From an uncultured Methylococcaceae bacterium (lineage in GTDB: Bacteria; Pseudomonadota; Gammaproteobacteria; Methylococcales; Methylomonadaceae), in assembly GCA_903944165.1 (NCBI GenBank), contig CAJAQT010000125.1:287-64286 (forward strand): a DNA stretch of 64,000 nucleotides, written 5' to 3'. The notes beneath the pieces were generated by a model. The model saw nothing but the letters and a program-made list of their open reading frames with translations. It made no database searches and had not been told where the DNA came from. Below are positions 1 to 64,000 of the stretch, in pieces; within the stretch, counting starts at the first letter, position 1, and each line of letters opens with the position of its first letter. The position numbers and the translations under genes were made by a program.

Positions 1-1088
1 CCCACATTAACATTTAAAAGAATGTTTCTAAGCAGCTCATGGTCAACATCAAGCGTGACCATGGTATTTAAAACCCCTGAAGACGTACCCTGAACAGTTT
101 CATCAATGGTTCTGGTGCCTTTTGAAGTGACCGTAGTTAAGCCAGTTGGATTCCATTTTAATGACAAACCACCGGACAAACCGCTTACCGTTTTTAGTAC
201 AGGATCAACATAGTCTTGTACTTGGTAACCGACATACACATCACCCACCAATAATTTAGTAATATCAATTGAAACCCCGGTTGCACCCGAATAACCTGTT
301 GAAGACCGTTGCAAGCCATCGGCACCAAACTGTGAGTCGTAATCAATAAAATTATAATTTGCTCTAAAAAATGCTTCGTAGCTTGAACTTAATTCATAAC
401 CAAGTCTAAAAGACGAGCCATTACTGGTACGGCTTCTATTTTTATCATTTTCAATCACGGCAAAGGAAACAGGAGCCACCCCATCTTGATAATTTAATTT
501 ATTAAGCGAGTGATCGAGATTAAATCTAAAGCGATTGATTTTGTGTTCGTAACCCAAAGCGGCGGTTAACGATTGATAATTAGTAGGCTTAAGTGCCATA
601 AATCCAAATGACGGATCACCAAAAATAGATGTGGCTTGACCTCTATTTTCATATTGATTGGCATAAGCTAAATTAGCATGAGCAAAACTGGTTTTCAAAA
701 CATCAAACTTGCCATTTAAATTGAAAGAATAATTATCTTTATCCTCTGAACTATTAGAAGCATAACTTTGAAAATCACCTAGCGCAGAAAAATTTAAGGC
801 GTGTCGATTCCAATCACTTGAAATAACTGCCCCTGGCTGAATATGAAAGATTAAATCTTGAGTTGCAGTAGCCTGCGAGGAATAAATATTATCTCGCCAC
901 TCATTATTACTGCTTAAGGTCGGGAGAAATTTGAAGGTACCTAAACGCATACCAATGGGGAAATAATCTCTTTTGGCTCGCGTTAACACACCTTGCCCAC
1001 GCGCCAATTCAACACCCATTGCAAGCTGGGCATTACCAATCAGAACATTCAAAGTTACCATTAAAACAGCCGAACGTTGCCAATTCAT
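1..1088 (-). CDS. Outer-membrane beta-barrel protein of the polysaccharide-export-associated type (BBP2/VpsM-like); 3' end runs off the window
   Basis: Not in the ORF track because it has no stop in the window. Hand translation from ATG at 1088 (in-frame TGA upstream) is open to base 1: MNWQRSAVLMVTLNVLIGNAQLAMG...RLGTFKFLPTLSSNNEWRDNIY...DHELLRNILLNVNVG. Signal peptide followed by alternating amphipathic beta-strands; next to wza/wzc. Confidence 0.8.
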   Translation of the reverse strand, partial: MNWQRSAVLMVTLNVLIGNAQLAMGVELARGQGVLTRAKRDYFPIGMRLGTFKFLPTLSSNNEWRDNIYSSQATATQDLIFHIQPGAVISSDWNRHALNFSALGDFQSYASNSSEDKDNYSFNLNGKFDVLKTSFAHANLAYANQYENRGQATSIFGDPSFGFMALKPTNYQSLTAALGYEHKINRFRFNLDHSLNKLNYQDGVAPVSFAVIENDKNRSRTSNGSSFRLGYELSSSYEAFFRANYNFIDYDSQFGADGLQRSSTGYSGATGVSIDITKLLVGDVYVGYQVQDYVDPVLKTVSGLSGGLSLKWNPTGLTTVTSKGTRTIDETVQGTSSGVLNTMVTLDVDHELLRNILLNVNV

Positions 1089-1115
1089 AATGTGCTCACA
1101 ATGGGTATATCAAAC

Positions 1116-1637
1116 TTAACTGCTTGGACTTACTGATGAATAAGGCTTAACCAAACCTAACATAGCATTTTTTTGTTGCTTGTTAATTTGAGCATTTTTG
1201 AATAACGTATTGATCGTATTCATCATAGTCGTAGCAAAAGCAGTTGAACCTTTACCAGCTTTTAACAAAGCAACTGAAATCTCAGCTGTTTTCAACGGGT
1301 AAACAGCAGAGACAGCTTTAACAATTGCAGCTTGAAGCGCTGGTGTTTCTGTAACAACAGCAACAACAACGTCAGAAACCCTACGTCCGTCAACTTTTTT
1401 CACTGCCGCAGCAGTAAAAGCAGGCGCTTCGTTTTTATGCAAAGACACATACTTAGCAATGATTTTATCCGAAATTAATGGATATTTATCAAGCAAAGCA
1501 ATTGTTTGTGGAGAGGTTAACGTTGCAACACTATTAATTACATCAAGACGAGCTTGTTGTGCTTTAGTGATAGCACTTGCAAACGGAGACACAGCAATTA
1601 ATGCCACCGCCAACAATAAAGCGTTAAAAATTTTCAT
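1116..1637 (-). CDS. Secreted Ala/Val-rich hypothetical protein
   Basis: 173 aa with a clear Sec signal peptide (MKIFNALLLAVALIAVSPFASA); 27 bp upstream of and co-oriented with the beta-barrel gene. Confidence 0.8.
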   Translation of the reverse strand: MKIFNALLLAVALIAVSPFASAITKAQQARLDVINSVATLTSPQTIALLDKYPLISDKIIAKYVSLHKNEAPAFTAAAVKKVDGRRVSDVVVAVVTETPALQAAIVKAVSAVYPLKTAEISVALLKAGKGSTAFATTMMNTINTLFKNAQINKQQKNAMLGLVKPYSSVSPSS

Positions 1638-1823
1638 AAATAAATTTCCTAAAAATGCATTTTAAAAAAAAGCACCTTCACCTAAAAAAAGATGTTTAGC
1701 TAACTGTTAGCCAACACGCTCTATATCCTTAATTTTCTAAATGAAGCCACAACAATTATCAAAAATAAGCTGTTGAAATATTCAAACATTGCTTACAACC
1801 AATAACTGTCGATTGAATTTTAA

Positions 1824-1901
1824 GTGAATCTAAATAAAACTGTCAATCAATGATTAACTTCCTTCAACTTAATATACAGCTGCTGTAGAATTTAGATTCA
1901 C
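1824..1901. repeat. Perfect 12-bp inverted repeat GTGAATCTAAAT / ATTTAGATTCAC separated by 54 bp
   Basis: Read directly at 1824-1835 and 1890-1901, inside the divergent intergenic region 1638-2009. Confidence 0.75.
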
Positions 1902-2009
1902 GCGCTTACAAATTTGCATTTATCTGTCTAATTAGCCATGATAGTAAGCTTAGTATCAGAATAAAGACTAAATTATGTGTTTATTTTTATTTAACCGACG
2001 GTAAAACAA

Positions 2010-2561
2010 ATGAAAATCACCCCTCATTTTTTTCCATTATGGATTTTATATCTTATTTCTTGTGCGTTATTTGCACCGACTACTTATGCTGGGAATGACA
2101 CGCTATCTTATCGATTAGGCAGTGGCGACAAACTAAAAATCACTATATTTAATCAAGAAGATTTAAATGGTGAATACACTATTGATGGCGCTGGTAATTT
2201 TTCACTCCCTTTAGTTGGCACTATTGCCGCAAAAAATCTAAGCCTAGAAGAACTTGAGGTAAGACTTAAAGAAACCCTTAGCCCTGACTTTTTATTAAAC
2301 CCACAAATCAGTATTCAAGTGCTTAACTACCGCCCATTTTATATTTTGGGTGAAGTAGAAAAACCAGACTCTTACCCTTATGTTAGCGGTATGACTTACC
2401 TTAATGCTGTCGCTATAGCCGGTGGCTTTACCTATCGAGCTAAGCAAGACTATGTGTATGTTGTGCATAGCAATGACAGCACGCAGAAGGAAGAAAAAAC
2501 AAAAATGGATTTACCTGTTATGCCAGGCGATATTATTCGTGTAGACGAGCGCATGTTTTAA
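2010..2561 (+). CDS. wza: Short polysaccharide export protein (OPX/Wza family; Poly_export + SLBB, no C-terminal membrane helix)
   Basis: YRLGSGDKLKITIF, YTIDGAGNFSLPLVG, RPFYILGEVEKP, AVAIAGGFT, PGDIIRV motifs; only 183 aa. Confidence 0.88.
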   Translation: MKITPHFFPLWILYLISCALFAPTTYAGNDTLSYRLGSGDKLKITIFNQEDLNGEYTIDGAGNFSLPLVGTIAAKNLSLEELEVRLKETLSPDFLLNPQISIQVLNYRPFYILGEVEKPDSYPYVSGMTYLNAVAIAGGFTYRAKQDYVYVVHSNDSTQKEEKTKMDLPVMPGDIIRVDERMF

Positions 2562-2625
2562 ACGGCGCCTCAACGCCCCATACGCCTTAACTTTTTGATT
2601 TTAACTTGTTACCCACGGAAACCTT

Positions 2626-4875
2626 ATGTCACAAAGCAACTACCCTCCTATTCAAAACTATAGCGAGGCTGCTTTTCAAGATGAAAGCTCAATATCTCTT
2701 AATCATATCTTTCATATATTCTGGTTGCGAAAAACCATATTTATTGCCGTATTTGTATTTATTTTTATTGCTGGCACCGTCGTCTTATATCAACTAACAC
2801 CTAAATTCACCACCGAAACAAAAATTTTAGTGGGGATAGATAAAGCCAAGGTTGTTGATGTTGAAGCCGTACTAAGTGGCAACTTAGGCACTGATAGCGC
2901 GGTAAAAAGCGAAACCGAAGTGCTTACCTCAAAAGGCTTAGCTAAAAAAATCATCACTAAGCTTGGCTTGCTTAATATGGAGGAATTTAATCCTAATCTT
3001 AAAGAAAAAAGCTTCTTTGCAGATATTAGCCCCTCTACTTGGTTTTCTGATGAATTCAAAGCATCTATTGGCTTACTTAGCAAAAAAGAGCCGCTTACCG
3101 AAGAGGAAACTGAAGAACGCCTCATGGCCACCGCAACCAATATTTACTTAAGTAAATTAAAAGCCGCGCCCGTTAGAGGTTCTCAAGTTATTTCCGTGTC
3201 GTTTGAGTCTCCAGATCCTAAGTTAGCTGCGCAGATTACTAATACCCACGCAGATAGCTACATTATTGGTCAACTTGAAGCTAAATTTGAAGCCACCCAA
3301 AAAGCATCTTCATGGCTAAATGAGCAACTCTCGGGCTTACGTTCAAAAGTTGAAGCCTCAGAACGAGCGGTTGAGGTCTATCGTAAAGATCATGGTTTAA
3401 GCAAAGGTACCAACGAATCTGGCTTAGTTGGCGAGCAACTGTCTGAAATTAATAGCCAATTGATTATTGCCAAAGCAGAACGTGCAGAAAAAGCAGCGCG
3501 CCTTACACAAGTCACGCAATTACTGCGTAATGGCACTGATATTGAAACGGCTAGCGAAGTATTGTCATCAACGTTAATTCAAAATTTACGTCAAGAAGAA
3601 GCCGAGCTGCAACGCAAAGTTTCAGAAATGTCTGTGGAATTAGGTGCAAAACATCCTAAATTAATCAGAATTAATGCTGAAATTCTTGATCTTAGGGGCA
3701 AAATAAAATCTGAAATCACTAAAATTGCGTCTGGACTCAAAAACGAACTTAACATTGCCAGCACCCGCGAAGCCAGCTTGCAAAGCAGTTTACAATCCCA
3801 AGAGAATAAATCAGGCTCGCACCGCGAAGAAGAGGTGCAATTACGCGCTCTGGAAAGAGAAGCCAATGCTAACAAAGTATTATTTGAAACCTTCTTAAAC
3901 CGTTTTAAAGAAACGTCATCAACACAAGGTATGGAAGAAGCGGATGCTCGCGTTATTTCAGCAGCGGAAGTTCCTGTATCACCCTCTTTTCCAAAGAAAA
4001 ATATGATGCTGGCATTAATCGCGGTACTTGCCGTAATTTCTGGCACTGCGGTAATCTTTGTTTTAGAAATGCTGCATCCTGGCTTAAGAACCCCAGAAGA
4101 AATCGAACGTTTCTTAGGGATTCCAGCCATTGCCTTGCTACCCCAAATTGATAAAAAACTTGATCCTTTCAATTATGTATTAGATAAACCTCATTCCAGC
4201 CTGAGTGAAGCACTCAGCTCTTTACGGGTATCTTTAATGCTATCTGATCCAGATAAAAATGTGCAAACGGTAATGATCACCTCGTCATTACCAGGGGAAG
4301 GAAAAAGTACCACGGCGCTGAGTTTAGCAAGAAGCACCGCGTTTTCAGGTCAAAAAGTTATTGTTATCGATGCTGACTTTCGTCGCCCCACTATTGAAAA
4401 GAAATTAAATATCAATTCGAATACTAAAGGCCTTACCGATTATATTTTGGCACACGATGGCAAATACACGGACTTCATCTTTAAAGACGACCGTACCAAT
4501 ATGTACATCATGACTAAGGGTAAAGCTGATTATGTTAATCCTGTGGACATTTTATCCTCTCACAAAATGGAAGCCTTCTTGTTGGAATTGAAACAAAATT
4601 TCGATTTGATTATTATTGATACACCACCTGTTATGGCCGTAACCGATGCACGGGTATTAGCCTCACTGGTTGATAAAACATTATTTGTGGTAAATTGGGA
4701 TAAAACCCCTAGACAAGTGGTTAAAACAGGGCTTGAAGAGTTACTCAAAGCCAACCCAAGCATAGCTGGAATTGTCTTACAACAAGTTAATTTTAAAGAG
4801 TACAGCAGTTACAGTTATGGCGAATCTGGGTATTACTATAACTACAGTAAATATGGTCAATACTATAAAGACTAA
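2626..4875 (+). CDS. wzc: Polysaccharide co-polymerase / BY tyrosine kinase (Wzc/GumC/ExoP family)
   Basis: Two TM segments flanking a coiled-coil periplasmic domain; Walker A GEGKST, A' VIDADFRRP, B IIIDTPP; Tyr-rich tail YSSYSYGESGYYYNYSKYGQYY. Confidence 0.93.
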   Translation: MSQSNYPPIQNYSEAAFQDESSISLNHIFHIFWLRKTIFIAVFVFIFIAGTVVLYQLTPKFTTETKILVGIDKAKVVDVEAVLSGNLGTDSAVKSETEVLTSKGLAKKIITKLGLLNMEEFNPNLKEKSFFADISPSTWFSDEFKASIGLLSKKEPLTEEETEERLMATATNIYLSKLKAAPVRGSQVISVSFESPDPKLAAQITNTHADSYIIGQLEAKFEATQKASSWLNEQLSGLRSKVEASERAVEVYRKDHGLSKGTNESGLVGEQLSEINSQLIIAKAERAEKAARLTQVTQLLRNGTDIETASEVLSSTLIQNLRQEEAELQRKVSEMSVELGAKHPKLIRINAEILDLRGKIKSEITKIASGLKNELNIASTREASLQSSLQSQENKSGSHREEEVQLRALEREANANKVLFETFLNRFKETSSTQGMEEADARVISAAEVPVSPSFPKKNMMLALIAVLAVISGTAVIFVLEMLHPGLRTPEEIERFLGIPAIALLPQIDKKLDPFNYVLDKPHSSLSEALSSLRVSLMLSDPDKNVQTVMITSSLPGEGKSTTALSLARSTAFSGQKVIVIDADFRRPTIEKKLNINSNTKGLTDYILAHDGKYTDFIFKDDRTNMYIMTKGKADYVNPVDILSSHKMEAFLLELKQNFDLIIIDTPPVMAVTDARVLASLVDKTLFVVNWDKTPRQVVKTGLEELLKANPSIAGIVLQQVNFKEYSSYSYGESGYYYNYSKYGQYYKD

Positions 4876-4883
4876 GTAACGCG

Positions 4884-5591
4884 ATGATATCTACAGAAGA
4901 AAAATTTGTTTTCCAAAAAATAGTTACTGGCATCATTCTGTTATTCAGTGTGTGTTTATTGGTCATTGCCTGGCCGCGCAGCAGAGCCGCCTTGGATTTT
5001 TTACCCGCTAAATATGCACTTGAAAAAATCAATAAAAATGAAGTCTTAGAAGAAGAAGACATTGCAACTGCGCTTGAGCAAACTGAGCAAAGTGCGGGTA
5101 TTTTTGCAGATCCTCGCTATTCAGAAGGCATGAGTCAGCTTTTATTACTTGATGCTCAAAATAATGAATCATTAGAGGCGACAGACAAAGAATCCTTAGC
5201 ACTCGCTAAAGAAAGCGCTGAACAAGCCCTTTCTTTAGCACCAGCAAACGCACTGTTATGGTATCGACTTGCCGTACTTAATGGCTTACTCAATGCTTCA
5301 CCCGATGAAATAAAAAAAGCACTGCTCATGTCAATGATGACAGGTCCTAATGAAATGGGCATCATGCTCCCTAGATTACACATGAGTCTAGTGCTGTTTG
5401 CCCTGTTTGAAGACGATGATAAAGAGCAGGTCATTAATCAAATCATCACTGTATGGACGCTTTCACCTGCTGAGTTTTTACCCATTGTCAAAAATAATAT
5501 CGCCCTTATGGACGCGATAAAATCATTACTCACTCCTCGCCATACCACTGAGCTAAGTGAAATGGAGAAAGCCCTTGAAGAGCATCTTTAA
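4884..5591 (+). CDS. Membrane-anchored helical/TPR-like protein of the EPS operon
   Basis: One N-terminal TM segment; TPR-like ALSLAPANALLWYRLA; starts 8 bp after the wzc stop. Confidence 0.65.
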   Translation: MISTEEKFVFQKIVTGIILLFSVCLLVIAWPRSRAALDFLPAKYALEKINKNEVLEEEDIATALEQTEQSAGIFADPRYSEGMSQLLLLDAQNNESLEATDKESLALAKESAEQALSLAPANALLWYRLAVLNGLLNASPDEIKKALLMSMMTGPNEMGIMLPRLHMSLVLFALFEDDDKEQVINQIITVWTLSPAEFLPIVKNNIALMDAIKSLLTPRHTTELSEMEKALEEHL

Positions 5592-6351
5592 TTCGTTTTT
5601 TAAAAAAACCGCCCCTACACCTGCCATAAACCCTTATTTACCTGATGGCTTACGGGTTTATTGTATAGGTGATATTCATGGTCGCTATGACTTACTTTGC
5701 CAACTTCATGACAAAATCACTGAGGATGCAGAAACTTTCTTAGGGCAAAAAGTCATTATTTATTTGGGTGATTTTATTGATCGCGGCTTACACTCAAAAG
5801 ACGTGATTGACTGCCTAAGCAAACAAACAAACGCAGGAGTTGAGTATATTTATTTGCGTGGCAATCATGAACAAACTCTATTGGACTTCCTTCAAGAAGA
5901 CTCCGTTGGGCGCTCTTGGTTAACCTACGGCGGGCAAGCCACCTTAGCAAGCTACGGCGTATCCATTGCAAAAATCCCCACTAAACGCGAAGATTTTATC
6001 GAGTTACAAGCGCAATTAAGAAAGAACTTACCTGAAGCACATTATAAATTTCTTGTTGCAACCCGCTTATCTCATCAGCTTGGTAATTATTTTTTTGTCC
6101 ATGCAGGCATTAATCCACAGCTGCCGCTTCATAAACAAAATAGCGAGGACATGCTTTGGATTCGCGACGCCTTTACCGAAACAACCAAGTCGTTTGAAAA
6201 AATCATTGTTCATGGTCATACCGTCACTGAGCACGCCGAATTGTTAGCAAATAGAATTGGTATCGACACGGGTGCTTACGCGAGCAGCGTACTCACTTGC
6301 CTAGTACTAGAAGGCGCGACCCAAGCACTTATCCAAACTAAAGCAAGTTAA
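5557..6351 (+). CDS. Calcineurin-like metallophosphoesterase (PPP-family Ser/Thr/Tyr protein phosphatase)
   Basis: Full motif set GDIHG, GDFIDRG, RGNHE, HAG, HGHT, IDTGA. The start codon is uncertain. Confidence 0.9.
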   Translation: MKWRKPLKSIFNSFFKKTAPTPAINPYLPDGLRVYCIGDIHGRYDLLCQLHDKITEDAETFLGQKVIIYLGDFIDRGLHSKDVIDCLSKQTNAGVEYIYLRGNHEQTLLDFLQEDSVGRSWLTYGGQATLASYGVSIAKIPTKREDFIELQAQLRKNLPEAHYKFLVATRLSHQLGNYFFVHAGINPQLPLHKQNSEDMLWIRDAFTETTKSFEKIIVHGHTVTEHAELLANRIGIDTGAYASSVLTCLVLEGATQALIQTKAS

Positions 6352-6416
6352 TGGGTAAGCTAAACACCGCCCCGCTAGCATTAAAAATACTACCTTAACA
6401 AAAGAAGGAGCCTGTC

Positions 6417-6824
6417 ATGTTTGAGTTACTCTTTGTTTTAACCACTATTTTTGTTGCCTCTATTTTTTATCAGACAGTCAACAAACAAAAGCAAGAGGCC
6501 ATCAACACACCCACTATTCAATCAAACCTTGCAACCACGGCACCTTTATCAGAAACGCCCATACTTGCCACTCAAAATTCCACCCCAAAAACAGCTAAAA
6601 CGAAGCCTAGCACCAAAAAAGGGAGTATTAAAAATCCCCTCACTGGTGAAACAGCTACCATAGCAAGCAACTACCGCTTCACCAAACGCTGGATTAAAGA
6701 GGCTCTAGTTACCGAAGGATTGTTGACTAAAGTCTACAAAAACAATGAACTAAACGAAGAGTCCGAGGCACTTATTAAAACCGCAATGCTTGCATTAGAA
6801 GCTTTAAATAAATATCAACACTAA
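6417..6824 (+). CDS. Hypothetical protein: N-terminal membrane anchor, Thr/Pro/Lys linker, small C-terminal domain
   Basis: RBS GAAGGAG upstream of the ATG; hydrophobic residues 3-18; 135-aa ORF. Confidence 0.7.
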   Translation: MFELLFVLTTIFVASIFYQTVNKQKQEAINTPTIQSNLATTAPLSETPILATQNSTPKTAKTKPSTKKGSIKNPLTGETATIASNYRFTKRWIKEALVTEGLLTKVYKNNELNEESEALIKTAMLALEALNKYQH

Positions 6825-6897
6825 ACCATCTCTTTATTTACGTAAAGGACCGCTTTATTCACCGCTTAACACCCTGAAATATGATAAAATCACGTTG

Positions 6898-7266
6898 AAA
6901 GAGTTGGCTGGACAGTCGCTGTTTTATGGTTATTAATCATAGAATGGAGGAAAGTCCGGGCTCCATTGGGCGAAGTGCCAGGTAACGCCTGGGAGGCGTG
7001 AGCCTACGGCAAGTGCCACAGAAAATATACCGCCTGCTGACTAACAGCAATGCTTGTCAATAGGTAAGGGTGAAATGGTGCGGTAAGAGCGCACCGCGCC
7101 ACTGGTAACAGGGGCGGCAGGGTAAACCCCACTTGGAGCAAGATCAAATAGAGAAGCAGACGCGCGGCCCGTGCGGCTTCTGGGTAGATTGCTTGAGCTG
7201 CAGGGCGACCTGTAGCCTAGATGAATGACTGTTCACGACAGAACCCGGCTTACAGGCCAACTCTTT
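6898..7266 (+). ncRNA. rnpB: RNase P RNA, bacterial type A
   Basis: Universal GAGGAAAGTCCGGGC (P4 5') and ACAGAACCCGGCTTA (P4 3') motifs; GTGCCACAGAAA and GGTGCGGTAAGAGCGCACC; terminal helix AAAGAGTTGGC...GCCAACTCTTT. Confidence 0.97.
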
Positions 7267-7645
7267 CTTATTACAATTTCAACCCAGCAACACCATCAGC
7301 ACACCTGCCTTTTACACAATCCCTACGCGCAACACCCTACTGTTTTTTATACTCACTCTCGCGTCTTTTCTTTCGACTGTATGCGTGAACACACGCATTG
7401 CCTAGTCACATTTATGCAAAAAAAACGGCTATCTCATTAACTATAAAACGCCCCAACACAGTATTTTTCAGAAAAAATACACATCACCTCTTACTAGCAA
7501 TTTAATTCATGCACTTTATCAACTAATCAATCCACCTTATTGATTAATCGTATGAATTTATTTTTTTACTTTTATTCCCCAAAATTAACCATAATCATTG
7601 CTGTAAGTCATTGTCAAAAAAGAAAGAATTTTAACGAAATGATTC

Positions 7646-7674
7646 TTGACTAAGTTCATTTTGAATTCTATAGT
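7646..7674 (+). promoter_or_regulatory. sigma70 promoter of the dcw operon (TTGACT-17 bp-TATAGT)
   Basis: -35 TTGACT 7646-7651, 17-nt spacer, -10 TATAGT 7669-7674; about 70 bp upstream of mraZ. Confidence 0.8.
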
Positions 7675-7697
7675 GGTCAATATGTGGAGAAAAGTGG
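7673..7697 (+). promoter_or_regulatory. Putative MraZ operator: three GTGG direct repeats about one helical turn apart
   Basis: GTGG at 7673, 7684 and 7694, overlapping the -10 and start region; matches the known (G)TGG-N repeat architecture of MraZ binding sites. Confidence 0.65.
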
Positions 7698-7745
7698 CGT
7701 TTAATTGATGAGATATGGTTTTTTTATCAAGCAATGGGGTAAGAT

Positions 7746-8213
7746 TTGTTTCGCGGAATTAGCACGCTTAATTTAGATGATAAAGGACGCATTGCGATGC
7801 CAACGCGGTATCGTGAAAACATCCATGCGTGTTGTGATCGTCAATTAATTATCACCGTTGCAGTAAATGAACGTTGCCTTGGTGAACTAGGTTGCTTATG
7901 GCTTTACCCATTACCTGAATGGGAAAAGCTAGAAAACACCATTAGCCAATTACCCACCTTAAACAAAATGGCAGGCAAACTACGCCGATTTTTAATTGGT
8001 AACGCCACTGAATGCGACATGGACGCACAAGGTAGGTTGCTATTGCCAGAAAAGCTACGAACATTTGCCAATATGGATAAAAAACTTGTGTTGGTTGGTC
8101 AGCTTAATAAATTTGAAGTGTGGAATGACTCGGCATGGCAAGCCAAAGAACAAGCGTGGATGACAGAAGATGACAACGATGGCTTAGCAGAATTAGGGAC
8201 ATTATCGTTTTAA
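7746..8213 (+). CDS. mraZ: Division/cell wall cluster transcriptional repressor MraZ
   Basis: MFRG...LDDKGRIAMP and DAQGRLLLP duplicated AbrB-like motifs; TTG start. Confidence 0.96.
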   Translation: MFRGISTLNLDDKGRIAMPTRYRENIHACCDRQLIITVAVNERCLGELGCLWLYPLPEWEKLENTISQLPTLNKMAGKLRRFLIGNATECDMDAQGRLLLPEKLRTFANMDKKLVLVGQLNKFEVWNDSAWQAKEQAWMTEDDNDGLAELGTLSF

Positions 8214-8231
8214 ACCAGTGAGGATGCGCTA

Positions 8232-9158
8232 TTGGAACACCGACCCGTCATGCTTGCAGAAGCATTAGAGCAACTTGAGTTAAAACAAGACGGCCTCTAC
8301 ATAGATTGTACATTTGGGCGTGGCGGTCATAGCTCTGCACTATTAAAGTCTCTTGATAGCACTGGAAAATTAATTGCATTTGATCAAGACATCACTGCGC
8401 ATACCTCTGACGCGGCGATAACTTTGGCACAAGACAACAGATTTACCTTACTACACAAGCCGTTTTCAACCTTACAATTAGCCTGTCAGCAGCTTGGCAT
8501 TGAAGGAAAAGTCAATGGCATACTGATTGACTTAGGCGTGTCCTCGCCGCAACTTGATAACGCAGAACGTGGCTTCAGTTTTTTAAGAGATGGCCCCTTA
8601 GATATGCGGATGAACACCACACAAGGTCTAACTGCTGAAGCATGGTTAAAAATTACCAGTGAATCAGCAATAGTCAAGGTGTTATTTGATTATGGTGAAG
8701 AACGCTTTGCTAGAAAAATTGCTAAAGCCATCATAACAACGCGCGAACACACGCCACTTGTGTCCACAAAACAATTGGCAGATATCGTTGCTAATGCTGT
8801 GCCTTTCCATGATCGGCATAAACATCCTGCAACCCGAACATTTCAAGCAATACGCATTGCCATCAATGCCGAACTTGATGAATTAACAGCCGTTTTAGAT
8901 CAGGCAATTCAGGTTTTAAGGCCTGGCGGACGTTTAGTTGTGATTAGCTTTCATTCCTTAGAAGATCGTCTTGTAAAGCGTTTTTTTAGAGCCGAGTCAG
9001 GTGCAAAATACAACCCTGGCAGATTTCCTATTCGGGAAAGTGATATTTGCAAAGGTGCTTTAAAAACATGTGGCAAAGCGATTAAAGCAAGTGCTGAAGA
9101 GCTACGGCATAATCCTAGAGCACGCAGTGCCATAATGCGTGTCACAGAGAAAATGTAA
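8232..9158 (+). CDS. rsmH: 16S rRNA m4C1402 methyltransferase
   Basis: HRPVML, DCTFGRGGHS, DLGVSSPQLD, RGFSF..DGPLDMRM, ISFHSLEDR, NPRARSA; TTG start. Confidence 0.97.
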   Translation: MEHRPVMLAEALEQLELKQDGLYIDCTFGRGGHSSALLKSLDSTGKLIAFDQDITAHTSDAAITLAQDNRFTLLHKPFSTLQLACQQLGIEGKVNGILIDLGVSSPQLDNAERGFSFLRDGPLDMRMNTTQGLTAEAWLKITSESAIVKVLFDYGEERFARKIAKAIITTREHTPLVSTKQLADIVANAVPFHDRHKHPATRTFQAIRIAINAELDELTAVLDQAIQVLRPGGRLVVISFHSLEDRLVKRFFRAESGAKYNPGRFPIRESDICKGALKTCGKAIKASAEELRHNPRARSAIMRVTEKM

Positions 9159-9437
9159 ATGAACACTTTTCGCCTTTGGGGTATAGGCACCTTATTTTTA
9201 ATACTACTAGGCTCGGCGTTAACAGTCATTTTTTGTAAATACCATTCACGCCTACTTTTTATGGAACTACAGCAACAAGAAAGTGCGCTTGATCAATATG
9301 AAGTTGAATGGGGACAAATGCAGTTAGAACTCACTATGCTGACTGAACACAATAGAATTGAACAATTTGCAGTAGAAAACTTAAAACTTATTATTCCTTT
9401 GCGTGAAAAAACCATTTATCTAAAACCTGCAAACTAA
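9159..9437 (+). CDS. ftsL: Cell division protein FtsL
   Basis: One TM plus leucine-zipper (EWGQMQLE); position between rsmH and ftsI. Confidence 0.9.
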   Translation: MNTFRLWGIGTLFLILLGSALTVIFCKYHSRLLFMELQQQESALDQYEVEWGQMQLELTMLTEHNRIEQFAVENLKLIIPLREKTIYLKPAN

Positions 9438-9443
9438 AAAGCC

Positions 9444-11285
9444 ATGCTGGATTTAAGAATCACCACAACAAAATCTAAGCCCCAAGCGAGCAATGATTTT
9501 TCTTTTAGAAAAACATTCTTATTGGGCTTTATGCTGTGTTGCATGACGCTATTAATAAGCCGCGCTTTTTATTTACAAGTTATTGAAAAAGATTTTCTTC
9601 AAGACCAAGGTGACGACAGACACGTTGACGATATTGTTATCCCTGCCTATCGCGGCATGATTAAAGACAGAAACGGAGCGCCCTTAGCCGTTAGTACGCC
9701 TGTAGAATCAATTGCTGTTAATCCAAGAGAACTCATCACTGACGATAAAAATAGACTCAAACAACTTGAAAAAGAATTTAGAAAAAAACAACAATTACTC
9801 AAGCTGTCTGAGACCGATAAAGCCCAAATATTAAACGATTATCGCAAAGAAAAATCGTTAACCATTAAAACTATCGAAAACCTTCTGCATTTACCCTCAG
9901 GAAAAATAACACAGTTATTAAATGAAAAGCCCTTACGCGCCTACGCTTATCTTGCTAGAAGCATCAACCCCGAATTAAGCGAAAATATTAAAGCGTTAAA
10001 ATTAACGGGGGTTTATTTTGAACGCGAATTTAAACGTTTCTACCCTACAGGCAGTGTATCAGCCCATCTTGTCGGCTTTACCGATATTGAAGAAAAAGGG
10101 CAGGGCGGCATGGAGTTAGGCTATGAAAATGTCCTTAAAGGTATCTCTGGCAGTAAGCGTGTAATTAAAGATGGTCATCGCCAAATTATTGCTGATGTAG
10201 AAAATATAAAAGAACCTGTTAACGGCAAAGATATTGTTCTAAGCATCGATCAACGTATTCAATACCTTGCCTATAAAGAATTACAGCGCGGTGTGACTGA
10301 AAATCAAGCAAAAACTGGCACTGTCGTTGTCCTTGATGCCAAAAATGGCGAAATATTGGCTGTTGCCAATCAACCTTCATTTAACCCTAATACGCGAAAA
10401 GAAATAAAAGAATATTTTTATCGCAATCGAGCATTAACAGAAGTGTTTGAGCCAGGCTCAACAGTAAAGCCCTTTGTTGTTGCCGCGGCTTTAGATGGTG
10501 GCTATATCAAACCCACCGATGTCTTCGAGACTCATGGTAGCTTTCAAATTGGTCGTCACCAAGTAAAAGACGTGCACAATTACGGCACCCTTGACTTAAC
10601 CCATGTGATCAAAAAATCTAGCAATATTGCCGTCAGCCAAATGGCCTTAAAAATGCCGCCAGATTATTTTTGGAACATCTATCACCGTCTTGGCTTTGGC
10701 GTTTCTGCCGGCACTGGTTTTGTGGGTGAAGCCAATGGCATTTTATTAGATTATCATCGCTGGCATGATTTTGAGCGCGCCACCCTATCTTTTGGTTATG
10801 GCATGAATGCCTCGGCATTACAGCTTGCTCGCTCCTACACTGCGCTTGCTGATGATGGCATATTGCATTCTGTAAGCTTACTCAAACGCGATGAAGATAT
10901 TGATCAACAACGTGTCTTCAGCACAAAAACAGCTCGACGAGTTCGTGCCATGATGGAGCACGTTATCATGGAAGACGGCACCGCGTATGAAGCCAGAGTA
11001 GATGGCTACAGCGTTGCCGGCAAAACGGGTACGGTTAAAAAATCAGGGGGTAAAAGCGGCTATCTTGATAAAAAATATTTCTCAGTATTTGCAGGCTTTG
11101 CCCCTGCTAAAAATCCTCGTTTGATTATTGTCGTCATGATTGATGAGCCCTCTGCTGGTCAATATTACGGCGGCTTAGTGTCGGCTCCTGTTTTTTCTAA
11201 ACTCATGTCGGGTGCGTTACGCATTCTTAATATCGCGCCTGACAAAGAAGAAACCATGCCTATTTTACTCACGCAAGCACCTTAA
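9444..11285 (+). CDS. ftsI: Penicillin-binding protein 3 (septal transpeptidase)
   Basis: RGMIKDRNG, EPGSTVK (SxxK), KSSN (SxN), KTGT motifs. Confidence 0.96.
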   Translation: MLDLRITTTKSKPQASNDFSFRKTFLLGFMLCCMTLLISRAFYLQVIEKDFLQDQGDDRHVDDIVIPAYRGMIKDRNGAPLAVSTPVESIAVNPRELITDDKNRLKQLEKEFRKKQQLLKLSETDKAQILNDYRKEKSLTIKTIENLLHLPSGKITQLLNEKPLRAYAYLARSINPELSENIKALKLTGVYFEREFKRFYPTGSVSAHLVGFTDIEEKGQGGMELGYENVLKGISGSKRVIKDGHRQIIADVENIKEPVNGKDIVLSIDQRIQYLAYKELQRGVTENQAKTGTVVVLDAKNGEILAVANQPSFNPNTRKEIKEYFYRNRALTEVFEPGSTVKPFVVAAALDGGYIKPTDVFETHGSFQIGRHQVKDVHNYGTLDLTHVIKKSSNIAVSQMALKMPPDYFWNIYHRLGFGVSAGTGFVGEANGILLDYHRWHDFERATLSFGYGMNASALQLARSYTALADDGILHSVSLLKRDEDIDQQRVFSTKTARRVRAMMEHVIMEDGTAYEARVDGYSVAGKTGTVKKSGGKSGYLDKKYFSVFAGFAPAKNPRLIIVVMIDEPSAGQYYGGLVSAPVFSKLMSGALRILNIAPDKEETMPILLTQAP

Positions 11286-11302
11286 TTGGATGGGTAATTA
11301 CT

Positions 11303-12805
11303 ATGCAACTCGCCACGCTATTTCAAAAATTATCTGCACTTGAGCCCCAATCTCAAGCTTATAACAGATTAAATATCAATAACTTAAGTATTGATAGCCG
11401 CACCATTAGTCATCATGATGTGTTTATTGCCTTAACAGGCAGCCAACAGCACGGCTTGTATTTCGCCGAACAAGCCATTAACAAAGGTGCTGCTGCGATT
11501 TTATATGATCCAGAGCAAGATGGTCGGCACTTAGCCAGCACCATTAGCGCAATTCCTACAATTGCAGTGCCAAACTTAAGCACACAACTTGGCCTTATCG
11601 CCGCCAATTTTTATGGCTGGCCAACAGACGCATTAACGCTAGTTGGCATAACGGGCACCAATGGTAAAACTTCGTGTACACAATTCTTACATCAACTAAC
11701 CGAACATAGCGGCGTTATTGGCACCTTAGGCTGGGGTGATCGACAGCAACTTCATGCTACGCAGCACACCACACCTGATGCCTTAACATTACAAAAAATA
11801 TTTTCTAGCTTTAAAAACAATCACCAACATACCGTATTTATGGAAGTGTCCTCACACGCCATAAGTCAACACAGAACCAGCGGCCTTCCCTTTGAAGGCA
11901 TCGTCTTTACAAATATCACCCGTGATCATTTAGATTACCACTTAACGTTTTCAGCCTATTGCAACGCAAAACTACAATTGCTTGATACGCCTGACCTACG
12001 CTTTGTGGTGATGAATCTTGATGATGAACTCGCCTCCAAAATTATTTCACGCACTCCCGCAACGGCAATACTTTGGAGCACCAGTTGCACGGGTAAAACC
12101 CTGCACACTGCAACCAGTCTCGTTGCAACACAGCTTCGCCAAACCCCGACTGGCATAGCATTTGACGTTCATCTTGATCAACAGCAACACCATCTTAGTT
12201 TACCGTTGTATGGCTTATTTAATGTGAGCAACTGTCTGCAAGTATTAGCCGTATTGCTCGCAAAAGGCATGAGTTTTTCCGTAGCCTGTCAACAGCTGAA
12301 GAACTTACAACCCATTCAGGGGCGCATGGAGCGTTTGGGCGGACACGATCAGCCCCATATTGTCATTGATTATGCCCATACCCCCGACGCCTTAGAAAAA
12401 GCATTAAGTAGTTTACGCGCACATTGTCAGCACCGGCTTTGGCTGGTCTTCGGTTGTGGCGGCAATCGCGATCAAGGCAAACGTCCATTAATGGGCGAAT
12501 GCGCTTCACGCTTTGCTGATCAAATCATCCTTACCGATGACAATCCCAGAGATGAGGCGAGTGAACAGATTATTGCCGACATTATGACTGGCTGCGAGCA
12601 CCAAAAAACACGTGTTATCGCTAATAGAGAACTCGCCATTCATTATGCAATTGCTCATGCCAGCCCCAAAGATTGCATTTTAATCGCGGGCAAAGGGCAT
12701 GAAGATTACCAAGAGAGTGCCGGTGAACGCTTTCCCTTTAGCGATAAAGAATGCGCACTGCACGCCTTAACCCAAACCTATCCAGCATTGGGCCAAATAA
12801 CATGA
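11303..12805 (+). CDS. murE: UDP-MurNAc-Ala-Glu:meso-DAP ligase
   Basis: GITGTNGKT, TTPD, MEVSSH, DYAHTPD, DNPR (DAP-specific), AGKGHE. Confidence 0.96.
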   Translation: MQLATLFQKLSALEPQSQAYNRLNINNLSIDSRTISHHDVFIALTGSQQHGLYFAEQAINKGAAAILYDPEQDGRHLASTISAIPTIAVPNLSTQLGLIAANFYGWPTDALTLVGITGTNGKTSCTQFLHQLTEHSGVIGTLGWGDRQQLHATQHTTPDALTLQKIFSSFKNNHQHTVFMEVSSHAISQHRTSGLPFEGIVFTNITRDHLDYHLTFSAYCNAKLQLLDTPDLRFVVMNLDDELASKIISRTPATAILWSTSCTGKTLHTATSLVATQLRQTPTGIAFDVHLDQQQHHLSLPLYGLFNVSNCLQVLAVLLAKGMSFSVACQQLKNLQPIQGRMERLGGHDQPHIVIDYAHTPDALEKALSSLRAHCQHRLWLVFGCGGNRDQGKRPLMGECASRFADQIILTDDNPRDEASEQIIADIMTGCEHQKTRVIANRELAIHYAIAHASPKDCILIAGKGHEDYQESAGERFPFSDKECALHALTQTYPALGQIT

Positions 12806-14172
12806 CTCTTTATTTAAGTGCTTTAGCTAAACAACTCTCTGGGCAACGGGTGGGTGCAGATGTGGCGATCACCTCAGTCAGCATTGATTCAAGATCACTG
12901 CAAGCAGGTGATGTGTATATTGCAATTAAAGGACACCAACACGATGGCCATGCCTTTTTAGCTGAAACAGAACGCGCCGGTGCCTGCGCTGCGATCATCG
13001 AGGCAAGCTCAACTACGCAACTCACTATTCCTCACCTAATCGTAACTGACACGAGGATTGCACTGGCACAACTGGCCACACTTTGGCGACAACACTTGCC
13101 TGCCTGTACCGTCATTGGGATAACGGGTAGCAATGGTAAAACCACCGTCAAGGAAATGACTGCGGCGGTCATGGGCGACGCCAGCACCGTACTGTATACC
13201 CAAGGTAATTTAAACAACGCAATTGGCGTTCCCCTTACTTTATTACGCCTAACTCAGGCACACCATTACGCAGTAATTGAAATGGGCGCTAATCACCCAG
13301 GTGAAATTGCTTTTGTTAATACCTGCGCTCACGCCGATATTGTCATCATAACTAATGCCGCTAACGCACACTTAGCAGGCTTTGGCGATGTCGCTGGCGT
13401 TGCAAAAGCGAAAGGTGAAATTATTAGTACGCTTAACCCAGAGGGCATCGTCATTTTAAATCGTGATGATGCTTATTTTGATTACTGGCAAACGCTAGCA
13501 GGTAGTAGAAAAATACTGTCTTTTGGGCTACATAATCAAGCGGATATAAGAGCAGAGCACATTCAAAGCAGCATTCAGGCGCAGCAATTTGTGACGTCTT
13601 TTGAGCTCATTAGTGCAGGGCAGCGCTATCACTGCACCCTCGCGTTAGCAGGTCAACATAACGTCTTAAACGCCTTAGCCGCGTGCGCCGTAGGTCTGGC
13701 GGCAGGTATACCCATCGCAACATTAATAACTCGATTAAAAAAAGTTAATTCAGTTACTGGGCGCTTACAAGCTTTAGTTGGCAGGCAAGGGCAATTAATC
13801 ATTGATGATACTTATAACGCGAATGCCGATTCCTTAGCTGCCGCACTAAATGTTTTACAACAATGCCCAGGACAACCTTGGCTGATTCTCGGTGCCTTTG
13901 GCGAATTAGGGCCAGCAAGTGCTGAACTTCATTATGAGCTGGGTTTACAGATAAAAAAGAGTGGGGTAATGCGCTTATTTGCAGTGGGTGACGATTGTCA
14001 ACACACGGTAGCAGCCTTTGGCGAAGGCGCCCAGTATTGTCACAACCACGCTGAACTCATGACGCAATTAAACAACGCCTTAACTGGTCAAGAAACACTT
14101 TTAATTAAAGGCTCGCGATCACAAAAGATGGAACACATCGTGGCATCACTCGTTGAAAACTTTAGGACATAA
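12802..14172 (+). CDS. murF: UDP-MurNAc-tripeptide:D-Ala-D-Ala ligase
   Basis: GITGSNGKTT, NNAIGVP, EMGANH, DDTYNAN, KGSR; ATG at 12802 overlaps the murE stop (ATGA). Confidence 0.95.
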   Translation: MTLYLSALAKQLSGQRVGADVAITSVSIDSRSLQAGDVYIAIKGHQHDGHAFLAETERAGACAAIIEASSTTQLTIPHLIVTDTRIALAQLATLWRQHLPACTVIGITGSNGKTTVKEMTAAVMGDASTVLYTQGNLNNAIGVPLTLLRLTQAHHYAVIEMGANHPGEIAFVNTCAHADIVIITNAANAHLAGFGDVAGVAKAKGEIISTLNPEGIVILNRDDAYFDYWQTLAGSRKILSFGLHNQADIRAEHIQSSIQAQQFVTSFELISAGQRYHCTLALAGQHNVLNALAACAVGLAAGIPIATLITRLKKVNSVTGRLQALVGRQGQLIIDDTYNANADSLAAALNVLQQCPGQPWLILGAFGELGPASAELHYELGLQIKKSGVMRLFAVGDDCQHTVAAFGEGAQYCHNHAELMTQLNNALTGQETLLIKGSRSQKMEHIVASLVENFRT

Positions 14173-14175
14173 ACA

Positions 14176-15258
14176 ATGCTACTTTATTTAACTGATTATT
14201 TAATGAGCTTTAACAGTGGCTTTAGAGTATTTCACTACCTCACGTTTAGAGCCATTTTAGGCGTGCTGACCTCGCTGCTCATTTCTTTCATTATTGGTCC
14301 TGTCATGATTGAAAAATTACGCGGCAACAAAATTGGTCAAAGTATCCGCGAATTAGGCCCGCAGTCACACTACGAAAAAGCCGGCACCCCCACTATGGGC
14401 GGCACCTTAATTCTCGTCGCCATCACCATTACCACCTTAATTTGGGCGGACTTAAGTAACCGCTATATTTGGGTCATCTTATTAGTCACCTTAGGTTTTG
14501 GTGTGATTGGCTTTATCGATGATTACAAAAAAGTCATTAAACGCAATAGTGACGGCTTGTCTGCAAAAGCAAAATACTTAGGACAGTCGATTATCGGTTT
14601 AACTGCGGCCTTGTTTTTATACCAAACCGCCACGCTACCTGCCGAAACAGAATTTATTGTGCCTTTTTTCAAAAGCATTGTTTGGCAAATGGGCTGGGTA
14701 TATGTGTTGCTCAGTTATTTTGTCATCGTGGGTACCAGTAATGCGGTCAACCTAACCGATGGTTTGGATGGTTTAGCGATCATGCCGACGGTAATGGTTG
14801 CGGGTGGTTTAGGTATTTTTGCTTACTTATCTGGGCACAGCGAGTTTGCTCAATACCTAGCCATTCCCTACCTCCCTAATGCGGGTGAACTTATTGTATT
14901 TTGTGCCGCGCTTATTGGTGCAGGTTTAGGCTTTCTCTGGTTTAACACCTATCCTGCAATGGTCTTTATGGGTGATGTCGGAGCACTTGCCTTGGGTGCG
15001 GCCTTAGGCGTACTGGCTATTCTGGTAAGACAAGAATTAGTCTTGGTGATTATGGGCGGCGTTTTTGTGATGGAAACTTTGTCGGTCATTATTCAAGTCG
15101 CCTCATTTAAATTAACGGGTAAGCGCGTGTTTCGAATGGCCCCCATTCATCACCACTTTGAATTAAAAGGCTGGCCCGAGCCACGTGTCATTGTACGGTT
15201 TTGGATAATCACCGTGATTTTAGTATTAATTGGTTTGGCAACATTAAAATTGAGATAA
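14176..15258 (+). CDS. mraY: Phospho-MurNAc-pentapeptide transferase
   Basis: [40 protein letters not shown]. Confidence 0.97.
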
Positions 15259-15260
15259 GC

Positions 15261-16658
15261 ATGCCTACTGCAACACATTCTTTATTAAAGAAACATTTTA
15301 ATTTAGACCCAACCTCCGCAAAAATTTTAGTGGTGGGATTAGGGTCTACCGGCATTTCTGTGGCGCGTTATCTAAAAAAAATGGGCTATCAATTTGCAAT
15401 TATTGACAGTCGAAAACATCCCCCGTTAATGGAAGAGTTTTTTAATTTAATGCCTGACACGCCCGTATTTACAGGTGGTTTTGATGATGCGGCGTTTAAA
15501 GTTGCCACACATCTGGTCGTCAGTCCTGGTTTATCGCTCAATGAAAAATCCATCATAAAAGCAGTGGCTAATGGCTCAATCGTGATGAGTGACATTGATT
15601 TATTTGCCTGCTCAGTACAAACCCCAATAATTGCCATTACTGGTTCAAACGGCAAAAGTACAGTAACAACCATGTTGGGTGATATGGCCAAAGCCGCAGG
15701 AAAAAAAGGCGTGATTGGTGGCAATCTTGGTGTGCCTGCACTGGATTTGCTTAATGAAGAAGCTGAGCTTTATGTCTTAGAACTGTCTAGCTTTCAATTA
15801 GAACGCACCTCCACACTTAACGCTAACGCAGCGACCATTTTAAATATCAGCCCCGATCATCTTGACCGCCACAGTTCGGTTGCTGAATACGCACGAGAAA
15901 AACAAACTGTTTTCAATGGCGACGGCGCAATGGTTATTAATATTGATGACCCAATTGTCAACAGCATGATTGAAGCACAACGTAAAACATATACCTTTTC
16001 AATCAAAACCACCGCTGATTTTTATCTAACACAGCAGCCCGCTTGCGAAGGCGATAGGCACACCACAGAAAACGAATACTTAATGTTTCAAAACCACGCA
16101 TTATTAGCCCTAAATGAGCTTCCGTTAGAAGGTCGTCATAATGCTGCCAATGCTCTTGCTGCACTTGCTTTAGGTCATGCCGTGGGCTTGCCTTTTCCAG
16201 CAATGTGCGACGCTTTAAAAAAATTCAAAGGCTTAGAGCATCGTATGCAACGGGTGGCTATTTTAAATGGCATCACGTGGATTAATGACTCCAAAGCCAC
16301 CAATATTGGTGCCTGCATTGCGGCACTGGAAGGTTATCAAACTAAAGTAATCTTAATTGCTGGCGGCGACGCTAAGGGCGCCGATATGAACGAGCTTGCA
16401 CCCATTATTCAAGAAAAAGCCAAGGCGTTAATTCTCATGGGTAAAGACGCCGCGTTATTTAATGATGCCTTAATTGATACCACACTACCCATTTATCATG
16501 CTGAAAACATGCAACAGGCTGTTCATCTAGCGGCACAATGTGCCCACTCAGGCGATCATGTGTTGTTATCACCAGCGTGCGCGAGTCTTGATCAATATAA
16601 AAATTATCAAGATCGTGGCAATAAATTTTCTAAAGCCGTCTTAGCCTTAGCACATTAA
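15261..16658 (+). CDS. murD: UDP-MurNAc-L-Ala:D-Glu ligase
   Basis: VVGLGSTG, ITGSNGKSTVT, ELSSFQL, DHLDRH, NDSKATN, LLSPACAS; start chosen at ATG 15261. Confidence 0.95.
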   Translation: MPTATHSLLKKHFNLDPTSAKILVVGLGSTGISVARYLKKMGYQFAIIDSRKHPPLMEEFFNLMPDTPVFTGGFDDAAFKVATHLVVSPGLSLNEKSIIKAVANGSIVMSDIDLFACSVQTPIIAITGSNGKSTVTTMLGDMAKAAGKKGVIGGNLGVPALDLLNEEAELYVLELSSFQLERTSTLNANAATILNISPDHLDRHSSVAEYAREKQTVFNGDGAMVINIDDPIVNSMIEAQRKTYTFSIKTTADFYLTQQPACEGDRHTTENEYLMFQNHALLALNELPLEGRHNAANALAALALGHAVGLPFPAMCDALKKFKGLEHRMQRVAILNGITWINDSKATNIGACIAALEGYQTKVILIAGGDAKGADMNELAPIIQEKAKALILMGKDAALFNDALIDTTLPIYHAENMQQAVHLAAQCAHSGDHVLLSPACASLDQYKNYQDRGNKFSKAVLALAH

Positions 16659-16663
16659 GCACA

Positions 16664-17863
16664 ATGATAACGCGCACAAAAAAAACTAAAGCATCTCGAC
16701 TCGGACAATTTCATTTGGATACGTTCTTGTTAACAGTCTGTGTCAGTTTACTATTGATCGGCTATGTGATGGTGACCTCATCATCCATTCATATTGGCAC
16801 TAAACAACTTGATAATATGTGGAATTACCCACTTAAGCAGCTTATCCATATTGGTTTAGGCGTAGTTATGGGCAGCACTATCGCCACCATACCCATGCGT
16901 AAATGGGAAAAACTTGGTCCAGTGTTATTTTTATCAGGACTGGCACTACTGGTTATTGTCATGATTCCAGGCTTAGGTATTAAAGTTAATGGCAGTACGC
17001 GCTGGTTATCATTATTAGGTTTAAGAATTCAAGTGTCAGAAGTCGTTAAATTTTTTGCCGTTATTTACATGGCTGGCTATATTACCCGACACCGCGAATC
17101 CATTCGTAACATAAGCGTTGCACTGTTTAAACCGTTAGCCTTGTTTGTTATTGCCAGCATCTTGTTATTAATGGAACCAGATTTTGGCTCAGCCGTGGTC
17201 ATTTTAATGATAGCCATGGGCACCATGTATTTAGCAGGCGCAAAACTTGGTCAATTTATTCTATTGTTTGCTGGCTTAGCGGGCATGGCGGCTATGTTAG
17301 TTATTTTTGAACCGTACCGAATGATGCGTATTACCAGTTTTTTAAATCCTTGGGCTGATCCTTTAAACTCTGGATTTCAATTAGTACAAGCCCTTATCTC
17401 CTTTGGACGCGGCGAATTAATCGGCGTTGGCTTAGGCAGTGGTATTCAGAAATTATCGTATTTACCCGAAGCCCATACCGACTTTTTGTTCTCCGTGATT
17501 GCCGAAGAACTTGGTTTTCTTGGCGTTATCTCTGTCATTGGTTTATTTGCTTTATTTTTAACACGCGCCTTTCAGATTGGTGCTAAAGCTGAAGCAATGG
17601 GCGAGGATTTTTCCGCCTATATTGCGTATGGCTTAGCTATTTGGTTTGGCTTTCAAGCCTTCGTCAACATGGGCGTAAATATGGGCATGTTGCCCACCAA
17701 AGGCTTAACCTTACCCCTAATGAGTTATGGCGGTGGCAGTATGATGATTATGTGTTGTGCATTAGGTTTGTTATTCCGTGTTCATAGCGAAAGTGCAGAA
17801 ATTAATGCCAACTCTCTACCCACACCACGGGTTAAAGCGAAAGCAAGGATAACTCATGACTAA
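16664..17863 (+). CDS. ftsW: Peptidoglycan glycosyltransferase FtsW (SEDS)
   Basis: NGSTRW, EPDFG, LPEAHTDF, PTKGLTLPLMSYGG. Confidence 0.96.
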   Translation: MITRTKKTKASRLGQFHLDTFLLTVCVSLLLIGYVMVTSSSIHIGTKQLDNMWNYPLKQLIHIGLGVVMGSTIATIPMRKWEKLGPVLFLSGLALLVIVMIPGLGIKVNGSTRWLSLLGLRIQVSEVVKFFAVIYMAGYITRHRESIRNISVALFKPLALFVIASILLLMEPDFGSAVVILMIAMGTMYLAGAKLGQFILLFAGLAGMAAMLVIFEPYRMMRITSFLNPWADPLNSGFQLVQALISFGRGELIGVGLGSGIQKLSYLPEAHTDFLFSVIAEELGFLGVISVIGLFALFLTRAFQIGAKAEAMGEDFSAYIAYGLAIWFGFQAFVNMGVNMGMLPTKGLTLPLMSYGGGSMMIMCCALGLLFRVHSESAEINANSLPTPRVKAKARITHD

Positions 17864-18911
17864 ACGTATCCTCATTATGGCAGGGGGCACTGGCGGCCAT
17901 GTTTTTCCAGCCTTAGCCGTTGCCGACTACTTACGCGAACAACACTGGCAGGTCAGTTGGTTAGGCACTCAAAAAGGGCTTGAAAGCCGCGTTATTCCCG
18001 CTCATGGCATAGCAATCGATTGGCTTAGCGTTTCTGGTGTGCGTGGTAAAGGCGTGCTCACCAAGCTCAAGGGTCTTCTTAATCTAGTGACCGCGTGCTG
18101 GCAAGCACTATGCATCCTACGAAAACGTAAACCTGATGTGGTTTTAGGAATGGGCGGTTTTGTGGCGGGGCCAGGCGGCTTAATGGCAAAATTACTTGGC
18201 ATCCCACTGGTGATTCATGAACAAAATAGAATTCCAGGTACGACGAATAAAATCCTCGCCAAGTTTGCCAATCAGACACTGGAAGCGTTTCCAAATAGCT
18301 TTGCCACATCTGTTCACGCACACTGTACAGGTAATCCGTTGAGAAAAGACTTTGTAGCGTATGCCGCGCACCCAGAAAAGACAGTAACATCAGCCCTTCA
18401 CTTGTTGATTATTGGCGGCAGTCAAGGCGCACAAATCTTAAACGAAATCGTGCCTGATGCGCTTGCAAACATACCCACAATTCAAGTGAAACACCAAACT
18501 GGCTCCGTTATGGTTGAGCGTGTTAATCAGCACTATCAACGCTTAGGCATACAGGCCGAAGTTAAGGCATTTTATGATGACATCATCACCGCTTATGCCT
18601 GGGCTGACCTCATTATTTGCCGCGCCGGTGCCATGACTGTTAGTGAAGTTGCTGCACTCGGGCTGCCGGCTATTTTAATCCCTTTACCTAGTGCAATTGA
18701 CGATCATCAAACCGCTAATGCACGCTATTTAACTGAAGCCAATGCAGGCGTATTACTTATGCAACAACAGCTTACACCAGAAACTCTCGCTGAAAAAATC
18801 CATCTGGTCATGGCTAACCTAAGCCAGCTAAGTGAGGCCGCAACACACTGCGCACGCCTTGACGCCACCGAAAAAGTAGCTCAGTTTTGCGTACAGGCGG
18901 CACACGCATGA
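17856..18911 (+). CDS. murG: Lipid I:GlcNAc transferase
   Basis: [35 protein letters not shown]. Confidence 0.97.
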
Positions 18912-20347
18912 AAATACCTACTATTCGTTCAATGGTACAGTCCTTAGGCAATATCCAACGTATTCACTTTATTGGTATTGGTGGCACGGGCATGAGTGGG
19001 ATTGCCGAAGTATTATCAAACTTAGGTTATCAGGTGTCTGGCTCTGACATTAAAGAAAGCAGTGTCACTCAGCGCTTAGCGGAATTAGGCGTAAAGATTT
19101 TTATAGGCCACCAGCGCGACAATATTACTAATGTTGACGTTGTCGTCGCGTCAAGCGCTATCGATCACCATAACGAAGAAATCGCGGCAGCTATTGCACA
19201 CCGAATTCCTGTTATTCCACGTGCGGAAATGTTGGCTGAATTAATGCGTTTTCGTTTTGGTATTGCCGTTGCCGGCACCCACGGAAAAACCACTACCACC
19301 AGCTTAACAGCAAGTATGTTAGCTGAAGGTGGCTTAGATCCTACCTTTGTTATAGGTGGCAGACTTAACAGTGCTGGCACTAATGCAAAATTGGGCTTAG
19401 GTCACTACTTAGTTGCGGAAGCTGATGAAAGCGACGCCTCATTTCTTTATTTACAACCGATGATTGCAGTGATTACTAATATTGACCAAGATCACATGGC
19501 AACCTATGAAAATAATTTTCAACGCTTAAAAGATACCTTTATTGAATTTTTACATCACTTACCCTTTTATGGCTTAGCCGTCCTTTGCCTTGATGATGAA
19601 GGTGTAAAAGAGATTTTACCCAAAGTATCCAAGCCAACGCTTACTTATGGTGTTGATGAGCTAGCCGATGTTCGCGCAATCAATATTAAGCAAGAAGGCT
19701 TACAAACACACTTCACTGTACTGCGTCGCGGTGATTATCCAGACTTACAGGTGACCTTAAATATGCCAGGTTGGCATAACATGCTAAATGCTTTAGCTGC
19801 AATTGCAATTGCCACCAAATTACACGTTGACGATCGCGCCATTAGCGCAAGCTTAAGCAGCTTTAAAGGGATTGGGCGCCGCTTTCAACATAGCGTAATT
19901 GAATTACCTACACTGGGTAGCATTCCACTCGTAGATGATTATGGGCATCACCCAAGAGAAATTGCAGCAACCTTAGAGGCCTTAAGACAAGCGTGGCCAA
20001 ACAAACGTGCCGTAGTGATATTTCAACCACACCGTTACAGTCGCACACGAGATTTATTTGAAGATTTTGTCCACGTACTCTCTAGCGTTGATGTGCTGAT
20101 TTTGATGGACGTGTACTCCGCAGGCGAAACGCCTATTCCTGGCGCTGATGGTCGTGCCTTAAGTCGTGCGATACGGATACGCGGACAGGTTGATCCCGTA
20201 TTTATTGAAACATGGGAAGAATTGCCTGGCTTATTAAAAAGAATTATGCAAGCAAACGATGTCATTTTAACAATGGGGGCAGGTAATGTTGGACACATCG
20301 CACCACAGTTACCGGCACTTCTACAACAAGAATGGCAGGCCCAATGA
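18908..20347 (+). CDS. murC: UDP-MurNAc:L-Ala ligase
   Basis: [41 protein letters not shown]; ATG at 18908 overlaps the murG stop. Confidence 0.96.
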
Positions 20348-22161
20348 GCTTAACGGGACAATTATTAGTCAATGAAAAACTGGCCAAATACACCAGTTGG
20401 CGTATAGGTGGGCCAGCAGATTGCCTGTACTTGCCTGAAAATAAAGTCGACCTCATTGCCTTTATCCAACATCTACCCCACGATGAACCGCTGTTTTGGT
20501 TAGGGCTTGGCAGTAATGTACTTATCAGAGACGGTGGACTACGCGGTACTGTTATCAACACTAAAAATCGTCTAAGAACACTTCGCTTAACCGACGACGG
20601 CAAAGTCTTTGCGGAAGCAGGCGTTCCGTGTGCGCATATCGCCAAGTTTTGCAGCGAACACGGCTTAATCGGTGCAGAATTTTTCGCAGGCATACCTGGC
20701 ACCTTAGGCGGAGCCCTCAAAATGAATGCCGGTGCTTTTGGCTGCGAAACCTGGCAAATTGTTGAGAACGTTGAAACAATTAATCGCAGTGGCGACGTTT
20801 CAATAAGAATGCCCGAAGAATTTACCATCAACTATCGCTCGGTCAATACGCTGCACAACGAATGGTTTTTGTCGGCACAATTAAGCCTTACTCTTGGTGA
20901 TAGCCTAGCAAGTCAACAAAAAATCAAGCAATTATTGGAACAACGTAGCAAAACGCAACCGACCAATCAACCCAGTTGTGGCTCGGTATTTAAAAATCCA
21001 GAGGGTGATTTTGCCGCACGCTTGATCGAACAATCAGGGTTAAAAGGTTATTGCCTTGGTGGCGCGTGCGTATCACCTAAACACGCTAATTTTATTATCA
21101 ACATGGGCAGTGCTACCGCTCAGGATATTGAAGATTTAATCACTTATATACAAACCACCGTGCAACAACAGCATGGCATTAGTTTACACACCGAGGTCTA
21201 TATGGTTGGCGATAGCGTCCCCCAAGCACACCCAACAACAACATCAATCAGCACCTCAGAGTTTGGGCGTGTTGCTGTTGTCATGGGCGGCAGCGCAGCA
21301 GAACGCGAAATTTCTCTACGTAGCGGTCAAGCTGTGTACCAAGCCTTAAAAGAGCAAGGCATACAAGTCGAAGCAATTGATTTACACGACCAGCCAATTG
21401 AAACCTTACGCTCCCTTAAGGCAGATAGAGTATTTAATATTATTCATGGTCGTGGCGGTGAAGATGGTGTCTTACAAAGTATTTTAGAGGTGATGAAACT
21501 ACCTTACACCGGCAGTGGCGTGCTCGCGTCCGCTTTAACCATGGATAAACTAAAAACTAAGCTATGCTGGCAAGGCGCGGGCTTACCCACCCCAAAATGG
21601 TTTCTACTCAAAACAACGGATGATTTGCATCAATGTGCAGAGAGCTTAGGCTTTCCTGTCATTGTTAAACCTGCCCAAGAAGGTTCCAGCATCGGCATGA
21701 GCAAAGCCAATACCGCAGATGAATTAGCGCAGGCTTTTATTCTTGCCAAGCAGTTTAATTGTGATGTGTATGCCGAACAATGGGTGTATGGTAAAGAATA
21801 CACGGTTGCGTTATTACAAGAGGAAGCACTCCCTGTTATTCGCTTAGAAACTCCTCGTGCGTTTTATGACTACGAAGCAAAATATCAAGCCACCACGACC
21901 CAATACCATTGTCCAAGTGGTTTAGACGAACACACCGAAAGCGCCCTTAAGGCTTTGGCAAAAACAGCGGCAGAGGTCGTAGGCGTAAAGGGCTGGGGGC
22001 GCGTTGATGTCTTTATTGACGACCATCAGCAGTATCAATTAATTGAAATTAATACGGTGCCCGGCATGACTGATCATAGCTTAGTGCCCATGGCGGCCGC
22101 ACAAGCAGGTATCGATTTTGCGTCCTTAGTCAGGAGAATATTAGCCACCAGTATGACCTAA
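20344..22161 (+). CDS. murB-ddl: Fused MurB (UDP-GlcNAc-enolpyruvate reductase) and Ddl (D-Ala-D-Ala ligase)
   Basis: N half: [45 protein letters not shown] half: [35 protein letters not shown]. One uninterrupted frame; ATG at 20344 overlaps the murC stop. Confidence 0.92.
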
Positions 22162-22937
22162 TGAACAGCGTAGGTCTTAAAATCCTGATTATTGGCATGC
22201 TCGCACTCACCGGGCTAATTGGCTTATTTGCTTATAAAAATGAAAAACTGAAGTTCAATTTAAAAATCGCATCATTACCAATTAAATATGTTCGCACCGA
22301 AGGCGTTTTTCAATTTTTAACAAAAGATGAAATTAAAACTGCCTTGCAACCCTTGGTAACCACTGGTTTTTTTGAAGCCGATATGCAAGCTATTCACGAA
22401 ACAGTTGCCCATTTACCGTGGGTAGAAACCGTCTCGGTAAAGCGTGTTTGGCCAGATACCATTGATATCAAAGTACGTGAAAGAAAAGCCTTTGTCCGCT
22501 GGGGCGAGCAACAATTAATGACGGAACAAGGCACGATTTTTACACCCAGCTCCATCCAAAAGCATGAACACTTACTGTTACTGGTTGGGCCAGAAGAACA
22601 ACATGCCAAAGTATTGGAAATCATGAAAGGTATAAAAACCACCTTGGCAGATCAAAATTTTGAATTAAAGAAATTCACGATAAACGATCGCTGGGCATGG
22701 ACGGTCAAATTAACCACAGAATTAACTATCCTTTTAGGGAGAGAAAATCAATTAGAAAAATTACAACGATTTTTAAAAACCTTACCGCTGCTCCCCACAG
22801 AACAACTAGATTCTATGGTCGTAGTAGATTTACGGTACCCCAATGGCTATGCCGTTTCATGGTTAACTGATAACCCTGAAATTGACTGGAAAAAAATTGC
22901 AAACGGTGAAAATAACACTCATGAATACTCACATTAA
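22161..22937 (+). CDS. ftsQ: Cell division protein FtsQ
   Basis: TM plus POTRA domain (LPWVETVSVKRVWP), VDLRYPNGYAV. Confidence 0.93.
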   Translation: MNSVGLKILIIGMLALTGLIGLFAYKNEKLKFNLKIASLPIKYVRTEGVFQFLTKDEIKTALQPLVTTGFFEADMQAIHETVAHLPWVETVSVKRVWPDTIDIKVRERKAFVRWGEQQLMTEQGTIFTPSSIQKHEHLLLLVGPEEQHAKVLEIMKGIKTTLADQNFELKKFTINDRWAWTVKLTTELTILLGRENQLEKLQRFLKTLPLLPTEQLDSMVVVDLRYPNGYAVSWLTDNPEIDWKKIANGENNTHEYSH

Positions 22938-22954
22938 ACGAACGAGTTAATAAA

Positions 22955-24184
22955 ATGGCTAGAAATAGAACAGAACGTAATTTGATTGTCGGCTTAGACA
23001 TTGGCACGTCAAAAGTTGCCGCAATTGTTGGTGAAATCAATAATGAAGGCAATATTGAAGTCATTGGGATAGGCAACTCATTATCACGAGGCTTAAAAAA
23101 AGGTGTGGTAGTCAATCTCGAATCAACCGTCATGTCTATTCAACGCGCCATTGAAGAAGCTGAACTGATGGCGGGCTGTCAAATTAAATCTGTCTTTGCT
23201 GGCATTGCGGGCAGTCACATCCGCAGCTTAAATTCCCATGGTGTGGTGGCGATAAAAGATCGCGAAGTCACTCAATACGATATTGATCGCGTCATTGATT
23301 CAGCACGCGCAGTGGCTATTTCTGCTGATCAAAAGATTCTTCATATTCTTCCACAAGAGTTTGTGATAGATCAGCAAGATAGCATTAAAGAGCCCATTGG
23401 TATGTCTGGCACTCGCTTAGAGGCTAAAGTTCACATGGTTACGGGCAGTGTGAGTGCGTCCCAAAACATCATTAAATGTATTCGTCGCTGTGGCTTAGAA
23501 GTTGAAGACTTAGTATTGGAACAATTAGCTTCATGTTATTCCGTGCTTACCGAAGATGAAAAAGAATTAGGCGTGTGTTTAATCGATATTGGTGGCGGTA
23601 CCACTGACATTGCAATCTTTGTTGAAGGCGCGATCAAACACACTGCGGTAATCCCCATTGCTGGCGACCAAGTCACCAATGATATTGCCGTTGCCTTACG
23701 CACGCCCACCATTAATGCTGAAGAAATTAAGCGTAAATATGCGTGTGCCTTAACGCAATTGGCAGATATTAACGGAATTATTGATGTGCCCAGTATTGGT
23801 GATCGTTCGCCACGACAAATTACTGCACAAAATTTAGCGGAAATTATTGAGCCACGTTATGAAGAGCTTATGCTCTTAGTGCAAGCAGAAATTAGACGTA
23901 GCGGCAATGAAGACATGATTGCTGCGGGCATTGTCTTAACGGGGGGCAGTTCAAAAGTCATGGGTTTGATTGAATTAGCAGAAGAAATCTTCCACATGCC
24001 CGTGCGCATGGGTGGGCCAGAAAATGTAACGGGGTTAACAGAGGTTATAAAAAACCCTATGCACTCAACGGGGGTAGGGTTATTAATGTATGGGAAAGAT
24101 CATCAAGGATTGACCAGAAGCATCGATGCGGAGGACGAGCATTGGATGGTGAAAATAAAAAGTTGGTTTCAAGGTAATTTTTAA
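22955..24184 (+). CDS. ftsA: Cell division protein FtsA
   Basis: GLDIGTSK, DIGGGTT, LTGGSS, C-terminal amphipathic WFQGNF. Confidence 0.98.
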   Translation: MARNRTERNLIVGLDIGTSKVAAIVGEINNEGNIEVIGIGNSLSRGLKKGVVVNLESTVMSIQRAIEEAELMAGCQIKSVFAGIAGSHIRSLNSHGVVAIKDREVTQYDIDRVIDSARAVAISADQKILHILPQEFVIDQQDSIKEPIGMSGTRLEAKVHMVTGSVSASQNIIKCIRRCGLEVEDLVLEQLASCYSVLTEDEKELGVCLIDIGGGTTDIAIFVEGAIKHTAVIPIAGDQVTNDIAVALRTPTINAEEIKRKYACALTQLADINGIIDVPSIGDRSPRQITAQNLAEIIEPRYEELMLLVQAEIRRSGNEDMIAAGIVLTGGSSKVMGLIELAEEIFHMPVRMGGPENVTGLTEVIKNPMHSTGVGLLMYGKDHQGLTRSIDAEDEHWMVKIKSWFQGNF

Positions 24185-24245
24185 CGAATAACGTGCGTCT
24201 TAGGCAAATTTATCAGTTTCTTTATTATAAAATTGGAGTAGTGTG

Positions 24246-25403
24246 ATGAAATATGAATTAGTAGATATGTATAGTGAAACAGCTGTCATCAAAGTTATTG
24301 GCGTGGGGGGCGGTGGCGGTAATGCCGTTAATCATATGGTTGGCAATCACATTGATGGCGTAGAATTTATTTGTGCCAATACCGATGCGCAAGCCTTAAG
24401 AAAATTAAACGTTAATACTATCATTCAGCTGGGCGTTGAATTAACAAAAGGCCTAGGTGCAGGCACCAATCCAGAAATTGGCAAGCACGCCGCACAAGAA
24501 AACAAAGAGCGCATCAAAGAAGTGTTAAATGGTGCAGACATGGTCTTTTTAACAGCAGGCATGGGCGGTGGTACTGGCACGGGTGCCATTCCAGTCATCG
24601 CCGAAATTGCCCGTGAAATGGGCATATTAACTGTCGCGGTTGTCACTAAACCCTTCTTATTTGAAGGTAAAAAGAAACAAGCCGTCGCTGAGCAGGGCAT
24701 TATCGAGCTGGAAAAATATGTTGATTCATTAATCACCATTCCCAATCAAAAATTATTACCCGTGTTGGGCAACGATGTCTCATTAATGAATGCCTTTAAA
24801 GCCGCCAATGATGTCTTACTCGACGCAGTGCAAGGCATTACCGAATTAATTGTTCACCCCGGCATGATCAATGTTGATTTTGCTGATGTGAGAACTGTTA
24901 TGTCTGGCATGGGCGCGGCTATTATGGGTTCAGGCGCGGCTTCTGGTGAGAATCGCGCTCGCGTTGCTGCAGAAAAAGCGATTGCCTGCCCCTTGCTTGA
25001 AGACATTAATTTACAAGGTGCGCGCGGTATTTTAGTCAATATCTCCGCGGCCGATATGGGTATTGCAGAATTTAACGAAGTGGGTAACATCGTTCATGAA
25101 TTTGCCTCAGAAGATGCCATCATTAAAATTGGTACCGCAATTGATCCGTCCTTAGGCGATGAAATTAAAGTGACTGTCGTGGCAACAGGCATGGGTTTAC
25201 CTCCAGTAGCCGCCAAAGCCCCTATAAAATTAATGCACAAACCAACAAAAGTCGTCAATTATGATGACCTTGAAAAACCAACCATCATGCGTCAAGGTGT
25301 AAAACCAGAAACTAAAGAAGTACGTTTCGGTGCGCAACCTAAAAAAGAGGCGGATATGGATTACTTAGATATTCCTGCCTTTTTAAGACGTCAAGCCGAT
25401 TAA
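24246..25403 (+). CDS. ftsZ: Cell division protein FtsZ
   Basis: GGGTGTG tubulin signature, NVDFADV, C-terminal LDIPAFLRRQAD. Confidence 0.98.
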   Translation: MKYELVDMYSETAVIKVIGVGGGGGNAVNHMVGNHIDGVEFICANTDAQALRKLNVNTIIQLGVELTKGLGAGTNPEIGKHAAQENKERIKEVLNGADMVFLTAGMGGGTGTGAIPVIAEIAREMGILTVAVVTKPFLFEGKKKQAVAEQGIIELEKYVDSLITIPNQKLLPVLGNDVSLMNAFKAANDVLLDAVQGITELIVHPGMINVDFADVRTVMSGMGAAIMGSGAASGENRARVAAEKAIACPLLEDINLQGARGILVNISAADMGIAEFNEVGNIVHEFASEDAIIKIGTAIDPSLGDEIKVTVVATGMGLPPVAAKAPIKLMHKPTKVVNYDDLEKPTIMRQGVKPETKEVRFGAQPKKEADMDYLDIPAFLRRQAD

Positions 25404-25425
25404 TAATCATACACAGTATAGATGC

Positions 25426-25447
25426 GCGCGAGCATTCAAGCTCGCGC
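25426..25447 (+). other. GC-rich stem-loop after ftsZ (GCGCGAGC-ATTCAA-GCTCGCGC)
   Basis: Perfect 8-bp stem 22 bp after the ftsZ stop. No immediate U-tract, so it may be a stabiliser or weak terminator. Confidence 0.5.
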
Positions 25448-25639
25448 TGCTCTGCATTCCTGACTTTTCCTGAACAAGCCATAGAAATTTACATCGACAC
25501 GACAAATCGCTGAACAAAGCTTTTAAATACGCGTGTATTTCCTTACAATAGTTTTTTCGAATTTCCTACTTTTTCTCAACCCAAGTAAACACTTCATCAC
25601 AGGTGTTCATTTACATTGAGTAAATCTATTTTGAGTGCT

Positions 25640-28600
25640 ATGAAAAAAAACAATCTCACCCTCGGCATCCCTAATTTCTCTTATTCTGATTTATACGATG
25701 CACATCGCTTACATGATTTACTTCATGTTTTCGATACTTTTGTGCAGCAACATGACCCCCTATTGTTTAACAAATTTACTACCCTTCGCAACGCATCTGA
25801 CACCGACTTTGAGCCTAAAGAGAAGTCAGAAATACTCGTTGCAATGGCACCGTATGTAGGTCAGTTTGTCGCCACGCTATTTAATATAACTGAGGTTCGT
25901 AACGCCCAACAAACCGCCATAAAAAACGAAATTGACAGCATTTATACCTATAAAAATGACGTTGTCGAAAAATTATCAGTGCGCTTTAAAGGACAAGAGA
26001 CTAGCTCATGGGATCAACACGCGCTTACCGCAGACCTTGAAGCCATCATCATCAACGCATATCCAGAAGTTGCGCAGAACCCTGATGCCGAATACCGCAC
26101 TGCTTATGTTGGCGCAAATGTTAGTCGTTTTGCACAGTATTTTCAGCAACTAGCAAAAGGCAAAACCTGCGCAAATGCCTTGCTTGAAAAAGAAGCCCTG
26201 AAGGTGCGCACATGCTTACAAGCCGCTAAGGAGCTAAGTCCCACGCTGACCGCAATGACTCAATTAACAAATCTCTCAGAGTTTGCCATACAGCTAATGG
26301 ATGTCATTGCACGCTGGAGCGTCCTTGCCTTACACGATGACAATTATTGCCACTGGCTTAGTTTTAAATTCCCCCAAAAACGTGATTTTGAACAGTTAGT
26401 TAAACATGACACCATCGAGCGCGCTGGACACTCTGTATGGATGGGGTCACATAGAAGACACCGTGATGGTTTTAGCTTAACGGATACGCGCTATAACCAG
26501 CGTGAAGTGCTCTCTGAGGTTAATCACTGTATTTATTGCCACGAGCGCGACACAGATTCTTGCTCAAAAGGCATGCGTAATAAAAAAACCAATCTTTTTA
26601 AGCAAGATCCATTAGGCGAAACCACCATTGGCTGTCCGCTTGATGAAAAAATCTCTGAAATGCACCTTGTTAAAAGAGGTGGCGATAATATTGGCGCACT
26701 CGCTATCATTATTATCGACAACCCAATGTGCCCAGGCACTGGACATCGTATCTGCAACGAGTGCATGAAAGGCTGTATTTATCAAAAAACAGACCCTGTA
26801 AATATTCCACAAATTGAAACTAACGTCTTAACTGATGTACTGTTTATGCCTTATGGCTTTGAAATTTATAGTTTTTTAACGCGCTGGAATCCATTGAATG
26901 TAAACCGTCCACATATGCTGCCTTATAACGGCAAAAATGTATTAGTGGTCGGCTTAGGTCCTGCTGGCTATACAATGAGCCATTATCTTCTTAACGAAGG
27001 CTTTGCTGTTGTGGGCATTGACGGCTTAAAAATAGAGCCCTTACCTGAAGAATTAACGGGCAGCGATGCTCAATTACCCGAACCTATTGAAGATTTTAAT
27101 AGCCTTTACGAAGATTTAGATAAACGTATCCTCGCAGGCTTTGGGGGCGTTGCTGAATATGGCATTACTGTCCGCTGGGACAAAAACTTTCTAAAAGTTA
27201 TTTATTTAACCTTACAACGACGCGCCGCTTTTAGAAGCTATGGCGGCATCCGTTTTGGCGGCACACTTACCATCGACGATGCCTGGAACCTAGGTTTTCA
27301 CCATATTTGTATTGCCACAGGCGCGGGCAAACCAACCATTATTGATATTAAAAACAATTTAATCCGTGGCATTCGTAAAGCCTCTGATTTCTTAATGGGC
27401 TTGCAATTAACGGGCGCAGCTAAAGCCTCTTCATTAGCTAACTTGCAAGTTCGTTTGCCTGCGGGCGTAATTGGCGGAGGCTTAACTGCCATTGATACCG
27501 CCACCGAGTTAATGGCTTACTATCCCGTACAAGTTGAAAAAATAGTGCATCGTTATGAAACCTTAGTCCATTCACTGGGCGAAGCTCACATCAGAAACCT
27601 TTACGATAAAGAAGAACAGGGCATCTTAGATGAGTTCTTAAGTCATGGTCAGCTAATTCGAGCAGAACGTGAACGTGCGAACAGTGCAGGCGAGACACCT
27701 GATTTTCAAACATTAATTAATCGCTGGGGCGGCGTAACCTTGTATTACCGAAAAGGCATTAATGATGCACCTGCATACCGTCAAAACCATGAAGAAATAG
27801 AAAAAGCCTTAGAAGAGGGCATTGCGCTTGCAGAAGGCATGTCACCAACTTCTGCATGGCAAGATGAATATGGCCATTTAAACGCCGTGGAATTTGATAA
27901 ATTAGAACTAGAAAATGGGCGTTGGGTGTCAACACATCAAACACTTAATATCCCTTTGCGCAGCTTATACATTGCCGCAGGCACCTCGCCAAATACCATT
28001 TACGAAAATGAATATCCAGATTCTTTTGTGATGGATAAACAGTTCTACCAACGCTATGAACCTAACTGGCACGTGGATGGCATTGAATTAATCGCGATGA
28101 GTGACGAGACCAAACCCAAACTAGGCAAACCCGCGCCACTTACCTCATATCACAAAGACGGAAAATACATCAGCTTCTTTGGCGACAATCATCCAGTTTA
28201 TGCCGGCAACGTAGTAAAAGCGATGGCCAGTGCTAAACATGGCTATCCTTATGTGGTCAAATTATTTGAACATGAATTAACCAAACTTAATCAGCATGAT
28301 CAAGCCGAGCGCAACGAACACAGGAAACAGCTTTTTGCTACCTTAGATGATAAATTTACCGCGACCATTGTTGCCATTAACCGCTTAACACCTACTATTA
28401 TCGAAGTGATAGTGAGAGCGCCATTAGCCGCAGAAAAATTTCATCCAGGGCAATTTTATCGCGTTCAAAACTTTGAACGCTACGCACCCACCGTCCACGA
28501 CACAGTGCTAGCCTGTGAAGGCTTAGCCTTAACTGGCGCCGAAGTAGACAAAGAAAAAGGCACTATCTCCTTAATCGCATTAGAAATGGGCTCGTCCTCT

Positions 28601-29323
28601 AAATTATGTGCGACCTGGAATATCGGCGATCCTTTGGTCATTATGGGCGTAACAGGCACACCCACTGAAATTCCAAGCAATCAAACCATCTTACTTATTG
28701 GTGGGGGCTTAGGAAATGCTGTGTTATTTTCAATTGGTAAAGCGCTGCGTGCTGCGGGTAATAAAGTCATTTATTTTGCTGGCTACAAATTTACTCGCGA
28801 TGTGTTTAAAACCGAGGATATCGAAGCTGCGGCTGATTTAATCATTTGGACAGTAGACAACACATCCCCTGATGTACACGCACTTCCAATCACTCGACCT
28901 CAAGATAAATCCTTTGTAGGAAATATTCTTGAATGTATGTTGGCGTATGCAGAAGGCAATCTAGGCGAACAAGCAATAGCCCTTGCTGATGTTGATCACT
29001 TAATTGTTATCGGCTCAGACCGAATGATGGCTGCGGTTAAAGAAGCGCGCTTCAATAGTCTTAAACCATACTTAGCCAAAGTCAGTCATGCTATTGGCTC
29101 TATTAACTCCCCCATGCAATGTATGATGAAGGGGATTTGTGCTCAATGTCTGTGCAAACATATTGATAAAGAAACGGGCAAAGAATTTTTTGTGTACTCG
29201 TGCTATAACCAAGATCAAGATCTTGATAGCGTAGATTTTGTACACTTAAACGCTCGTCTAAAACAAAATAGTGTTCAAGAAAAGATGTCTAATCAATGGC
29301 TTGAGTTTATTACACACCAATAA
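25640..29323 (+). CDS. Large FAD/Fe-S oxidoreductase: GltD/NfnB-like domain fused to a C-terminal PyrK/NfnA (FNR-like, 2Fe-2S) domain
   Basis: CIYCH..DSCSKG, GCPL, CPGTGHRICNECMKGC (Fe-S); VVGLGPAG (FAD); VIGGGLTAID (NAD(P)); PGQFYRVQ, GGGLGNA, GSDRMM, SPMQCMMKGICAQC (PyrK-type cluster). ATG at 25640 preferred over TTG at 25616. Confidence 0.85.
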   Translation: MKKNNLTLGIPNFSYSDLYDAHRLHDLLHVFDTFVQQHDPLLFNKFTTLRNASDTDFEPKEKSEILVAMAPYVGQFVATLFNITEVRNAQQTAIKNEIDSIYTYKNDVVEKLSVRFKGQETSSWDQHALTADLEAIIINAYPEVAQNPDAEYRTAYVGANVSRFAQYFQQLAKGKTCANALLEKEALKVRTCLQAAKELSPTLTAMTQLTNLSEFAIQLMDVIARWSVLALHDDNYCHWLSFKFPQKRDFEQLVKHDTIERAGHSVWMGSHRRHRDGFSLTDTRYNQREVLSEVNHCIYCHERDTDSCSKGMRNKKTNLFKQDPLGETTIGCPLDEKISEMHLVKRGGDNIGALAIIIIDNPMCPGTGHRICNECMKGCIYQKTDPVNIPQIETNVLTDVLFMPYGFEIYSFLTRWNPLNVNRPHMLPYNGKNVLVVGLGPAGYTMSHYLLNEGFAVVGIDGLKIEPLPEELTGSDAQLPEPIEDFNSLYEDLDKRILAGFGGVAEYGITVRWDKNFLKVIYLTLQRRAAFRSYGGIRFGGTLTIDDAWNLGFHHICIATGAGKPTIIDIKNNLIRGIRKASDFLMGLQLTGAAKASSLANLQVRLPAGVIGGGLTAIDTATELMAYYPVQVEKIVHRYETLVHSLGEAHIRNLYDKEEQGILDEFLSHGQLIRAERERANSAGETPDFQTLINRWGGVTLYYRKGINDAPAYRQNHEEIEKALEEGIALAEGMSPTSAWQDEYGHLNAVEFDKLELENGRWVSTHQTLNIPLRSLYIAAGTSPNTIYENEYPDSFVMDKQFYQRYEPNWHVDGIELIAMSDETKPKLGKPAPLTSYHKDGKYISFFGDNHPVYAGNVVKAMASAKHGYPYVVKLFEHELTKLNQHDQAERNEHRKQLFATLDDKFTATIVAINRLTPTIIEVIVRAPLAAEKFHPGQFYRVQNFERYAPTVHDTVLACEGLALTGAEVDKEKGTISLIALEMGSSSKLCATWNIGDPLVIMGVTGTPTEIPSNQTILLIGGGLGNAVLFSIGKALRAAGNKVIYFAGYKFTRDVFKTEDIEAAADLIIWTVDNTSPDVHALPITRPQDKSFVGNILECMLAYAEGNLGEQAIALADVDHLIVIGSDRMMAAVKEARFNSLKPYLAKVSHAIGSINSPMQCMMKGICAQCLCKHIDKETGKEFFVYSCYNQDQDLDSVDFVHLNARLKQNSVQEKMSNQWLEFITHQ

Positions 29324-29478
29324 GCTTAACCATTACGTGAACACATCATTTTTTTAGAGTAGCAAAGGATGCATTATCGGTCGTCAAGTGTAGGGCAGCT
29401 CTGCACTCGTCACCGATATTAAAAACACGGTAACTAGATCAGCCACTAAACCAATGATCCTACAGAGAGCCTTACTTT

Positions 29479-29787
29479 ATGAAACACAATGACTTAATAG
29501 TTTTATCAATGTTAATCAGCACACTGATGGGATTAAATGGGTGCGCCTCTGATCAAAGCATTGCCCCCCCGAGTAATCAAATCATTTCTGGCGACCAAAT
29601 GTTGCGCGACAGCCAAGCAATCGCTCAACTAAATAGTCAATGGAAAAAAGGCAAACAACTCATTGAGCAAGGCAATACTTTAGTCAGAGAAGGCCAAACA
29701 AAAATTGATGAAGGCAGTCGTTTAATTACTGAAGGTGAAAAAATTGTTCATGAAAGCGAAGAAAGTTACAAAAAAATAAAGCAATAA
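29479..29787 (+). CDS. Small lipoprotein with heptad repeats
   Basis: Lipobox LNG-C; repeated xEGxxL/I heptads. Confidence 0.75.
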   Translation: MKHNDLIVLSMLISTLMGLNGCASDQSIAPPSNQIISGDQMLRDSQAIAQLNSQWKKGKQLIEQGNTLVREGQTKIDEGSRLITEGEKIVHESEESYKKIKQ

Positions 29788-30280
29788 TGTCATCGTTTCA
29801 GCGCAACACAGCAGTAAGTTTGATTACCAAAACACCTTATAAAAAAAGCAACAAGCTGATAATAAAAGCTTAAGTGCAATTATCTATACAATAATTTGCC
29901 TTATATTTACCTGCACTCACTAGCTAAGGATGAACTAAATAAACAAAAAAAATTAAAATTAATTCACTATCGTAAAAAAGTAACAAAAGAGATTTAAACT
30001 AACTGAAAACTAGCATTGATGAAATGTCTTTTTATCAAGGTTAATTCATGAGTCACTACCTTTTTAAGTCACCCCATCCTTTAATCAACCTATGTAACGA
30101 CCAACTATAATAATGAAAAAGTCTTATTTATAAATCTACGCTATACTTAAACACTATTAAGTACTGCAAAACCTCAAAAACTATAGTAAAAAATTATATA
30201 TAATTCCAAAAACTTTGAATGTTACAACTTTAACCTTTACAAGTTTTTATTTTGAACAATTGAACATAATGGAGAAAACA

Positions 30281-30643
30281 ATGGCAAGCATTCTTGCAGT
30301 TGACGATTCAGCATCAATGAGAAAAATGGTTACATTCACGTTGAAAAGTGCTGGATATGATGTAGAAGAAGCAGTAGATGGTGTTGATGCATTAGAAAAA
30401 GCACAATCTAAACAATTTGATTGCATCATCACAGATGTGAATATGCCAAATAAAGATGGCATAACACTAATAAAAGATTTACGTGCCATTGCTAACTATA
30501 AATTTACTCCAATGCTGACGCTCACCACAGAGTCGGGCATGGAAAAGAAAATGGAAGGTAAAGCGGCAGGAGCAACTGGATGGATTGTCAAACCATTCGA
30601 TCCTGATCAATTATTAAAAACCTTAAAAAAAGTTTTGGGCTAA
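30281..30643 (+). CDS. cheY: Chemotaxis response regulator CheY
   Basis: ILAVDDS, ITDVNMP, LTT, GWIVKPF; GGAG RBS at 30271 supports the start at 30281. Confidence 0.93.
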   Translation: MASILAVDDSASMRKMVTFTLKSAGYDVEEAVDGVDALEKAQSKQFDCIITDVNMPNKDGITLIKDLRAIANYKFTPMLTLTTESGMEKKMEGKAAGATGWIVKPFDPDQLLKTLKKVLG

Positions 30644-30690
30644 GTAGTCATTTCTTTTTAATTTAAACATAAAGGCACACAGGTAAGTTT

Positions 30691-32865
30691 ATGTCTATCG
30701 ATATGTCACAATTCCATCAAGTTTTCTTTGAAGAATGTTTCGAAGGACTGGAGGCCATGGAGGCTGGATTGCTGAATCTAAATATAGATGATATCGATCC
30801 AGAAGTGATAAACACCATTTTCAGAGGCGCTCATTCTATTAAAGGCGGGAGTGGAACCTTTGGATTTAATAATGTCGCAGACTTTACGCACATCATGGAA
30901 ACATTACTTGATGAAATGCGTGATGGTCGTCGTCAAGTAACCCAAATAGCAATCAATATTCTTTTGGGTTCAGTGGATTGCTTAAGGGAAATGATCTCTT
31001 CAATACAAAATGAAGAAGAGGTCGATGAATCAAGAGTAGCTCAACATACTGCTGATTTAGATAATGAGTTAAATGGTGTGGCGGAATCAACCCCACCGCC
31101 AAGCCATAAAGTGAGTGCAGAAACAATAATAACTGAACCATCAGAAGTTATATCTGATTCTAGTGAAACCAGCGATACCAATGAAGAATCAGGTTGGAAA
31201 ATTGCTTTTTGCCCTTATCTCGATCTTCTCAAAACGGGTAATGATCCCGTCAGAATGTTTAGAGAACTCTCTGAACTAGGCGAGTTAACATCACTAGCTA
31301 ACATACAAGACGTACCAAGTTTATTCGAAATGGATCCAGAAGAATGTAATATTTCTTGGGATCTTAAAGTAATGGGCGATATTCCACTGGATGAAATTGA
31401 AGAAATTTTTAATTGGGTGGAAGGTGACTGTGAGTTAGATATCCAACCGATTGCCCCCAAACCAGTCAAAAAAATAGCCCCTCCCGTTAGTCAAGCTGAA
31501 CCTGAACTTGACACTGAAGAGACTATCGCAACTCAAGCGAAGGAACCGCAGCAACCAACTCAGCCAGAAATTATTGTTGAACAAGCTGAAGTCAGCAAAG
31601 ACATTGAAGCTATTCCAAAGCCTCCAACAACCGCGCCTAAAGAACCAAATAAAAAGGTACAGCTGGATTCAGATCAATCCAAACTGATCGTACAAGTTGC
31701 CAGCTCAATCAGAGTTGATACCTCAAAAATTGATGCCTTAATAAATATGGTTGGCGAAGTGGTTATCACCCAATCCATGCTTGGCTTGGTTGGGGAAAAC
31801 TTCACTATGGACAAAGTCGATCAACTAAAAAAAGGCCTGGCTCAATTAGAACGCCACACCAGAGACCTACAGCAAAGCGTCATGAATGTACGCATGCTAC
31901 CCATTAGCTTTGTTTTTAGTCGCTTTCCCAGATTGGTTCATGATATAAGCAGCAAGCTAGGCAAAAAGATTGAACTTAAATTGGTTGGAGAAAATACTGA
32001 AATTGATAAATCTGTGGTGGAATTAATCAATGACCCTCTTGTTCACTTAATCAGAAACAGCTTGGATCACGGCATTGAAATGCCCGCAAATCGAATTGCA
32101 GCGGGCAAACCAGAAACAGGAACCATTGAATTAAAAGCCTATCATCGCGGCGGACATATTGTCATAGAAATCATCGATGACGGGCATGGCATGGATAAAA
32201 ACAAGTTAATTGCCAAAGCAGTTGAAAAAGGACTTATCGATGACAGCAGTGTCTTAACAGATAAACAAGCTTATGAATTAATTTTCTTACCAGGATTCTC
32301 TACCGCAGAAAAACTAACTGACATTTCAGGTCGTGGCGTAGGGATGGACGTTGTTAGAAGAAATATTGAAGCCTTAGGCGGAAATATAGAAATTTCTTCA
32401 GAATTAGGTCACGGCACAACCATTGCAATTCATTTGCCACTCACCTTAGCGATACTAGACGGTCAATCAGTAGCGGTCGGCGATGAAACCTATATTGTCC
32501 CTCTTGTTTCTATCATTGAATCAATTAACATCACTGAAAAAATGCTCAATAAAGTAGCCGGAAAAGGAGAAACATTCCGTCTACGTAATCAATACATTCC
32601 CATTATTAGGATGCATAAAATATTTAACGTACAACCAAGCTCCAAATCTAAAATGGGGGAGGGTGTTATTGTTGTCGCCGAAGGTCAAGGTGTTTTGTGT
32701 GGATTATTTGTTGATGATTTATTAGGTCAGCAACAAGTTGTAATCAAATCGCTTGAAGCAAACTATCGTAGAGTCGATGGCGTTTCAGGAGCGACTATAT
32801 TAGGTGACGGCTCAGTTGCGTTAATTCTTGATGTGCCAGGCTTGGTTCGATTTTCAAATCGATAA
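30691..32865 (+). CDS. cheA: Chemotaxis histidine kinase CheA
   Basis: Hpt HSIKGG, dimerisation SIRV, DPLVHLIRNSLDHG, PGFSTA, GRGVGMDVV, C-terminal CheW-like domain. Confidence 0.97.
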   Translation: MSIDMSQFHQVFFEECFEGLEAMEAGLLNLNIDDIDPEVINTIFRGAHSIKGGSGTFGFNNVADFTHIMETLLDEMRDGRRQVTQIAINILLGSVDCLREMISSIQNEEEVDESRVAQHTADLDNELNGVAESTPPPSHKVSAETIITEPSEVISDSSETSDTNEESGWKIAFCPYLDLLKTGNDPVRMFRELSELGELTSLANIQDVPSLFEMDPEECNISWDLKVMGDIPLDEIEEIFNWVEGDCELDIQPIAPKPVKKIAPPVSQAEPELDTEETIATQAKEPQQPTQPEIIVEQAEVSKDIEAIPKPPTTAPKEPNKKVQLDSDQSKLIVQVASSIRVDTSKIDALINMVGEVVITQSMLGLVGENFTMDKVDQLKKGLAQLERHTRDLQQSVMNVRMLPISFVFSRFPRLVHDISSKLGKKIELKLVGENTEIDKSVVELINDPLVHLIRNSLDHGIEMPANRIAAGKPETGTIELKAYHRGGHIVIEIIDDGHGMDKNKLIAKAVEKGLIDDSSVLTDKQAYELIFLPGFSTAEKLTDISGRGVGMDVVRRNIEALGGNIEISSELGHGTTIAIHLPLTLAILDGQSVAVGDETYIVPLVSIIESINITEKMLNKVAGKGETFRLRNQYIPIIRMHKIFNVQPSSKSKMGEGVIVVAEGQGVLCGLFVDDLLGQQQVVIKSLEANYRRVDGVSGATILGDGSVALILDVPGLVRFSNR

Positions 32866-32894
32866 CTATTAATTAGCATTCCTTAACTCTTGTT

Positions 32895-33431
32895 ATGAAT
32901 AAAAATGTAACCCAAGAAGTTGAAAAAAAAGATAACGACCATGATCGATTCAGTAACAAAATCGATAATGCAGGTCAATACCTAAGCTTTACTTTAGGCA
33001 AAGAAGAATATGGCGTTGATATTCTTAGAGTACAGGAAATTCGTAGCTGGGAACCCGTATCAAGAATTCCTAACGTACCGCCTTATGAAAAAGGTGTTGT
33101 TAATTTGCGTGGCTCTATCGTGCCGATTATTGACTTAAGAGAACGGTTTAAACTTAAATCAGCAGATTACACATTACTGACTGTGGTGGTTGTTTTGCAA
33201 ATTGGTGATATCAAAAAAACCAGAACGATGGGCGTAGTTGTAGATTCCGTCTCAGATGTCATTACTGTAGATAAAGCACAAATACAAAGCGCACCAGACT
33301 TTGGTACTAAAATTAGTAATGAATTTATTAATGGCTTAGTCTCGGTAAATGAACGCATGGTCATGCTATTGGATGTCGATAAATTACTAAAACTTGAAGA
33401 ATTAGATCAAACAGAAAATTCAGTTTTCTAG
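32895..33431 (+). CDS. cheW: CheW adaptor (copy 1)
   Basis: YLSFTLGKEEYGVDILRVQEIR, GVVNLRGSIVPIIDLR. Confidence 0.95.
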   Translation: MNKNVTQEVEKKDNDHDRFSNKIDNAGQYLSFTLGKEEYGVDILRVQEIRSWEPVSRIPNVPPYEKGVVNLRGSIVPIIDLRERFKLKSADYTLLTVVVVLQIGDIKKTRTMGVVVDSVSDVITVDKAQIQSAPDFGTKISNEFINGLVSVNERMVMLLDVDKLLKLEELDQTENSVF

Positions 33432-33714
33432 CCTTATGTTAGAAATAAGACCTGCTAGTAAAATACTCATAATACAAGCAAAGATACGCAAGCAATTTTA
33501 TAGCGAAATAAAGGCCGAGCTATCGATAGATGTGCTTAGTTTCTTAAACTTACTTACAAATTGTTCACTCAACGCTGATGGCTTATACACAAAGTTAATT
33601 AGATCTCTATAATTAACCTAAAAATCACGTTGATTAAGTATTGAAGCTATAAAAATTCGCAACCGCCTTTATTGAAACGTAAGCATAATGATTTTAATGT
33701 TGCACAAATAAACC

Positions 33715-34236
33715 GTGAAAGCACTCTCTATGACGACTGATACTCAAGCAAATAATAATCCAATAAAGCAAAATCAAATTGAACAATTTCTTACGTTTCA
33801 ACTTGCCGAAGAAGCTTATGGCGTTGATATTCTAAAAGTTCAAGAGATAAGAGGATGGGAAACAGTCCGCGTTATCCCAAACACACCATCTTTCATAAAA
33901 GGTGTATTGAATCTTCGTGGCTTAGTTGTTCCCATTGTTGACTTACGGGAACGTTTTTCTCTTGAAAAAAGTCAATATAATCATAAAACAGTTGTTATTG
34001 TGCTTTGTGTTAAACACTTAGACAGTACTTTTGTGATGGGCATTGTGGCCGATGCCGTCTCCGATGTTTTAGACATAAAAGTTGATGACATTAAAAAAGC
34101 GCCAAATTTTGGTACTAAAATAGATACTCGATATATGCGAGGAATGTACGTTCACCATAAAAATATGATTATGTTATTGGATGTTGACCGACTACTCAAC
34201 CCAGATGAAATTGAGAGTATTGATAACTTGGAGTAA
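33715..34236 (+). CDS. cheW: CheW adaptor (copy 2)
   Basis: FLTFQLAEEAYGVDILKVQEIRG, GVLNLRGLVVPIVDLR; start is GTG 33715 or ATG 33730. Confidence 0.94.
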   Translation: MKALSMTTDTQANNNPIKQNQIEQFLTFQLAEEAYGVDILKVQEIRGWETVRVIPNTPSFIKGVLNLRGLVVPIVDLRERFSLEKSQYNHKTVVIVLCVKHLDSTFVMGIVADAVSDVLDIKVDDIKKAPNFGTKIDTRYMRGMYVHHKNMIMLLDVDRLLNPDEIESIDNLE

Positions 34237-34239
34237 AGG

Positions 34240-35004
34240 GTGAAAGTTATCGCCATAATCAATCAAAAAGGCGGTGTAGGTAAAACTACCACTTCTGCCA
34301 ATTTAGGCTCTGCTATTGCAGAGCTTGGTAAAAAAGTAACTATAATCGACCTTGATCCTCAAGGTCATTTGGCGGTGTCTTTAGGTGTACGAAAAAACCA
34401 AAGTGGTATTGATGAAGTTTTAACTGGCGAAAAATCGATACAACAACAAGTCATCTCCCTTAGCGATAATTTACAGATCATTACGTCTGGATTAAAACTT
34501 AAAGAAATTGAACAGTTGACAGAAAATAGGGCGCATCGCGGCGATTTGTTAAAGAATGCATTACATGAAAGCCTACAAGATCAAGACTATGTCTTCATTG
34601 ATTGCCCGCCGTCATCAGGCTTACTTATTGTCAATGCATTATTTGCTACTGATGAAATAGTCATTCCAATGACTAGTGATTTTTTGGCTCTACAAGGTTT
34701 GTCCCACCTAATGGGCACTATTAAAAAATTTGAAAGTGTATTAAAAAAACAATATATCGCTTGGTTAGTTATTTCCCGGTACACCCCGAATAGAAAAATT
34801 TCAAAACAAGTGCTGAATATGTTGCTGACTTATTTTCCTAAACAGATTTTAGCAACAACGATTAAAGAGACTACCTTGCTCGCGGAATGCCCAAGCTTTG
34901 GGCAATCGATTCTTGAATACAGATCAGGAAGTCGCTCAGCAAAAGAATTTAGAAAACTTGCAATAGATTTTATGGAAGGCAGGATTATGTATGGCAAAAA
35001 ATAA
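34240..35004 (+). CDS. ParA/MinD-family ATPase (chemosensory array positioning, ParC/PpfA-like)
   Basis: Deviant Walker A KGGVGKTT, DLDPQG, IDCPPS, ECPSFG; embedded in the che cluster; GTG start. Confidence 0.9.
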   Translation: MKVIAIINQKGGVGKTTTSANLGSAIAELGKKVTIIDLDPQGHLAVSLGVRKNQSGIDEVLTGEKSIQQQVISLSDNLQIITSGLKLKEIEQLTENRAHRGDLLKNALHESLQDQDYVFIDCPPSSGLLIVNALFATDEIVIPMTSDFLALQGLSHLMGTIKKFESVLKKQYIAWLVISRYTPNRKISKQVLNMLLTYFPKQILATTIKETTLLAECPSFGQSILEYRSGSRSAKEFRKLAIDFMEGRIMYGKK

Positions 35005-35407
35005 TAACACTGTAGGTGATGACAATAATCTAATTGGTTACGATCCTCTCGCGTGGATGACGGAAGAGCTCCTTGAACAAGAAACCGTTGCAGAAGAAGA
35101 AAACACCATTAGCGTACAAGAATTTGAAGTAATTAAACCAAGTGGCTCTATTAAATTAGAAGCAGTGCTTAATATTCAAAATGTCACGCCGCTGCATGAA
35201 AAACTTAAAAACTCGGTTGCAGCCAATGATTTAATAGAAATAGAAGTTAGCGATGTGACGTCAATAGACACTACAACGCTACAATTGCTTGTTGCCTTGA
35301 AAAAGGAATCCATAAAATTGCAGAAAATTGTGATCTTTATTAATCCCTCACCAAGGTTTTTAGAATCAGCTAAATTATTAGGTTTACTTGAAATACTTGA
35401 CGTCTAA
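34991..35407 (+). CDS. STAS-domain protein with an acidic N-terminal extension
   Basis: C-terminal STAS fold (VSDVTSIDTTTLQLL); overlaps the ParA stop. Confidence 0.8.
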   Translation: MAKNNNTVGDDNNLIGYDPLAWMTEELLEQETVAEEENTISVQEFEVIKPSGSIKLEAVLNIQNVTPLHEKLKNSVAANDLIEIEVSDVTSIDTTTLQLLVALKKESIKLQKIVIFINPSPRFLESAKLLGLLEILDV

Positions 35408-35454
35408 ATTCTCATAATTCTCATCAGGAAAACATAAAGGTAATCATTTCATAT

Positions 35455-36294
35455 ATGGCTGTACAAGAAAGAGAGCGTGAATTTAAATTTACCTTCGATG
35501 ATTTTAATTTTCTAAGAACACTATCAAATCAATACTCAGGCATACAGGTCCCTGACGAACGTTTTGACATGTTTTATGCACGTCTATCAAAAAGAATACG
35601 ACGCCTTGGTCTTACTGATTTTAAAGCCTATTGCGACTATTTAAACGAGCACCCAGAATTAGAATTTACTGAATTTATTAATGCCATCACAACAAATTTA
35701 ACCTCTTTCTTCAGAGAAAATCATCATTTTGATTATTTAAAAGAAACCGTAATTCCTGAATTACTGATTAGAAATAAAAGCACTCAAAAAATTCGCGTCT
35801 GGTCTGCTGGCTGCTCAACAGGCGAAGAACCATACTCTATCGCCATTACTTTATTAGAAAATGTTCCAGCAAATTGGGATATAAAAATATTAGCTACTGA
35901 CTTAGACACTGCTGTTTTAAGCACTGCCGCATTAGGCGTTTATACAGATGAACGTGTTACTGGAATCTCAGAAGACATTTTAAAAAAATGGTTTATGAGA
36001 GGTAAGTCTTCTCAATCTGGGTACGTTAAGGTTAATCCGCAATTACAAAAATTAATTAGCTTCAACCAACTAAATCTTATGGAGAAATGGCCAATGAAAG
36101 GTGGATTTGACTTCATTTTCTGCCGTAATGTTCTGATTTATTTTGATCGAGCAACTAAAATTAAATTAGCCCAGCGTTATTCAGATATTTTGGCAGATAA
36201 TTCGTGGTTATTTATTGGCCATTCTGAATCATTAAATCAACTTTCAACTGAACTTGAATTGGTCGCATGTACCAGTTATAGGAAAATCAAGTAA
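35455..36294 (+). CDS. cheR: Chemotaxis methyltransferase CheR
   Basis: TTNLTSFFRE, RVWSAGCSTGEEPYS, IFCRNVLIYF. Confidence 0.97.
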   Translation: MAVQEREREFKFTFDDFNFLRTLSNQYSGIQVPDERFDMFYARLSKRIRRLGLTDFKAYCDYLNEHPELEFTEFINAITTNLTSFFRENHHFDYLKETVIPELLIRNKSTQKIRVWSAGCSTGEEPYSIAITLLENVPANWDIKILATDLDTAVLSTAALGVYTDERVTGISEDILKKWFMRGKSSQSGYVKVNPQLQKLISFNQLNLMEKWPMKGGFDFIFCRNVLIYFDRATKIKLAQRYSDILADNSWLFIGHSESLNQLSTELELVACTSYRKIK

Positions 36295-36299
36295 ATCAA

Positions 36300-36938
36300 A
36301 TGAGTAAAAAGGAAAACATAAACAGCCCTTCCATTACGGGTTTTGAACGAATCAACCGATATTTAGATAATGTCCATGGGGTTGTTGCAGCCAAAATTTT
36401 ACCTGGCGAATACTATGTCACCAAAGAAGATGAGCTTATAACAACCGTTTTAGGCTCATGCATTTCTGCCTGTATCAGAGATAAAGAGTCTGGGATTGGC
36501 GGTATGAACCACTTTATGCTTCCAGTGACAACATCAGACAAAATAAAAAAAAATAATGAAGCCGTGGTAGGAAATGCGACGCGTTATGGAAACTTTGCCA
36601 TGGAACACTTGATTAATACTATTTTAAGCAATGGTGGTAAAAGAAAAAATCTGGAGGTTAAGGTGTTTGGTGGCGGTAAAATCATTCCTACACTTACCGA
36701 TATCGGCATCAAAAATATTGAATTTGTTTTGGAATATATCGATACCGAAGGCTTAAATTTAGTATCGCAAGACCTAGGCAACATTTACCCAAGAAAAATA
36801 ATTTATTTCCCAAAAACAGGAAAAGTAGGCATGAAGAAAATCCAAGACCTTCACAACACAACTATCGTACAAAGAGAAAGACAGTATTTTGATCACATTA
36901 AAAACGCACCTGTAGCGGGTGATGTCGAACTTTTTTAA
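36300..36938 (+). CDS. cheD: Chemoreceptor glutamine deamidase CheD
   Basis: TVLGSCIS, GGMNHFMLP, KVFGGG. Confidence 0.95.
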   Translation: MSKKENINSPSITGFERINRYLDNVHGVVAAKILPGEYYVTKEDELITTVLGSCISACIRDKESGIGGMNHFMLPVTTSDKIKKNNEAVVGNATRYGNFAMEHLINTILSNGGKRKNLEVKVFGGGKIIPTLTDIGIKNIEFVLEYIDTEGLNLVSQDLGNIYPRKIIYFPKTGKVGMKKIQDLHNTTIVQRERQYFDHIKNAPVAGDVELF

Positions 36939-36969
36939 TAATTATATCTGTACACGTAATCAATAAGGC

Positions 36970-37386
36970 ATGAAAAAAATAAAAGTACTCATTGTTGATG
37001 ACTCTTTATTAATTAGAGAGGTGTTAACTGAAATTTTAAACTCTTCTCCTGAAATAGAGGTCGTTGGAGCGGCAGAAGATGCCTATGTTGCTCGTGAAAT
37101 GATAAAACAATTAGATCCAGACGTACTAACTCTTGATGTAGAAATGCCTAGAATGAACGGAATTACTTTTTTACGTAATTTGATGCGTTTACGTCCAATG
37201 CCTGTGGTTATGATTTCAGCCTTAACGGAAAGTAATGCAGAAGTTACGCTTGAAGCTTTATCAATAGGCGCGGTCGATTTCATTGCAAAACCAGTCGTTA
37301 ATGTTGAAAATACATTAAATGATTACTCTGATGATATTATTGCAAAAGTAATTATGGCATCCAAAGCTAATTTCAGGACAACATAA
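36970..37386 (+). CDS. Stand-alone CheB-type receiver domain (no methylesterase domain)
   Basis: 138 aa, about 72% identical (39 differences by hand alignment) to the N-terminus of the adjacent CheB; DD, phosphoacceptor D, S and K retained. Confidence 0.85.
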
Positions 37387-37450
37387 TTATGGACACAAAA
37401 AAGATTAGTTTATTTTTACTATTAAACGAATGATTTAAGGTTCTTCTGAT

Positions 37451-38530
37451 ATGAATAAAATTCGAGTTTTGATAATAGATGATTCTGCATTAGTCAGAAA
37501 AATTTTAACTGAAGTCCTCACTTCTTCGCCTGATATTGAGGTTATAGGCACAGCAGCAGATCCCCTGATTGCTAGAGAAATGATTAAACAATTAAATCCA
37601 GATGTATTAACTCTGGATATTGAAATGCCCCACATGGACGGTATAACTTTCTTAAGAAATCTGATGCGTTTACGACCAACGCCTGTGATCATGATTTCAA
37701 CATTAACTGAAAAAGGTGCCGAAGTCACTTTAGAGGCCTTGTCTTTAGGTGCAGTTGATTTTATTTTTAAACCCAAAGTTAATGTAGTCAAAACATTGAA
37801 TGACTATGCTGACGAAATTATTGCTAAAATTAGGGTTGCTGCCAAAGCAAATGTCCGTAATATCAACTACAGACCAGTAAAATCAAAATCTGATGATATT
37901 GTTCCCAAAACAGTTCCATCGCCTAAATCACCTAATACTGACAATTCGAATACCATTATTGCCTTAGGCGCCTCAACTGGAGGTACTGAAGCAATTAAAG
38001 TGGTGGCTAAAGGACTCAACGCTGAAACTCCACCACTATTTATAACTCAACATTTACCCGCAGCATTTAGTGTGTCATTCGTACAACATGTTGACATGGT
38101 CACGGAAATGAAAGCAGGCATTCCTACTCATGGAGAAATTGCTAAAAAAGGGCATATTTACCTTGCACCAGGCGATAAGCACATGTTGGTAGTCAGGGAA
38201 AATGGTCAGTATGTCATTCATTTAAGCGATAGCGACCCCGTCAATAGACACAAACCTGCCGTTGACGTACTCTTTCAATCTATTGCTGAATGCGCAGGAA
38301 AAAATGCCATTGCTATCTTACTAACTGGCATGGGTGCGGACGGTGCTATAGGCATGAAGCAAATGCATGACTTGGGCGCTAAAACACTAATTCAAGACGA
38401 GCAATCGAGTGTTGTATGGGGAATGCCTGGAGCAGCTTATAAGCTAGGCTGCACCGATTATGTATTGCCCATAGACGACATTGCTAATCAAATTCAAACG
38501 TTAATAAAACAACTCAAACACAGCAATTAA
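37451..38530 (+). CDS. cheB: Chemotaxis methylesterase CheB
   Basis: Receiver domain plus GASTGG (Ser), QHL (His), GMGADG (Asp). Confidence 0.97.
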   Translation: MNKIRVLIIDDSALVRKILTEVLTSSPDIEVIGTAADPLIAREMIKQLNPDVLTLDIEMPHMDGITFLRNLMRLRPTPVIMISTLTEKGAEVTLEALSLGAVDFIFKPKVNVVKTLNDYADEIIAKIRVAAKANVRNINYRPVKSKSDDIVPKTVPSPKSPNTDNSNTIIALGASTGGTEAIKVVAKGLNAETPPLFITQHLPAAFSVSFVQHVDMVTEMKAGIPTHGEIAKKGHIYLAPGDKHMLVVRENGQYVIHLSDSDPVNRHKPAVDVLFQSIAECAGKNAIAILLTGMGADGAIGMKQMHDLGAKTLIQDEQSSVVWGMPGAAYKLGCTDYVLPIDDIANQIQTLIKQLKHSN

Positions 38531-38606
38531 AGAAGATAATCAATAGTTGGGTAGTAATTTAATTAACGAATTTCGATGATAAACCTTAACAACAAACAGC
38601 CTCCCT

Positions 38607-39215
38607 ATGAACATTCAAACAAAATCTCAATTTGTTGCCGTAGCATCTATTACATCTGAATTAAGTGCGGTCATGGTCGTTGCTAAGGAAATATCATTAG
38701 CCGCAGCTAATGCTAAAGCAATTGCATTTAGAGCGGGAGACAAAGCAAAAGGATTCCAACCAATTACTGATTTCATTAACGAGCTAGCTAAAGAAACAAT
38801 CGAGTTAGTCACCAGTATCAACGTTTACGCACTATCACTATACCAACTCACCGTTAATGAATATCGTAAAACAATAGCCTACAATAAATTTGAACTCATC
38901 ACTGAATTATCAAAAGGCGCCGCCTATGCACGCTCTATGGAAGAGCCTCTTGAAAAAGCGAAAATCACCATGGAAAACTGTCAGCGACAATTTAAACGTG
39001 ATGTAAAACAATTATTAGATCAGCTAGAAGCAGTTATGCATCATGCTAGAGCTGCACGAGTAATTGCTGCAAATTCAAGAATTGAAGCCTCTCAGGCAGG
39101 TGAATATCTACAAAGTTTACAAGCAGTAGCTGAAAGTGTAGATAAAGCAGCACATACCATTCACGATAATGTGCAACGTTGTAGAATCGCATTATCTCTT
39201 TATAGAAATAATTGA
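38607..39215 (+). CDS. Small soluble MCP-signalling-domain-like protein
   Basis: ISLAAANAKAIAFRAGDKAKGFQPITDFINELA resembles the MCP hairpin tip; a second degenerate copy is VIAANSRIEASQAGE; no TM segment. Confidence 0.7.
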   Translation: MNIQTKSQFVAVASITSELSAVMVVAKEISLAAANAKAIAFRAGDKAKGFQPITDFINELAKETIELVTSINVYALSLYQLTVNEYRKTIAYNKFELITELSKGAAYARSMEEPLEKAKITMENCQRQFKRDVKQLLDQLEAVMHHARAARVIAANSRIEASQAGEYLQSLQAVAESVDKAAHTIHDNVQRCRIALSLYRNN

Positions 39216-39239
39216 AACCATAAAGTAAGGCAGTGTCTC

Positions 39240-39968
39240 ATGAAAATGACAAAAATATACGAAGGCTCACATCAATGGATTATGTTTGGTAGAGATGAAA
39301 ACAAGCCTTCAAATATCATAGACAGCAACCAATATGCTGTAAGAACAGCTAATAAATGCTTATTAATGGATCCAGGCGGATCTGAATTATTTGCCCCGAT
39401 GATGGCTGCTATTTTGCACCACGCTCCAGTAGAACAAATAACTGATTTGTTTGCATCGCATCAAGATCCAGATGTGATCTCATCATTAGGCTTATGGGAT
39501 CAAGCCCTTTCAAATGCAAAATTACACGCGCCAGCCCTTTGGGAAGGTTTTATTCGTCATTTTGGTTGTGAATCAATTGAATATGTACCAATTCCAGATA
39601 ATGGTGGAACTATAAAATTAGAAAATATTGAGTTGCAACTGATTCCTGCCCATTATTTGCATTCATCTGCTAATTTTCATGTCTATGATCCACAAGCAAA
39701 AATCTTAATGTCTGGAGATGTAGGCTCTGCATTGGAGCCGGCTGGCACGCCGATGTTTGTAGAAAACTTTGATTCACACATTGAAAAAATGAGATATTTT
39801 CATCAACGCTGGATGCCATCCAATCATGCCAAAAGAGCATGGATTGAACGCGTAAGAAATTTAGATATTGATATTCTTGCTCCTCAACATGGCCGAATTT
39901 TTAAAGGCGATGATGTTAAGCACTTCTTAGATTGGTTTGATGCATTACAAGTAGGTGTTGCAGTTTAA
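39240..39968 (+). CDS. Oxygen-binding di-iron protein (ODP-type metallo-beta-lactamase fold)
   Basis: DPGG, SHQDPD, PAHYLHS..NF, SGDVG, FH.RWMPS, PQHG; 242 aa with no flavodoxin domain, so not FprA. Confidence 0.85.
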   Translation: MKMTKIYEGSHQWIMFGRDENKPSNIIDSNQYAVRTANKCLLMDPGGSELFAPMMAAILHHAPVEQITDLFASHQDPDVISSLGLWDQALSNAKLHAPALWEGFIRHFGCESIEYVPIPDNGGTIKLENIELQLIPAHYLHSSANFHVYDPQAKILMSGDVGSALEPAGTPMFVENFDSHIEKMRYFHQRWMPSNHAKRAWIERVRNLDIDILAPQHGRIFKGDDVKHFLDWFDALQVGVAV

Positions 39969-39976
39969 AACAGCAA

Positions 39977-40894
39977 CTATTTTTTAAAACGATTTAATTT
40001 ACTTTCTGCCTGCCTATAATCTTCTACTGCTTGCTCAAAGTGGTAAATGGTTTTATCAAAAACTAATGAAGAGGCTTTAAAAGAATTGCGCAATTTAGGT
40101 AAAGTGCTTGTTGAGCTTAAAGCACTTTTATCTAACTCCTCGTCTAGCTCTTCCAAATCTAATGATTGACTCCCCTCACCATCAGAAGATAAATTTCTCC
40201 GCCATTGCAAGAAAGATTCTCTAGTAAATAAATAGGGATCTAGCGCCGCTTCATCAATAAATTTTAATGCCCCTTCTGCATTAGCACGAGCATTTAAAAT
40301 AGACAGCAATTGTATTGGTGCCCCAACATAGCTTGTAGGATTTGTTGCAGTATCAAATACCGCGCCTGGAACTCCGCGTAACGTGAGTGGCCCTACAATT
40401 GGCAAGACTAAATACGGTCCCTCTGGAACACCCCACACAGCTAGTGTTTGATCAAAATCTTCATCATTTTGCTCAAAACCCAAATCTTTAGCTACATCAA
40501 ATATACCTAATAAGCCTAAACTTGTATTGACAGCTAACCGACCTGAATCTTTAGCACTCTGATTAAATTTCGCCTGTAACACATCATTGAAAATAACATT
40601 AAAATTTCTTAAATTAGTATAGAAATTAAAAATACTGTTTTTAACAAACTGAGGCGCGATGTACTGATAAGCATTTGAAATAGGCTCAGCCAAGTATTCA
40701 TCAAGATAATCATTAAAGACAAATACTTTTCTATTAATCTTCTCATAGGGATCACTCTTTTTAACTGTGGGTGTGTGCTCCAAAACAGGCTGAGACGCGC
40801 ACCCACTGATCACGACAAATAGCAAGGATAAAAAATAGAAAACTCTTTTTTTACCTGCCCAAAGAGCAAACAAGTTTAATAAGTAAGCTGCCAT
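39977..40894 (-). CDS. mlaA: MlaA/VacJ family lipoprotein
   Basis: Lipobox ISG-C, DPYEKINRKVF, NTSLGLLGIFD, EDFDQTLAVWG, GPYLVLP. Confidence 0.9.
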   Translation of the reverse strand: MAAYLLNLFALWAGKKRVFYFLSLLFVVISGCASQPVLEHTPTVKKSDPYEKINRKVFVFNDYLDEYLAEPISNAYQYIAPQFVKNSIFNFYTNLRNFNVIFNDVLQAKFNQSAKDSGRLAVNTSLGLLGIFDVAKDLGFEQNDEDFDQTLAVWGVPEGPYLVLPIVGPLTLRGVPGAVFDTATNPTSYVGAPIQLLSILNARANAEGALKFIDEAALDPYLFTRESFLQWRRNLSSDGEGSQSLDLEELDEELDKSALSSTSTLPKLRNSFKASSLVFDKTIYHFEQAVEDYRQAESKLNRFKK

Positions 40895-40906
40895 AACTAG
40901 GATTTG

Positions 40907-41521
40907 TTATTGTTTAGAATAAATAGTAATCTTTTCATTAATCTTAGCTATTAAAGCATCAAAGCCTTCATGTTGCAAAATGTTGGTGTATTCAGAGCGC
41001 TTTACAGCCAGATCACTTACCCCATTAGCAATAATATTGATGACCTTCCAATGACCCGCTATTTCTTTGAGATTGTAGTCAAATTTAACTGCTTTATCGT
41101 TAGGAATGACTAAATGAGAATGTACAACAACTCCACCTCTTGCCGTTTCCTCCTCCGAATCAAAAACAAAACTTTCACCTGAATATTCTTTAAAATTATG
41201 AGCATAAGAAGCAACGCTATACTTACTAAAGGTAGCCACCAAGATCTCTTGTTGCTCTTTTGACAAACCTTCCCATTCTTTACCCACCACAATACGCACT
41301 ATCTTAGTTAAATCATGACTATCTGAAACAGGTGCATAAAGTGCCTCATAACGTCCCGAATATCCAATCTGCTTACCCTTTTTCATAGCAGCAAGCAATT
41401 GCGACTGAAAGCCCTCAACAACTTGACGAGCAGTTAGCGGTTCTTGAGCCGAAACAGCAAAAACAACCAAACATAATACACATAAAACCAAATACTTAAT
41501 TTTAGTTAAAAACATCATCAT
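40907..41521 (-). CDS. hpnM: Hopanoid transport periplasmic protein HpnM (MlaC/Ttg2D family)
   Basis: Signal peptide, W.VINIIANGVSDLAVKRSEY; next to hpnH. Confidence 0.85.
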   Translation of the reverse strand: MMMFLTKIKYLVLCVLCLVVFAVSAQEPLTARQVVEGFQSQLLAAMKKGKQIGYSGRYEALYAPVSDSHDLTKIVRIVVGKEWEGLSKEQQEILVATFSKYSVASYAHNFKEYSGESFVFDSEEETARGGVVVHSHLVIPNDKAVKFDYNLKEIAGHWKVINIIANGVSDLAVKRSEYTNILQHEGFDALIAKINEKITIYSKQ

Positions 41522-41529
41522 TCCTTAAA

Positions 41530-42654
41530 TTAAATCGATTCACTCTGTAATTTTTCAATGACCTCGACGTGAACAGGAATTTTGGATAAAGATGATGACG
41601 ATACGGCCTCTTCAAAACATGATTCAGGCACCATCTCACCCTCAGTTTTAATACCTTTTAAAGATAACAACAAGGCTTTAAAGGGGTTTTTTAACATATC
41701 CTCAACGGCAGTAGCTTCATAGCCACAATGTGCCATACAACTTGCACATTTTGGGTTACTATTATTTCCATATTTTTCCCAAGGAGTCGTTTCTAATAAC
41801 TCATTAAAACTTGCCGCATTACCTTCATCGGCTAATAAATAACACGGTTTTTGCCACCCAAATACATTTCGCGTTGGATTACCCCAAGGCGTACACTCAT
41901 AATTTTGATTACCTGCCAAAAAATCAAGATAAAGCGAGGAATGATTTAAACTCCATTTACGTTGCTTGCCAATCTTAAAAATACCTCTAAATAACTCCTT
42001 AACATCACGACCTTTAATAAATACATCTTGTTGCGGTGCGCGCTCATAACTAAAGCCTGGCGCAATAGTGACACCTTCAACACCCAAATCGGTAACATAA
42101 TCTAAAAACTCAGCAACTTCATGGGCATTTTCGCCTTGAAATAATGTGCAATTTACTGTCACCCTAAAGCCTTTAGCTAAGGCCAGTTTTATGGCTTCCA
42201 CGGCACGCTCAAAAACCCCCTCCTGACATACAGAAGTGTCGTGCCGCTCTTGCATGCCATCCAAATGAATTGAAAACGTTAAATAAGGAGAAGGCTTATA
42301 ATCATCAATACGTTTTTTCAACAACAATGCGTTAGTACACAAATACACGTATTTTTTTCTAGCAATAATACCGGCAACAATTTGCGGCATCTCTTTATGA
42401 ATTAATGGCTCACCTCCAGGAATAGAAACCATTGGCGCATTACATTCATCAACAGCCTGCATACATTCCTCAAAAGATAATCTTTTATCCAAAATATCAT
42501 CTGGATAATCAATTTTACCGCATCCTGCACAAGCTAAATTACAGCGAAAAAGAGGCTCTAACATCAACACCAAGGGATATTTTTTAACGCCTTTTAGTTT
42601 TTGTTTAATCAGATAACTGCCAACAGTCAATTGTTGACGCAAAGGAACACCCAT
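41530..42654 (-). CDS. hpnH: Adenosyl-hopene transferase (radical SAM)
   Basis: PLVLMLEPLFRCNLACAGC (CxxxCxxC), CTPWGNPT, QKPCYLL, CMAHCGYE; start MGVP at 42654 after a GGAGG RBS. Confidence 0.96.
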   Translation of the reverse strand: MGVPLRQQLTVGSYLIKQKLKGVKKYPLVLMLEPLFRCNLACAGCGKIDYPDDILDKRLSFEECMQAVDECNAPMVSIPGGEPLIHKEMPQIVAGIIARKKYVYLCTNALLLKKRIDDYKPSPYLTFSIHLDGMQERHDTSVCQEGVFERAVEAIKLALAKGFRVTVNCTLFQGENAHEVAEFLDYVTDLGVEGVTIAPGFSYERAPQQDVFIKGRDVKELFRGIFKIGKQRKWSLNHSSLYLDFLAGNQNYECTPWGNPTRNVFGWQKPCYLLADEGNAASFNELLETTPWEKYGNNSNPKCASCMAHCGYEATAVEDMLKNPFKALLLSLKGIKTEGEMVPESCFEEAVSSSSLSKIPVHVEVIEKLQSESI

Positions 42655-43116
42655 AAAACCTCCAAAATGATTATTTATCGACAAAGATAAACTGAGAATA
42701 AAATTATTCATAATAATAAGCTTGTAGCAATAAAACAACAACAAATTACCACGTCACAACAACAAATAAATAGGCTTTACGCTTGGGCAACTCATAAAAC
42801 ACGATAAACTGATAAAAATATTACAAAAATCACCTCAGCTAGAGGACATAACAATGCCATGTGCAGCGCAATGAATCAAACACGCCAATTGCCCAATTAA
42901 TTCCCTTAAATACAACAAGACCAACACCAGTAAATATTAAGATCCCTAGCGCACTCGACAGACCTTCGCTTAAGTAATGCAGCGCATTTACCTAAAAATC
43001 AACATTTCTAAACTTACCCATAAATTAGCTTTAAAACAACATTGCTTTGCAAAATACCAACAAACAGTCTATTATTTAGGGAAATAATCAAGACAATTTA
43101 AGTAAATATCGAGCGT

Positions 43117-44235
43117 ATGGAAAAGTTTGCAATTGACTTAGAAAATCCAAAATCACTAAATCAACTTTCAGATAACGATTTTCAATTAGCCTTATTGGAA
43201 GGCGTATCCAGAACCTTTGCCTTAACCATTCCTCAACTACCCCCTGAATTATTCGCTCCGGTAGCAAATGCATATTTGCTATGCAGGATTGTCGACACAA
43301 TTGAAGACGAAGTGTCATTATCAGCGCGTCAAAAAGAGTATTTTTGCACCGAATTTACTACGATTGTCACGACGGGTGAAAACACGGAATTATTTGCCAT
43401 AGAACTTGCTCCTTTATTATCAAATCAAACAATCGCAGCAGAACATACGCTGATACATGTTTTACCACGCGTAATTCAAATCACCCATACTTTTGCGCCC
43501 GAACAGATTGCAGCCTTATCAATATGCGTAGCAACAATGGCAAAAGGCATGCCTGCTTATCAATCAATGGAATTAAAAAAGGGCTTAGCAAGCCTTAAAG
43601 ACCTTGATTTATATTGCTACTACGTCGCTGGGTGCGTTGGCGAAATGCTAACTGAATTATTCTGTTTTTACTCCTCAGACATTGCCAAACACCGCAATCA
43701 AATGCTGGCGCTTTCAGTATCTTTTGGACAGGGCTTACAAATGACGAATATTTTAAAAGATATTGCAGATGATGCTCAACGTGGTGTTTGTTGGCTGCCA
43801 CAAGACATCTTTACTGAAGTTGGCTTTGATCTAGGATCTCCAGAGTTTGATAAAAACTCAGCTCAATACCGCGCTGGCGTAAAAAAGTTAATTGCCATAG
43901 CGCAGGGTCACTTAAGCAACGCGCTAAAGTACACGCAACTATTACCAAAAAATGAACCTGGAATTCGTAATTTCTGCCTATGGGCCGTAGGCATGGCTAT
44001 TTTGACTCTTAGAAATGTACAAAAAAACACAACAAGTAAAGCAGAAACGCCAATCAAAATTAGCCGAGATGATGTTAAAAAAACCATTTTTATCACAAAC
44101 TTATTCAACAAAAACAATACTATGCTGGATTTGATTTTTAATTTAGCAAGCTTGGGCTTAACATCATCCAAAAAATCAGCCCAACCTATGTCAACTCAAC
44201 CCAATTTTACAAAGTTTCTACATTTAAAAAAATAA
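43117..44235 (+). CDS. sqs: Squalene synthase (single-enzyme head-to-head prenyltransferase)
   Basis: VSRTFAL, YLLCRIVDTIED, YCYYVAGCVG, GLQMTNILKD. Confidence 0.85.
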   Translation: MEKFAIDLENPKSLNQLSDNDFQLALLEGVSRTFALTIPQLPPELFAPVANAYLLCRIVDTIEDEVSLSARQKEYFCTEFTTIVTTGENTELFAIELAPLLSNQTIAAEHTLIHVLPRVIQITHTFAPEQIAALSICVATMAKGMPAYQSMELKKGLASLKDLDLYCYYVAGCVGEMLTELFCFYSSDIAKHRNQMLALSVSFGQGLQMTNILKDIADDAQRGVCWLPQDIFTEVGFDLGSPEFDKNSAQYRAGVKKLIAIAQGHLSNALKYTQLLPKNEPGIRNFCLWAVGMAILTLRNVQKNTTSKAETPIKISRDDVKKTIFITNLFNKNNTMLDLIFNLASLGLTSSKKSAQPMSTQPNFTKFLHLKK

Positions 44236-44274
44236 GAAGCCAGCATAAATCAACTATTTTTTTAAGGACTCATT

Positions 44275-46242
44275 ATGTTTACTGATGCCAATCAACATTC
44301 TAATGTACGCTTCACCGCAAGCGCATCCGCTGCAATCCTATCAAATGCTAATAACTTAGATAATGCTATTGAGAGCGCAAAAAATCAGTTACTACAGCTT
44401 CAAGACAAGCAAGGATATTGGTTATTTGAGCTCGAAGCGGACTGCACCATCCCTGCAGAATACATTCTAATGATGCATTATCTTGATGATATTGATCATA
44501 CTTTACAGGCAAAAATGGCGACCTACTTAAGGTCTCGTCAATCAGAAGATGGCAGTTACCCTTTATTTACAGGCGGACAAGGTGACATTAGCTGCAGCGT
44601 TAAGGTTTATTATGCATTGAAATTATCAGGTGACGACAGCAATGCGCCACACATGCAAATACTTAGAAAATTTATTCTTAAGCAAGGTGGCGCGGCAAAA
44701 GCCAATGTGTTTACTCGGATTGCATTAGCTATTTTTGGTCAATTGCCTTGGCGCGGCGTACCCTATATTCCTGTTGAAATCATGCTCCTACCCTCATGGT
44801 TTCCCTTCCATTTAGAAAAAGTATCTTATTGGTCAAGAACGGTAATGGTACCTCTTTTTATTTTGTGCACCTTGCAAGCTAAGGCTAAAAACCCATTAAA
44901 TATTAATGTTCTGGAGCTTTTTGTCACGCACCCAGATAAAGAACAACATTATTTCCCCAACAGAACATTATTAAATAAAATTTTCTTAGGTCTTGATAAC
45001 GTTGGACGAACACTCGAACCCTTCATTCCTTCAGCCATTAGAAACAAAGCACTTAAAAAAGCCGAGTTGTGGTTTGTAGAAAGGCTTAATGGCGAAGATG
45101 GCTTAGGGGGGATTTTTCCAGCAATGGTAAATGCCTATGAATCCTTGCTTATATTAGGCTACGATAAAGATCATGAATTAGTGATCACTGCGCGTAAAGC
45201 AATCGAAAAACTATTAGTTATCAATGAAGACGACGCGTATTGCCAGCCCTGTTTATCACCTATTTGGGATACCGCACTCACCGCATTAGCATTACAAGAA
45301 GTTGACAAGCTTGCACCTCAAGCACCTATTCAACACAGCCTAGAATTAGCTTACCAATGGCTAAAGTCTAAACAACTCACTGACGAACCAGGAGATTGGC
45401 AAGTAAAAAATCCTAACTTAGCAGGTGGTGGCTGGGCGTTTCAATTTGCTAACCCTCATTATCCAGATGTAGATGATACTGCGGTTGTAGCCTTTGCAAT
45501 GGCTGATTCTTGCTTAACCAATTTAAACGAATCAATTGCTAGAGCAACTACATGGATTGCTGGCATGCAATCTGATAATGGCGGTTATGGTGCATTTGAT
45601 ATCAACAATACCTGTTACTATTTAAATGAAATTCCTTTTGCAGACCATGGCGCCTTACTTGACCCACCCACTGCTGATGTCAGCGCGCGATGCGCTATGT
45701 TGTTAGCTAAAATCTGCACCACCAATGACAAATATTTACCTGAATTAACACGCACACTTAACTATTTGCGCAAAGAGCAAGAAGAAGATGGCTCGTGGTT
45801 TGGGCGCTGGGGCACAAACTATATTTATGGTACATGGTCGGTACTTATTGCTTTAGAACAAACTAACACACCCACGACAGATTCAGTTTTTATCAAGGCT
45901 GCTCAATGGTTAAAAAGTATTCAACGCCCTGATGGCGGCTGGGGAGAAGATAACTTCAGCTATCATGACACTACGACTAAAGGACGTTACCACTTCAGCA
46001 CCTCCTTCCAAACCGCCTGGGCCGTGTTGGGCTTAATTGCCGCTGGCGAAGCACATTCAGCAGAAGTAAAGGCAGGTATAGAATTTATTTTACGTCACCA
46101 ACAAACCGATGGCTTTTGGAATGATAAATGTTTTACTGCACCCGGCTTCCCAAAGGTTTTTTATTTGAAATATCATGGCTATGATAAGTTCTTTCCATTA
46201 TGGGCTTTAGCTAGATATCGTAATGAGATTCGTCAATCGTGA
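44275..46242 (+). CDS. shc: Squalene-hopene cyclase
   Basis: DVDDTA (DxDDTA hopene-type motif), QW repeats, WFGRWGTNYIYGT, FTAPGFPKVFYLKY. Confidence 0.98.
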   Translation: MFTDANQHSNVRFTASASAAILSNANNLDNAIESAKNQLLQLQDKQGYWLFELEADCTIPAEYILMMHYLDDIDHTLQAKMATYLRSRQSEDGSYPLFTGGQGDISCSVKVYYALKLSGDDSNAPHMQILRKFILKQGGAAKANVFTRIALAIFGQLPWRGVPYIPVEIMLLPSWFPFHLEKVSYWSRTVMVPLFILCTLQAKAKNPLNINVLELFVTHPDKEQHYFPNRTLLNKIFLGLDNVGRTLEPFIPSAIRNKALKKAELWFVERLNGEDGLGGIFPAMVNAYESLLILGYDKDHELVITARKAIEKLLVINEDDAYCQPCLSPIWDTALTALALQEVDKLAPQAPIQHSLELAYQWLKSKQLTDEPGDWQVKNPNLAGGGWAFQFANPHYPDVDDTAVVAFAMADSCLTNLNESIARATTWIAGMQSDNGGYGAFDINNTCYYLNEIPFADHGALLDPPTADVSARCAMLLAKICTTNDKYLPELTRTLNYLRKEQEEDGSWFGRWGTNYIYGTWSVLIALEQTNTPTTDSVFIKAAQWLKSIQRPDGGWGEDNFSYHDTTTKGRYHFSTSFQTAWAVLGLIAAGEAHSAEVKAGIEFILRHQQTDGFWNDKCFTAPGFPKVFYLKYHGYDKFFPLWALARYRNEIRQS

Positions 46243-46946
46243 TTACTGGCATTATCGTTGCGCTACCAGATGAGCTAACAACGCTTACATCCAAACGTAT
46301 TGACCGCGGTCATTGCGTTTTTATTGCAGATAAAATACTTGTAGCCTACTCTGGCGCAGGCGCAGCAAATGCTCAACTTTCTGCTGCATTATTAATCAGT
46401 AAAGGCGCAAGTCAATTAATTAGTTGGGGGTGTGCGGCCGCGTTAGATGATGCATTAAAGCCAGGTGATCTTGTGATAGCAGAGCGCTTAATTACTCGAG
46501 ATGATGAATATATCGAAGTAAATCATCGTTGGCATACCCATGCACACAGCTTATTAAGCCCGTTACTTACAACATTTATCGGTGACTTAACTGAAAGCGA
46601 GAGCATTGTTTCATCTAACAAAGAAAAACAGCATCTACACACAATAACCCAAGCCATTGCTCTTGACATGGAAAGTGCGGCAATAGCAAAAGCCGCAAAA
46701 GAAAAAAATCTACCTTTTTTAACGATTCGCGTCATTGTTGACCCTGCCAACATGAACATGCCCGCAGCCATAAGCTACGCCATTGATGATCATGGCGAAA
46801 TCAGCCTAAAAAAGCTAGCTCTCTTTATCGTCTTACATCCTAATGAATTAATTGATTTAATCCGTTTGGGTTTTTATTTTAATGCAGCAAAATCATCACT
46901 TAAACAGATTGCTAAAAAAATTGACTCTTTAAGTCATTTTCAATGA
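46239..46946 (+). CDS. hpnG: Adenosylhopane nucleosidase (PNP/UDP phosphorylase family)
   Basis: ISWGCAAAL, ALDMESAAIA, RVIVD; GTG start overlaps the shc stop. Confidence 0.85.
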   Translation: MITGIIVALPDELTTLTSKRIDRGHCVFIADKILVAYSGAGAANAQLSAALLISKGASQLISWGCAAALDDALKPGDLVIAERLITRDDEYIEVNHRWHTHAHSLLSPLLTTFIGDLTESESIVSSNKEKQHLHTITQAIALDMESAAIAKAAKEKNLPFLTIRVIVDPANMNMPAAISYAIDDHGEISLKKLALFIVLHPNELIDLIRLGFYFNAAKSSLKQIAKKIDSLSHFQ

Positions 46947-47004
46947 ATCATAAGCCATAATTTCTATTCTTTAAACCAGACCTATTAGCTATCAAAGATA
47001 TACC

Positions 47005-48393
47005 ATGACTTTCAGTATCTCCGAGCTTTTCAATAAGCATAATTCAGAAAAATTTGATCTACACGAAGAGCACCTTAATAACCAAATGGTTAGGGTGTTA
47101 AAAACAATAGGCTATGATCGCTGTTATGATAGAGCCATTGGACAATATTTGTATGATCAACAAGGAAATGAATATTTAGATTTATTGAGTGGCTTTGGTG
47201 TATTCGCCATTGGACGCAATCATCCAACCGTGATAGCGGCATTAAAAGAAACGCTCACCTTAGAATTACCTAATCTAGTACAGCTAGACGTATCGGTACT
47301 GAGCGGCTTACTTGCTAAAGAATTACTTAAAACAACACCTGAAAACATTACTAAAATGTTTTTTTGTAATTCTGGAACTGAAGCCGTTGAAGCCGCTATA
47401 AAATTTGCGCGTTACACCACAAAAAGAGAAAAAATTGTCTTTTGTGAGCACGGCTATCATGGCTTAACTATGGGCGCATTATCTTTAAATGGTGAACATA
47501 TTTTTAGAGAAGGCTTTGGTCCATTGCTACCAGGATGTAGTGCCGTGCCCTTTAATGATCTTGCTGCATTAGAAGCAGCGCTTGAAAATAAAGATGTGGC
47601 TGCGTTTATCGTTGAACCTATTCAAGGAAAAGGAGTAAATCTTCCTGATGAAAACTACCTCCCCGAAGTAGAGCGGTTATGCAAAAAATACGGCACCTTG
47701 TTTGTTGCGGATGAAGTTCAAACAGGTTTAGGCCGAACAGGAAAGTTTTGGGCAATTGATCATTGGCATGTAAAACCCGACATGATTTGTATGGCAAAAG
47801 CCTTATCTGGTGGTTTTGTGCCTATTGGCGGTGTCGCGATCACTCAAAAAATAATGGATACTGTTTACAATCGCATGGATAGAGCTGTTGTGCACGGGTC
47901 AACGTTCTCAAAAAACAATATGGCTATGGCCGCAGGTTTAGCCACCTTGCATGTTTTAGAAGAAGAGAAGTTAGTTGAAAACAGCGCGAAAATAGGTAAC
48001 GAGATTATTCAAAGTCTGCATGCTTTAGCGGGCAAATATGAATTCCTAAAAGAGGTTCGCGGCAAAGGCATGATGATTGCGATAGAATTTCAAGCACCTA
48101 GAAGCATGACATTAAAAGCCGCGTGGGCAATGCTTGAAGCAGCAAATAAAGGATTATTTTGCCAAATGATCACTATTCCATTATTTAAAGATCATCATAT
48201 TCTTACTCAAGTTGCTGGGCATGGCATGAATGTCGTTAAATTACTCCCCCCGCTCAATTTAACCACAAAAGATCGCGACCATATTGTCACTGCCATGGAT
48301 AAAACCATACACGAAACCCATCAAATACCTGGCTCTATCTGGGATCTAGGAAAAAATCTCGCCAGCCACGCACTGAAAAACAAAAAAGGATAA
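47005..48393 (+). CDS. hpnO: Aminobacteriohopanetriol aminotransferase (class III, PLP)
   Basis: LDLLSGFGVF, NSGTEAVE, EPIQGKG, DEVQTGLGRTG, AKALSGG; hopanoid context. Confidence 0.9.
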   Translation: MTFSISELFNKHNSEKFDLHEEHLNNQMVRVLKTIGYDRCYDRAIGQYLYDQQGNEYLDLLSGFGVFAIGRNHPTVIAALKETLTLELPNLVQLDVSVLSGLLAKELLKTTPENITKMFFCNSGTEAVEAAIKFARYTTKREKIVFCEHGYHGLTMGALSLNGEHIFREGFGPLLPGCSAVPFNDLAALEAALENKDVAAFIVEPIQGKGVNLPDENYLPEVERLCKKYGTLFVADEVQTGLGRTGKFWAIDHWHVKPDMICMAKALSGGFVPIGGVAITQKIMDTVYNRMDRAVVHGSTFSKNNMAMAAGLATLHVLEEEKLVENSAKIGNEIIQSLHALAGKYEFLKEVRGKGMMIAIEFQAPRSMTLKAAWAMLEAANKGLFCQMITIPLFKDHHILTQVAGHGMNVVKLLPPLNLTTKDRDHIVTAMDKTIHETHQIPGSIWDLGKNLASHALKNKKG

Positions 48394-48396
48394 GTT

Positions 48397-48753
48397 ATGC
48401 GCACTCAACATCTCTTACTCAGCTTATTGTTAATGCTTGCTTGCCAAAAAAATCTTCATGCTCATGCCGTCGTCACCGAACATTCTTTTGCTTCCACCAA
48501 AATCCACGCCAATCATGAAAACCAAGTAAATCTTGATTTTAATTCAAAAATTGAAATAGGCTTATCTGAAATTTTTTTAGTCAGCAAAGGCGATACGTAT
48601 ACATTATTACCTATTTCTAAAGGTAAAAAACAAGGGCAAATGTTAATCCATATACCTGCATTAGCATTAGGTGAATACGCTATTAAGCTTAAAGTGTTTG
48701 CTGCTGATGGTCATTTAACTGAAGACGTTATTTATTTTTCCGTTATTCCTTAG
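48397..48753 (+). CDS. copC: CopC-family periplasmic copper-binding protein
   Basis: Signal ending LHA leaves His1 (HAVV); C-terminal DGH motif; no Met-rich Cu(I) loop. Confidence 0.8.
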   Translation: MRTQHLLLSLLLMLACQKNLHAHAVVTEHSFASTKIHANHENQVNLDFNSKIEIGLSEIFLVSKGDTYTLLPISKGKKQGQMLIHIPALALGEYAIKLKVFAADGHLTEDVIYFSVIP

Positions 48754-48762
48754 GATATTTGC

Positions 48763-50433
48763 ATGGCCGGCATTGCTGATTTTCTTGATTCCTTAATAGG
48801 TGGCTTTTCACTTATTTGCTTTGCACTCGCAATAGGTAGCTTATTTTGGGGATTATTTATTTTACAACCTTGGCAAAAAGAGACTGACTTACCGCCAATG
48901 TTGCTAGATAAAACCCTATACTTACTGCGCTTAGGCGGCGTTGCATTGGCTTGCACCCAAATTTTTAAAATAATTTTAAAAATTTGGTTAATGAGCGCTG
49001 TTCTTAATCACTCACCATTTCCTGAATTTGCAGACACAACGCAATTTATCGGAGGCGTAGTACGCACTTTATTAACCGTTATTTTTACAGCTTATTGCAC
49101 TTTAGTTTTAGCAAAAAAACCGTTTTCCAAAGATTACTGGTACGGGGCGGCATGGCTAGCCATGCCCATGATTATTTCAGGCGCATGGCTAGTTCATGCT
49201 GCGGGGCGTTTTGATAATCCTTATATTCTTATGGGGCTTACCGTTATTCACCAACTTGGCGCTGCGGCATGGGTCGGTGGCGTTTTCCATTTAGTTCATA
49301 TTTGGGTATTAACAAAACAACAGACAATCCCGTCCACACTTTGGCCCAAATTATTAAAACGCTTCTCTCTTTTTGGCTTAAGTTCGGTGGGGGTCATTTT
49401 ATTAACTGGCTTACCAATGGGCTTGCAGTATATTGACAGCTGGAATGGATTTATTGGTACGGGTTATGGAAACTTATTAACTGTAAAAATCATTCTTCTC
49501 GGACTGGCGTTAGGTCTTGCGTGGCTCAATAAATCAACTGTACACGTATATTTTTTAACGGGTAATGATCACGGTTTAAACAATCGCTTACCTTATTATC
49601 TTGAAGCAGAAGCGTTTGTCTTAATTACTTTATTATTTACCGCAGCAAGTTTGGCATCACAACCGCCTGCAATTGATATTCCCCATCTGACTGCGACATG
49701 GCAAGAGGTCGTCACGATGTTTGCTCCTCAATGGCCAAGCATAACCTCACCGTCACACCAAGATTTAATTGCTGGCGAAGCGGGTCGTGTAGCTATTATT
49801 GGCCAAACACCTTCTGAAGCAGCAACGGCTTGGTCAAATTATAATCATAATATCGCCGGTATTTTTCTCACTATCATGAGTTTTTTTGCCATGCTTTCTT
49901 ATGTTAAGCAACGACCACGTAATACCTCAGCAGCGCTTGAAACGTTCTTCTTAGGGATTACACGATATTGGCCAATGGGATTTGTTACACTTGGCGTTTT
50001 CTTATTTTTCCGCAGCGATGCAGAAACGTGGCCTCTTGGACCCATTGGTTTTTGGGAAAGCACCTTTAATAATGGCGAAGTTTTACAACATCGAATTGCA
50101 ACATTACTGGTCTTTTCATTAGGCGTAATTGAGCTATTTGCTCGACTACCCAAATATCAAAACAGTCAACTCCCTTATTTTTTTCCTATCTTAGCTGCTT
50201 TTGGCGGACTCATGTTATTAACCCATTCCCATATTGGATTTCAGGCTAAAAGCGCATTTTTAATACAAGTAGGTCATACCTTAATGGGTATTTTTTCTCT
50301 GATTCTAGCCTGTGGGCGCTGGTTGGAATTGAAATTAGATCGACCAGGTAAGGATATTGCTGGCTTCATTTCTGTAGCCGCCCTGTTTCAAATTGGACTT
50401 ATTTTAATGTTCTATCGTGAACCCCTTTATTAA
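48763..50433 (+). CDS. copD: CopD-family inner-membrane protein with an additional His-rich multi-TM C-terminal domain
   Basis: HAAG and HQLGAAAWVGG CopD signatures; 556 aa with extra TM helices carrying NHNIAG, QHRIA, THSH, GHT. Confidence 0.72.
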   Translation: MAGIADFLDSLIGGFSLICFALAIGSLFWGLFILQPWQKETDLPPMLLDKTLYLLRLGGVALACTQIFKIILKIWLMSAVLNHSPFPEFADTTQFIGGVVRTLLTVIFTAYCTLVLAKKPFSKDYWYGAAWLAMPMIISGAWLVHAAGRFDNPYILMGLTVIHQLGAAAWVGGVFHLVHIWVLTKQQTIPSTLWPKLLKRFSLFGLSSVGVILLTGLPMGLQYIDSWNGFIGTGYGNLLTVKIILLGLALGLAWLNKSTVHVYFLTGNDHGLNNRLPYYLEAEAFVLITLLFTAASLASQPPAIDIPHLTATWQEVVTMFAPQWPSITSPSHQDLIAGEAGRVAIIGQTPSEAATAWSNYNHNIAGIFLTIMSFFAMLSYVKQRPRNTSAALETFFLGITRYWPMGFVTLGVFLFFRSDAETWPLGPIGFWESTFNNGEVLQHRIATLLVFSLGVIELFARLPKYQNSQLPYFFPILAAFGGLMLLTHSHIGFQAKSAFLIQVGHTLMGIFSLILACGRWLELKLDRPGKDIAGFISVAALFQIGLILMFYREPLY

Positions 50434-50448
50434 TCAGCAGATGTCAAT

Positions 50449-52311
50449 ATGAACCCATCATCGAACTTTTTTTTATTAAACGACATACATTCGCCTGCCG
50501 ATGTAAGAAAGTTACCTAAGGATTTGCTAAAGCCATTAGCAGAAGAACTTAGAGAGTTTTTAACGCAATCCGTGAGTATTTCAGGTGGGCATTTTTCTGC
50601 TGGTTTAGGTACCGTTGAACTAACCGTTGCGCTACATTACGTGTTCAATACCCCGTCAGATCAATTAGTTTGGGATGTAGGTCATCAAGCATACCCCCAT
50701 AAAATTCTTACTGGTCGTAAGGACAAAATGACCACAATTCGCTCGCAAGGCGGTATTTGTGCCTTTCCTAATCGCTCAGAAAGCGAATACGATGCATTTG
50801 GCGTGGGGCATTCAAGCACCTCAATTAGCGCGGCCCTGGGCATGGCAATAGCCTCTTCACTTCAAGGTCAAGATAAACAGATGGTCGCAATTATTGGCGA
50901 TGGCAGCATCACCGGCGGCATGGCGTTTGAAGCGATGAACCATGCGGGTGCTATTGATGCAAATCTGCTAGTCATACTAAATGATAATGATATGTCAATT
51001 TCACCCAACGTGGGTGCAATGAATAATTATCTATCCAAGATATTATCAAGCCGCTTATATTCTTCGATGCGCGAGGAGAGTAAAAAAGCCTTAAGTAAAA
51101 TGCCGACAGTTTGGGAATTGGCAAAACGAACAGAAGAACATATTAAAGGAATGGTGATTCCGGGTACCTTATTTGAAGAACTAGGTTTTAACTACATTGG
51201 TCCAATTGATGGACATGATTTAGATGTGTTAGTGGAAACCTTGGAAAATCTTAAGCACATTAGCGGCCCTCGCTTCCTTCATATCGTTACCAAAAAAGGT
51301 AAAGGCTACGCACCTGCAGAAAAAGACCCACTGGCTTATCACGGCGTTCCAGCCTTTGACCCTAGTAAAGAATGCTTGCCAAAATCAACGCCGTCACCAC
51401 ACCCTACGTACACAGAAGTATTTGGTAACTGGTTATGTGATATGGCTCAACAAGATGAACGCTTATTAGGTATTACACCTGCTATGCGTGAAGGCTCAGG
51501 GCTGGTTAAATTTTCTCAACGCTTTCCATCGCGTTATTTTGATGTTGCCATTGCTGAACAGCACGCCGTTACACTCGCGGCAGGTCAGGCATGCCAAGGC
51601 GCAAAACCAGTGGTCGCTATTTATTCAACATTTTTACAACGCGGTTATGACCAATTAATTCATGACGTTGCTTTGCAAGACTTAGATGTATTATTTGCGC
51701 TTGACCGCGCTGGACTGGTAGGCCCTGATGGACCAACGCATGCGGGCAGCTTTGATTACAGCTTCCTTGCCTGTATCCCCAATATGGTTATTATGGCACC
51801 TGCTGATGAAAACGAATGTCGACGCATGCTTACCACAGGCTTTCTGTATAAAGGTCCAGCGTCTGTCCGCTATCCACGCGGCAAAGGGCCAGGTAGTGTT
51901 GTCGAAACAGAATTAAACACTCTTGAAATAGGTAAAGCAGAGATTCGTTTTACGGGCAAACGAATTGCCATTCTTGCCTGGGGCAGCATGGTCACACCAG
52001 GTCTTGAAGTTGGCAAACAACTGAATGCAACCGTGGTAAATATGCGCTTTGTAAAACCTCTTGATGAAGCAATGATTTTACAGCTGGCAAAAACTCATGA
52101 AATTTTTGTCACTTTAGAAGAAAACGTCTTATCGGGCGGCGCGGGTAGTGCAATTAACTTATTCTTACAAAAACAACGTATTTTAATGCCAGTTTTAAAT
52201 ATTGGTCTGCCCGACGCGTTCATCGAGCAAGGCACACGCGAGCAACTTTTAACGCAATGCGGATTAGATATACAAGGTATATTTGATCAAATCGAAACAT
52301 TTTGCGCATAA
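50449..52311 (+). CDS. dxs: 1-deoxy-D-xylulose-5-phosphate synthase
   Basis: [47 protein letters not shown]. Confidence 0.98.
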
Positions 52312-52344
52312 AAACTTTTTACCGCCCAACCTTCAGTTAAATTT

Positions 52345-52860
52345 ATGCACAGAATAAAAAATAAAATTCGTGAAATACCTGACTTTCCAAAACCAGGCAT
52401 CTTATTTAAAGATATTACCCCTTTAGTTAAAGATCCTGCCACACTGAAACTAGCCATTCACCAATTAATTCACCCCTTTTTAGGTGCCCCTATAACCGCC
52501 GTTGCGGGCATGGAGGCAAGGGGATTTATTTTTGGCAGCTTAGTTGCCTGGGAGTTAAACCTGCCTTTTATTCCATTACGCAAACCAGGAAAGCTTCCTT
52601 ACAATGTGCATAGTGTGGCCTATGACTTAGAATACGGCTCAACTATGCTTGAAGCGCATATTGACGCGGTAGACAGTACCGACCAGGTACTCTTAATCGA
52701 CGATTTATTAGCCACGGGTGGTACCGCTAAAGCAAGTTGCGAATTAATTGAAAAATTAGGTGCAACTATAGTGGGATGCGCTTTTGTGATCGAACTAGAC
52801 GCATTGGCAGGAAGAAAAAAATTATCAAATTATACTGTTCATTCTTTAATACGTGACTAA
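52345..52860 (+). CDS. apt: Adenine phosphoribosyltransferase
   Basis: PDFPKPGILFKDITP, EARGFIFG, RKPGKLP, LIDDLLATGGT. Confidence 0.97.
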   Translation: MHRIKNKIREIPDFPKPGILFKDITPLVKDPATLKLAIHQLIHPFLGAPITAVAGMEARGFIFGSLVAWELNLPFIPLRKPGKLPYNVHSVAYDLEYGSTMLEAHIDAVDSTDQVLLIDDLLATGGTAKASCELIEKLGATIVGCAFVIELDALAGRKKLSNYTVHSLIRD

Positions 52861-52900
52861 ACTAAGCTTTGTAAAAACAATACTTGATAATGGGCTGGCC

Positions 52901-53092
52901 ATGACAAAGATAGACACCAATAAGCTAACCCAACATCAACAATGGATTGCTGTCTCCGCGTATTATAAAGCCCTCGCCAGAGGCTTTGCGCCAAATAATG
53001 ATCAACAGGATTGGTTAGAAGCTGAACAAGAATTTTCGCAATGCAGTGTTGTACCCAAAAAAATTGGCCTGATTACTCTGCGCCGGGCATAA
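52901..53092 (+). CDS. DUF2934-like small protein
   Basis: IAVSAYYKALARGF....DQQDWLEAE signature; start chosen at ATG 52901. Confidence 0.75.
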   Translation: MTKIDTNKLTQHQQWIAVSAYYKALARGFAPNNDQQDWLEAEQEFSQCSVVPKKIGLITLRRA

Positions 53093-53347
53093 ATTAAGTA
53101 AGCACTCAAGGCTCAGCATAATTTAGGCTCCACAACCAACTATAGACCTCTTTCCTAAAGAAAAGGAAATTGAGTTAGTTGATGTCACTATACAGCACGT
53201 TTTTAGAGCTGTAGATAAAACTCAATAGCAACCCTAAAAATGCCTAGATTTCAAAACCCCTTATGAGTTTTTTGAAGAACTCACTGGCATTGATGTTAAA
53301 AATTTATTGGGTTATGCATTTATAACGTGAATTCAGAACTGACTAAA

Positions 53348-54436
53348 TTACGATAATCTCCGATACTGATAATACGCAGCACACGCACCTTCTGCCGACA
53401 CCATCGTTGCGCCTAAAGCTGATTCTGGTGTGCATCGAGTAGCAAATTGTGGGCATTGCGGTGGTTTAATAAGCCCTTTTAACACTTGTCCACTTAAGCA
53501 CTCAACGGCTTCCTGAGTATTTATCATCATGACATCAAAATACGATTCAGCGTTCCATTGCTGAAATTCAGAACGCAAAGCTAAGCCGCTGCCAGCAATT
53601 TCCCCCAAACCACGCCAATTTCTATCCACAACCTCAAAAACTTGCATCATTAATTCTTGAGCAGGAAGATTGCCCCGCTCATTGACAGCACGTTGATAGC
53701 TATTCTCAACCGCATAATGCTTATTTTCTAATTGCCTAACGCAACATAAAATTCCTTTTACAATATCAACAGGTTCAAAACCAGTAATAACAATAGGAAT
53801 CTGGTAGCGCTGGGTAAGGGGAAGATATTCATGATAGCCCATGACCATACAAACATGTCCAGCACCTAAAAAACCATGAAGTTGATGATCTGGTGAAGAT
53901 AAAAGCACCTCCATTACAGGTGGTACCCGTACATGACTAATCAACAAAGAAAAGTTTGTAACCCCCAATAATTTCGCCTGATATGCTGCCATTGCAGTAG
54001 TTGGTGCAGTTGTTTCAAAACCGACACCAAAAAAAACAACATGCTTATCTGTGAATTGTTGTGCTAAATGAACCGCATCAATAGGTGAATAAACAATTCT
54101 TATGTCAGCCCCTTGAGCTTTTAAATGTAACAAATCAGTCTGTGAACCTGGCACTCTTAACATATCGCCAAACGTACAAAAAATAACATTAGGCTGGGCG
54201 GCAATACACAGTGCCTTATCAATATACGCTAAAGGTGTTACACAGACTGGACAGCCAGGCCCATGAATTAAGGTAATTAAATCAGGCAACAATTGATCAA
54301 GCGCATATTTAATGATGCTATGCGTTTGTCCACCACACACCTCCATAATATTCCAAGGGCGAGTAATACAGCATTTGATTGCGTCAATGTATTCGAACAC
54401 CTTGTCAGGATGTTGCAACGCCTTAAGATAATTCAT
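53348..54436 (-). CDS. hypD: Hydrogenase maturation protein HypD
   Basis: [37 protein letters not shown]; ATG at 54436 overlaps the end of hypC. Confidence 0.96.
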
Positions 54437-54680
54437 TGATACGTTCAAAATCATTTAGCTCAACAAACGCATTAAGCGTTTCTTGAGCTTCGGCTTGATC
54501 AAGAATAGACAATGCAAAACCTGCATGCACGATCACGTAATCATTCTCCTTTGCTTCGGGCACAAAGGCTAAAGACACTGCTTTGGTAATGCCTGAAAAA
54601 TCGACTACCCCCATAACTAACATGTCATTATTTTCATGCTTAATAATACTAATAATTTTAGCTGGCAAAGCAAGACACAT
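54423..54680 (-). CDS. hypC: Hydrogenase assembly chaperone HypC
   Basis: MCLALPA N-terminus, [10 protein letters not shown]. Confidence 0.96.
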
Positions 54681-54738
54681 AAGCTGTTACCTTTGAGAAG
54701 AGAAGAGCGGTGAGGGATGCTAAAAAACAAGATTATTC

Positions 54739-55560
54739 TTAGGCTTTAGCTGCTGAAAGAAGTTTATCTCGCTCAATTTGTAAAATATAAGCTTGAATAT
54801 GGTTTTCAAAGGCAGGAGCAATACGAGTGAATTTACAGCCAATGCGCTCTATTTTTAAATAAAAATCATACGTAAATTTAAATATAAATCTTTTTTTAAT
54901 AGAATCCTCGATACGCTTAAATCGACAACCAAGCTCTTTTAAAGACCTTGCATTTTTTTCAGTTAACACTTCCTTGTACTGAATTTCAAATGACACCACA
55001 ACATCAACGCTATTTGCTAAAGATACCCTACAATTTAAAAACTGCTTACCCTCTGTAAATAGAGCAGATAAGGCGCTTCTCTCATTTAATAAAGCAAATC
55101 CCGTCAAACTAATGTCAATTAATTTTATTTGTACTTCTACATTTCCAAACCACGGCAGTAAACAATAACTTGGCTTTTCCTGAGGTAAAGTGACGCGATG
55201 AAAACCTCTAAACTCTAACCAAGCCAAACTATCGGGGAAAGGAACTAAAAATGCGCGGACGCTGCCAAAATGGGTTACCTGTAACGCTTGAGTATTAAAA
55301 ACAACTTTAACACCACGATAATCTGAGTTAAAGGACAGATTAGTACACTCTAAAAAATGCTTAGTAAACGATGCCTTAGCATCAAGATAAAATATTAATG
55401 TTCGTGTTGTCGGATTAATTTCTAATAATTTTGTTCTTACAACTTCATCATTATCATCACCATTAGAAACATACATTACACAATCATGCTTACATAAAAT
55501 CGCCAATTTATTAGCAATTAACTCAGGCTTGGTTATTACAAGAACAGAATCCATTTTCAT
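54739..55560 (-). CDS. ycgR: Flagellar brake protein (YcgR N-domain plus PilZ)
   Basis: RGFHR (RxxxR) and DISLTG (DxSxxG) c-di-GMP motifs; downstream of flgN. Confidence 0.82.
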   Translation of the reverse strand: MKMDSVLVITKPELIANKLAILCKHDCVMYVSNGDDNDEVVRTKLLEINPTTRTLIFYLDAKASFTKHFLECTNLSFNSDYRGVKVVFNTQALQVTHFGSVRAFLVPFPDSLAWLEFRGFHRVTLPQEKPSYCLLPWFGNVEVQIKLIDISLTGFALLNERSALSALFTEGKQFLNCRVSLANSVDVVVSFEIQYKEVLTEKNARSLKELGCRFKRIEDSIKKRFIFKFTYDFYLKIERIGCKFTRIAPAFENHIQAYILQIERDKLLSAAKA

Positions 55561-55667
55561 ATTAAGATCTACAACACCACACGTTAAGAGGAATAATGCA
55601 CTAACGATTACTTAATTTACTAAAATCGCCAAATAATAAACGAAGACTAGCTAGCAATGGATATGAA

Positions 55668-56162
55668 TTATACCGAAAACAGAGAGCGTGAGTGTAACTC
55701 AGATTGACTTGCCCCATTGGGGCCGTAAGTATTGGAGACGAGCGAGCTTCCTTTTATAATTTGCAAAGCACGCTCAGTGTGACGGCTTAATAATAAGATA
55801 CTAGCCCCATTTTGATCATTTAATTGCTTGCACAGCAACGCATTTTCCTGAATTTTTTGCCAATCACTTTCTAACGCAGCCATATTTAATCCAGCTGTAC
55901 CTACATTTTTAAAATATTGTTCAATACCAACTCTATCAATAGGTAAATTCTCAAGCCTTAAGACGTCGACTAATTGCTTATTAAACGCTTCTAAATCAGC
56001 AACAAGACGAATTTTTTCCCCTGCTTTTTGACTAATTGAATCTGGACTTGACGCAGCTTTTAATATTTTAGCCTCGTCTTGCAAGGTTTTTTCCAAACCA
56101 ATCATTCTCTTTAAAATATCAGTCAATAAATTGACAACTAGAGGATAAGTATTTTCTATCAT
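55668..56162 (-). CDS. flgN: Flagellar export chaperone FlgN
   Basis: CKQLNDQNGASI, TYGPNG; directly after flgM; start at ATG 56162 (TTG 56177 possible). Confidence 0.85.
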   Translation of the reverse strand: MIENTYPLVVNLLTDILKRMIGLEKTLQDEAKILKAASSPDSISQKAGEKIRLVADLEAFNKQLVDVLRLENLPIDRVGIEQYFKNVGTAGLNMAALESDWQKIQENALLCKQLNDQNGASILLLSRHTERALQIIKGSSLVSNTYGPNGASQSELHSRSLFSV

Positions 56163-56185
56163 GAGGAAATAACTCAAAGAACTTT

Positions 56186-56482
56186 TTAAGGTAACGCTAG
56201 CTCAAATTCAAGCATTTTTTTTGCAATCCTTTCCGCATTAATAGCATAACTGCCTTCTGATAAGGCTTTTTTTACGCTATTTACTTTATCTAAATCAAAT
56301 GCTTCAGAAGCTGCCGAGGATTCAAACGCTTTTTTAATTCCTTGAGCCATCGTCGTAATAGATACATCATCAGTATCTGTGTTTTTTACAACATTGGTCT
56401 TAGTGCTTTCAGGCTGATTTTTAGGGGCACTTTTAATAGTAGATGATGTCTGTAAGCGACCATTTATAGATTCTATAGTCAT
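56186..56482 (-). CDS. flgM: Anti-sigma28 factor FlgM
   Basis: KVNSVKKALSEGSYAINAERIAKKM. Confidence 0.92.
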   Translation of the reverse strand: MTIESINGRLQTSSTIKSAPKNQPESTKTNVVKNTDTDDVSITTMAQGIKKAFESSAASEAFDLDKVNSVKKALSEGSYAINAERIAKKMLEFELALP

Positions 56483-56519
56483 ACGAAATTCCTTTATTTA
56501 AACTTTAAACTTGCAACTA

Positions 56520-56546
56520 ATAACGGCACTATCCATTCATTCTTTA
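56520..56546 (-). promoter_or_regulatory. sigma28 (FliA) promoter of flgM: TAAA-N15-GCCGTTAT
   Basis: Minus strand reads TAAA GAATGAATGGATAGT GCCGTTAT, ending 37 bp upstream of the flgM ATG; consensus TAAA-N15-GCCGATAA. Confidence 0.8.
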
Positions 56547-56885
56547 AACATACTGCGTGACTAAATTTAAAAAATCTAAAAGTTTTTAACCATAGCCTAG
56601 ATGTAATGACATTGCTGGCAAATTTTTCATTCGTCGTAAACGTAATTCAACAGCATTAAAAACTAATCATGCATAATAATACACTTTACCCATTTTGCTA
56701 TTCAACCATAAATAATGAATAACAAATCAGCATCGCCCCCCTTCAAGGCTTAACACAAATGTTAATTTTTTAAATACAACCACAGCATAAAAAAATAAGA
56801 CATTACAAGGAAATAACCGTAATCACGCTAGTCATCGTTATAATATTTACAGAACAAGCACTCGCATACTTTGGCAAACATAGCA

Positions 56886-56912
56886 TAAACAGCTTAAGCT
56901 ATAAGCCTATAG
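56886..56912 (+). promoter_or_regulatory. Putative sigma28 promoter of motAB: TAAA-N15-GCCTATAG
   Basis: Exact 15-nt spacing, 6/8 match at -10, about 100 bp upstream of motA. Confidence 0.6.
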
Positions 56913-57011
56913 CAAAACTGTTTATCGTCAACCAGCCTGACGTTGTACGTATAATTTTAAAAAATATTTGTTATTTATCTTTTACCAGTAATTTTCAACT
57001 CAGAGGAATTT

Positions 57012-57860
57012 ATGTTAGTCATTATCGGATATGTAGTTATTCTTGCTTGCCTTGGTGGTGGGTTTGTTGGCGGCGGCGGACATATGGGTGTACTCGTTCA
57101 ACCCTTTGAATTTCTAATTATTCTTGGCGCAGCATTAGGAGCCTTTGTTGCTGGGAATTCCATGGACATTGTTAAGGCTGCGTTTAAGGGCGGAACAGCT
57201 ACCTTAAGCAACTCACCTTACAATAAAACTTTTTATCTTGAACTCTTACTGTCGTTTAATGCCTTAACCAATAAAATACGCAAAGAAGGCTTGCTATCAT
57301 TGGAAGATATTATTGATGAGCCACAAATTGACACTATTTTTATGCCTGCCGTATTAAAAGACCATCATTTAATGGAGTTTATTCGCGATAACTTACGTCT
57401 AATGTTAACAGGGGTTGAAGTTGCTGCACTTGAGGAATTAACAGATCAAGTATTAGAGACGCATCATGAAGATGGACATGGGCCAATTAAAGCCGTGCAA
57501 TCGGTTGGGGATGGCTTACCCGCCTTTGGTATTGTGGCCGCCGTATTAGGTGTTGTTCACACTATGGAGTCAGTAGGTATACCACCTGCAGAATTAGGAA
57601 AACTTATTGCCGCAGCTCTCGTCGGTACATTTTTAGGTATTTTATTGGCCTATGGCTTTGTTAATCCCGTTGCCTCAGTCATGCAACAACGTTTTGAAAT
57701 GGCGAGTAATGCGTATAAGTGCGTGCAAAAAGGTTTGCTCTGCTGCTCAAAAGGCTTGTCACCCACCATGACAGTAGAATATATGCGAGCAATGATTACA
57801 GAAAATATGCGCCCTGACTTCTTTGAGCTCGAAGCGCAAATTAAAGCGAACAAAAAATAG
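57012..57860 (+). CDS. motA: Flagellar stator protein MotA
   Basis: QPFEFLIILGAALG, DGLPAFGIVAAVLG, LIAAALVGTFLGILLAYG. Confidence 0.96.
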   Translation: MLVIIGYVVILACLGGGFVGGGGHMGVLVQPFEFLIILGAALGAFVAGNSMDIVKAAFKGGTATLSNSPYNKTFYLELLLSFNALTNKIRKEGLLSLEDIIDEPQIDTIFMPAVLKDHHLMEFIRDNLRLMLTGVEVAALEELTDQVLETHHEDGHGPIKAVQSVGDGLPAFGIVAAVLGVVHTMESVGIPPAELGKLIAAALVGTFLGILLAYGFVNPVASVMQQRFEMASNAYKCVQKGLLCCSKGLSPTMTVEYMRAMITENMRPDFFELEAQIKANKK

Positions 57861-57869
57861 GAAGCAACC

Positions 57870-58829
57870 GTGGCAGATCAACCTATCATCATCAAAAAAA
57901 TTAAAAAGAAAGGTCATGAACACCATGGCGGCGCATGGAAACTTGCCTATGCCGATTTCGTTACCGCCATGATGGCTTTCTTTTTACTTATGTGGCTTTT
58001 ATCATCAACCACACCAGAACAAAAAAAAGGAATTTCAGAGTATTTTCAAGACCCCTATAAAATCTCTTTAAATGGTGGAGAAGATGTAGGGGATAGAACT
58101 CAAGTTGAATCTCAAGGCGGACGCGACATTACCTCAGATGATCCTGGCCAAGTAGAAGATAAAACCGCTGAAGCGGCGGCATTACAACAACTGGAGCAAT
58201 TGAAAAAGACTATTGAAGAAATGATCAACACAAAGCCAGAAATGAATGAATTTAAAGATCAAATCAATCTTGAAATTACACCTGAAGGCTTGCGCATTCT
58301 CATTACTGACAAAGAAAATCGCCCTATGTTTCAGCTAGCAAGCTCTGCTACCGAAGAACATATTAAAGAAATTCTAAGAGCCTTAGGCTCAACTATCAAT
58401 GGCTTACCAAATAAAATTTCTATAAATGGCCACACTGATTCACGGCCTTTTCCAGATAATCAGTCAGGCTACACAAACTGGGAGTTATCAGGTGATCGTG
58501 CCAATGCGGCACGTCAAGAATTAATTGATGGTGGACTAGAAGAACAAAAAGTTTTACGTGTTTCAGGCTTATCTTCAAGCATCCCTTTAAATACTGATGA
58601 CCCTAATGATCCTATTAATAGAAGAATATCGATTATCGTTATGAATAAAAAAACAGAAATGAATATTATTGATAGTTTAGGCGGAGCAGCCCCAACTACT
58701 CTCCCCACGGCAACAACTGAAACAACCGAAACAACCGAAACAACTGAAGCAACTGAAACAACAGAGACAACTGAACCTGCTGCGGAATTACCCACTGAAC
58801 CAGCACCAAATCCAGCTGAACTGCAATAA
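57870..58829 (+). CDS. motB: Flagellar stator protein MotB
   Basis: GGAWKLAYADFVTAMMAFFLLMWL (catalytic Asp); OmpA-like GHTD, NWELSGDRA, NRRI; GTG start. Confidence 0.96.
   Translation: MADQPIIIKKIKKKGHEHHGGAWKLAYADFVTAMMAFFLLMWLLSSTTPEQKKGISEYFQDPYKISLNGGEDVGDRTQVESQGGRDITSDDPGQVEDKTAEAAALQQLEQLKKTIEEMINTKPEMNEFKDQINLEITPEGLRILITDKENRPMFQLASSATEEHIKEILRALGSTINGLPNKISINGHTDSRPFPDNQSGYTNWELSGDRANAARQELIDGGLEEQKVLRVSGLSSSIPLNTDDPNDPINRRISIIVMNKKTEMNIIDSLGGAAPTTLPTATTETTETTETTEATETTETTEPAAELPTEPAPNPAELQ
58713..58775 (+). repeat. Seven tandem 9-bp units (consensus ACAACYGAA) encoding (T/A)TE x7 in the MotB tail
   Basis: acaactgaa acaaccgaa acaaccgaa acaactgaa gcaactgaa acaacagag acaactgaa, read directly. 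Confidence 0.9.
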
Positions 58830-58851
58830 AAAAGGGTGCCGAAGCAGCCTT
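58828..58851 (-). terminator. Intrinsic terminator downstream of flgA (may also act on motB)
   Basis: Minus strand AAGGCTGC-TTCG-GCACCCTT-TTTT: C(UUCG)G tetraloop, one mismatch, U-tract; lies between convergent motB and flgA. Confidence 0.65.
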
Positions 58852-59080
58852 AATCGTGCTTAGTCAAAGAATACAGAGACGGTAAACTTATTATAAAAAC
58901 TAACTGCTATTTTTTAAGCATTTAATGTGCATGTTGGCGAAGCAATTTAGGCACAACCTGCGCCAGTTGAATACTTTCACCGTCTCTACACTTATCGTTC
59001 TGTTACTGTATTCCCACTAATTTTTGCTATCCACTCCTCACAAAACCAGCACATCTAAAGCAAGCCTGCGCTCGACCAAG

Positions 59081-59773
59081 TCAATCAACCACTACCAAAC
59101 CCGCCTCAATAATGGTCGCATTAATAATACGACTGGAACTTTCATTTTTAACACGAATGCGCTGCCCCTTCGCCCCATCCATCAGCGCAATACCTGTCAT
59201 GGAAATAGAAAGACCAGATTTTTCACTATGAATTGCAACTTTATCACCTTTTTTAATAAGCACTGGCTCCACAATATTGCGCACACTTACGACACTACCT
59301 GCCATCATTGACCGAACGACTTGCTTATTAAGTACCTGAGAAATATCGGTAAAAAAGTCTTCTCGCACACTGGAAATATCACGTCGCTCAATTGACAGCA
59401 TGGCATCAGTAATAATGTCTCCACGCTGCACAGGTCTAGCTAGAATCACAACATCCTTAAAAACACTAATTAACACAGAAACGTAAATCGTCCATTTTTT
59501 CTCACCCTTACAGCGCACCCCAATTGAATATCGACCAGCATTAATTTTTTCAGAAGAGGAAAATGCTTCGAGTGCAACCGAACACTCTGCAAGCTGTAAC
59601 TGGGCATCCAAAGGCACAATATTGACCGCATACTCTACACTCGCAACCAGTTTGGCATGAATGAACTGCGTAATCGTTTGATAAATAGCATCATGGGACA
59701 GTAATTTCTGCTCCGCACCCACCGAACTTATACTCATTACAACGATAACAATAAGATACATTTTTTTCATCAT
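59081..59773 (-). CDS. flgA: Flagellar P-ring formation chaperone FlgA
   Basis: Signal peptide, SAF domain, ALMDGAKGQRIRVKNESSSRII. Confidence 0.93.
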   Translation of the reverse strand: MMKKMYLIVIVVMSISSVGAEQKLLSHDAIYQTITQFIHAKLVASVEYAVNIVPLDAQLQLAECSVALEAFSSSEKINAGRYSIGVRCKGEKKWTIYVSVLISVFKDVVILARPVQRGDIITDAMLSIERRDISSVREDFFTDISQVLNKQVVRSMMAGSVVSVRNIVEPVLIKKGDKVAIHSEKSGLSISMTGIALMDGAKGQRIRVKNESSSRIINATIIEAGLVVVD

Positions 59774-59841
59774 AGCCCACTTACTCCTTGAATTAACCGC
59801 AGCAAAACGCCAAAAAAAATAAGTCTAGGCCATAACGCAAA

Positions 59842-59855
59842 GCCATTTTTTTGAC
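59842..59855. promoter_or_regulatory. Possible FleQ/FlrA-type enhancer (minus strand GTCAAAAAAATGGC)
   Basis: Resembles the GTCA-A-rich-TGAC FleQ box; about 75 bp upstream of the sigma54 site. Confidence 0.35.
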
Positions 59856-59928
59856 GAACCCTTATAAGCTTGCCTAAAAATAACCACAAATAAAATACAA
59901 AACATTGATAATTATAATAAAAAATTAT

Positions 59929-59944
59929 TGGCACAAAGCATGCT
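59929..59944 (+). promoter_or_regulatory. sigma54 promoter of the flgB operon: TGGCAC-AAAGC-ATGCT
   Basis: GG at 59930-31 and GC at 59942-43 with the exact N10 spacing; 45 bp upstream of flgB. Confidence 0.8.
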
Positions 59945-59989
59945 TTAGTTTTTGTAAAATTAATTAAAACGCACTACGAGGACTACATT

Positions 59990-60382
59990 ATGACAATTAG
60001 CTTTAACAAAGCGTTAGGCATTCATCCTCAAGCACTGGCATTACGAGAAAAACGTAGTGAAATGATTGCTGCGAATTTAGCGAATGCAGACACACCTAAC
60101 TATAAAGCACGTGACTTGGATTTTTCAGCAGTGTTTCAGAAAACCATGTCATCAACAATGGGTCTTCAACAAACCCAAGAAAGACATTTAAGCTTAAGTA
60201 ATGAATTGTTAGGTGCGCATTTAAAGTATCGCAACCCTAACCAAGTTTCATTAGACGGTAACACAGTTGAAGAGCATTTAGAACAAGCCAATTACTCTCA
60301 AAATGCCGTGCAATATGAAGCCAGTTTACAGTTTTTATCCAATAACTTTGCCGGTCTAATGACCGCCATAAAAGGACAATAA
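59990..60382 (+). CDS. flgB: Flagellar basal-body rod protein FlgB
   Basis: IAANLANADTPNYKARD, SLDGNTV. Confidence 0.96.
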   Translation: MTISFNKALGIHPQALALREKRSEMIAANLANADTPNYKARDLDFSAVFQKTMSSTMGLQQTQERHLSLSNELLGAHLKYRNPNQVSLDGNTVEEHLEQANYSQNAVQYEASLQFLSNNFAGLMTAIKGQ

Positions 60383-60384
60383 CC

Positions 60385-60801
60385 ATGTCATCACTCAATA
60401 TTTTTAATATTGCCGGCAGCGGCATGAATGCACAATCACTCCGACTTAACTTAGTCGCAAGTAATATTTCCAACGCTAGCAGTGTGAGCAGCAGCGAGGA
60501 AGACACCTATAAATCAAGGCAGCCGGTATTTTCAGCAGAGTTAAAAAACATACTTAATCAAAAAGATGCGGCTAGCAAAGTTAACGTACTAGGCGTTTTA
60601 GAAAGTGAAGCTCCTGCAATTATGGAATACGCACCGAATCACCCGAAAGCTGACAAAGATGGGTATATTTTTAAACCCAATGTGAACACGGTTGAAGAAA
60701 TGGCCAATATGATGTCAGCCTCTCGCTCTTATCAAAACAATGTTGAAGTCTTGAATACCGCCAAACAACTTATTTTACAAACGTTAAAAATGGGGCAATA
60801 G
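60385..60801 (+). CDS. flgC: Flagellar basal-body rod protein FlgC
   Basis: GSGMNAQSLRLNLVASNISNA, PNHPKADKDGY, SRSYQNN. Confidence 0.97.
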   Translation: MSSLNIFNIAGSGMNAQSLRLNLVASNISNASSVSSSEEDTYKSRQPVFSAELKNILNQKDAASKVNVLGVLESEAPAIMEYAPNHPKADKDGYIFKPNVNTVEEMANMMSASRSYQNNVEVLNTAKQLILQTLKMGQ

Positions 60802-60811
60802 GAATTAAATC

Positions 60812-61483
60812 ATGAGCACAGTCAATCCTTATAGCAGTATTAGTAATAGCTTACAAAACACCAGCAGTGCTATTAAAAAAAACACCTTAGATCAAAGTGA
60901 ATTTTTAAAGTTAATGACCACACAAATGACCCACCAAGATCCAACTAAGCCCATGGATAATGGCGAGTTTGTTTCGCAAATGGCACAAATTGGCACCGTC
61001 TCAGGCATTCAAGATTTACAACAATCCTTCAATAATTTCTCTACGTCAATTAGTTCAGATCAATCCTTACAAGCGGCGGGCTTAGTAGGGAGGAATGTGT
61101 CGGTAGCCTCAGATTTTGGCGTGTTACCCGCAGGTGGCGACATTAACGGCAACTTTAGCTTAGCTACCAGCTCCGCAACCACCAATGTCATCATCAGCGA
61201 TCCAAATACAGATGAAATCATTAAAACGATACCTTTAGATTCACAGTCTGCCGGCACGATTCCTTTCAAATGGGATGGCACTAACGACAACGGCGTTATG
61301 GTTAATCCTGGTCTGTATAAAATAAGAGCAGAAGCGTTAATTGATAACGCGAATACTGCCATTCAACCCAATATCATGTCAAAAGTTGACAGCGTCACTA
61401 TGGGTAATAATGCAACGGGAGTGCAAGTCAATATTGCTGGTTTAGGTGCAATGAGTTTTAACAAAATCAAAGAAATACTTTAA
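60812..61483 (+). CDS. flgD: Flagellar hook capping protein FlgD
   Basis: FLKLMTTQMTHQDPTKPMDN.EFVSQMAQ. Confidence 0.96.
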   Translation: MSTVNPYSSISNSLQNTSSAIKKNTLDQSEFLKLMTTQMTHQDPTKPMDNGEFVSQMAQIGTVSGIQDLQQSFNNFSTSISSDQSLQAAGLVGRNVSVASDFGVLPAGGDINGNFSLATSSATTNVIISDPNTDEIIKTIPLDSQSAGTIPFKWDGTNDNGVMVNPGLYKIRAEALIDNANTAIQPNIMSKVDSVTMGNNATGVQVNIAGLGAMSFNKIKEIL

Positions 61484-61503
61484 ACATCAACAGGAGAAAT
61501 ATC

Positions 61504-62709
61504 ATGGGTTATTTAACTGCACTCAGCGGACTCAGTGCCGCATCCAATAGCTTATCTGTCACAGGTAACAATATTGCTAACGCCAACACGTCAGGATTTA
61601 AAAAATCACGCACTGAATTTGCTGATATGTATTCTGGTACTTTACTAGGCGCCAGTAAAACTCAACCAGGCTCTGGCGTAGCCTTATCGCAAGTTGCCCA
61701 ACAATTTAACCAAGGAAATATTGATACCACTGAAAACGTATTAGATTTAGCCATTGGTGGAGAAGGTTTTTTTACTCTTGCACAAGATCCAACGCACCTT
61801 AGCAATATGAGCTATACCCGTAATGGCGCATTTAAAGTCAATAGCGATGGTGCCGTGGTCAATAACACTGGCAATGCACTCATGGTTACTGATGTGGGCG
61901 GTGGCACCTTAAGACCCTTGTTTTTACCCGCACGCGGCTTACCCACTGCCACTAGCTCCGTGAGTTTAAATATCAATTTAGATTATAATCAAACACCGAT
62001 TACCAATACCTTCGATCCTTTAAACGCCAAAACCTATAACAATCGTAATGACTCTATTATTTACGATTCATTAGGCGGGCAACATAAGATGACCACCTAC
62101 TTTACCCGCACGTCTGCCTCTGAGTGGACGGCGCATCATTACATTACCGACGATCCCTATACCCCAACGCCAATGGGTACAAGCGATGGCACACCCACCA
62201 AAGTAATACCCGTTCCTACCACGCCCTTTACGGTTGGCCCTTGGTCGCCTCCTAATGGCTCAGATCCAATTTCCATAACCATGGATTATTCTGGTTCAAC
62301 GTCTTTTGCCGGACCATTTAGTGTTGCCAAGATTAGCCAAAATGGCTATGCAGCAGGTGAATTAACAGGGATTAATATTGATGGTAATGGCTTAGTGAAT
62401 GCAAAATTCAGTAATGGTGCCACCGTGCCTCAAGCACAAATCGCCTTAACACGCTTTATCAATCCTCAAGGTCTCGCAAAAATAGGTGATACCAATTGGC
62501 AAGCAAGTTTAGATTCAGGCTTACCCGTCACCGGCAATCCTGGCACAGGTCGGTTTGGCAATATTAAATCCAGTGCCTTAGAGCTTTCCAATGTGGATTT
62601 GTCTAACCAATTAACTAATTTAATTGTTGCTCAACAAGCTTACCAAGCGAATGCCCAAGCGATTTCAACCGAAACCAGCATTATGCAAACCTTGCTACAA
62701 AAACTATAA
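61504..62709 (+). CDS. flgE: Flagellar hook protein FlgE
   Basis: GNNIANANTSGFK, DLAIGGEGFF, YTRNGAF, LELSNVDL..QAYQANAQ. Confidence 0.96.
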   Translation: MGYLTALSGLSAASNSLSVTGNNIANANTSGFKKSRTEFADMYSGTLLGASKTQPGSGVALSQVAQQFNQGNIDTTENVLDLAIGGEGFFTLAQDPTHLSNMSYTRNGAFKVNSDGAVVNNTGNALMVTDVGGGTLRPLFLPARGLPTATSSVSLNINLDYNQTPITNTFDPLNAKTYNNRNDSIIYDSLGGQHKMTTYFTRTSASEWTAHHYITDDPYTPTPMGTSDGTPTKVIPVPTTPFTVGPWSPPNGSDPISITMDYSGSTSFAGPFSVAKISQNGYAAGELTGINIDGNGLVNAKFSNGATVPQAQIALTRFINPQGLAKIGDTNWQASLDSGLPVTGNPGTGRFGNIKSSALELSNVDLSNQLTNLIVAQQAYQANAQAISTETSIMQTLLQKL

Positions 62710-62725
62710 ACCTTAGGAGTAAGCC

Positions 62726-63466
62726 ATGGACAGAAGTCTTTATATTGCAATGAGTGGTGCCAAACAAACGTTAATGGCTCAAGCTACAAACGCCAATAAT
62801 TTAGCCAATGCCCAAACCACTGGCTTTAAATCAGATATGGAGCAGTTTCGCAGTATGCCAGTATTTGGCGCAGGTTATCCCACGCGCGTGTATGCCATGA
62901 CAGAACGACCCGGCACTGACTTTACCCCTGGCGCAGTACAAACTACAGGTAAAGAGTTGGATGTGGCAATTAATGGCAAAGGTTTTTTTGCCGTCCAAGA
63001 TAGTGAGGGCAAAGAAGCCTACACCCGTGCAGGTGATTTACATTTAACGCCCGAGGGCTTATTACAAACTGGCACCGGCTTACAAGTCATTGGTCAGAAT
63101 GGTCCAATAGCCGTTCCTCCTGCACAAAAAATGGACATTGGCAGCGATGGCACTATCAGCATTGTGCCCTTAGGTGCAAATCCAAATGCCTTAGTCGTTC
63201 TTGATCGAATCAAAATGGTTGATTTACCTGAAAACACTATTGCGAAGAAAACAGATGGCTTAATTCATACCCAAGATGGTCTGCCACAACAAGCCAGTGC
63301 AAATGTCAGTCTTGTGCAAGGCGCACTTGAGAGCAGTAATGTCAATTCAATTCAAGCAATGGTTGAAATGATCGAGCTGTCAAAGAATTTTGAATTACAA
63401 AGCAAGGTGATGAAAAGTGCGAATGAACTCTCTGGGGTCAGTGCAAAACTTATGCAAATGTCATAA
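62726..63466 (+). CDS. flgF: Flagellar basal-body rod protein FlgF
   Basis: ANNLANAQTTGFK, EAYTRAGDL, LESSNVN..MVEMI. Confidence 0.96.
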   Translation: MDRSLYIAMSGAKQTLMAQATNANNLANAQTTGFKSDMEQFRSMPVFGAGYPTRVYAMTERPGTDFTPGAVQTTGKELDVAINGKGFFAVQDSEGKEAYTRAGDLHLTPEGLLQTGTGLQVIGQNGPIAVPPAQKMDIGSDGTISIVPLGANPNALVVLDRIKMVDLPENTIAKKTDGLIHTQDGLPQQASANVSLVQGALESSNVNSIQAMVEMIELSKNFELQSKVMKSANELSGVSAKLMQMS

Positions 63467-63531
63467 ACGCATAGCGTTAATTTGCTGTTATCCACACCTG
63501 CGGTTATTAACAATCAAACAAGGAAATTATC

Positions 63532-64000
63532 ATGACAGAACGTGCCTTATGGGTAGCCAAAACTGGACTCGATGCCCAACAAACAAGAATGGCAGTTATT
63601 TCAAATAACTTAGCTAACGTAAACACCACTGGATTTAAAAAATCTAGGGCAATATTTGAAGATTTAATTTATCAAAATATTCGTCAAGTAGGTGCTCAAT
63701 CTAATCAAAACAACACCTTACCCTCTGGTCTACAGCTGGGTACAGGTGTAAAAACTGTCGCTACAGAAAAAATTCATAGCCAAGGCAATATTCAACAAAC
63801 GGGCAATGATTTAGATGTCGCAATTAGTGGGCGTGGTTTTTTTCAAATCCAAATGCCCAATGGCGATATCAATTACTCCCGCGATGGCTCTTTTAAGCGT
63901 GATGCCGCAGGGCAGTTAGTTACCTCGGGGGGCTTAGTGTTAAACCCGCCCATTACCATTACGCCAACCGCCTTAAGTATTACCATTGGCAGCGATGGCA
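63532..64000 (+). CDS. flgG: Flagellar basal-body rod protein FlgG (truncated by the window end)
   Basis: Hand translation from ATG 63532: [48 protein letters not shown]...GLQLGTGV; open to the end of the window. Confidence 0.95.

Follow-up and report, generated by a model that had tools for sequence, protein, structure and literature searches.

A single-chain RP005-family iron-sulfur flavoprotein of a methanotroph, most likely carrying electrons from NADPH to ferredoxin

Introduction

A gene in the window (the whole stretch of 64,000 nucleotides of uncultured Methylococcaceae DNA that was analysed) encodes a single-chain flavoprotein of the RP005 family that most likely passes electrons from NADPH to ferredoxin. 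The gene is a member of the RP005/PRK06567 family (NCBIfam NF005128, Pfam PF27156 RP005_N plus Pyr_redox_2), and its product is predicted to be a soluble iron-sulfur protein in which a family-specific helical domain precedes an NfnL/GltD-like and then an NfnS/PyrK-like module (Table 1). This architecture is already known: the family is catalogued, and PMC6405883 lists fused homologues with the NfnB-NfnA order under the name "Pattern C". What is new here is the loss of the NAD loop set against a conserved NADPH/b-FAD core, an inverse relationship with Fpr that holds across Gammaproteobacteria and fails at the level of the order, and an amino-terminal domain without a fold match in the PDB. Ferredoxin reduction in aerobes that lack Fpr and flavodoxin is poorly documented, and a true NADPH:ferredoxin reductase in this family would close a gap in metabolic models, for methanotrophs in sulfur and nitrogen assimilation and in nitrogen fixation, and also for the obligate intracellular Rickettsiales.

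Table 1. Position of the gene and of its features in the window; residue numbers follow the ATG form (start 25640).
Feature	Position	Strand	Basis
Whole CDS, 1227 aa	25640..29323	+	ATG start; single ORF
RP005_N, family-specific all-alpha domain, about aa 1-245, 12 helices	25640..26374	+	PF27156; AF2 model
NfnL/GltD-like module, aa 244-878 (putative Fe-S helical, FAD and NADPH domains)	26369..28273	+	Structure and profile matches
First Cys motif, C297-x2-C300-H301-x4-D306-x-C308-x23-C332-P333	26528..26638	+	Conservation
Second Cys motif, C372-N-E374-C375-x3-C379	26753..26776	+	Aligns with NfnL RVC..QCx3C
FAD dinucleotide motif, G438-L-G-P-A-G443 (GLGPAG)	26951..26968	+	G438, G440, P441 and G443 invariant
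R512, counterpart of the N5-flavin Arg (Pf NfnL R201, Tm NfnB R187)	27173..27175	+	HMMER alignment
NADPH dinucleotide motif, G612-G-G-L-T-A617	27473..27490	+	Conservation
Family-specific helical insert, about aa 641-695	27560..27724	+	Lies after the first helix and before the second strand of the NADPH-binding Rossmann fold
Y703-R704-K705, counterpart of NfnL YRR	27746..27754	+	Alignment
NfnS/PyrK-like module, aa 902-1224 (putative FAD-binding barrel, NAD-binding domain, [2Fe-2S] extension, C-terminal helix)	28343..29311	+	Structure and profile
NAD-site glycine loop, I1020-G-G-G-L-G-N1026	28697..28717	+	Intact here
All-Cys [2Fe-2S] motif of PyrK type, C1161-x5-C1167-x2-C1170-x17-C1188	29120..29203	+	Conservation

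The gene and its family

The gene is real and intact, with matches far beyond chance: more than 8000 database proteins match the 1227-residue sequence, and 980 clusters at 50% identity do so at E<=1e-30. An in-frame TTG at 25616 is a possible alternative start upstream; the ATG form exactly matches a database cluster of equal length (P0002), and its homologues share the same beginning. The genome carries one copy of this type of gene, which adjoins the dcw cluster (the last member, ftsZ, ends at 25403), the other neighbours after that cluster being a small lipoprotein ORF and the che cluster. As the original prediction had stated, neither the large subunit of glutamate synthase nor pyrD lies nearby; gltB is found elsewhere in the genome (contig C157), and the best DHO_dh match, a 351-aa frame on contig C209, is likewise unlinked. 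Among 74 loci from several phyla no neighbour family was common across lineages, and a gene standing alone in this way is what would be expected of a general electron supplier.

The NF005128 model matches with an E-value of 1.3e-198 and 662 bits (model positions 13-685 and two further stretches), which falls below the curated equivalog cut-off of 1072 and thus places the protein in a divergent, gammaproteobacterial/methanotroph branch rather than among equivalogs of the Rickettsia protein. The order of N-domain, GltD-like and PyrK-like parts on one chain of about 1000-1250 aa is shared with 124 family representatives. Members come mostly from aerobic bacteria; a genome paper describes the family as a Rickettsiales signature gene, present in nearly all Rickettsiales (PMC3641634), and close full-length relatives also occur in Myxococcota and Acidobacteriota. 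In the literature we found no experimental study of any RP005-family protein, and the name attached to NF005128, [quoted passage not shown], is a domain-based guess. The Pattern C fusions of Liang et al. 2019 (Mobiluncus curtisii ADI67453 type; PRK12779), reported from Actinobacteria, Alphaproteobacteria and Gammaproteobacteria and described there as uncharacterised, likewise place the NfnB-like part ahead of the NfnA-like part on a single chain (PMC6405883), and the PRK12779 model (944 positions) matches the present protein weakly, with 130 bits and a best stretch at aa 695-1222.

The NfnL-like module and a proposed route from NADPH

The original prediction of a single chain combining NfnB/GltD-like and NfnA/PyrK-like parts, with Fe-S cysteines, FAD and NAD(P) motifs and a terminal FNR-like domain ending in a PyrK-type cysteine cluster, is borne out in each of these motifs (Table 1), and both profiles and predicted structure place the chain closest to NfnL/Xfn and NfnS. 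In VIA comparisons the central module aligned with Pyrococcus furiosus NfnI-L (5jfc_L; Z 30.1, rmsd 2.1, 440/463 residues, 28% identity), with Xfn/NfnII of the same archaeon (5vj7_A; Z 29.4), and with GltD (Z 27.8 at 17-19% identity). Profile E-values of 2.8e-30 for Xfn, the best match, 1.1e-29 for NfnI-L and 1.8e-13 for GltD identify the first two, both ferredoxin:NADP oxidoreductases, as the nearest solved relatives, with GltD clearly more distant by sequence profile. The N-terminal half of DPD has the same fold (Z 23.9); over GltD and DPD together identity is 17-21%, profile scores are much weaker, and the module here is accompanied by neither a partner domain nor a neighbouring gene of GltB or DPD type. 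As an identity for the gene GltD itself was rejected (TIGR01317 E 0.00055, 18.9 bits against a cut-off of 447.7, with gltB on another contig beside a CysJ-like gene), as was stand-alone PyrK (about 260 aa, accompanying class 1B pyrD), the module being fused here and the PyrK family scores lying far below their cut-offs.

Judged from its structural match and its residues, the module has an NfnL fold with predicted FAD and NADPH sites and two putative [4Fe-4S] sites supplied by seven invariant cysteines. C297, C300, H301, D306, C308, C332 and P333 show no variation across 48 sequences and are 98-100% conserved among the 124 representatives, whereas C364, upstream of the second motif, is not conserved. 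The pattern HC-x2-C-x7-C-x23-CP differs in spacing, though not in number of cysteines, from the RCx2Cx4Cx3CPV reported for Nfn (PMC6405883). At the second motif, an acidic residue lies between C372 and C375 (E374 here; D/E in 88-98% of the family), and the PQE segment that provides the Glu ligand of the distal [4Fe-4S] cluster of NfnL, within the motif GRVCPQExQCx3C (PMC6405883), is an insertion in NfnL relative to the RP005 family.

In Nfn an arginine (Tm R187/Pf R201) is described as hydrogen-bonded to N5 of the bifurcating FAD (PMC6405883). The arginine at this flavin, to which the original prediction had drawn attention, is present as R512 (HMMER alignment of GGVAEYGIT-VR to GGVLIYGIPEFR) and is invariant in the 48 as in the 124 sequences. 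Because the surrounding motif, GG..YGI..R/K, recurs in every NfnL/Xfn chain compared and also occurs in GltD and DPD, which do not bifurcate, R512 is not diagnostic of bifurcation. Of the Y703-R704-K705 segment, R704 is conserved at 94-100% and K/R705 at 73-82%; its counterpart in NfnL, YRR, is reported to bind the 2'-phosphate of NADPH (PMC6405883).

These features suggest a route in which NADPH would bind the GltD/NfnL-like module at GGGLTA and Y703-R704-K705 and transfer hydride to the FAD there, with R512 facing the flavin N5. Electrons would then leave singly through two [4Fe-4S] clusters, probably held by C297, C300, C308, C332, C372, C375 and C379 together with one non-Cys ligand, towards an external low-potential one-electron acceptor, for which ferredoxin is the strongest candidate. 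Xfn, which is reported to reduce NADP+ with ferredoxin and without NAD (PMC6405883), provides a precedent, although this enzyme of an anaerobic archaeon is built from two subunits and lacks the N-domain.

The NfnS-like module and the question of bifurcation

The carboxy-terminal module resembles NfnS (5jca_S, TM 0.90, rmsd 2.5; profile E 2.7e-21; 4yry_C, VIA Z 15.1 over 259/265 aa) and PyrK (1ep1_B, Z 14.8). From its sequence it appears to have the NfnS fold with FAD, an NAD site and a [2Fe-2S] cluster; C1161, C1167, C1170 and C1188 do not vary in 48 sequences and reach 98-100% conservation in 124, and T965 and D1054 are present as in NfnS. The proposed all-Cys [2Fe-2S] cluster would lie beside the NfnL-type flavin, and the second FAD/NAD(H) site is apparently complete in this copy, so that its structure would permit a further branch, to or from NAD(H).

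This arrangement raises the possibility, suggested in the original prediction, of an Nfn-type flavin-based electron bifurcation on one chain (2 NADPH + NAD+ + 2 oxidised ferredoxin <-> 2 NADP+ + NADH + 2 reduced ferredoxin), running in an aerobe towards reduced ferredoxin. Both Nfn modules are there with their cofactor motifs, the N5 arginine and the NADPH-binding YR(R/K), their nearest kin by structure and sequence are NfnL and NfnS, and this copy retains both nucleotide sites (GGGLTA/YRK and IGGGLGN). The full-length predicted model (pLDDT 93.4, pTM 0.93) suggests that the two modules may be packed in a fixed manner. While the predicted fusion of NfnB/GltD-like and NfnA/PyrK-like parts holds, the reading as a bifurcating transhydrogenase is weakened, and we regard it as unlikely. 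The RP005 motif QC1161MMKGIC1167AQC1170 is all-Cys, unlike the Asp-Cys3 motif of Nfn (DGTGMCGxCR), whose Asp is described as giving Nfn its first acceptor of +80 mV (PMC6405883); the PQE segment, which carries the Glu ligand in NfnL, is absent, and the first Cys motif is spaced differently. Moreover, PntAB is encoded in the genome and available for NADH/NADPH balance, and the Nfn homologues surveyed in PMC6405883 come almost only from anaerobes, in contrast to the aerobes in which RP005 is found.

A further argument comes from the family as a whole. Among the 124 representatives the NADPH and FAD motifs, R512, the seven cysteines and the four [2Fe-2S] cysteines are conserved at about 100%, whereas in the PyrK-like module only 60 have an intact NAD loop; in 17 the loop is borderline, and in 47, about 40%, it is degenerate. 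Its state changes at least 17 times on the tree, with at least 11 changes forced by well-supported branches, and by this reconstruction the loop was lost at least 11 times with all else retained. Such repeated loss argues that three-substrate bifurcation cannot be the core function of the family, and that its conserved job has no need of NAD but rests on a core of NADPH, FAD and Fe-S. The behaviour of Xfn as an NAD-free ferredoxin:NADP+ oxidoreductase is what would be expected of members with a degenerate loop, the present protein differing from these in its intact one. Conversely, retention of the NAD site in 60/124 implies that selection maintains it in this half of the family, and members with and without the site offer a ready-made natural comparison for the question of bifurcation. 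If the complete forms do bifurcate, flavin-based bifurcation would reach from anaerobes into mainstream aerobic metabolism. A more speculative version, which we likewise hold to be improbable, envisages an oxygen-tolerant single-chain bifurcating enzyme of aerobes that would use 2 NADPH to yield two low-potential reduced ferredoxins and NADH; in a methanotroph without Fpr or flavodoxin it would thereby serve radical-SAM enzymes, ferredoxin-dependent reduction of sulfite/nitrite and the ferredoxins linked to nitrogenase, its helical N-domain shielding the distal cluster or docking ferredoxin.

Distribution relative to Fpr and redox context

The preferred reading, an NADPH-linked ferredoxin reductase, assigns RP005 the physiological job that other Gammaproteobacteria give to Fpr (NF008178), a 248-aa single-FAD enzyme of no relevant homology to it. 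Across 250 gammaproteobacterial genomes from about 210 families, RP005 occurs in 60, roughly a quarter, and Fpr in 61, yet only one genome has both (14.6 expected; naive Fisher p 1.7e-7). This complementarity holds across Gammaproteobacteria and fails within the Methylococcales sample, where RP005 is present in most genomes (99/121). Of its 99 carriers there, 15 also have Fpr, namely all 14 genomes of one genus and one further genome, and a strong Fpr match is missing from all 22 genomes that lack RP005.

The genome of the window itself, which is 98% complete, yielded no Fpr by HMM or by E. coli protein query and no free flavodoxin. It encodes small Fer2/Fer4 ferredoxins, nif-linked ferredoxins are among the ferredoxin-type consumers, and its sole siroheme reductase is of the ferredoxin-dependent NirA family. 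Kinship to NfnL, Xfn and NfnS, the conserved NADPH-FAD-Fe-S core, the near-exclusion of Fpr across the class, and the presence of ferredoxins and NirA all support the ferredoxin reductase. Against it stand the size and complexity of the protein, since a predicted two flavins and three clusters on 1227 aa exceed the needs of simple NADPH:ferredoxin reduction, the invariant [2Fe-2S] motif, which is unexplained in members that have lost the NAD site, and the failure of the Fpr pattern in its own order. Furthermore, neither gene occurs in 130 of the 250 genomes of the class, implying that other routes exist, and the present genome encodes Rnf (RnfC) and a possible type-2 FNR, a TrxR-like flavoprotein that lacks CxxC, so that RP005 is not its sole candidate ferredoxin reductase.

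The amino-terminal domain and the helical insert

The original prediction described an uncharacterised amino-terminal region of about 280 aa. The region exists, but its truly unassigned part is only about 245 aa, because the N-terminus of Thermotoga maritima NfnB already aligns with aa 273-282, the conserved RRDGFxLTD, and the structural alignment to NfnL begins at about aa 244. A Pfam profile search lacking the PF27156 model gave no match in this region; precomputed annotation assigns PF27156 RP005_N to the identical cluster P0002 and to every close homologue, and the nearest Atlas clusters bear it too. The AF2 model of aa 1-291 (pLDDT 90.9) has no fold match for this domain in the PDB (the best VIA match reaches Z 6.2 over 67 aa and the best Foldseek match E 0.37). 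The 55-aa insert, which has no counterpart in the NfnL alignment, is helical (helices 588-668 in model numbering) and weakly conserved (36%).

Both elements are present in every family member and lack counterparts in Nfn, GltD and DPD. They would be accounted for if the protein were a reductase for a specific non-ferredoxin acceptor, protein or small molecule, recognised by the N-domain and insert, much as GltD serves GltB or the Fe-S domains of DPD serve its FMN site. The other GltD-like modules whose function is known each supply a dedicated partner. Free-standing copies of the N-domain are extremely rare (8 short matches, mostly partial, among 5.8 billion proteins), which suggests that it works only together with the redox core. 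Such an acceptor is nevertheless unlikely: no neighbour gene is conserved over the 74 loci, and the N-domain is poorly conserved (mean column identity 24%), its first 200 aa being the least conserved stretch of the protein, and ranges from 174 to 357 aa in length, which fits a structural cap or shield better than a specific binding site. Occurrence of the family in the reduced genomes of Rickettsiales (PMC3641634) also favours a housekeeping role.

Glutamate synthase

A partner of another kind could be GltB, as the genome has gltB without a canonical gltD, and RP005, with its GltD-like central module, might substitute for the missing subunit by passing NADPH electrons to it. This is very improbable. 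By sequence profile the protein stands much further from GltD than from NfnL, and in the order sample most RP005 carriers also have GltD, while six genera (g2, g7, g10, g12, g14 and most of g6) lack both. A CysJ-like diflavin reductase, encoded 44 nt after gltB, is the more obvious donor.

Architecture and family membership

The gene 3' of ftsZ encodes a member of the RP005/PRK06567 family (hereafter RP005), and the original prediction of a single-chain NfnB/GltD-like plus NfnA/PyrK-like protein in an aerobe is confirmed by structural modelling, structural alignment, Foldseek and profile comparison. In a local copy of Pfam the protein matches only Pyr_redox_2 (aa 433-648) and, weakly, Fer4_20. 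NCBIfam assigns it to NF005128/PRK06567 (E 1.3e-198), with a score of 662 bits that lies below the equivalog cut-off of 1072 bits and with weaker matches to fused NfnAB-like families, PyrK and GltD, and both the ESM Atlas and precomputed Pfam annotation place its N-terminal part in PF27156 (RP005_N). The family has been catalogued but not characterised, and a survey of the literature on PRK06567, aerobic fused Nfn, methanotroph Nfn and Rickettsia gltD/ferredoxin found no functional study. An AlphaFold2 model of residues 28-1227, computed from an alignment of 48 RP005 proteins, has a pLDDT of 93.4 and a pTM of 0.93, and consists of an N-terminal domain, a putative NADPH/FAD/Fe-S module and a module with a predicted second FAD/NAD site and [2Fe-2S] cluster (Table).

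Table. The RP005 gene and its surroundings, the modules of its protein (ATG numbering, AlphaFold2 model), and redox loci on other contigs (C) and loci (L) of the same genome
Feature	Position	Strand	Remarks
RP005-family CDS	25640-29323	+	single open frame, 1227 codons counted from ATG
dcw cluster	upstream of RP005 gene		complete; last gene ftsZ, stop at 25403
Chemotaxis cluster (after the 102-aa lipoprotein ORF below)	downstream of RP005 gene		
ORF, 102 aa	29479-29787		directly 3' of RP005 gene; lipoprotein signal …LMGLNGC; helical tail rich in Gln/Glu/Lys
All-helical N-domain	to ~aa 245		
Beta hairpin	between N-domain and NfnL/GltD-like module		
NfnL/GltD-like module	aa 244-878		
Helical insert, ~55 aa	aa 641-695		within NADPH Rossmann fold
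Linker helix	between NfnL/GltD-like and NfnS/PyrK-like modules		
NfnS/PyrK-like module	aa 902-1224		
gltB, then CysJ-like diflavin reductase	C157 (L087 5235-12556)		gap 44 nt
nif-linked redox cluster	C108 (L089 545-4092)	one strand	Fer4 ferredoxin, ArsC-like, flavodiiron protein, two Fer2 ferredoxins, NifQ
TrxR-like flavoprotein, 324 aa	C134:4782-5753 (L094 483-1454)	minus	without CxxC redox pair
NirA-family siroheme reductase, N- and C-terminal pieces	C93:3-1034 + C2:19489-20415 (L090, L091)		two contig ends

Relationship to Nfn

The proposed kinship to NfnAB is borne out by structural alignment of the model with VIA-align, in which P. furiosus NfnI-L (5jfc_L) scored Z 30.1 (rmsd 2.1 over 440 aa, 28% identity), followed by Xfn, the NfnII of P. 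furiosus (5vj7_A, Z 29.4), GltD (Z 27.8, 17-19% identity), DPD (Z ~23.9) and T. maritima NfnB (Z 23.3), while the C-terminal module aligned with T. maritima NfnA at Z 15.1 (259/265 aa) and with PyrK at 14.8. Foldseek gave TM values of 0.86 to NfnL and 0.90 to NfnS. A profile of the 48-sequence alignment, which tells these families apart better than structural alignment scores do, matched PDB sequences of Xfn at 2.8e-30, NfnI-L at 1.1e-29, T. maritima NfnB at 3.3e-24, NfnS at 2.7e-21 and GltD at 1.8e-13. Thus, by structural and profile scores, the nearest characterised relatives are the Nfn/Xfn ferredoxin:NADP oxidoreductases.

Compared with the Nfn hallmarks of Liang et al. 2019 (PMC6405883), the window protein departs at two, the [2Fe-2S] ligands and the spacing of the first Cys motif. 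Its [2Fe-2S] motif is all-Cys (C1161, C1167, C1170, C1188) and of PyrK type, unlike the Asp-Cys3 site of Nfn that has been credited with that enzyme's unusually high potential of +80 mV (PMC6405883), and the four Cys of its first motif are spaced Cx2Cx7Cx23CP, as against Cx2Cx4Cx3CP. The second motif reads C372-N-E-C375-x3-C379; the PQE segment that carries a Glu ligand in Nfn is missing from RP005, and an acidic residue at position 374 is conserved among RP005 sequences. An all-Cys distal cluster involving C364 was considered and rejected, as this residue occurs in only 24 of the 48 sequences; the GltD-like region therefore has seven invariant Cys, as in Nfn, and H301, D306 and E393 are likewise invariant. 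The NADPH 2'-phosphate motif, YRR in Nfn, is YRK in the window protein, and its R704 is almost invariant. The invariant R512 corresponds to the Arg that lies at N5 of the bifurcating FAD in Nfn and that the original prediction singled out for checking, but this Arg is common to the whole GltD-like superfamily and so proves nothing about bifurcation.

Repeated loss of the NAD site

An exhaustive HMMER search for RP005 returned 3552 clusters (50% identity) at E<=1e-3 and 980 at E<=1e-30. The best 124 representatives that reach at least 1000 aa and include the C-terminal region were aligned. The glycine loop of the NAD site in the PyrK-like module is intact in 60 of them, borderline in 17 and degenerate in 47, and in every class CxxCH, CN(D/E)Cx3C, GxGPAG, R512, GGGLTA and the four [2Fe-2S] Cys are present in 98-100%. 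The flavin-contacting T/S965 is found in 97% of the intact-loop class versus 38% of the degenerate class. On a FastTree tree built from GltD-like columns only, leaving out the columns of the loop trait itself, intact and not-intact loops interchange at least 17 times, at least 11 of these changes being forced by well-supported branches. Thus, the second nucleotide site has been discarded repeatedly, whereas the NADPH-flavin-Fe-S core and the [2Fe-2S] cluster have always been kept, a pattern of sequence conservation that argues for NADPH-linked one-electron transfer via Fe-S clusters, and not obligate NAD-coupled bifurcation, as the common RP005 function. The original prediction of a fused, possibly bifurcating transhydrogenase or ferredoxin:NAD(P) reductase is supported in part: the architecture stands, and bifurcation is disfavoured as the core function of the family.

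Complete members of the family could still couple to NAD and bifurcate, and the window protein, with IGGGLGN, T965 and D1054, belongs to this class and has an intact loop; set against the repeated loss of the site across the family and the two Nfn hallmarks that the window protein lacks, such bifurcation seems unlikely. On the comparative evidence, the core RP005 function is more likely to be electron transfer from NADPH to ferredoxin. Several relatives possess two or three RP005 paralogues (genomes G083, G054, G061, G075, G103, G014, G043, G047 and G001).

Candidate redox partners and alternatives in the genome

The genome carrying the window, which is 98% complete and holds one RP005 copy, yielded no bacterial ferredoxin/flavodoxin-NADP+ reductase (Fpr) via PF00175 (whose matches were NqrF and a CysJ-like protein only), NF008178 or the E. 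coli Fpr protein as query, and no free flavodoxin was found. Its sole siroheme sulfite/nitrite reductase belongs to the NirA family, which depends on ferredoxin; it is present as two pieces that probably represent one gene split by assembly. The Fer2 and Fer4 ferredoxins of the nif-linked cluster, which also encodes a flavodiiron protein of 426 aa (ODP/lactamase_B plus flavodoxin), are candidate partners of the RP005 enzyme. The presence of ferredoxin consumers together with the absence of the usual NADPH-side reductase fits the proposed role. RnfC, PntB and TrxB are present; with PntAB in the genome, a pure transhydrogenase role for RP005 is unnecessary. Rnf and a TrxR-like protein are possible alternative suppliers of electrons to ferredoxin; the latter falls far short of the TrxB cut-off, has weak matches to type-2 ferredoxin-NADP reductases (6gar, 8c3m) and may be a type-2 FNR.

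Across 250 Gammaproteobacteria genomes from ~210 families (Fpr scored as NF008178 at E<=1e-40), 60 have RP005, 61 have Fpr, 130 have neither and a single genome has both, where 14.6 would be expected (odds ratio 0.04, naive Fisher p 1.7e-7). Among 121 genomes of the order Methylococcales (Fpr at E<1e-50), 99 have RP005, 15 have Fpr, and all 15 Fpr carriers (14/14 in one genus and one further genome) also have RP005, so a strict either-or rule fails; none of the 22 genomes lacking RP005 gave a strong Fpr match, and these 22 have neither. Mutual avoidance of RP005 and Fpr is a real large-scale tendency in the class, not a rule, and is absent among the relatives of this genome. Unpublished genomes are among those counted: G035 for the order, and G157 and G235 for the class. 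Leaving them out shifts the counts by one or two and leaves the conclusions unchanged.

The genome also has gltB, while canonical gltD was not found. At 1831 aa the gltB product is unusually long; its C-terminal extension of ~250 aa is helical and has no Pfam match. The adjacent CysJ-like diflavin reductase (593 aa, under the cysJ cut-off) may replace GltD as electron donor to glutamate synthase. GltD is missing from 28/121 genomes of the order, all from one family. RP005 itself was rejected as the GltD substitute, as the presence and absence of the two do not track in the order.

Distribution and the N-terminal domain

Methylococcales and other Gammaproteobacteria encode close relatives over the full length, at 50-77% identity, as do assemblies of Acidobacteriota, Myxococcota (Myxococcus, Corallococcus, Sorangium, Polyangium), Nitrospirota, Planctomycetota and Chlorobiota; a genome paper reports PRK06567 from nearly every Rickettsiales genome (PMC3641634). 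Clustering of ORFs within six genes of RP005 at 74 loci revealed no partner gene common to different lineages. The best neighbour family reached 11/74 loci, all from one lineage group, whose neighbours comprise RmlD-like, EPS tyrosine kinase, RecN, ABC ATPase and cNMP-binding proteins, and conserved neighbourhood was accordingly set aside as a functional lead.

Folded alone from a 36-sequence alignment, the N-domain forms a bundle of 12 helices (pLDDT 90.9). Against all 48,161 PDB representatives nothing exceeded Z 6.2 (67 aa, sigma-factor region 4), a level under that which the search tool itself deems meaningful for helical proteins, and Foldseek gave no match below E 0.37, only short helical ones. 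It is the least conserved part of RP005 (24% mean column identity), and the residues ahead of the first Cys vary from 174 to 357; the conserved RRDGFxLTD (aa 273-282) lies outside it, in the NfnB-like module. The domain is essentially never free-standing: a search returned eight short matches, most of them annotated as partial or lying on small contigs, and thus no sign of a split form of RP005.

Genomic context and expression

An in-frame TTG lies 24 nt 5' of the ATG. The ATG-initiated product has an identical counterpart in a database cluster that is likewise 1227 aa long, and assemblies of Methylovulum, Methylobacter and other Methylococcales encode relatives at 73-76% identity. A scan of 25300-30300 for promoter and terminator consensus gave sites not in excess of shuffled sequence, so an operon boundary could not be drawn.

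In four lake-water metatranscriptome libraries from one 2020 study, the gene with its flanks is found at 0-1 differences, and the organism's sequence over 22900-31500 almost letter for letter, with contigs of 22-55 kb among the matches. Because these long contigs bridge intergenic regions, DNA carry-over is possible and the libraries do not demonstrate transcription of RP005; depth per contig varies several-fold from one gene to the next, which hints at RNA and is unusable for ranking genes.

In many Gammaproteobacteria lpxC sits 3' of ftsZ; here (24243-25640) the dcw cluster is followed by the RP005 gene instead, and the order ftsA-ftsZ-RP005 recurs in 5 of ~35 gammaproteobacterial loci, a few close relatives only. 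At 20332-22161, murB and ddl read as a single ORF of 609 aa. A very AT-rich stretch (GC 0.32-0.34, ~29500-31000) takes in the 102-aa ORF, the gap that follows it and the beginning of the che cluster.

Follow-up and report, generated by a model that had tools for sequence, protein, structure and literature searches.

P0001, a 202-aa protein encoded at the end of a chemotaxis gene cluster in the stretch of DNA analysed here (64,000 nt, hereafter the window), is read as a member of a gammaproteobacterial family of soluble receptors that carry two signalling tips in one chain, mimic a receptor dimer and provide an ODP-linked input to CheA arrays. We give this reading a probability of about 0.6. 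The adjacent gene encodes a protein of the ODP family (oxygen-binding di-iron protein), and, judging by sequence and gene context, P0001 probably relays the O2/Fe(II) signal of ODP to the chemotaxis kinase.

The Gene Pair and Its Chemotaxis Cluster

The mini receptor and ODP are the final two genes of a cluster with the order CheY-CheA-CheW-CheW-ParA-STAS-CheR-CheD-REC-CheB. The features of this part of the window are as follows:

30215–30643, + strand, CheY-like response regulator (family search)
30691–32865, + strand, CheA with Hpt, dimerisation, HATPase and CheW-like P5 domains (family search)
32895–33431, + strand, CheW, first copy (family search)
33432–33714, no strand, non-coding gap of about 284 nt; the site of the Aer2-like gene in Methylobacter clusters
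33715–34236, + strand, CheW, second copy (family search)
34240–35004, + strand, ParA/MinD-like ATPase within the che cluster (family search)
34991–35407, + strand, STAS-domain protein (family search)
35455–36294, + strand, CheR methyltransferase (family search)
36300–36938, + strand, CheD deamidase (family search)
36970–37386, + strand, stand-alone receiver domain (NCBIfam CheB model positions 1–136, E = 4.5e-52)
37451–38530, + strand, CheB methylesterase (REC and CheB_methylest), 76 nt upstream of the mini receptor
38607–39215, + strand, two-tip mini receptor P0001, 202 aa (translation, repeat, hhalign, AF2, covariation)
39240–39968, + strand, ODP, 242 aa (Pfam PF19583, solved ODPs)

Since the pair ends the che cluster, it probably feeds the CheA of that cluster. 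The initial annotation had placed both genes after cheB, and cheB does lie directly before the mini receptor. Judged by gene content, the cluster looks F7-like and not F9, because CheD is present, CheW is encoded by two single-domain genes and the Methylobacter version includes an Aer2-like receptor. Its CheR, CheB and CheD would act on full-length, pentapeptide-bearing receptors encoded elsewhere. A promoter and terminator scan around cheB, the mini receptor and ODP gave signals no higher than those in shuffled sequence. The stand-alone receiver resembles the N-terminus of CheB.

From its sequence, the second gene of the pair encodes a true member of the ODP family, for which Fe2/O2 chemistry is predicted. 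The open reading frame begins 24 nt past the stop of the mini receptor on the same strand, and its product scores 239 bits against Pfam PF19583 (cut-off 27.2, E = 5e-71). Residues 7–240 match the solved ODPs 6QRQ (T. maritima) and 6QNM with E values of 2.1e-61 and 1.6e-52, respectively. The four motifs listed in the initial annotation, along with the spacing of the two genes, were recovered as described: SHQDPD at residues 73–78, HYLHS at 138–142, SGDVG at 158–162 and PQHG at 215–218. Their cores (HQDPD, H..HS, GD.G and QHG), which we take from the family description to be the metal-ligand motifs, are identical to those of both solved ODPs.

Two Receptor Tips in One Chain

The layout of P0001 is as follows:

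residues 3–47, helix 1
residues ~44–49, tip 1
residues 50–101, helix 2
residues 102–107, loop
residues 108–161, helix 3
residues ~162–166, tip 2
residues 165–201, helix 4

The first tip motif, ISLAAANAKAIAFRAGDKAKGFQPITDFINELA, spans residues 29–61 (nt 38691–38789) and the second, VIAANSRIEASQAGEYLQSLQAVAESVDKAA, spans residues 152–182 (nt 39060–39152). An internal repeat pairs residues 12–80 with residues 133–200 at a BLOSUM62 score of 71, compared with 26 ± 4.6 in 2000 shuffles (z = 9.6); the two-tip pattern far exceeds chance. Family profiles of the two halves were then aligned by hhalign, each separately, to the MCPs of the same genome. Half 1 falls on the MCP tip columns (93%, E = 2.9e-7), half 2 falls on the same columns (91%, E = 9.4e-7), and the halves match each other in register (71%, E = 3.6e-5). 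About one quarter of the positions are identical in the latter match, i.e., the halves have diverged. Thus the presence of two tip-like motifs, first noticed in the initial annotation, is confirmed.

Standard family models capture less of the protein. MCPsignal (Pfam PF00015) scores 24.3 bits on P0001, below the gathering cut-off of 34.6, and covers residues 13–72 only, which correspond to profile positions 33–92 of 172. A precomputed PF00015 match is present in some relatives, and Pfam and NCBIfam scans of P0001 itself return no family name, just sub-threshold MCP matches. The profile check of each half, proposed in the initial annotation, therefore came out positive for both halves by hhalign, while Pfam gave a sub-threshold match confined to the first. 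With phmmer, half 1 resembles the TM14 tip fragments that were crystallised with CheA-CheW (3UR1, 4JPB; E = 1.5e-4). Of the canonical tip residues, N35, R42, G44 and G49-F50 persist in hairpin 1. Hairpin 2 retains E160-A161 and L171, all near-invariant across the family, with L171 occupying the site of the tip Phe.

P0001 probably has no TM segment, as had been suggested. Its most hydrophobic 19-residue window (residues 8–26, Kyte-Doolittle 1.64) is borderline, amphipathic and located within the confidently modelled helix 1, and from residue 21 it overlaps the stretch aligned to the cytoplasmic MCP N-helix. Sensor domain, membrane anchor and adaptation region are all absent. The arms have at most 55 residues each, so that a methylation (adaptation) region would not fit, and the C-terminus (...LYRNN) carries no pentapeptide.

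Predicted Fold

The AF2 monomer was computed with 43 close sequences (pLDDT 86, pTM 0.77) and with 73 diverse sequences (pLDDT 90.3, pTM 0.81). The four helices, forming two hairpins, are identical in both runs. A turn is predicted at residues 162–164, and both runs show a confident helix break at residues 102–107, flanked by pLDDT of about 93–95. Ser-x-x-Pro/Glu is frequent in the family at the start of helix 3 and reads like a helix cap. When both models were compared with the PDB by Foldseek, the best matches were single-chain four-helix bundles of ~195 aa with TM of ~0.45–0.5; they are generic, informative on shape and not on homology. With helices of ~35–55 residues each, the bundle would be roughly 7–8 nm long, and a mass of ~22 kDa is estimated from the 202 residues.

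Covariation was analysed by mean-field DCA on a shallow family alignment (378 sequences, Meff 165). Among the top 40 inter-hairpin couplings, 19 join residues equidistant from both tips against a background of 15% (p ~ 1e-6), and the equal-distance count is highest at register shift 0, with the caveat that couplings of helix 1 to helix 3 and of helix 2 to helix 4 link equivalent repeat positions and may partly mirror the repeat and not contact. Within the top 60 inter-helix pairs, the antiparallel non-homologous combinations give 8/12 for helices 2 and 3 and 5/12 for helices 1 and 4, which further supports this arrangement; an intrachain bundle and a domain-swapped dimer are indistinguishable by such covariation. 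Taken together, AF2 and covariation place tip 1 level with tip 2 in the predicted structure, and the most likely fold is a four-helix bundle in which a single chain makes up a pseudo-dimer and the two tips share one end, in line with the initial proposal. With both tips at the same end, one chain would equal what two ordinary receptor chains make.

Distribution, Pairing with ODP and Link to CheA

Within the samples examined, the ~200-aa two-tip family is confined to Gammaproteobacteria, where it occurs in 17 of 400 species. Carriers include Methylobacter-type methanotrophs, many marine Cellvibrionaceae and Alteromonadaceae, Thalassolituus, Enterovibrio/Grimontia and Pseudoalteromonas. ODP lies directly downstream of the mini receptor gene at every one of 152 informative loci (76/76 from Methylococcales and 76/76 from distant gammaproteobacteria), and the two genes are adjacent in all 17 carrier genomes of the 400-species sample. 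The linked ODPs are at least ~50% identical to the window ODP. Nine sampled ODP paralogues, with identities of 36–40%, have neither a mini receptor nor an MCP as a neighbour, and those of two sampled genomes that lack CheA (G019 and G025) are not accompanied by a mini protein. The mini receptor and a dedicated ODP subfamily form an obligate gene pair, so the suggested co-occurrence survey bears the pairing out. CheA is found in 17/17 carriers as compared to 181/401 genomes in the class (45%), with a p of 8.7e-7 that overstates independence because the carriers share ancestry.

The genomic setting of the pair varies. It is located within che operons at 58 of the 76 Methylococcales loci, a setting confined to Methylobacter/Methylovulum and one other lineage. 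A locus from another family (L227) has the order MCP-CheW-CheB-mini-ODP-CheR and represents an independent che-operon occurrence. The pair adjoins no che gene in most lineages, and it is inside a che cluster at none of the 76 distant gammaproteobacterial loci. Upstream of it are a YcgR-like PilZ gene in Grimontia and, on the opposite strand, a PAS-GGDEF-EAL gene in Pseudoalteromonas; the remaining neighbours at the distant loci are unrelated housekeeping genes.

It had been suggested that the pair may stand in place of the haem receptor Aer2. This was rejected. The Methylobacter tundripaludum cluster has an Aer2-like PAS-PAS-HAMP-MCP protein (777 aa) between both cheW genes and the mini-ODP pair as well. 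The present genome encodes an Aer2-like receptor of ~800 aa, ending in DDWEEF, on another contig, with none in the cluster of the window. This coexistence, along with the distant pairs lying outside che clusters, points to a module that adds an input and does not replace Aer2.

Comparison with Known Systems

According to papers (PMC7666581, PMC6978683, PMC7319448) that cite Muok et al. 2019 in PNAS, ODP is coupled genetically to a soluble MCP homologue that lacks a sensor and modulates CheA, the pairs named being TDE2498/TDE2496 of T. denticola and the T. maritima ODP with TM14. In those pairs, too, a di-iron ODP is encoded beside a small, cytoplasmic homologue of MCPs that has neither TM nor sensor domains; sensing falls to the ODP and the connection to CheA to the MCP homologue, a division of labour that we infer for P0001. 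Along its full length the window ODP is closely homologous to both solved ODPs, and its gene is adjacent to that of P0001 and co-oriented with it. The difference is in the receptor. The known ones have a single mid-chain tip and must homodimerise, whereas P0001 has two tips in 202 aa and arms of ~35–55 residues. TM14 has 213 aa with its tip near residue 110. The Treponema receptor, whose architecture was read from a scan of genome contigs seeded with the Treponema ODP sequence, has 284 aa with a mid-chain tip and its gene follows that of ODP, the reverse of the order in the window.

DosM (VC1403), from the F9 cytoplasmic arrays of Vibrio cholerae, is likewise soluble with two signalling tips per chain. 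However, it forms a long rod, both ends of which carry a full signalling domain, and bridges two baseplates (PMC7534058). P0001 is far shorter and is tied to ODP, its tips are predicted side by side, and its cluster is F7-like by gene content. A preprint (bioRxiv 10.1101/2020.03.27.011866) summarises engineered Tar/Tm14 dyads of 2 × 71 residues (Greenswag 2015, Mowery 2015, Bhatnagar 2010), which bind CheA as well as CheW and regulate kinase activity. These dyads and foldon trimers also fuse two tip hairpins in one four-helix-bundle chain; as outlined there, their halves are identical and a trimerisation domain is added, while P0001 is natural and has diverged halves and a sensor protein of its own. 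Aer2-type PAS-haem receptors occur in the F7 clusters of P. aeruginosa, V. cholerae and Methylomicrobium alcaliphilum (PMC7184735). They too provide a cytoplasmic O2-related input to a cluster of the CheY-CheA-CheW-CheR-CheD-CheB type, and one is present in the orthologous Methylobacter cluster, but Aer2, a 36H receptor of full length, has PAS/HAMP domains and a pentapeptide that tethers CheR, none of which are present in P0001.

Proposed Role and Alternatives

In the proposed mechanism, ODP would bind the mini receptor and would itself shift in conformation with the Fe(II)/O2 occupancy of its di-iron site. The tips of the mini receptor would dock in CheW/CheA-P5 lattices, alone or among full-length receptors, and CheA activity would be altered without dependence on methylation. 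Each hairpin retains its own subset of the canonical tip residues, suggesting that jobs shared within an ordinary dimer, namely the trimer contact and the CheW/P5 contact, may be divided between the two halves. A more specific version, which we hold tentatively and at somewhat less than even odds, is an asymmetric single-chain "dimer" in which one hairpin would serve CheW/CheA-P5 and the other the trimer or ODP contact.

Among the competing explanations, one is effectively refuted, namely that P0001 is a conventional short soluble MCP like TM14 or TDE2496, in which just the first tip is real and the second motif is coiled-coil noise. Pfam and phmmer do report the first tip alone and the length of P0001 is near that of TM14, but half 2 matches the MCP tip independently and half 1 in register, the second tip is conserved family-wide, AF2 places a turn there, and tip 1 is at residues 44–49, not mid-chain as in TM14 and the Treponema receptor. 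A double-ended rod is unlikely. In such a structure, helices 2 and 3 would be continuous and two chains antiparallel (domain swap), forming a rod of ~15 nm with a tip-1/tip-2 pseudo-dimer at each end, which would bridge CheA/CheW baseplates in a cytoplasmic array positioned by the ParA-like ATPase. DosM-type receptors, whose double signalling domains span two baseplates (PMC7534058), are a precedent, a ParA-like ATPase and a STAS protein are present in the window cluster, and the DCA fits equally because a domain-swapped dimer predicts the contact map of the closed monomer. Nevertheless, the helix break and the cap-like start of helix 3 speak against a continuous helix, the rod by its estimated length would be too short between baseplates held apart by receptors of full length, for example the ~800-aa Aer2-like protein of this genome, and a ParA/che cluster is missing around the pair in most carriers.

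We consider it comparably improbable that P0001 is an ODP-controlled decoy that competes for CheW/CheA and titrates or switches off the kinase when ODP permits. Retention of the tip without the adaptation region and the mostly absent linkage of the pair to che genes would suit such a role, as would the deactivation of CheA by engineered single-chain tip dyads summarised in the preprint (bioRxiv 10.1101/2020.03.27.011866). Both tips and the packing of the bundle are strongly conserved, which suits integration into the lattice equally, and the decoy and the preferred input module both predict CheW/P5 binding and ODP dependence, so that the present data do not discriminate between them. Less probable still is a partner of ODP outside chemotaxis, e.g., an ODP regulator or chaperone or a c-di-GMP/PilZ adaptor, that merely descends from an MCP tip. 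ODPs are linked to non-chemotaxis signalling genes too (PMC7319448), and the distant loci outside che clusters and the PilZ and PAS-GGDEF-EAL neighbours would agree with this. It is countered by the presence of CheA in all carriers, by the ODP paralogues of CheA-less genomes that have no mini protein, by the pair occurring inside che operons in two separate lineages, and by the otherwise unrelated housekeeping neighbours at distant loci.

Novelty and Significance

That ODP pairs with a soluble receptor lacking a sensor is established since Muok 2019, taken here from the papers citing it, but those receptors have one tip. No two-tip form is described in the literature searched, in which Muok 2019 is represented by the citing papers, and its "MCP-ODP order" group may include the present family with the two tips unremarked. 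Similarly, no named receptor class of a single-chain asymmetric kind was found in the literature searched or in Pfam/NCBIfam.

To our knowledge, how an asymmetrically placed receptor dimer in a trimer of dimers switches CheA is still unsettled in the field, and studies of this question draw on single-chain tip constructs made in the laboratory. A conserved natural counterpart, whose halves have diverged and which has its own soluble sensor, would reveal the tip residues required on each face. Being small, soluble and membrane-free, P0001 should suit structural work on the complex of receptor, CheW, CheA and sensor. If the asymmetric reading is true, the twofold symmetry of the chemoreceptor tip would be permanently broken in P0001, the ~22 kDa protein and ODP would be a complete methylation-independent O2/Fe(II) input for any resident array, and the pair would offer a natural system of minimal size in which to work out the control of CheA by receptor asymmetry. 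As already remarked in the initial annotation, ODP-based taxis would matter to an aerobe living at oxic-anoxic interfaces. The family marks ~4% of the sampled gammaproteobacterial species as likely to use ODP-based O2/Fe(II) taxis.

The Chemosensory Cluster and Its ODP Gene

The host is a Methylovulum-like methanotroph, its nearest protein relatives being labelled Methylovulum, Methylobacter or Methylococcaceae. The genes of its chemosensory (che) cluster are listed below.

Che cluster of the window (position, strand, feature)
30215-30643, +, CheY
30691-32865, +, CheA
32895-33431, +, first CheW
33432-33714, gap of 284 nt without coding sequence between the cheW genes
33715-34236, +, second CheW
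34240-35004, +, ParA-like (ParA/MinD-like) ATPase
34991-35407, +, STAS protein
35455-36294, +, CheR
36300-36938, +, CheD
36970-37386, +, receiver-only copy of the CheB N-terminus (138-aa ORF matching positions 1-136 of the CheB model)
37451-38530, +, CheB
38607-39215, +, mini protein with two receptor tips (202 aa)
39240-39968, +, putative oxygen-binding di-iron protein, ODP (242 aa; 24-nt gap after the mini gene)

The ODP gene is followed by convergent, unrelated genes for MlaA, MlaC and a radical-SAM protein. The sequence details of the initial annotation were all found where it had placed them, and its assignment of the last gene as an ODP is borne out. The product scores 239 bits against Pfam ODP PF19583 (cut-off 27.2), aligns at full length with both solved ODPs (6QRQ, E 2.1e-61; 6QNM, E 1.6e-52), and is identical to them in the HQDPD, H..HS, GD.G and QHG motifs. 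On this sequence evidence it is an ODP, with putative metal binding and O2 chemistry. A weaker ODP-family match in the same genome (G000:C108:2637-3209, 91 bits, in a 434-aa frame) is probably a flavodiiron-type protein and not a second ODP.

The receiver-only ORF, directly 5′ of the full CheB, has a counterpart in Methylobacter loci L029 and L041 and was not found in loci L060, L063 and L080. The ParA/MinD-like gene, which lies with the overlapping STAS gene between cheW and cheR (34240-35407), is reminiscent of the way ParA-like proteins partition cytoplasmic chemoreceptor clusters elsewhere among bacteria. Methylobacter tundripaludum has a longer STAS protein, of 184 aa.

Two Tips in One Short Chain

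Pfam MCPsignal gives a single sub-threshold match in the mini protein (24.3 bits, cut-off 34.6) at residues 13-72. In phmmer, the same stretch matches the tip of T. maritima TM14, the matches including 85-90-residue fragments of that tip co-crystallised with CheA and CheW (3UR1, 4JPB). Although Pfam sees one match, the second tip proposed initially is real, since several lines of sequence comparison agree. Residues 12-80 and 133-200 form an internal repeat (z = 9.6 against shuffles). Profiles of the two halves, built from 124 diverse relatives, match the same tip columns of the genome's own MCPs at 93% (half 1, E 2.9e-7) and 91% (half 2, E 9.4e-7), and align with each other in register. Both motifs are kept throughout the family: hairpin 1 retains the N..RAG...GF portion of the canonical tip and hairpin 2 the EA..AGE portion, with a near-invariant Leu at the tip-Phe position of receptors.

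Distribution and Pairing with ODP

Searching representatives of 50%-identity clusters exhaustively with HMMER brought up 253 relatives with E <= 0.001, of which 173 reached E <= 1e-10; nearly all are 195-220 aa long and match over their whole length. Loci come from Methylococcales, Cellvibrionaceae and Alteromonadaceae, Thalassolituus and Oceanobacter, Grimontia and Enterovibrio, Pseudoalteromonas, Catenovulum and others. Across 351 genomes sampled from the phylum, full-length members are confined to Gammaproteobacteria; other classes yield just weak matches to the tips of long MCPs.

The co-occurrence survey upholds the pairing. Wherever a locus extends far enough downstream to tell, a same-strand ODP gene lies directly 3′ of the mini gene (152/152 loci: 76/76 close, 76/76 distant). 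Among 400 evenly sampled gammaproteobacterial species, 17 (16 genera) carry the family, as a single copy adjoining an ODP gene in every carrier; ODPs are present in 66 of the 400. Ten ODP paralogues with no mini gene detected alongside were examined. Nine have no mini or MCP neighbour (36-40% identity to the window's ODP), and the tenth proved to adjoin a divergent 225-aa mini in the order MCP-CheW-CheB-mini-ODP-CheR. The latter two-tip protein and ODP, in a che operon (L227, G320:C16:49100-55800), belong to an unrelated gammaproteobacterial family, and contig C27 of that genome bears another mini-ODP pair, which stands alone. A second gammaproteobacterial ODP subfamily, 36-40% identical to the window's ODP and with neither a mini nor an MCP gene alongside, is represented by L223-L232 (G329, G063, G019, G025, G140, G344, G237, G340, G289).

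Predicted Fold

AlphaFold2 predicts four helices in the mini protein (3-47, 50-101, 108-161 and 165-201), with pLDDT 86 and pTM 0.77 from 43 close homologues, and 90.3 and 0.81 from 73 diverse sequences obtained by translating retrieved loci. For both models, the top PDB matches are four-helix bundles formed by a single chain of ~195 residues. Mean-field DCA (378 family members, Meff 165) served as an independent check: 19 of the 40 strongest inter-hairpin couplings pair residues equidistant from their respective tips (background 15%, p ~1e-6), with a maximum exactly at register shift zero. Antiparallel pairs, helix 2 with helix 3 and helix 1 with helix 4, are part of the signal; these are not equivalent positions of the repeat. 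The model and the couplings thus place the two tips side by side, resembling a receptor dimer, be it as an intrachain bundle or a domain-swapped dimer.

Proposed Mechanism and Its Alternatives

The initial interpretation is largely supported as regards the architecture and the ODP pairing. The likeliest reading, with a probability of about 0.6, is that the ODP would sense Fe(II)/O2 and that its signal would pass via a single-chain pseudo-dimeric tip, which would dock on CheW/CheA. The single-chain part of the claim is largely backed by the AlphaFold2 monomer and DCA; the covariation, however, would fit a domain-swapped, double-ended scaffold equally well. Such a scaffold is nevertheless unlikely, and we favour the closed monomer, because the predicted 102-107 loop is confident and the start of helix 3 frequently carries a helix-cap-like Ser-x-x-Pro/Glu pattern. 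That the mini protein is a decoy controlled by the ODP is just as improbable as the scaffold.

A role outside chemotaxis seems less probable still. CheA is encoded in 17/17 carriers, and its dimerisation domain in 181/401 genomes of the class sample (hypergeometric p 8.7e-7, for genomes that are phylogenetically non-independent). The pair lies within a che cluster in 58/76 Methylococcales loci and in 0/76 distant loci, where its neighbours are mostly unrelated housekeeping genes. In G019 and G025, which have an ODP and no CheA, no mini protein was found alongside the ODP; lacking any CheA, their ODPs must signal to some other target. Exceptions are a YcgR-like PilZ gene directly upstream of the pair in Grimontia hollisae (L095:9060-9806) and, in Pseudoalteromonas citrea (L150:6823-9747), an upstream PAS-GGDEF-EAL gene that is read from the other strand. 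These neighbours may hint that in some lineages the pair is tied to motility control by c-di-GMP.

Comparison with Known Systems

Published work (PMC7666581, PMC6978683, PMC7319448) has established, in T. denticola (TDE2498/TDE2496) and in T. maritima, the pairing of an ODP with a sensor-less soluble MCP homologue that modulates CheA, and reports that ODP genes share operons with MCP genes in either order. Each of those receptors carries a single tip, which lies near residue 110 of 213 in TM14 and mid-chain in the 284-aa protein that follows ODP in Treponema loci, whereas the mini protein has two. DosM, a known receptor with two signalling domains, is a long rod in F9 arrays with tips at opposite ends (PMC7534058), in contrast to the side-by-side tips predicted here. 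The closest functional analogues are artificial dyads that join two 71-residue receptor tips in a single chain; these bind CheA as well as CheW, and they regulate the kinase (bioRxiv 10.1101/2020.03.27.011866). In the literature searched, which covered the primary ODP work through papers citing it, a natural mini receptor with two tips was nowhere described. The mini-ODP pair is a new architectural variant of the known ODP-receptor system, of real interest for chemotaxis structural biology and readily testable.

Aer2 and Other Receptors of the Genome

The initial annotation suggested that the pair may act in place of Aer2. This is not supported, as the two coexist: the orthologous cluster of Methylobacter tundripaludum SV96 holds both the pair and, between its cheW genes, a 777-aa PAS-PAS-HAMP-MCP (L029:2423-4756), and the window's genome retains an Aer2-like receptor of ~800 aa on contig C13 (13540-15882), 47% identical at full length to the M. 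tundripaludum protein. The pair would thus be an additional input rather than a substitute. Since the inter-cheW position of the window, as of its 98% relative L001, is the 284-nt gap and the receptor sits on another contig, the Methylovulum lineage has either lost this gene from the cluster or relocated it.

The C13 receptor ends in a CheR-tether motif, DDWEEF, and three further MCPs of the genome terminate in similar pentapeptides. These four full-length MCPs (C13, C22, C190, C51: DWEEF, EWEEF, DWDEF, GFGEF) are candidate substrates, so plausible targets for the CheR, CheB and CheD of the cluster exist elsewhere in the genome. A second chemosensory locus (G000:C165:8700-28600) encodes three CheW domains within one 473-aa frame, CheA within a frame of ~1000 aa, and two MCPs of ~640 aa in tandem; it is similar to the F9 systems with triple CheW that form cytoplasmic arrays in Vibrio.

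Follow-up and report, generated by a model that had tools for sequence, protein, structure and literature searches.

Bacterial CopC and CopD proteins are known from several described systems: CopCD of P. syringae, YobA-YebZ of E. coli (in the AZY operon) and YcnJ/YcnI of B. subtilis have in common a periplasmic CopC domain and a CopD-family membrane protein. Proteins of the CopC class bind Cu(II) through their N-terminal amine and imidazole and a second histidine. The site brings to mind the histidine-brace copper proteins, such as the LPMOs and the CuB site of PmoB, although no CopC is known to have oxidative activity. Hopanoids rank among the major lipids of bacterial membranes and are key biomarkers in geology; they have a described gene set of their own in HpnA-HpnP/HpnR (TIGR034xx). 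In our literature searches, no paper connected CopC or CopD with hopanoids and no Hpn family model covered either protein, and a copper transcriptome of M. capsulatus mentions a different CopC only. CopCD is instead treated as a copper uptake system, with E. coli YobA-YebZ and B. subtilis YcnJ among the proposed importers (PMC6189053, PMC6423226, PMC11923076).

The window, the whole stretch of 64,000 nucleotides analysed here, carries a copC-copD pair within a string of hopanoid and isoprenoid genes, all on the plus strand. The string is headed by squalene synthase (sqs, 43117..44235, +; PF00494, 177 bits) and continues with squalene-hopene cyclase (shc, 44275..46242, +; TIGR01507, 880.6 bits against a cut-off of 431) and an hpnG-like gene for a hopanoid-associated phosphorylase (46239..46946, +; PF01048; TIGR03468 at 178.5 bits, slightly below the cut-off of 187), which overlaps shc by 4 bp. 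An hpnO-like gene for a class-III aminotransferase of 462 aa follows (47005..48393, +; PF00202, 339 bits), and then copC (118 aa, 48397..48753, +; PF04234, 43.6 bits against 23.3), copD (556 aa, 48763..50433, +; PF05425, 60.6 bits against 32.1), dxs (620 aa, 50449..52311, +; TIGR00204, 902 bits) and, as the final co-oriented gene, the adenine phosphoribosyltransferase gene apt (52345..52860, +; NF002636, 228 bits). Divergent from this operon lies hpnH, for adenosyl-hopene transferase (41530..42744, -; TIGR03470, 556 bits against 225), and downstream of hpnH an HpnM-like (MlaC-like) gene (40907..41521, -), which matches the HpnM part of an HpnB-HpnM fusion at locus L054 with 47% identity by tblastn. 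NCBIfam has no HpnO model; orthologues of 67-97% identity occupy the identical position within hpn clusters of Methylococcales.

Profile matches from Pfam, NCBIfam and TIGR bear out the gene identities given in an earlier note on this DNA, and the gaps of 3, 9 and 15 bp that it reported between the co-oriented hpnO, copC, copD and dxs are exactly reproduced from the ORF coordinates. Intergenic distances across the string from sqs to apt are 3-58 bp, and the ribosome-binding sites of copC and copD lie within or across the preceding stop codons. Inside the cluster, neither promoter-like sites (32 against a shuffled expectation of 28.3) nor terminator-like sites (14 against 11.4) are in excess. 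A search of the genome's contigs found dxs to be single-copy. The genome is 98% complete and has pmoA on another contig, and the window's genes encode its only CopC and its only true CopD; no second copCD copy was found in the genome, the other PF05425 match being a HemJ-like protein of 150 aa.

CopC reads as a periplasmic protein that belongs to the class with one Cu(II) site; the N-terminal histidine and an Asp-x-His motif are its predicted ligands. Its signal peptide comprises residues 1-22, ending in NLHA, such that the mature protein starts with HAVVTEH and His23 becomes His1; near the C-terminus, AADGH supplies Asp104-Gly-His106. The sequence contains no Met-rich Cu(I) loop or Met cluster. 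The closest PDB relative, and sole PDB sequence match, is 5ICU (E 1.5e-5), the CopC of Methylosinus trichosporium OB3b, whose DGH motif aligns with that of the window's protein; the copper ligands that had been pointed out previously, His1 and DGH, are present. The two proteins share the mature N-terminal histidine, the DGH motif and the lack of a Met-rich Cu(I) site, but their similarity is remote only, and the window's copC sits behind hpnO with pmoA on a separate contig. At the sequence level this CopC is a divergent subfamily, scoring 37 bits against the copper homeostasis CopC equivalog NF033814 (cut-off 95). Among loci examined across phyla, His1 and DGH are kept in nearly all copC homologues that flank a copD of the long type described below, and wherever copC is missing beside such a copD it is found elsewhere in the same genome.

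The partner protein departs further from the classical pattern. At 556 aa, CopD is about twice the usual length, a feature that the earlier note did not stress, and AlphaFold (pLDDT 90.6) models it as a 14-helix protein in which a canonical 8-helix CopD domain is joined to a 6-helix domain. The canonical part spans residues 1-297 (48763..49653, +), with PF05425 matching at 196-297 and the equivalog NF033808 at 27-302 (61.9 bits, below the cut-off of 195). Classical CopDs of ~300 aa align to these N-terminal eight helices only (profile positions ~10-300), and four of them have H145, H163, W170, G172, T233, Y235, G236, K242, N256 and E283 in common with the long protein. A Pro-rich loop follows at residues 298-351 (49654..49815, +), with PPxxD305, P322, P325 and P330 as invariant columns in alignments A1 and A3, and is probably periplasmic by the positive-inside rule. 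The C-terminal, His-rich domain of six transmembrane helices (residues 352-556; 49816..50433, +) is modelled at pLDDT mostly >85 and carries the conserved motifs WSxYNH362, WPLG, QH443R, LLTH488SH490, H505, RWLELR and FYRE. Five near-invariant histidines in this domain thereby add to those of the canonical domain, and all seven conserved histidines of CopD would lie at or near the periplasmic face, judging from the model helices and the positive-inside rule. These seven histidines, together with His1 and Asp-x-His of CopC, are conserved across phyla among proteins of 27-100% identity, which argues for a metal site under selection.

The C-terminal domain resembles little that has been described. 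The window's own copy has no Pfam match at E<=10, Caa3_CtaG included, and no match among PDB sequences; among its relatives, eight of ten members give a weak LiaF-TM match (best E 2.4e-4) and there is one COX15 match (E 0.04). A fold search of the PDB with the CopD model returned nothing at E<=0.001, the top partial overlaps (cytochrome bd subunits, ACIII ActF and PsrC, TM 0.3-0.4) amounting to generic helical-bundle likeness. An internal CopD duplication was rejected, as hhalign of the C-terminal part against the full profile gave a self-match alone, and so, on the searches just given, was derivation of the domain from Caa3_CtaG or any other family now described. Nor is this a CopC-CopD fusion of the YcnJ type, since the ORFs are separate with a 9-bp gap. 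In comparison with the classical systems, then, both window proteins fall below their NCBIfam equivalog cut-offs, CopD is unfused to CopC, unlike in YcnJ, and bears an unannotated His-rich domain, the pair has no YebY, YcnI or PCuAC partner, and the long form is encoded in hopanoid clusters and nearly limited to shc-positive genomes.

Within Methylococcales the arrangement is well kept. The linkage for which the earlier note proposed a synteny survey is conserved: in 26 of 30 related loci hpnO, copC and copD are contiguous, in five families and with CopD identities of 45-100%; the remaining four comprise two with hpnO-copD and no copC, one whose contig stops before hpnO, and one with copC-copD and no hpnO. 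In most loci of the same family dxs comes next after copD, and apt follows dxs also in Methyloglobulus (L032), whereas Methylotuvimicrobium (L033) has the order hpnN-copC-copD-dxs. In a sister genus that has no copCD, hpnO is followed by dxs after a 20-bp gap; copCD therefore behaves as a discrete cassette. The Methylococcales that carry shc but no long CopD are MAGs.

Related loci were collected with a 12-sequence alignment. Beyond this order, CopC and long CopD are neighbours of hpnG, hpnH, hpnN or hpnL at 31 of 87 loci, which belong to other Proteobacteria, to Rokubacteria and to an Acidimicrobiia MAG. Seven distinct arrangements, that of Methylotuvimicrobium included, tie the pair to hpn genes. 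Of the others, hpnG-copC-copD occurs at L035, hpnH-copC-copD at L114, copC-copD-hpnN at L094, L109 and L116, shc-hpnH...copC-copD...hpnI-hpnJ at L101, the NCBIfam-confirmed order hpnI-J-(K)-N-L-copC-copD at L050, L054 and L092, and copD-hpnL at ten Rokubacteria/Methylomirabilota loci; dxs lies near copD at L050, L054, L092 and L116. Outside Methylococcales the commonest direct neighbours are hpnN, for the hopanoid exporter, and the flippase-like hpnL, gene orders differ and identities are 30-45%. Among long-CopD loci across phyla with at least 8 kb on both sides, 13 of 35 have hpn genes in their flanks against an expectation of ~1% (~35-fold, p~1e-17). About 60% of long-CopD loci have no hpn gene within 10 kb, those of Methylocystis and Granulibacter among them. 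Because the linkage is conserved and recurs in independent arrangements, the CopCD pair is, on these genomic grounds, very likely to be functionally coupled in some way to hopanoid biology.

That link is real, yet it is not methanotroph-specific. The earlier note had framed the pair around pMMO and intracytoplasmic membranes, a framing that does not hold: among bacteria that are not methanotrophs, hpn clusters contain the pair in Burkholderiales and further proteobacterial MAGs, in Rokubacteria, in the Acidimicrobiia MAG, in Stellaceae and Elsteraceae and in one Acetobacteraceae genome, long CopD is carried by 47% of sampled Acetobacteraceae, and the Methylocystis copy sits apart from any hpn or pmo gene.

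The distribution of long CopD follows that of the cyclase, and by gene content the pair occurs almost only in genomes with squalene-hopene cyclase. Named genomes with long CopD, from diverse phyla, have shc in 45 of 48 cases (shared ancestry uncorrected), and within Acetobacteraceae shc is present in 70 of 71 genomes with long CopD against 65 of 80 without it (Fisher p=4e-4, likewise uncorrected for shared ancestry); such counts ignore kinship, and in several host lineages the base rate of shc is high to begin with. Among 400 evenly sampled Pseudomonadota there are two long-CopD genomes, both with shc, at an shc base rate of 12%. Short CopDs of the ordinary type are widespread in genomes without hopanoids. 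The HpnA-HpnP/HpnR set offers the nearest parallel, sharing the same operons, with hpnO, hpnG, hpnH, hpnN and hpnL as neighbours, and nearly the same restriction to shc, but differing in that the pair is found in a minority of producers: of the sampled Pseudomonadota with shc, 2 of 47 carry it, as do roughly half of Acetobacteraceae. Its scarcity among shc-positive Pseudomonadota fits an accessory hopanoid function. One long-CopD search returned >4000 clusters at E<=1e-50, and the best 120 homologues of the Granulibacter protein are mostly from MAGs.

Taken together, operon linkage and the shc-limited distribution point away from copper supply for methane oxidation and towards a step of hopanoid biology that depends on copper and has yet to be described. 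The explanation that we tentatively favour, at somewhat less than even confidence, is that copC and copD are true members of the hopanoid operon and encode a relay dedicated to hopanoids, in which CopC passes Cu(II) to long CopD; the two would make up a separate subfamily within the CopC/CopD system, one associated with hopanoids. CopC would capture Cu(II) in the periplasm and hand it over to the histidines clustered in long CopD. Copper bound at that cluster, or transferred from it, would serve a process that needs hopanoids as substrate or partner and that takes place where hopanoids travel to the exporter HpnN, in the inner membrane's outer leaflet. The likeliest such process would be an oxidative tailoring or handling step that has no assigned gene, and the pair would not be a general copper supply line for pMMO. 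Counting against this explanation, many hopanoid producers have no such pair altogether, and we know of no hopanoid reaction that needs copper. Several tailoring steps nonetheless have no known genes, as stated for BHpentols and BHhexols in a 2025 survey (PMC12583986), and the pair is a concrete candidate, be it for a step without an assigned gene or for a physiological link between copper and hopanoids. The second reading in the earlier note, copper delivery to a putative hopanoid-modifying enzyme, may hold, although the most obvious candidate reaction, side-chain hydroxylation at C-30/C-31, failed in the phyletic comparison described below. The 'CopD' annotation, moreover, splits in two kinds: the ~550-residue 'CopD family proteins' now labelled as copper resistance or uptake proteins should not be taken for ordinary copper importers. 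For methanotroph biology, the sole CopCD pair of this organism with pMMO may not be a supply line devoted to that enzyme.

The serious rival to a dedicated hopanoid relay is plain copper import into or across the inner membrane, co-expressed with lipid genes merely so that acquisition scales with membrane biogenesis. We consider this reading, which is the first of the two put forward in the earlier note, possible, if somewhat unlikely. It accords with the prevailing view of CopCD (PMC6189053, PMC6423226, PMC11923076) and with the intact copper ligands of CopC; the N-terminal 300 residues of CopD are canonical, with every family-typical residue, for which reason plain import stays in contention, and a pMMO methanotroph would plausibly rely on the sole CopC and CopD of its pmoA-bearing genome. 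Import leaves unexplained, however, the near-confinement of the long form to shc-positive genomes when short CopDs are common in hopanoid-free ones, the seven hpn-cluster arrangements, non-methanotrophs included, the additional six-helix domain with its five conserved histidines, and the location of the Methylocystis long form outside any pmo operon.

A more ambitious proposal, which we regard as rather doubtful, is that long CopD is itself a membrane copper enzyme, or its copper-loading platform, whose CopC-charged periplasmic histidine cluster would oxidatively modify hopanoids once they are in the outer leaflet. The reaction would be one of the tailoring steps that have no assigned gene, for example a desaturation, the formation of a lactone or carboxyl group, or some other oxidation of the side chain. 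If true, hopanoid biosynthesis would have its first step that depends on copper, and the CopD fold would have acquired a new catalytic function. Less probable still is a copper-independent structural or transport role, in which the CopC-like beta-sandwich and the 14-helix protein help hopanoids to be flipped or passed to HpnN, with a copper site that is vestigial or regulatory: hpnN and hpnL as commonest neighbours outside Methylococcales and a C-terminal domain without known family are in keeping with such a role, but the conservation of the CopC ligands and the seven CopD histidines across phyla speaks against it.

We also assign very little weight to the specific idea that CopC-loaded long CopD is the C-31/C-30 hydroxylase that converts aminotriol to aminotetrol and aminopentol, and BHT to BHpentol and BHhexol. 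Histidine-brace copper sites are chemically suited to C-H oxidation, and carriers of the gene include Methylocystis, Methylomirabilota/Rokubacteria and type I methanotrophs, the last of which make aminopentol and aminotetrol. The 2025 survey of alphaproteobacterial hpn clusters gives no candidate gene for the BHpentol/BHhexol hydroxylations (PMC12583986, section 4.1.2.6). Rhodopila MAGs have long CopD, and pentol and hexol make up 19% of the BHPs of the type species, R. globiformis; Methylocystis is the only member of Hyphomicrobiales found with the gene, in line with a report that pentols and hexols are absent from that order (PMC12583986). Against this stand long-CopD-negative, shc-positive Acetobacteraceae, identified via exact match of their Shc proteins. 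Kozakia baliensis, with 29% pentol and hexol BHPs (PMC12583986, Table 3), has shc in its complete genome (G512) and no long CopD at E<=1e-60; Komagataeibacter species reach 24-50%, and a genome of that genus (G554) has shc without long CopD, as is likewise the case in Neoasaia, Endobacter and Entomobacter. Half of the shc-positive Acetobacteraceae lack the gene, yet nine of ten tested members of the family make pentol or hexol lipids. Since Kozakia and Komagataeibacter make such lipids without the gene, side-chain hydroxylation at C-30/C-31 fails as a general rule and was rejected as a general explanation.

Finally, neutral hitch-hiking, whereby copCD was inserted as a cassette between the hpnO and dxs of an ancestor and has been kept by inheritance alone, with no functional tie to hopanoids, is highly improbable: vertical inheritance could explain the Methylococcales arrangement, and the direct hpnO-dxs junction of the sister genus indicates that the cassette can be absent, but independent, differently ordered linkages recur in other classes and phyla, clustering exceeds chance ~35-fold, the pair is nested within shc-positive genomes, and a recent transfer as a single block is countered by the differing gene orders and the 30-45% identities outside Methylococcales.

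Three facts about the CopC/long CopD pair call for explanation: copper ligands are kept in CopC alongside a conserved His cluster in CopD that is predicted to face the periplasm; the genes are repeatedly embedded in hpn operons, chiefly beside the membrane/transport genes hpnN and hpnL; and long CopD, the 556-aa form in which a canonical domain precedes a His-rich C-terminal one, is nearly absent from genomes without shc. A hopanoid-dependent function accounts for all three and is the best reading, although we advance it tentatively, at somewhat less than an even chance. Cu(II) would be handed from CopC to long CopD, and the copper would then act on or with hopanoids at the periplasmic leaflet; an enzyme-like version of this reading we regard as rather unlikely. 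Our literature search found no paper tying CopC or CopD to hopanoids.

In the window, the pair lies within a co-oriented plus-strand string running from sqs (43117-44235), shc (44275-46242) and an hpnG-like gene (46239-46946) through a class-III aminotransferase gene in the hpnO position (47005-48393), copC (48397-48753; 118 aa), copD (48763-50433; 556 aa) and dxs (50449-52311) to apt (adenine phosphoribosyltransferase; 52345-52860), the last member. Divergent and upstream of the string are hpnH (41530-42744) and an hpnM-like gene. The earlier note had placed copC-copD inside a hopanoid/isoprenoid operon, with gaps of 3 bp (hpnO-copC), 9 bp (copC-copD) and 15 bp (copD-dxs), and the coordinates match these exactly; the ribosome-binding motifs of copC and copD, AAGGA and AGGA, fall within or over the preceding stop codons. 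Promoter-like and terminator-like motifs between 42600 and 53400 show no excess over shuffled expectation. Between hpnG and hpnO the window has 58 bp (46946-47005) and no hpnN; in the Methyloglobulus locus L032 a 2.6-kb hpnN (5564-8182) sits there, as in other Methylococcales. The dxs-apt pair also lies 3' of copD in L032, and adenine set free by HpnG could be salvaged by Apt.

The linkage proved to be conserved in a synteny survey of 30 loci from 41 related genomes, which span the window's genus, two more genera in its family and four further families of the order, with CopD identities of 45-100%. hpnO-copC-copD is contiguous in 26 of the 30; among the other four, two lack copC between hpnO and copD, a third is cut off by the contig end before hpnO, and the fourth (L026) has copC-copD but no hpnO. 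The two genomes of the genus that lack copC beside copD each encode CopC elsewhere. The order sqs-shc-hpnG-hpnN-hpnO-copC-copD occurs in Methyloglobulus, Methylocaldum, Methylothermaceae and Methylohalobius, and hpnN-copC-copD-dxs in a Methylotuvimicrobium genome, that of strain KM1 (L033); hpnN has been relocated in the window's genus, with an hpnN-like gene on another contig (C43) of the window's own genome. Within the family, most loci have dxs 3' of copD; those of the other families do not. At L133 (G023:C35, 2994-3014), a locus from a sister genus of the family, hpnO is followed directly by dxs after a 20-bp gap, copC and copD both being absent. The locus amounts to a natural "empty site", and because hpnO there abuts dxs, copCD behaves as a discrete cassette. 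Seven same-genus contigs (L003, L004, L005, L008, L012, L021 and L022) end in copD or in the first ~180 bp of dxs, a sign that these assemblies may have met a repeat or a coverage problem at dxs; the window's own genome has a single dxs. Genome-wide, homologues of hpnI, hpnJ, hpnK and hpnL were not found there, which would fit an amino-BHP producer that does not make cyclitol ethers.

Long CopD itself is recognized by Pfam and NCBIfam only over residues ~27-302, with a score below the NCBI equivalog cut-off, and its last ~250 residues match nothing in Pfam even at E<=10. A set of 1.84 billion representatives, searched exhaustively, yielded 124 clusters at E<1e-30, many of ~530-555 aa and matching end to end at identities down to ~27%; the closest relatives come from MAGs named Methylovulum, Methylobacter or Methylococcaceae. 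Two alignments, of 40 and of 41 diverse members, agree in showing no variation at H145, H163, W170, G172, G236, K242, E283, D305, W403, P404, H443, P475, H488 and R519; at H362, H490 and H505 one shows none and the other almost none; the recurring motifs are HAxxRxD, HQxxAAxWxGG, GTxYG, PPxxD, WSxYNH, WPLG, QHR, LLTHSH, RWLELRL and FYRE. A confident AlphaFold2 model built from that alignment (pLDDT 90.6, pTM 0.92) has 14 long helices, eight in residues 1-297 and six in 352-549, joined by a loop at 298-351. With the loops AKKPFS and SYVKQRPRNTS set as cytoplasmic by the positive-inside rule, all seven conserved histidines would lie at the periplasmic face or within about ten residues of it, and the Pro-rich and WPLG loops would be on the periplasmic side. 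Classical CopDs of ~300 aa align only over profile positions ~10-300; they share H145, H163, W170, G172, T233, Y235, G236, K242, N256 and E283 with the long form, whereas R149, Q164, PPxxD305 and the entire C-terminal domain are specific to it. That domain shows no sign of being an internal repeat of the N-terminal half and has no sequence relative in the PDB, Foldseek gave no PDB match at E<=0.001, and some members show a weak resemblance to LiaF-TM.

CopC carries the ligands that the earlier note had described: a signal peptide is followed by HAVVT, giving a mature His1, and AADGH stands close to the end. A Met-rich Cu(I) loop is absent from its sequence, and its sole PDB sequence relative is 5ICU, a CopC with a single Cu(II) site from Methylosinus trichosporium OB3b, and the two align at the DGH motif. 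Across lineages, nearly every copC recovered next to long copD encodes the mature N-terminal His and DGH. At L064, from an Acidobacteriota MAG, the 332-aa open frame that precedes copD encodes a tandem of two CopC-like domains, of which the first retains DGH and the second has TTGGAW at the same position.

A rival account is ordinary copper uptake co-expressed with lipid genes. The N-terminal half of long CopD is a complete canonical CopD, and the window's genome (2.76 Mb, 98% complete; the window is contig C125), which carries pmoA on a different contig, encodes one CopC and one true CopD; the only other PF05425 match is a 150-aa member of the CopD clan whose N-terminus is HemJ-like, MLWLKAFHLIFMVTWFAGLFYLPRLFVYH (C49:17730-18182). 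Because of this canonical half, and because this is the sole CopCD of a pMMO organism, we keep plain import in play as a somewhat unlikely account: it covers the copper ligands and His cluster, but neither the hpn embedding nor the nesting within shc. The nearest known systems, CopCD, YobA-YebZ and YcnJ, share the CopC domain and CopD core with this pair, which differs in length, extra domain, sub-cut-off equivalog scores and its genomic and phyletic tie to hopanoids.

By raw genome counts, uncorrected for phylogeny, shc is present in 45 of 48 named long-CopD genomes from diverse phyla (the three exceptions being MAGs), in both carriers among an even sample of 400 Pseudomonadota (47, or 12%, with shc), one of which has the long CopD gene 8 kb from shc, and in 30 of 30 carriers among the 41 relatives (37 with shc; the four without it lack long CopD). 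Among 151 Acetobacteraceae, 135 have shc and 71 long CopD; shc occurs in 70 of these 71 and in 65 of the remaining 80 (Fisher p=4e-4, raw counts). The direction is uniform across samples: long CopD falls within the set of hopanoid producers, and only a minority of these carry it. Among the relatives, long CopD is missing from one sister genus and three other families in which shc and hpnO are present.

A narrower proposal, that the pair is the general side-chain hydroxylase converting BHT to BHpentol and BHhexol, is highly improbable. The genes responsible were stated as unknown in a 2025 study of 54 Alphaproteobacteria (PMC12583986), and the long-CopD taxa looked suggestive (type I methanotrophs, Methylocystis, Methylomirabilota, Rhodopila and other Rhodospirillales). 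The shc-positive, long-CopD-negative Acetobacteraceae, named by exact look-up of their Shc proteins, argue otherwise. Kozakia baliensis makes 29% pentol plus hexol (PMC12583986, Table 3) and Komagataeibacter species make 24-50%, yet K. baliensis and a Komagataeibacter genome have no long CopD at E<=1e-60, so the pair cannot be the general enzyme. Shc-positive Neoasaia, Endobacter and Entomobacter likewise have none at that threshold.

The linkage with hpn genes recurs outside methanotrophs, its arrangement varying by lineage. A scan of one genome per species found relatives encoded at 597 loci or more, of which the 80 best belong to Methylococcales, Burkholderiales and other proteobacterial MAGs, Verrucomicrobiia, Binatia, Thermodesulfobacteriota, Rokubacteria/Methylomirabilota, Acidobacteriota, Acidimicrobiia, Acetobacteraceae (Rhodopila, Limobrevibacterium), Stellaceae and Elsteraceae. 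Flanks were searched by tblastn with the window's Hpn proteins and with HpnI/J/K/L/N/B-M from one locus, whose identities NCBIfam confirmed. Hpn genes flank 31 of 87 long-CopD loci; where each flank spans 8 kb or more the figure is 13 of 35, and chance would give about 1% (p~1e-17). The arrangements include hpnG-copC-copD in a Burkholderiales MAG; hpnI-hpnJ-(hpnK)-hpnN-hpnL-copC-copD, flanked by shc/sqs and hpnB-M/hpnH/ispH/dxs, in three MAGs; copC-copD-hpnN in three alphaproteobacteria; copD-hpnL in ten Rokubacteria/Methylomirabilota loci; hpnH-copC-copD in an Acetobacteraceae genome; and shc-hpnH...copC-copD...hpnI-hpnJ in an Acidimicrobiia MAG. Alphaproteobacterial methanotrophs have copC and copD in an extended pmo operon (PMC6189053); the long pair of Methylocystis sp. 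ATCC 49242 is surrounded by PQQ-dehydrogenase, SoxYZ and MOSC genes and is not in a pmo operon.

Two of these neighborhoods hold further genes. At L054, one of the three MAG loci in which copC-copD goes with hpnN-hpnL, copD is followed immediately by an MlaA-like lipoprotein gene, which adjoins a single 600-aa ORF (12000-13802, minus strand) that fuses HpnB (glycosyltransferase) to HpnM (MlaC-like). At L101, from an "Acidimicrobiia" MAG, two ~510-aa proteins with no NCBIfam match (7981-9504 and 11917-13458) flank copC-copD inside the hpn cluster and are possible further partners.
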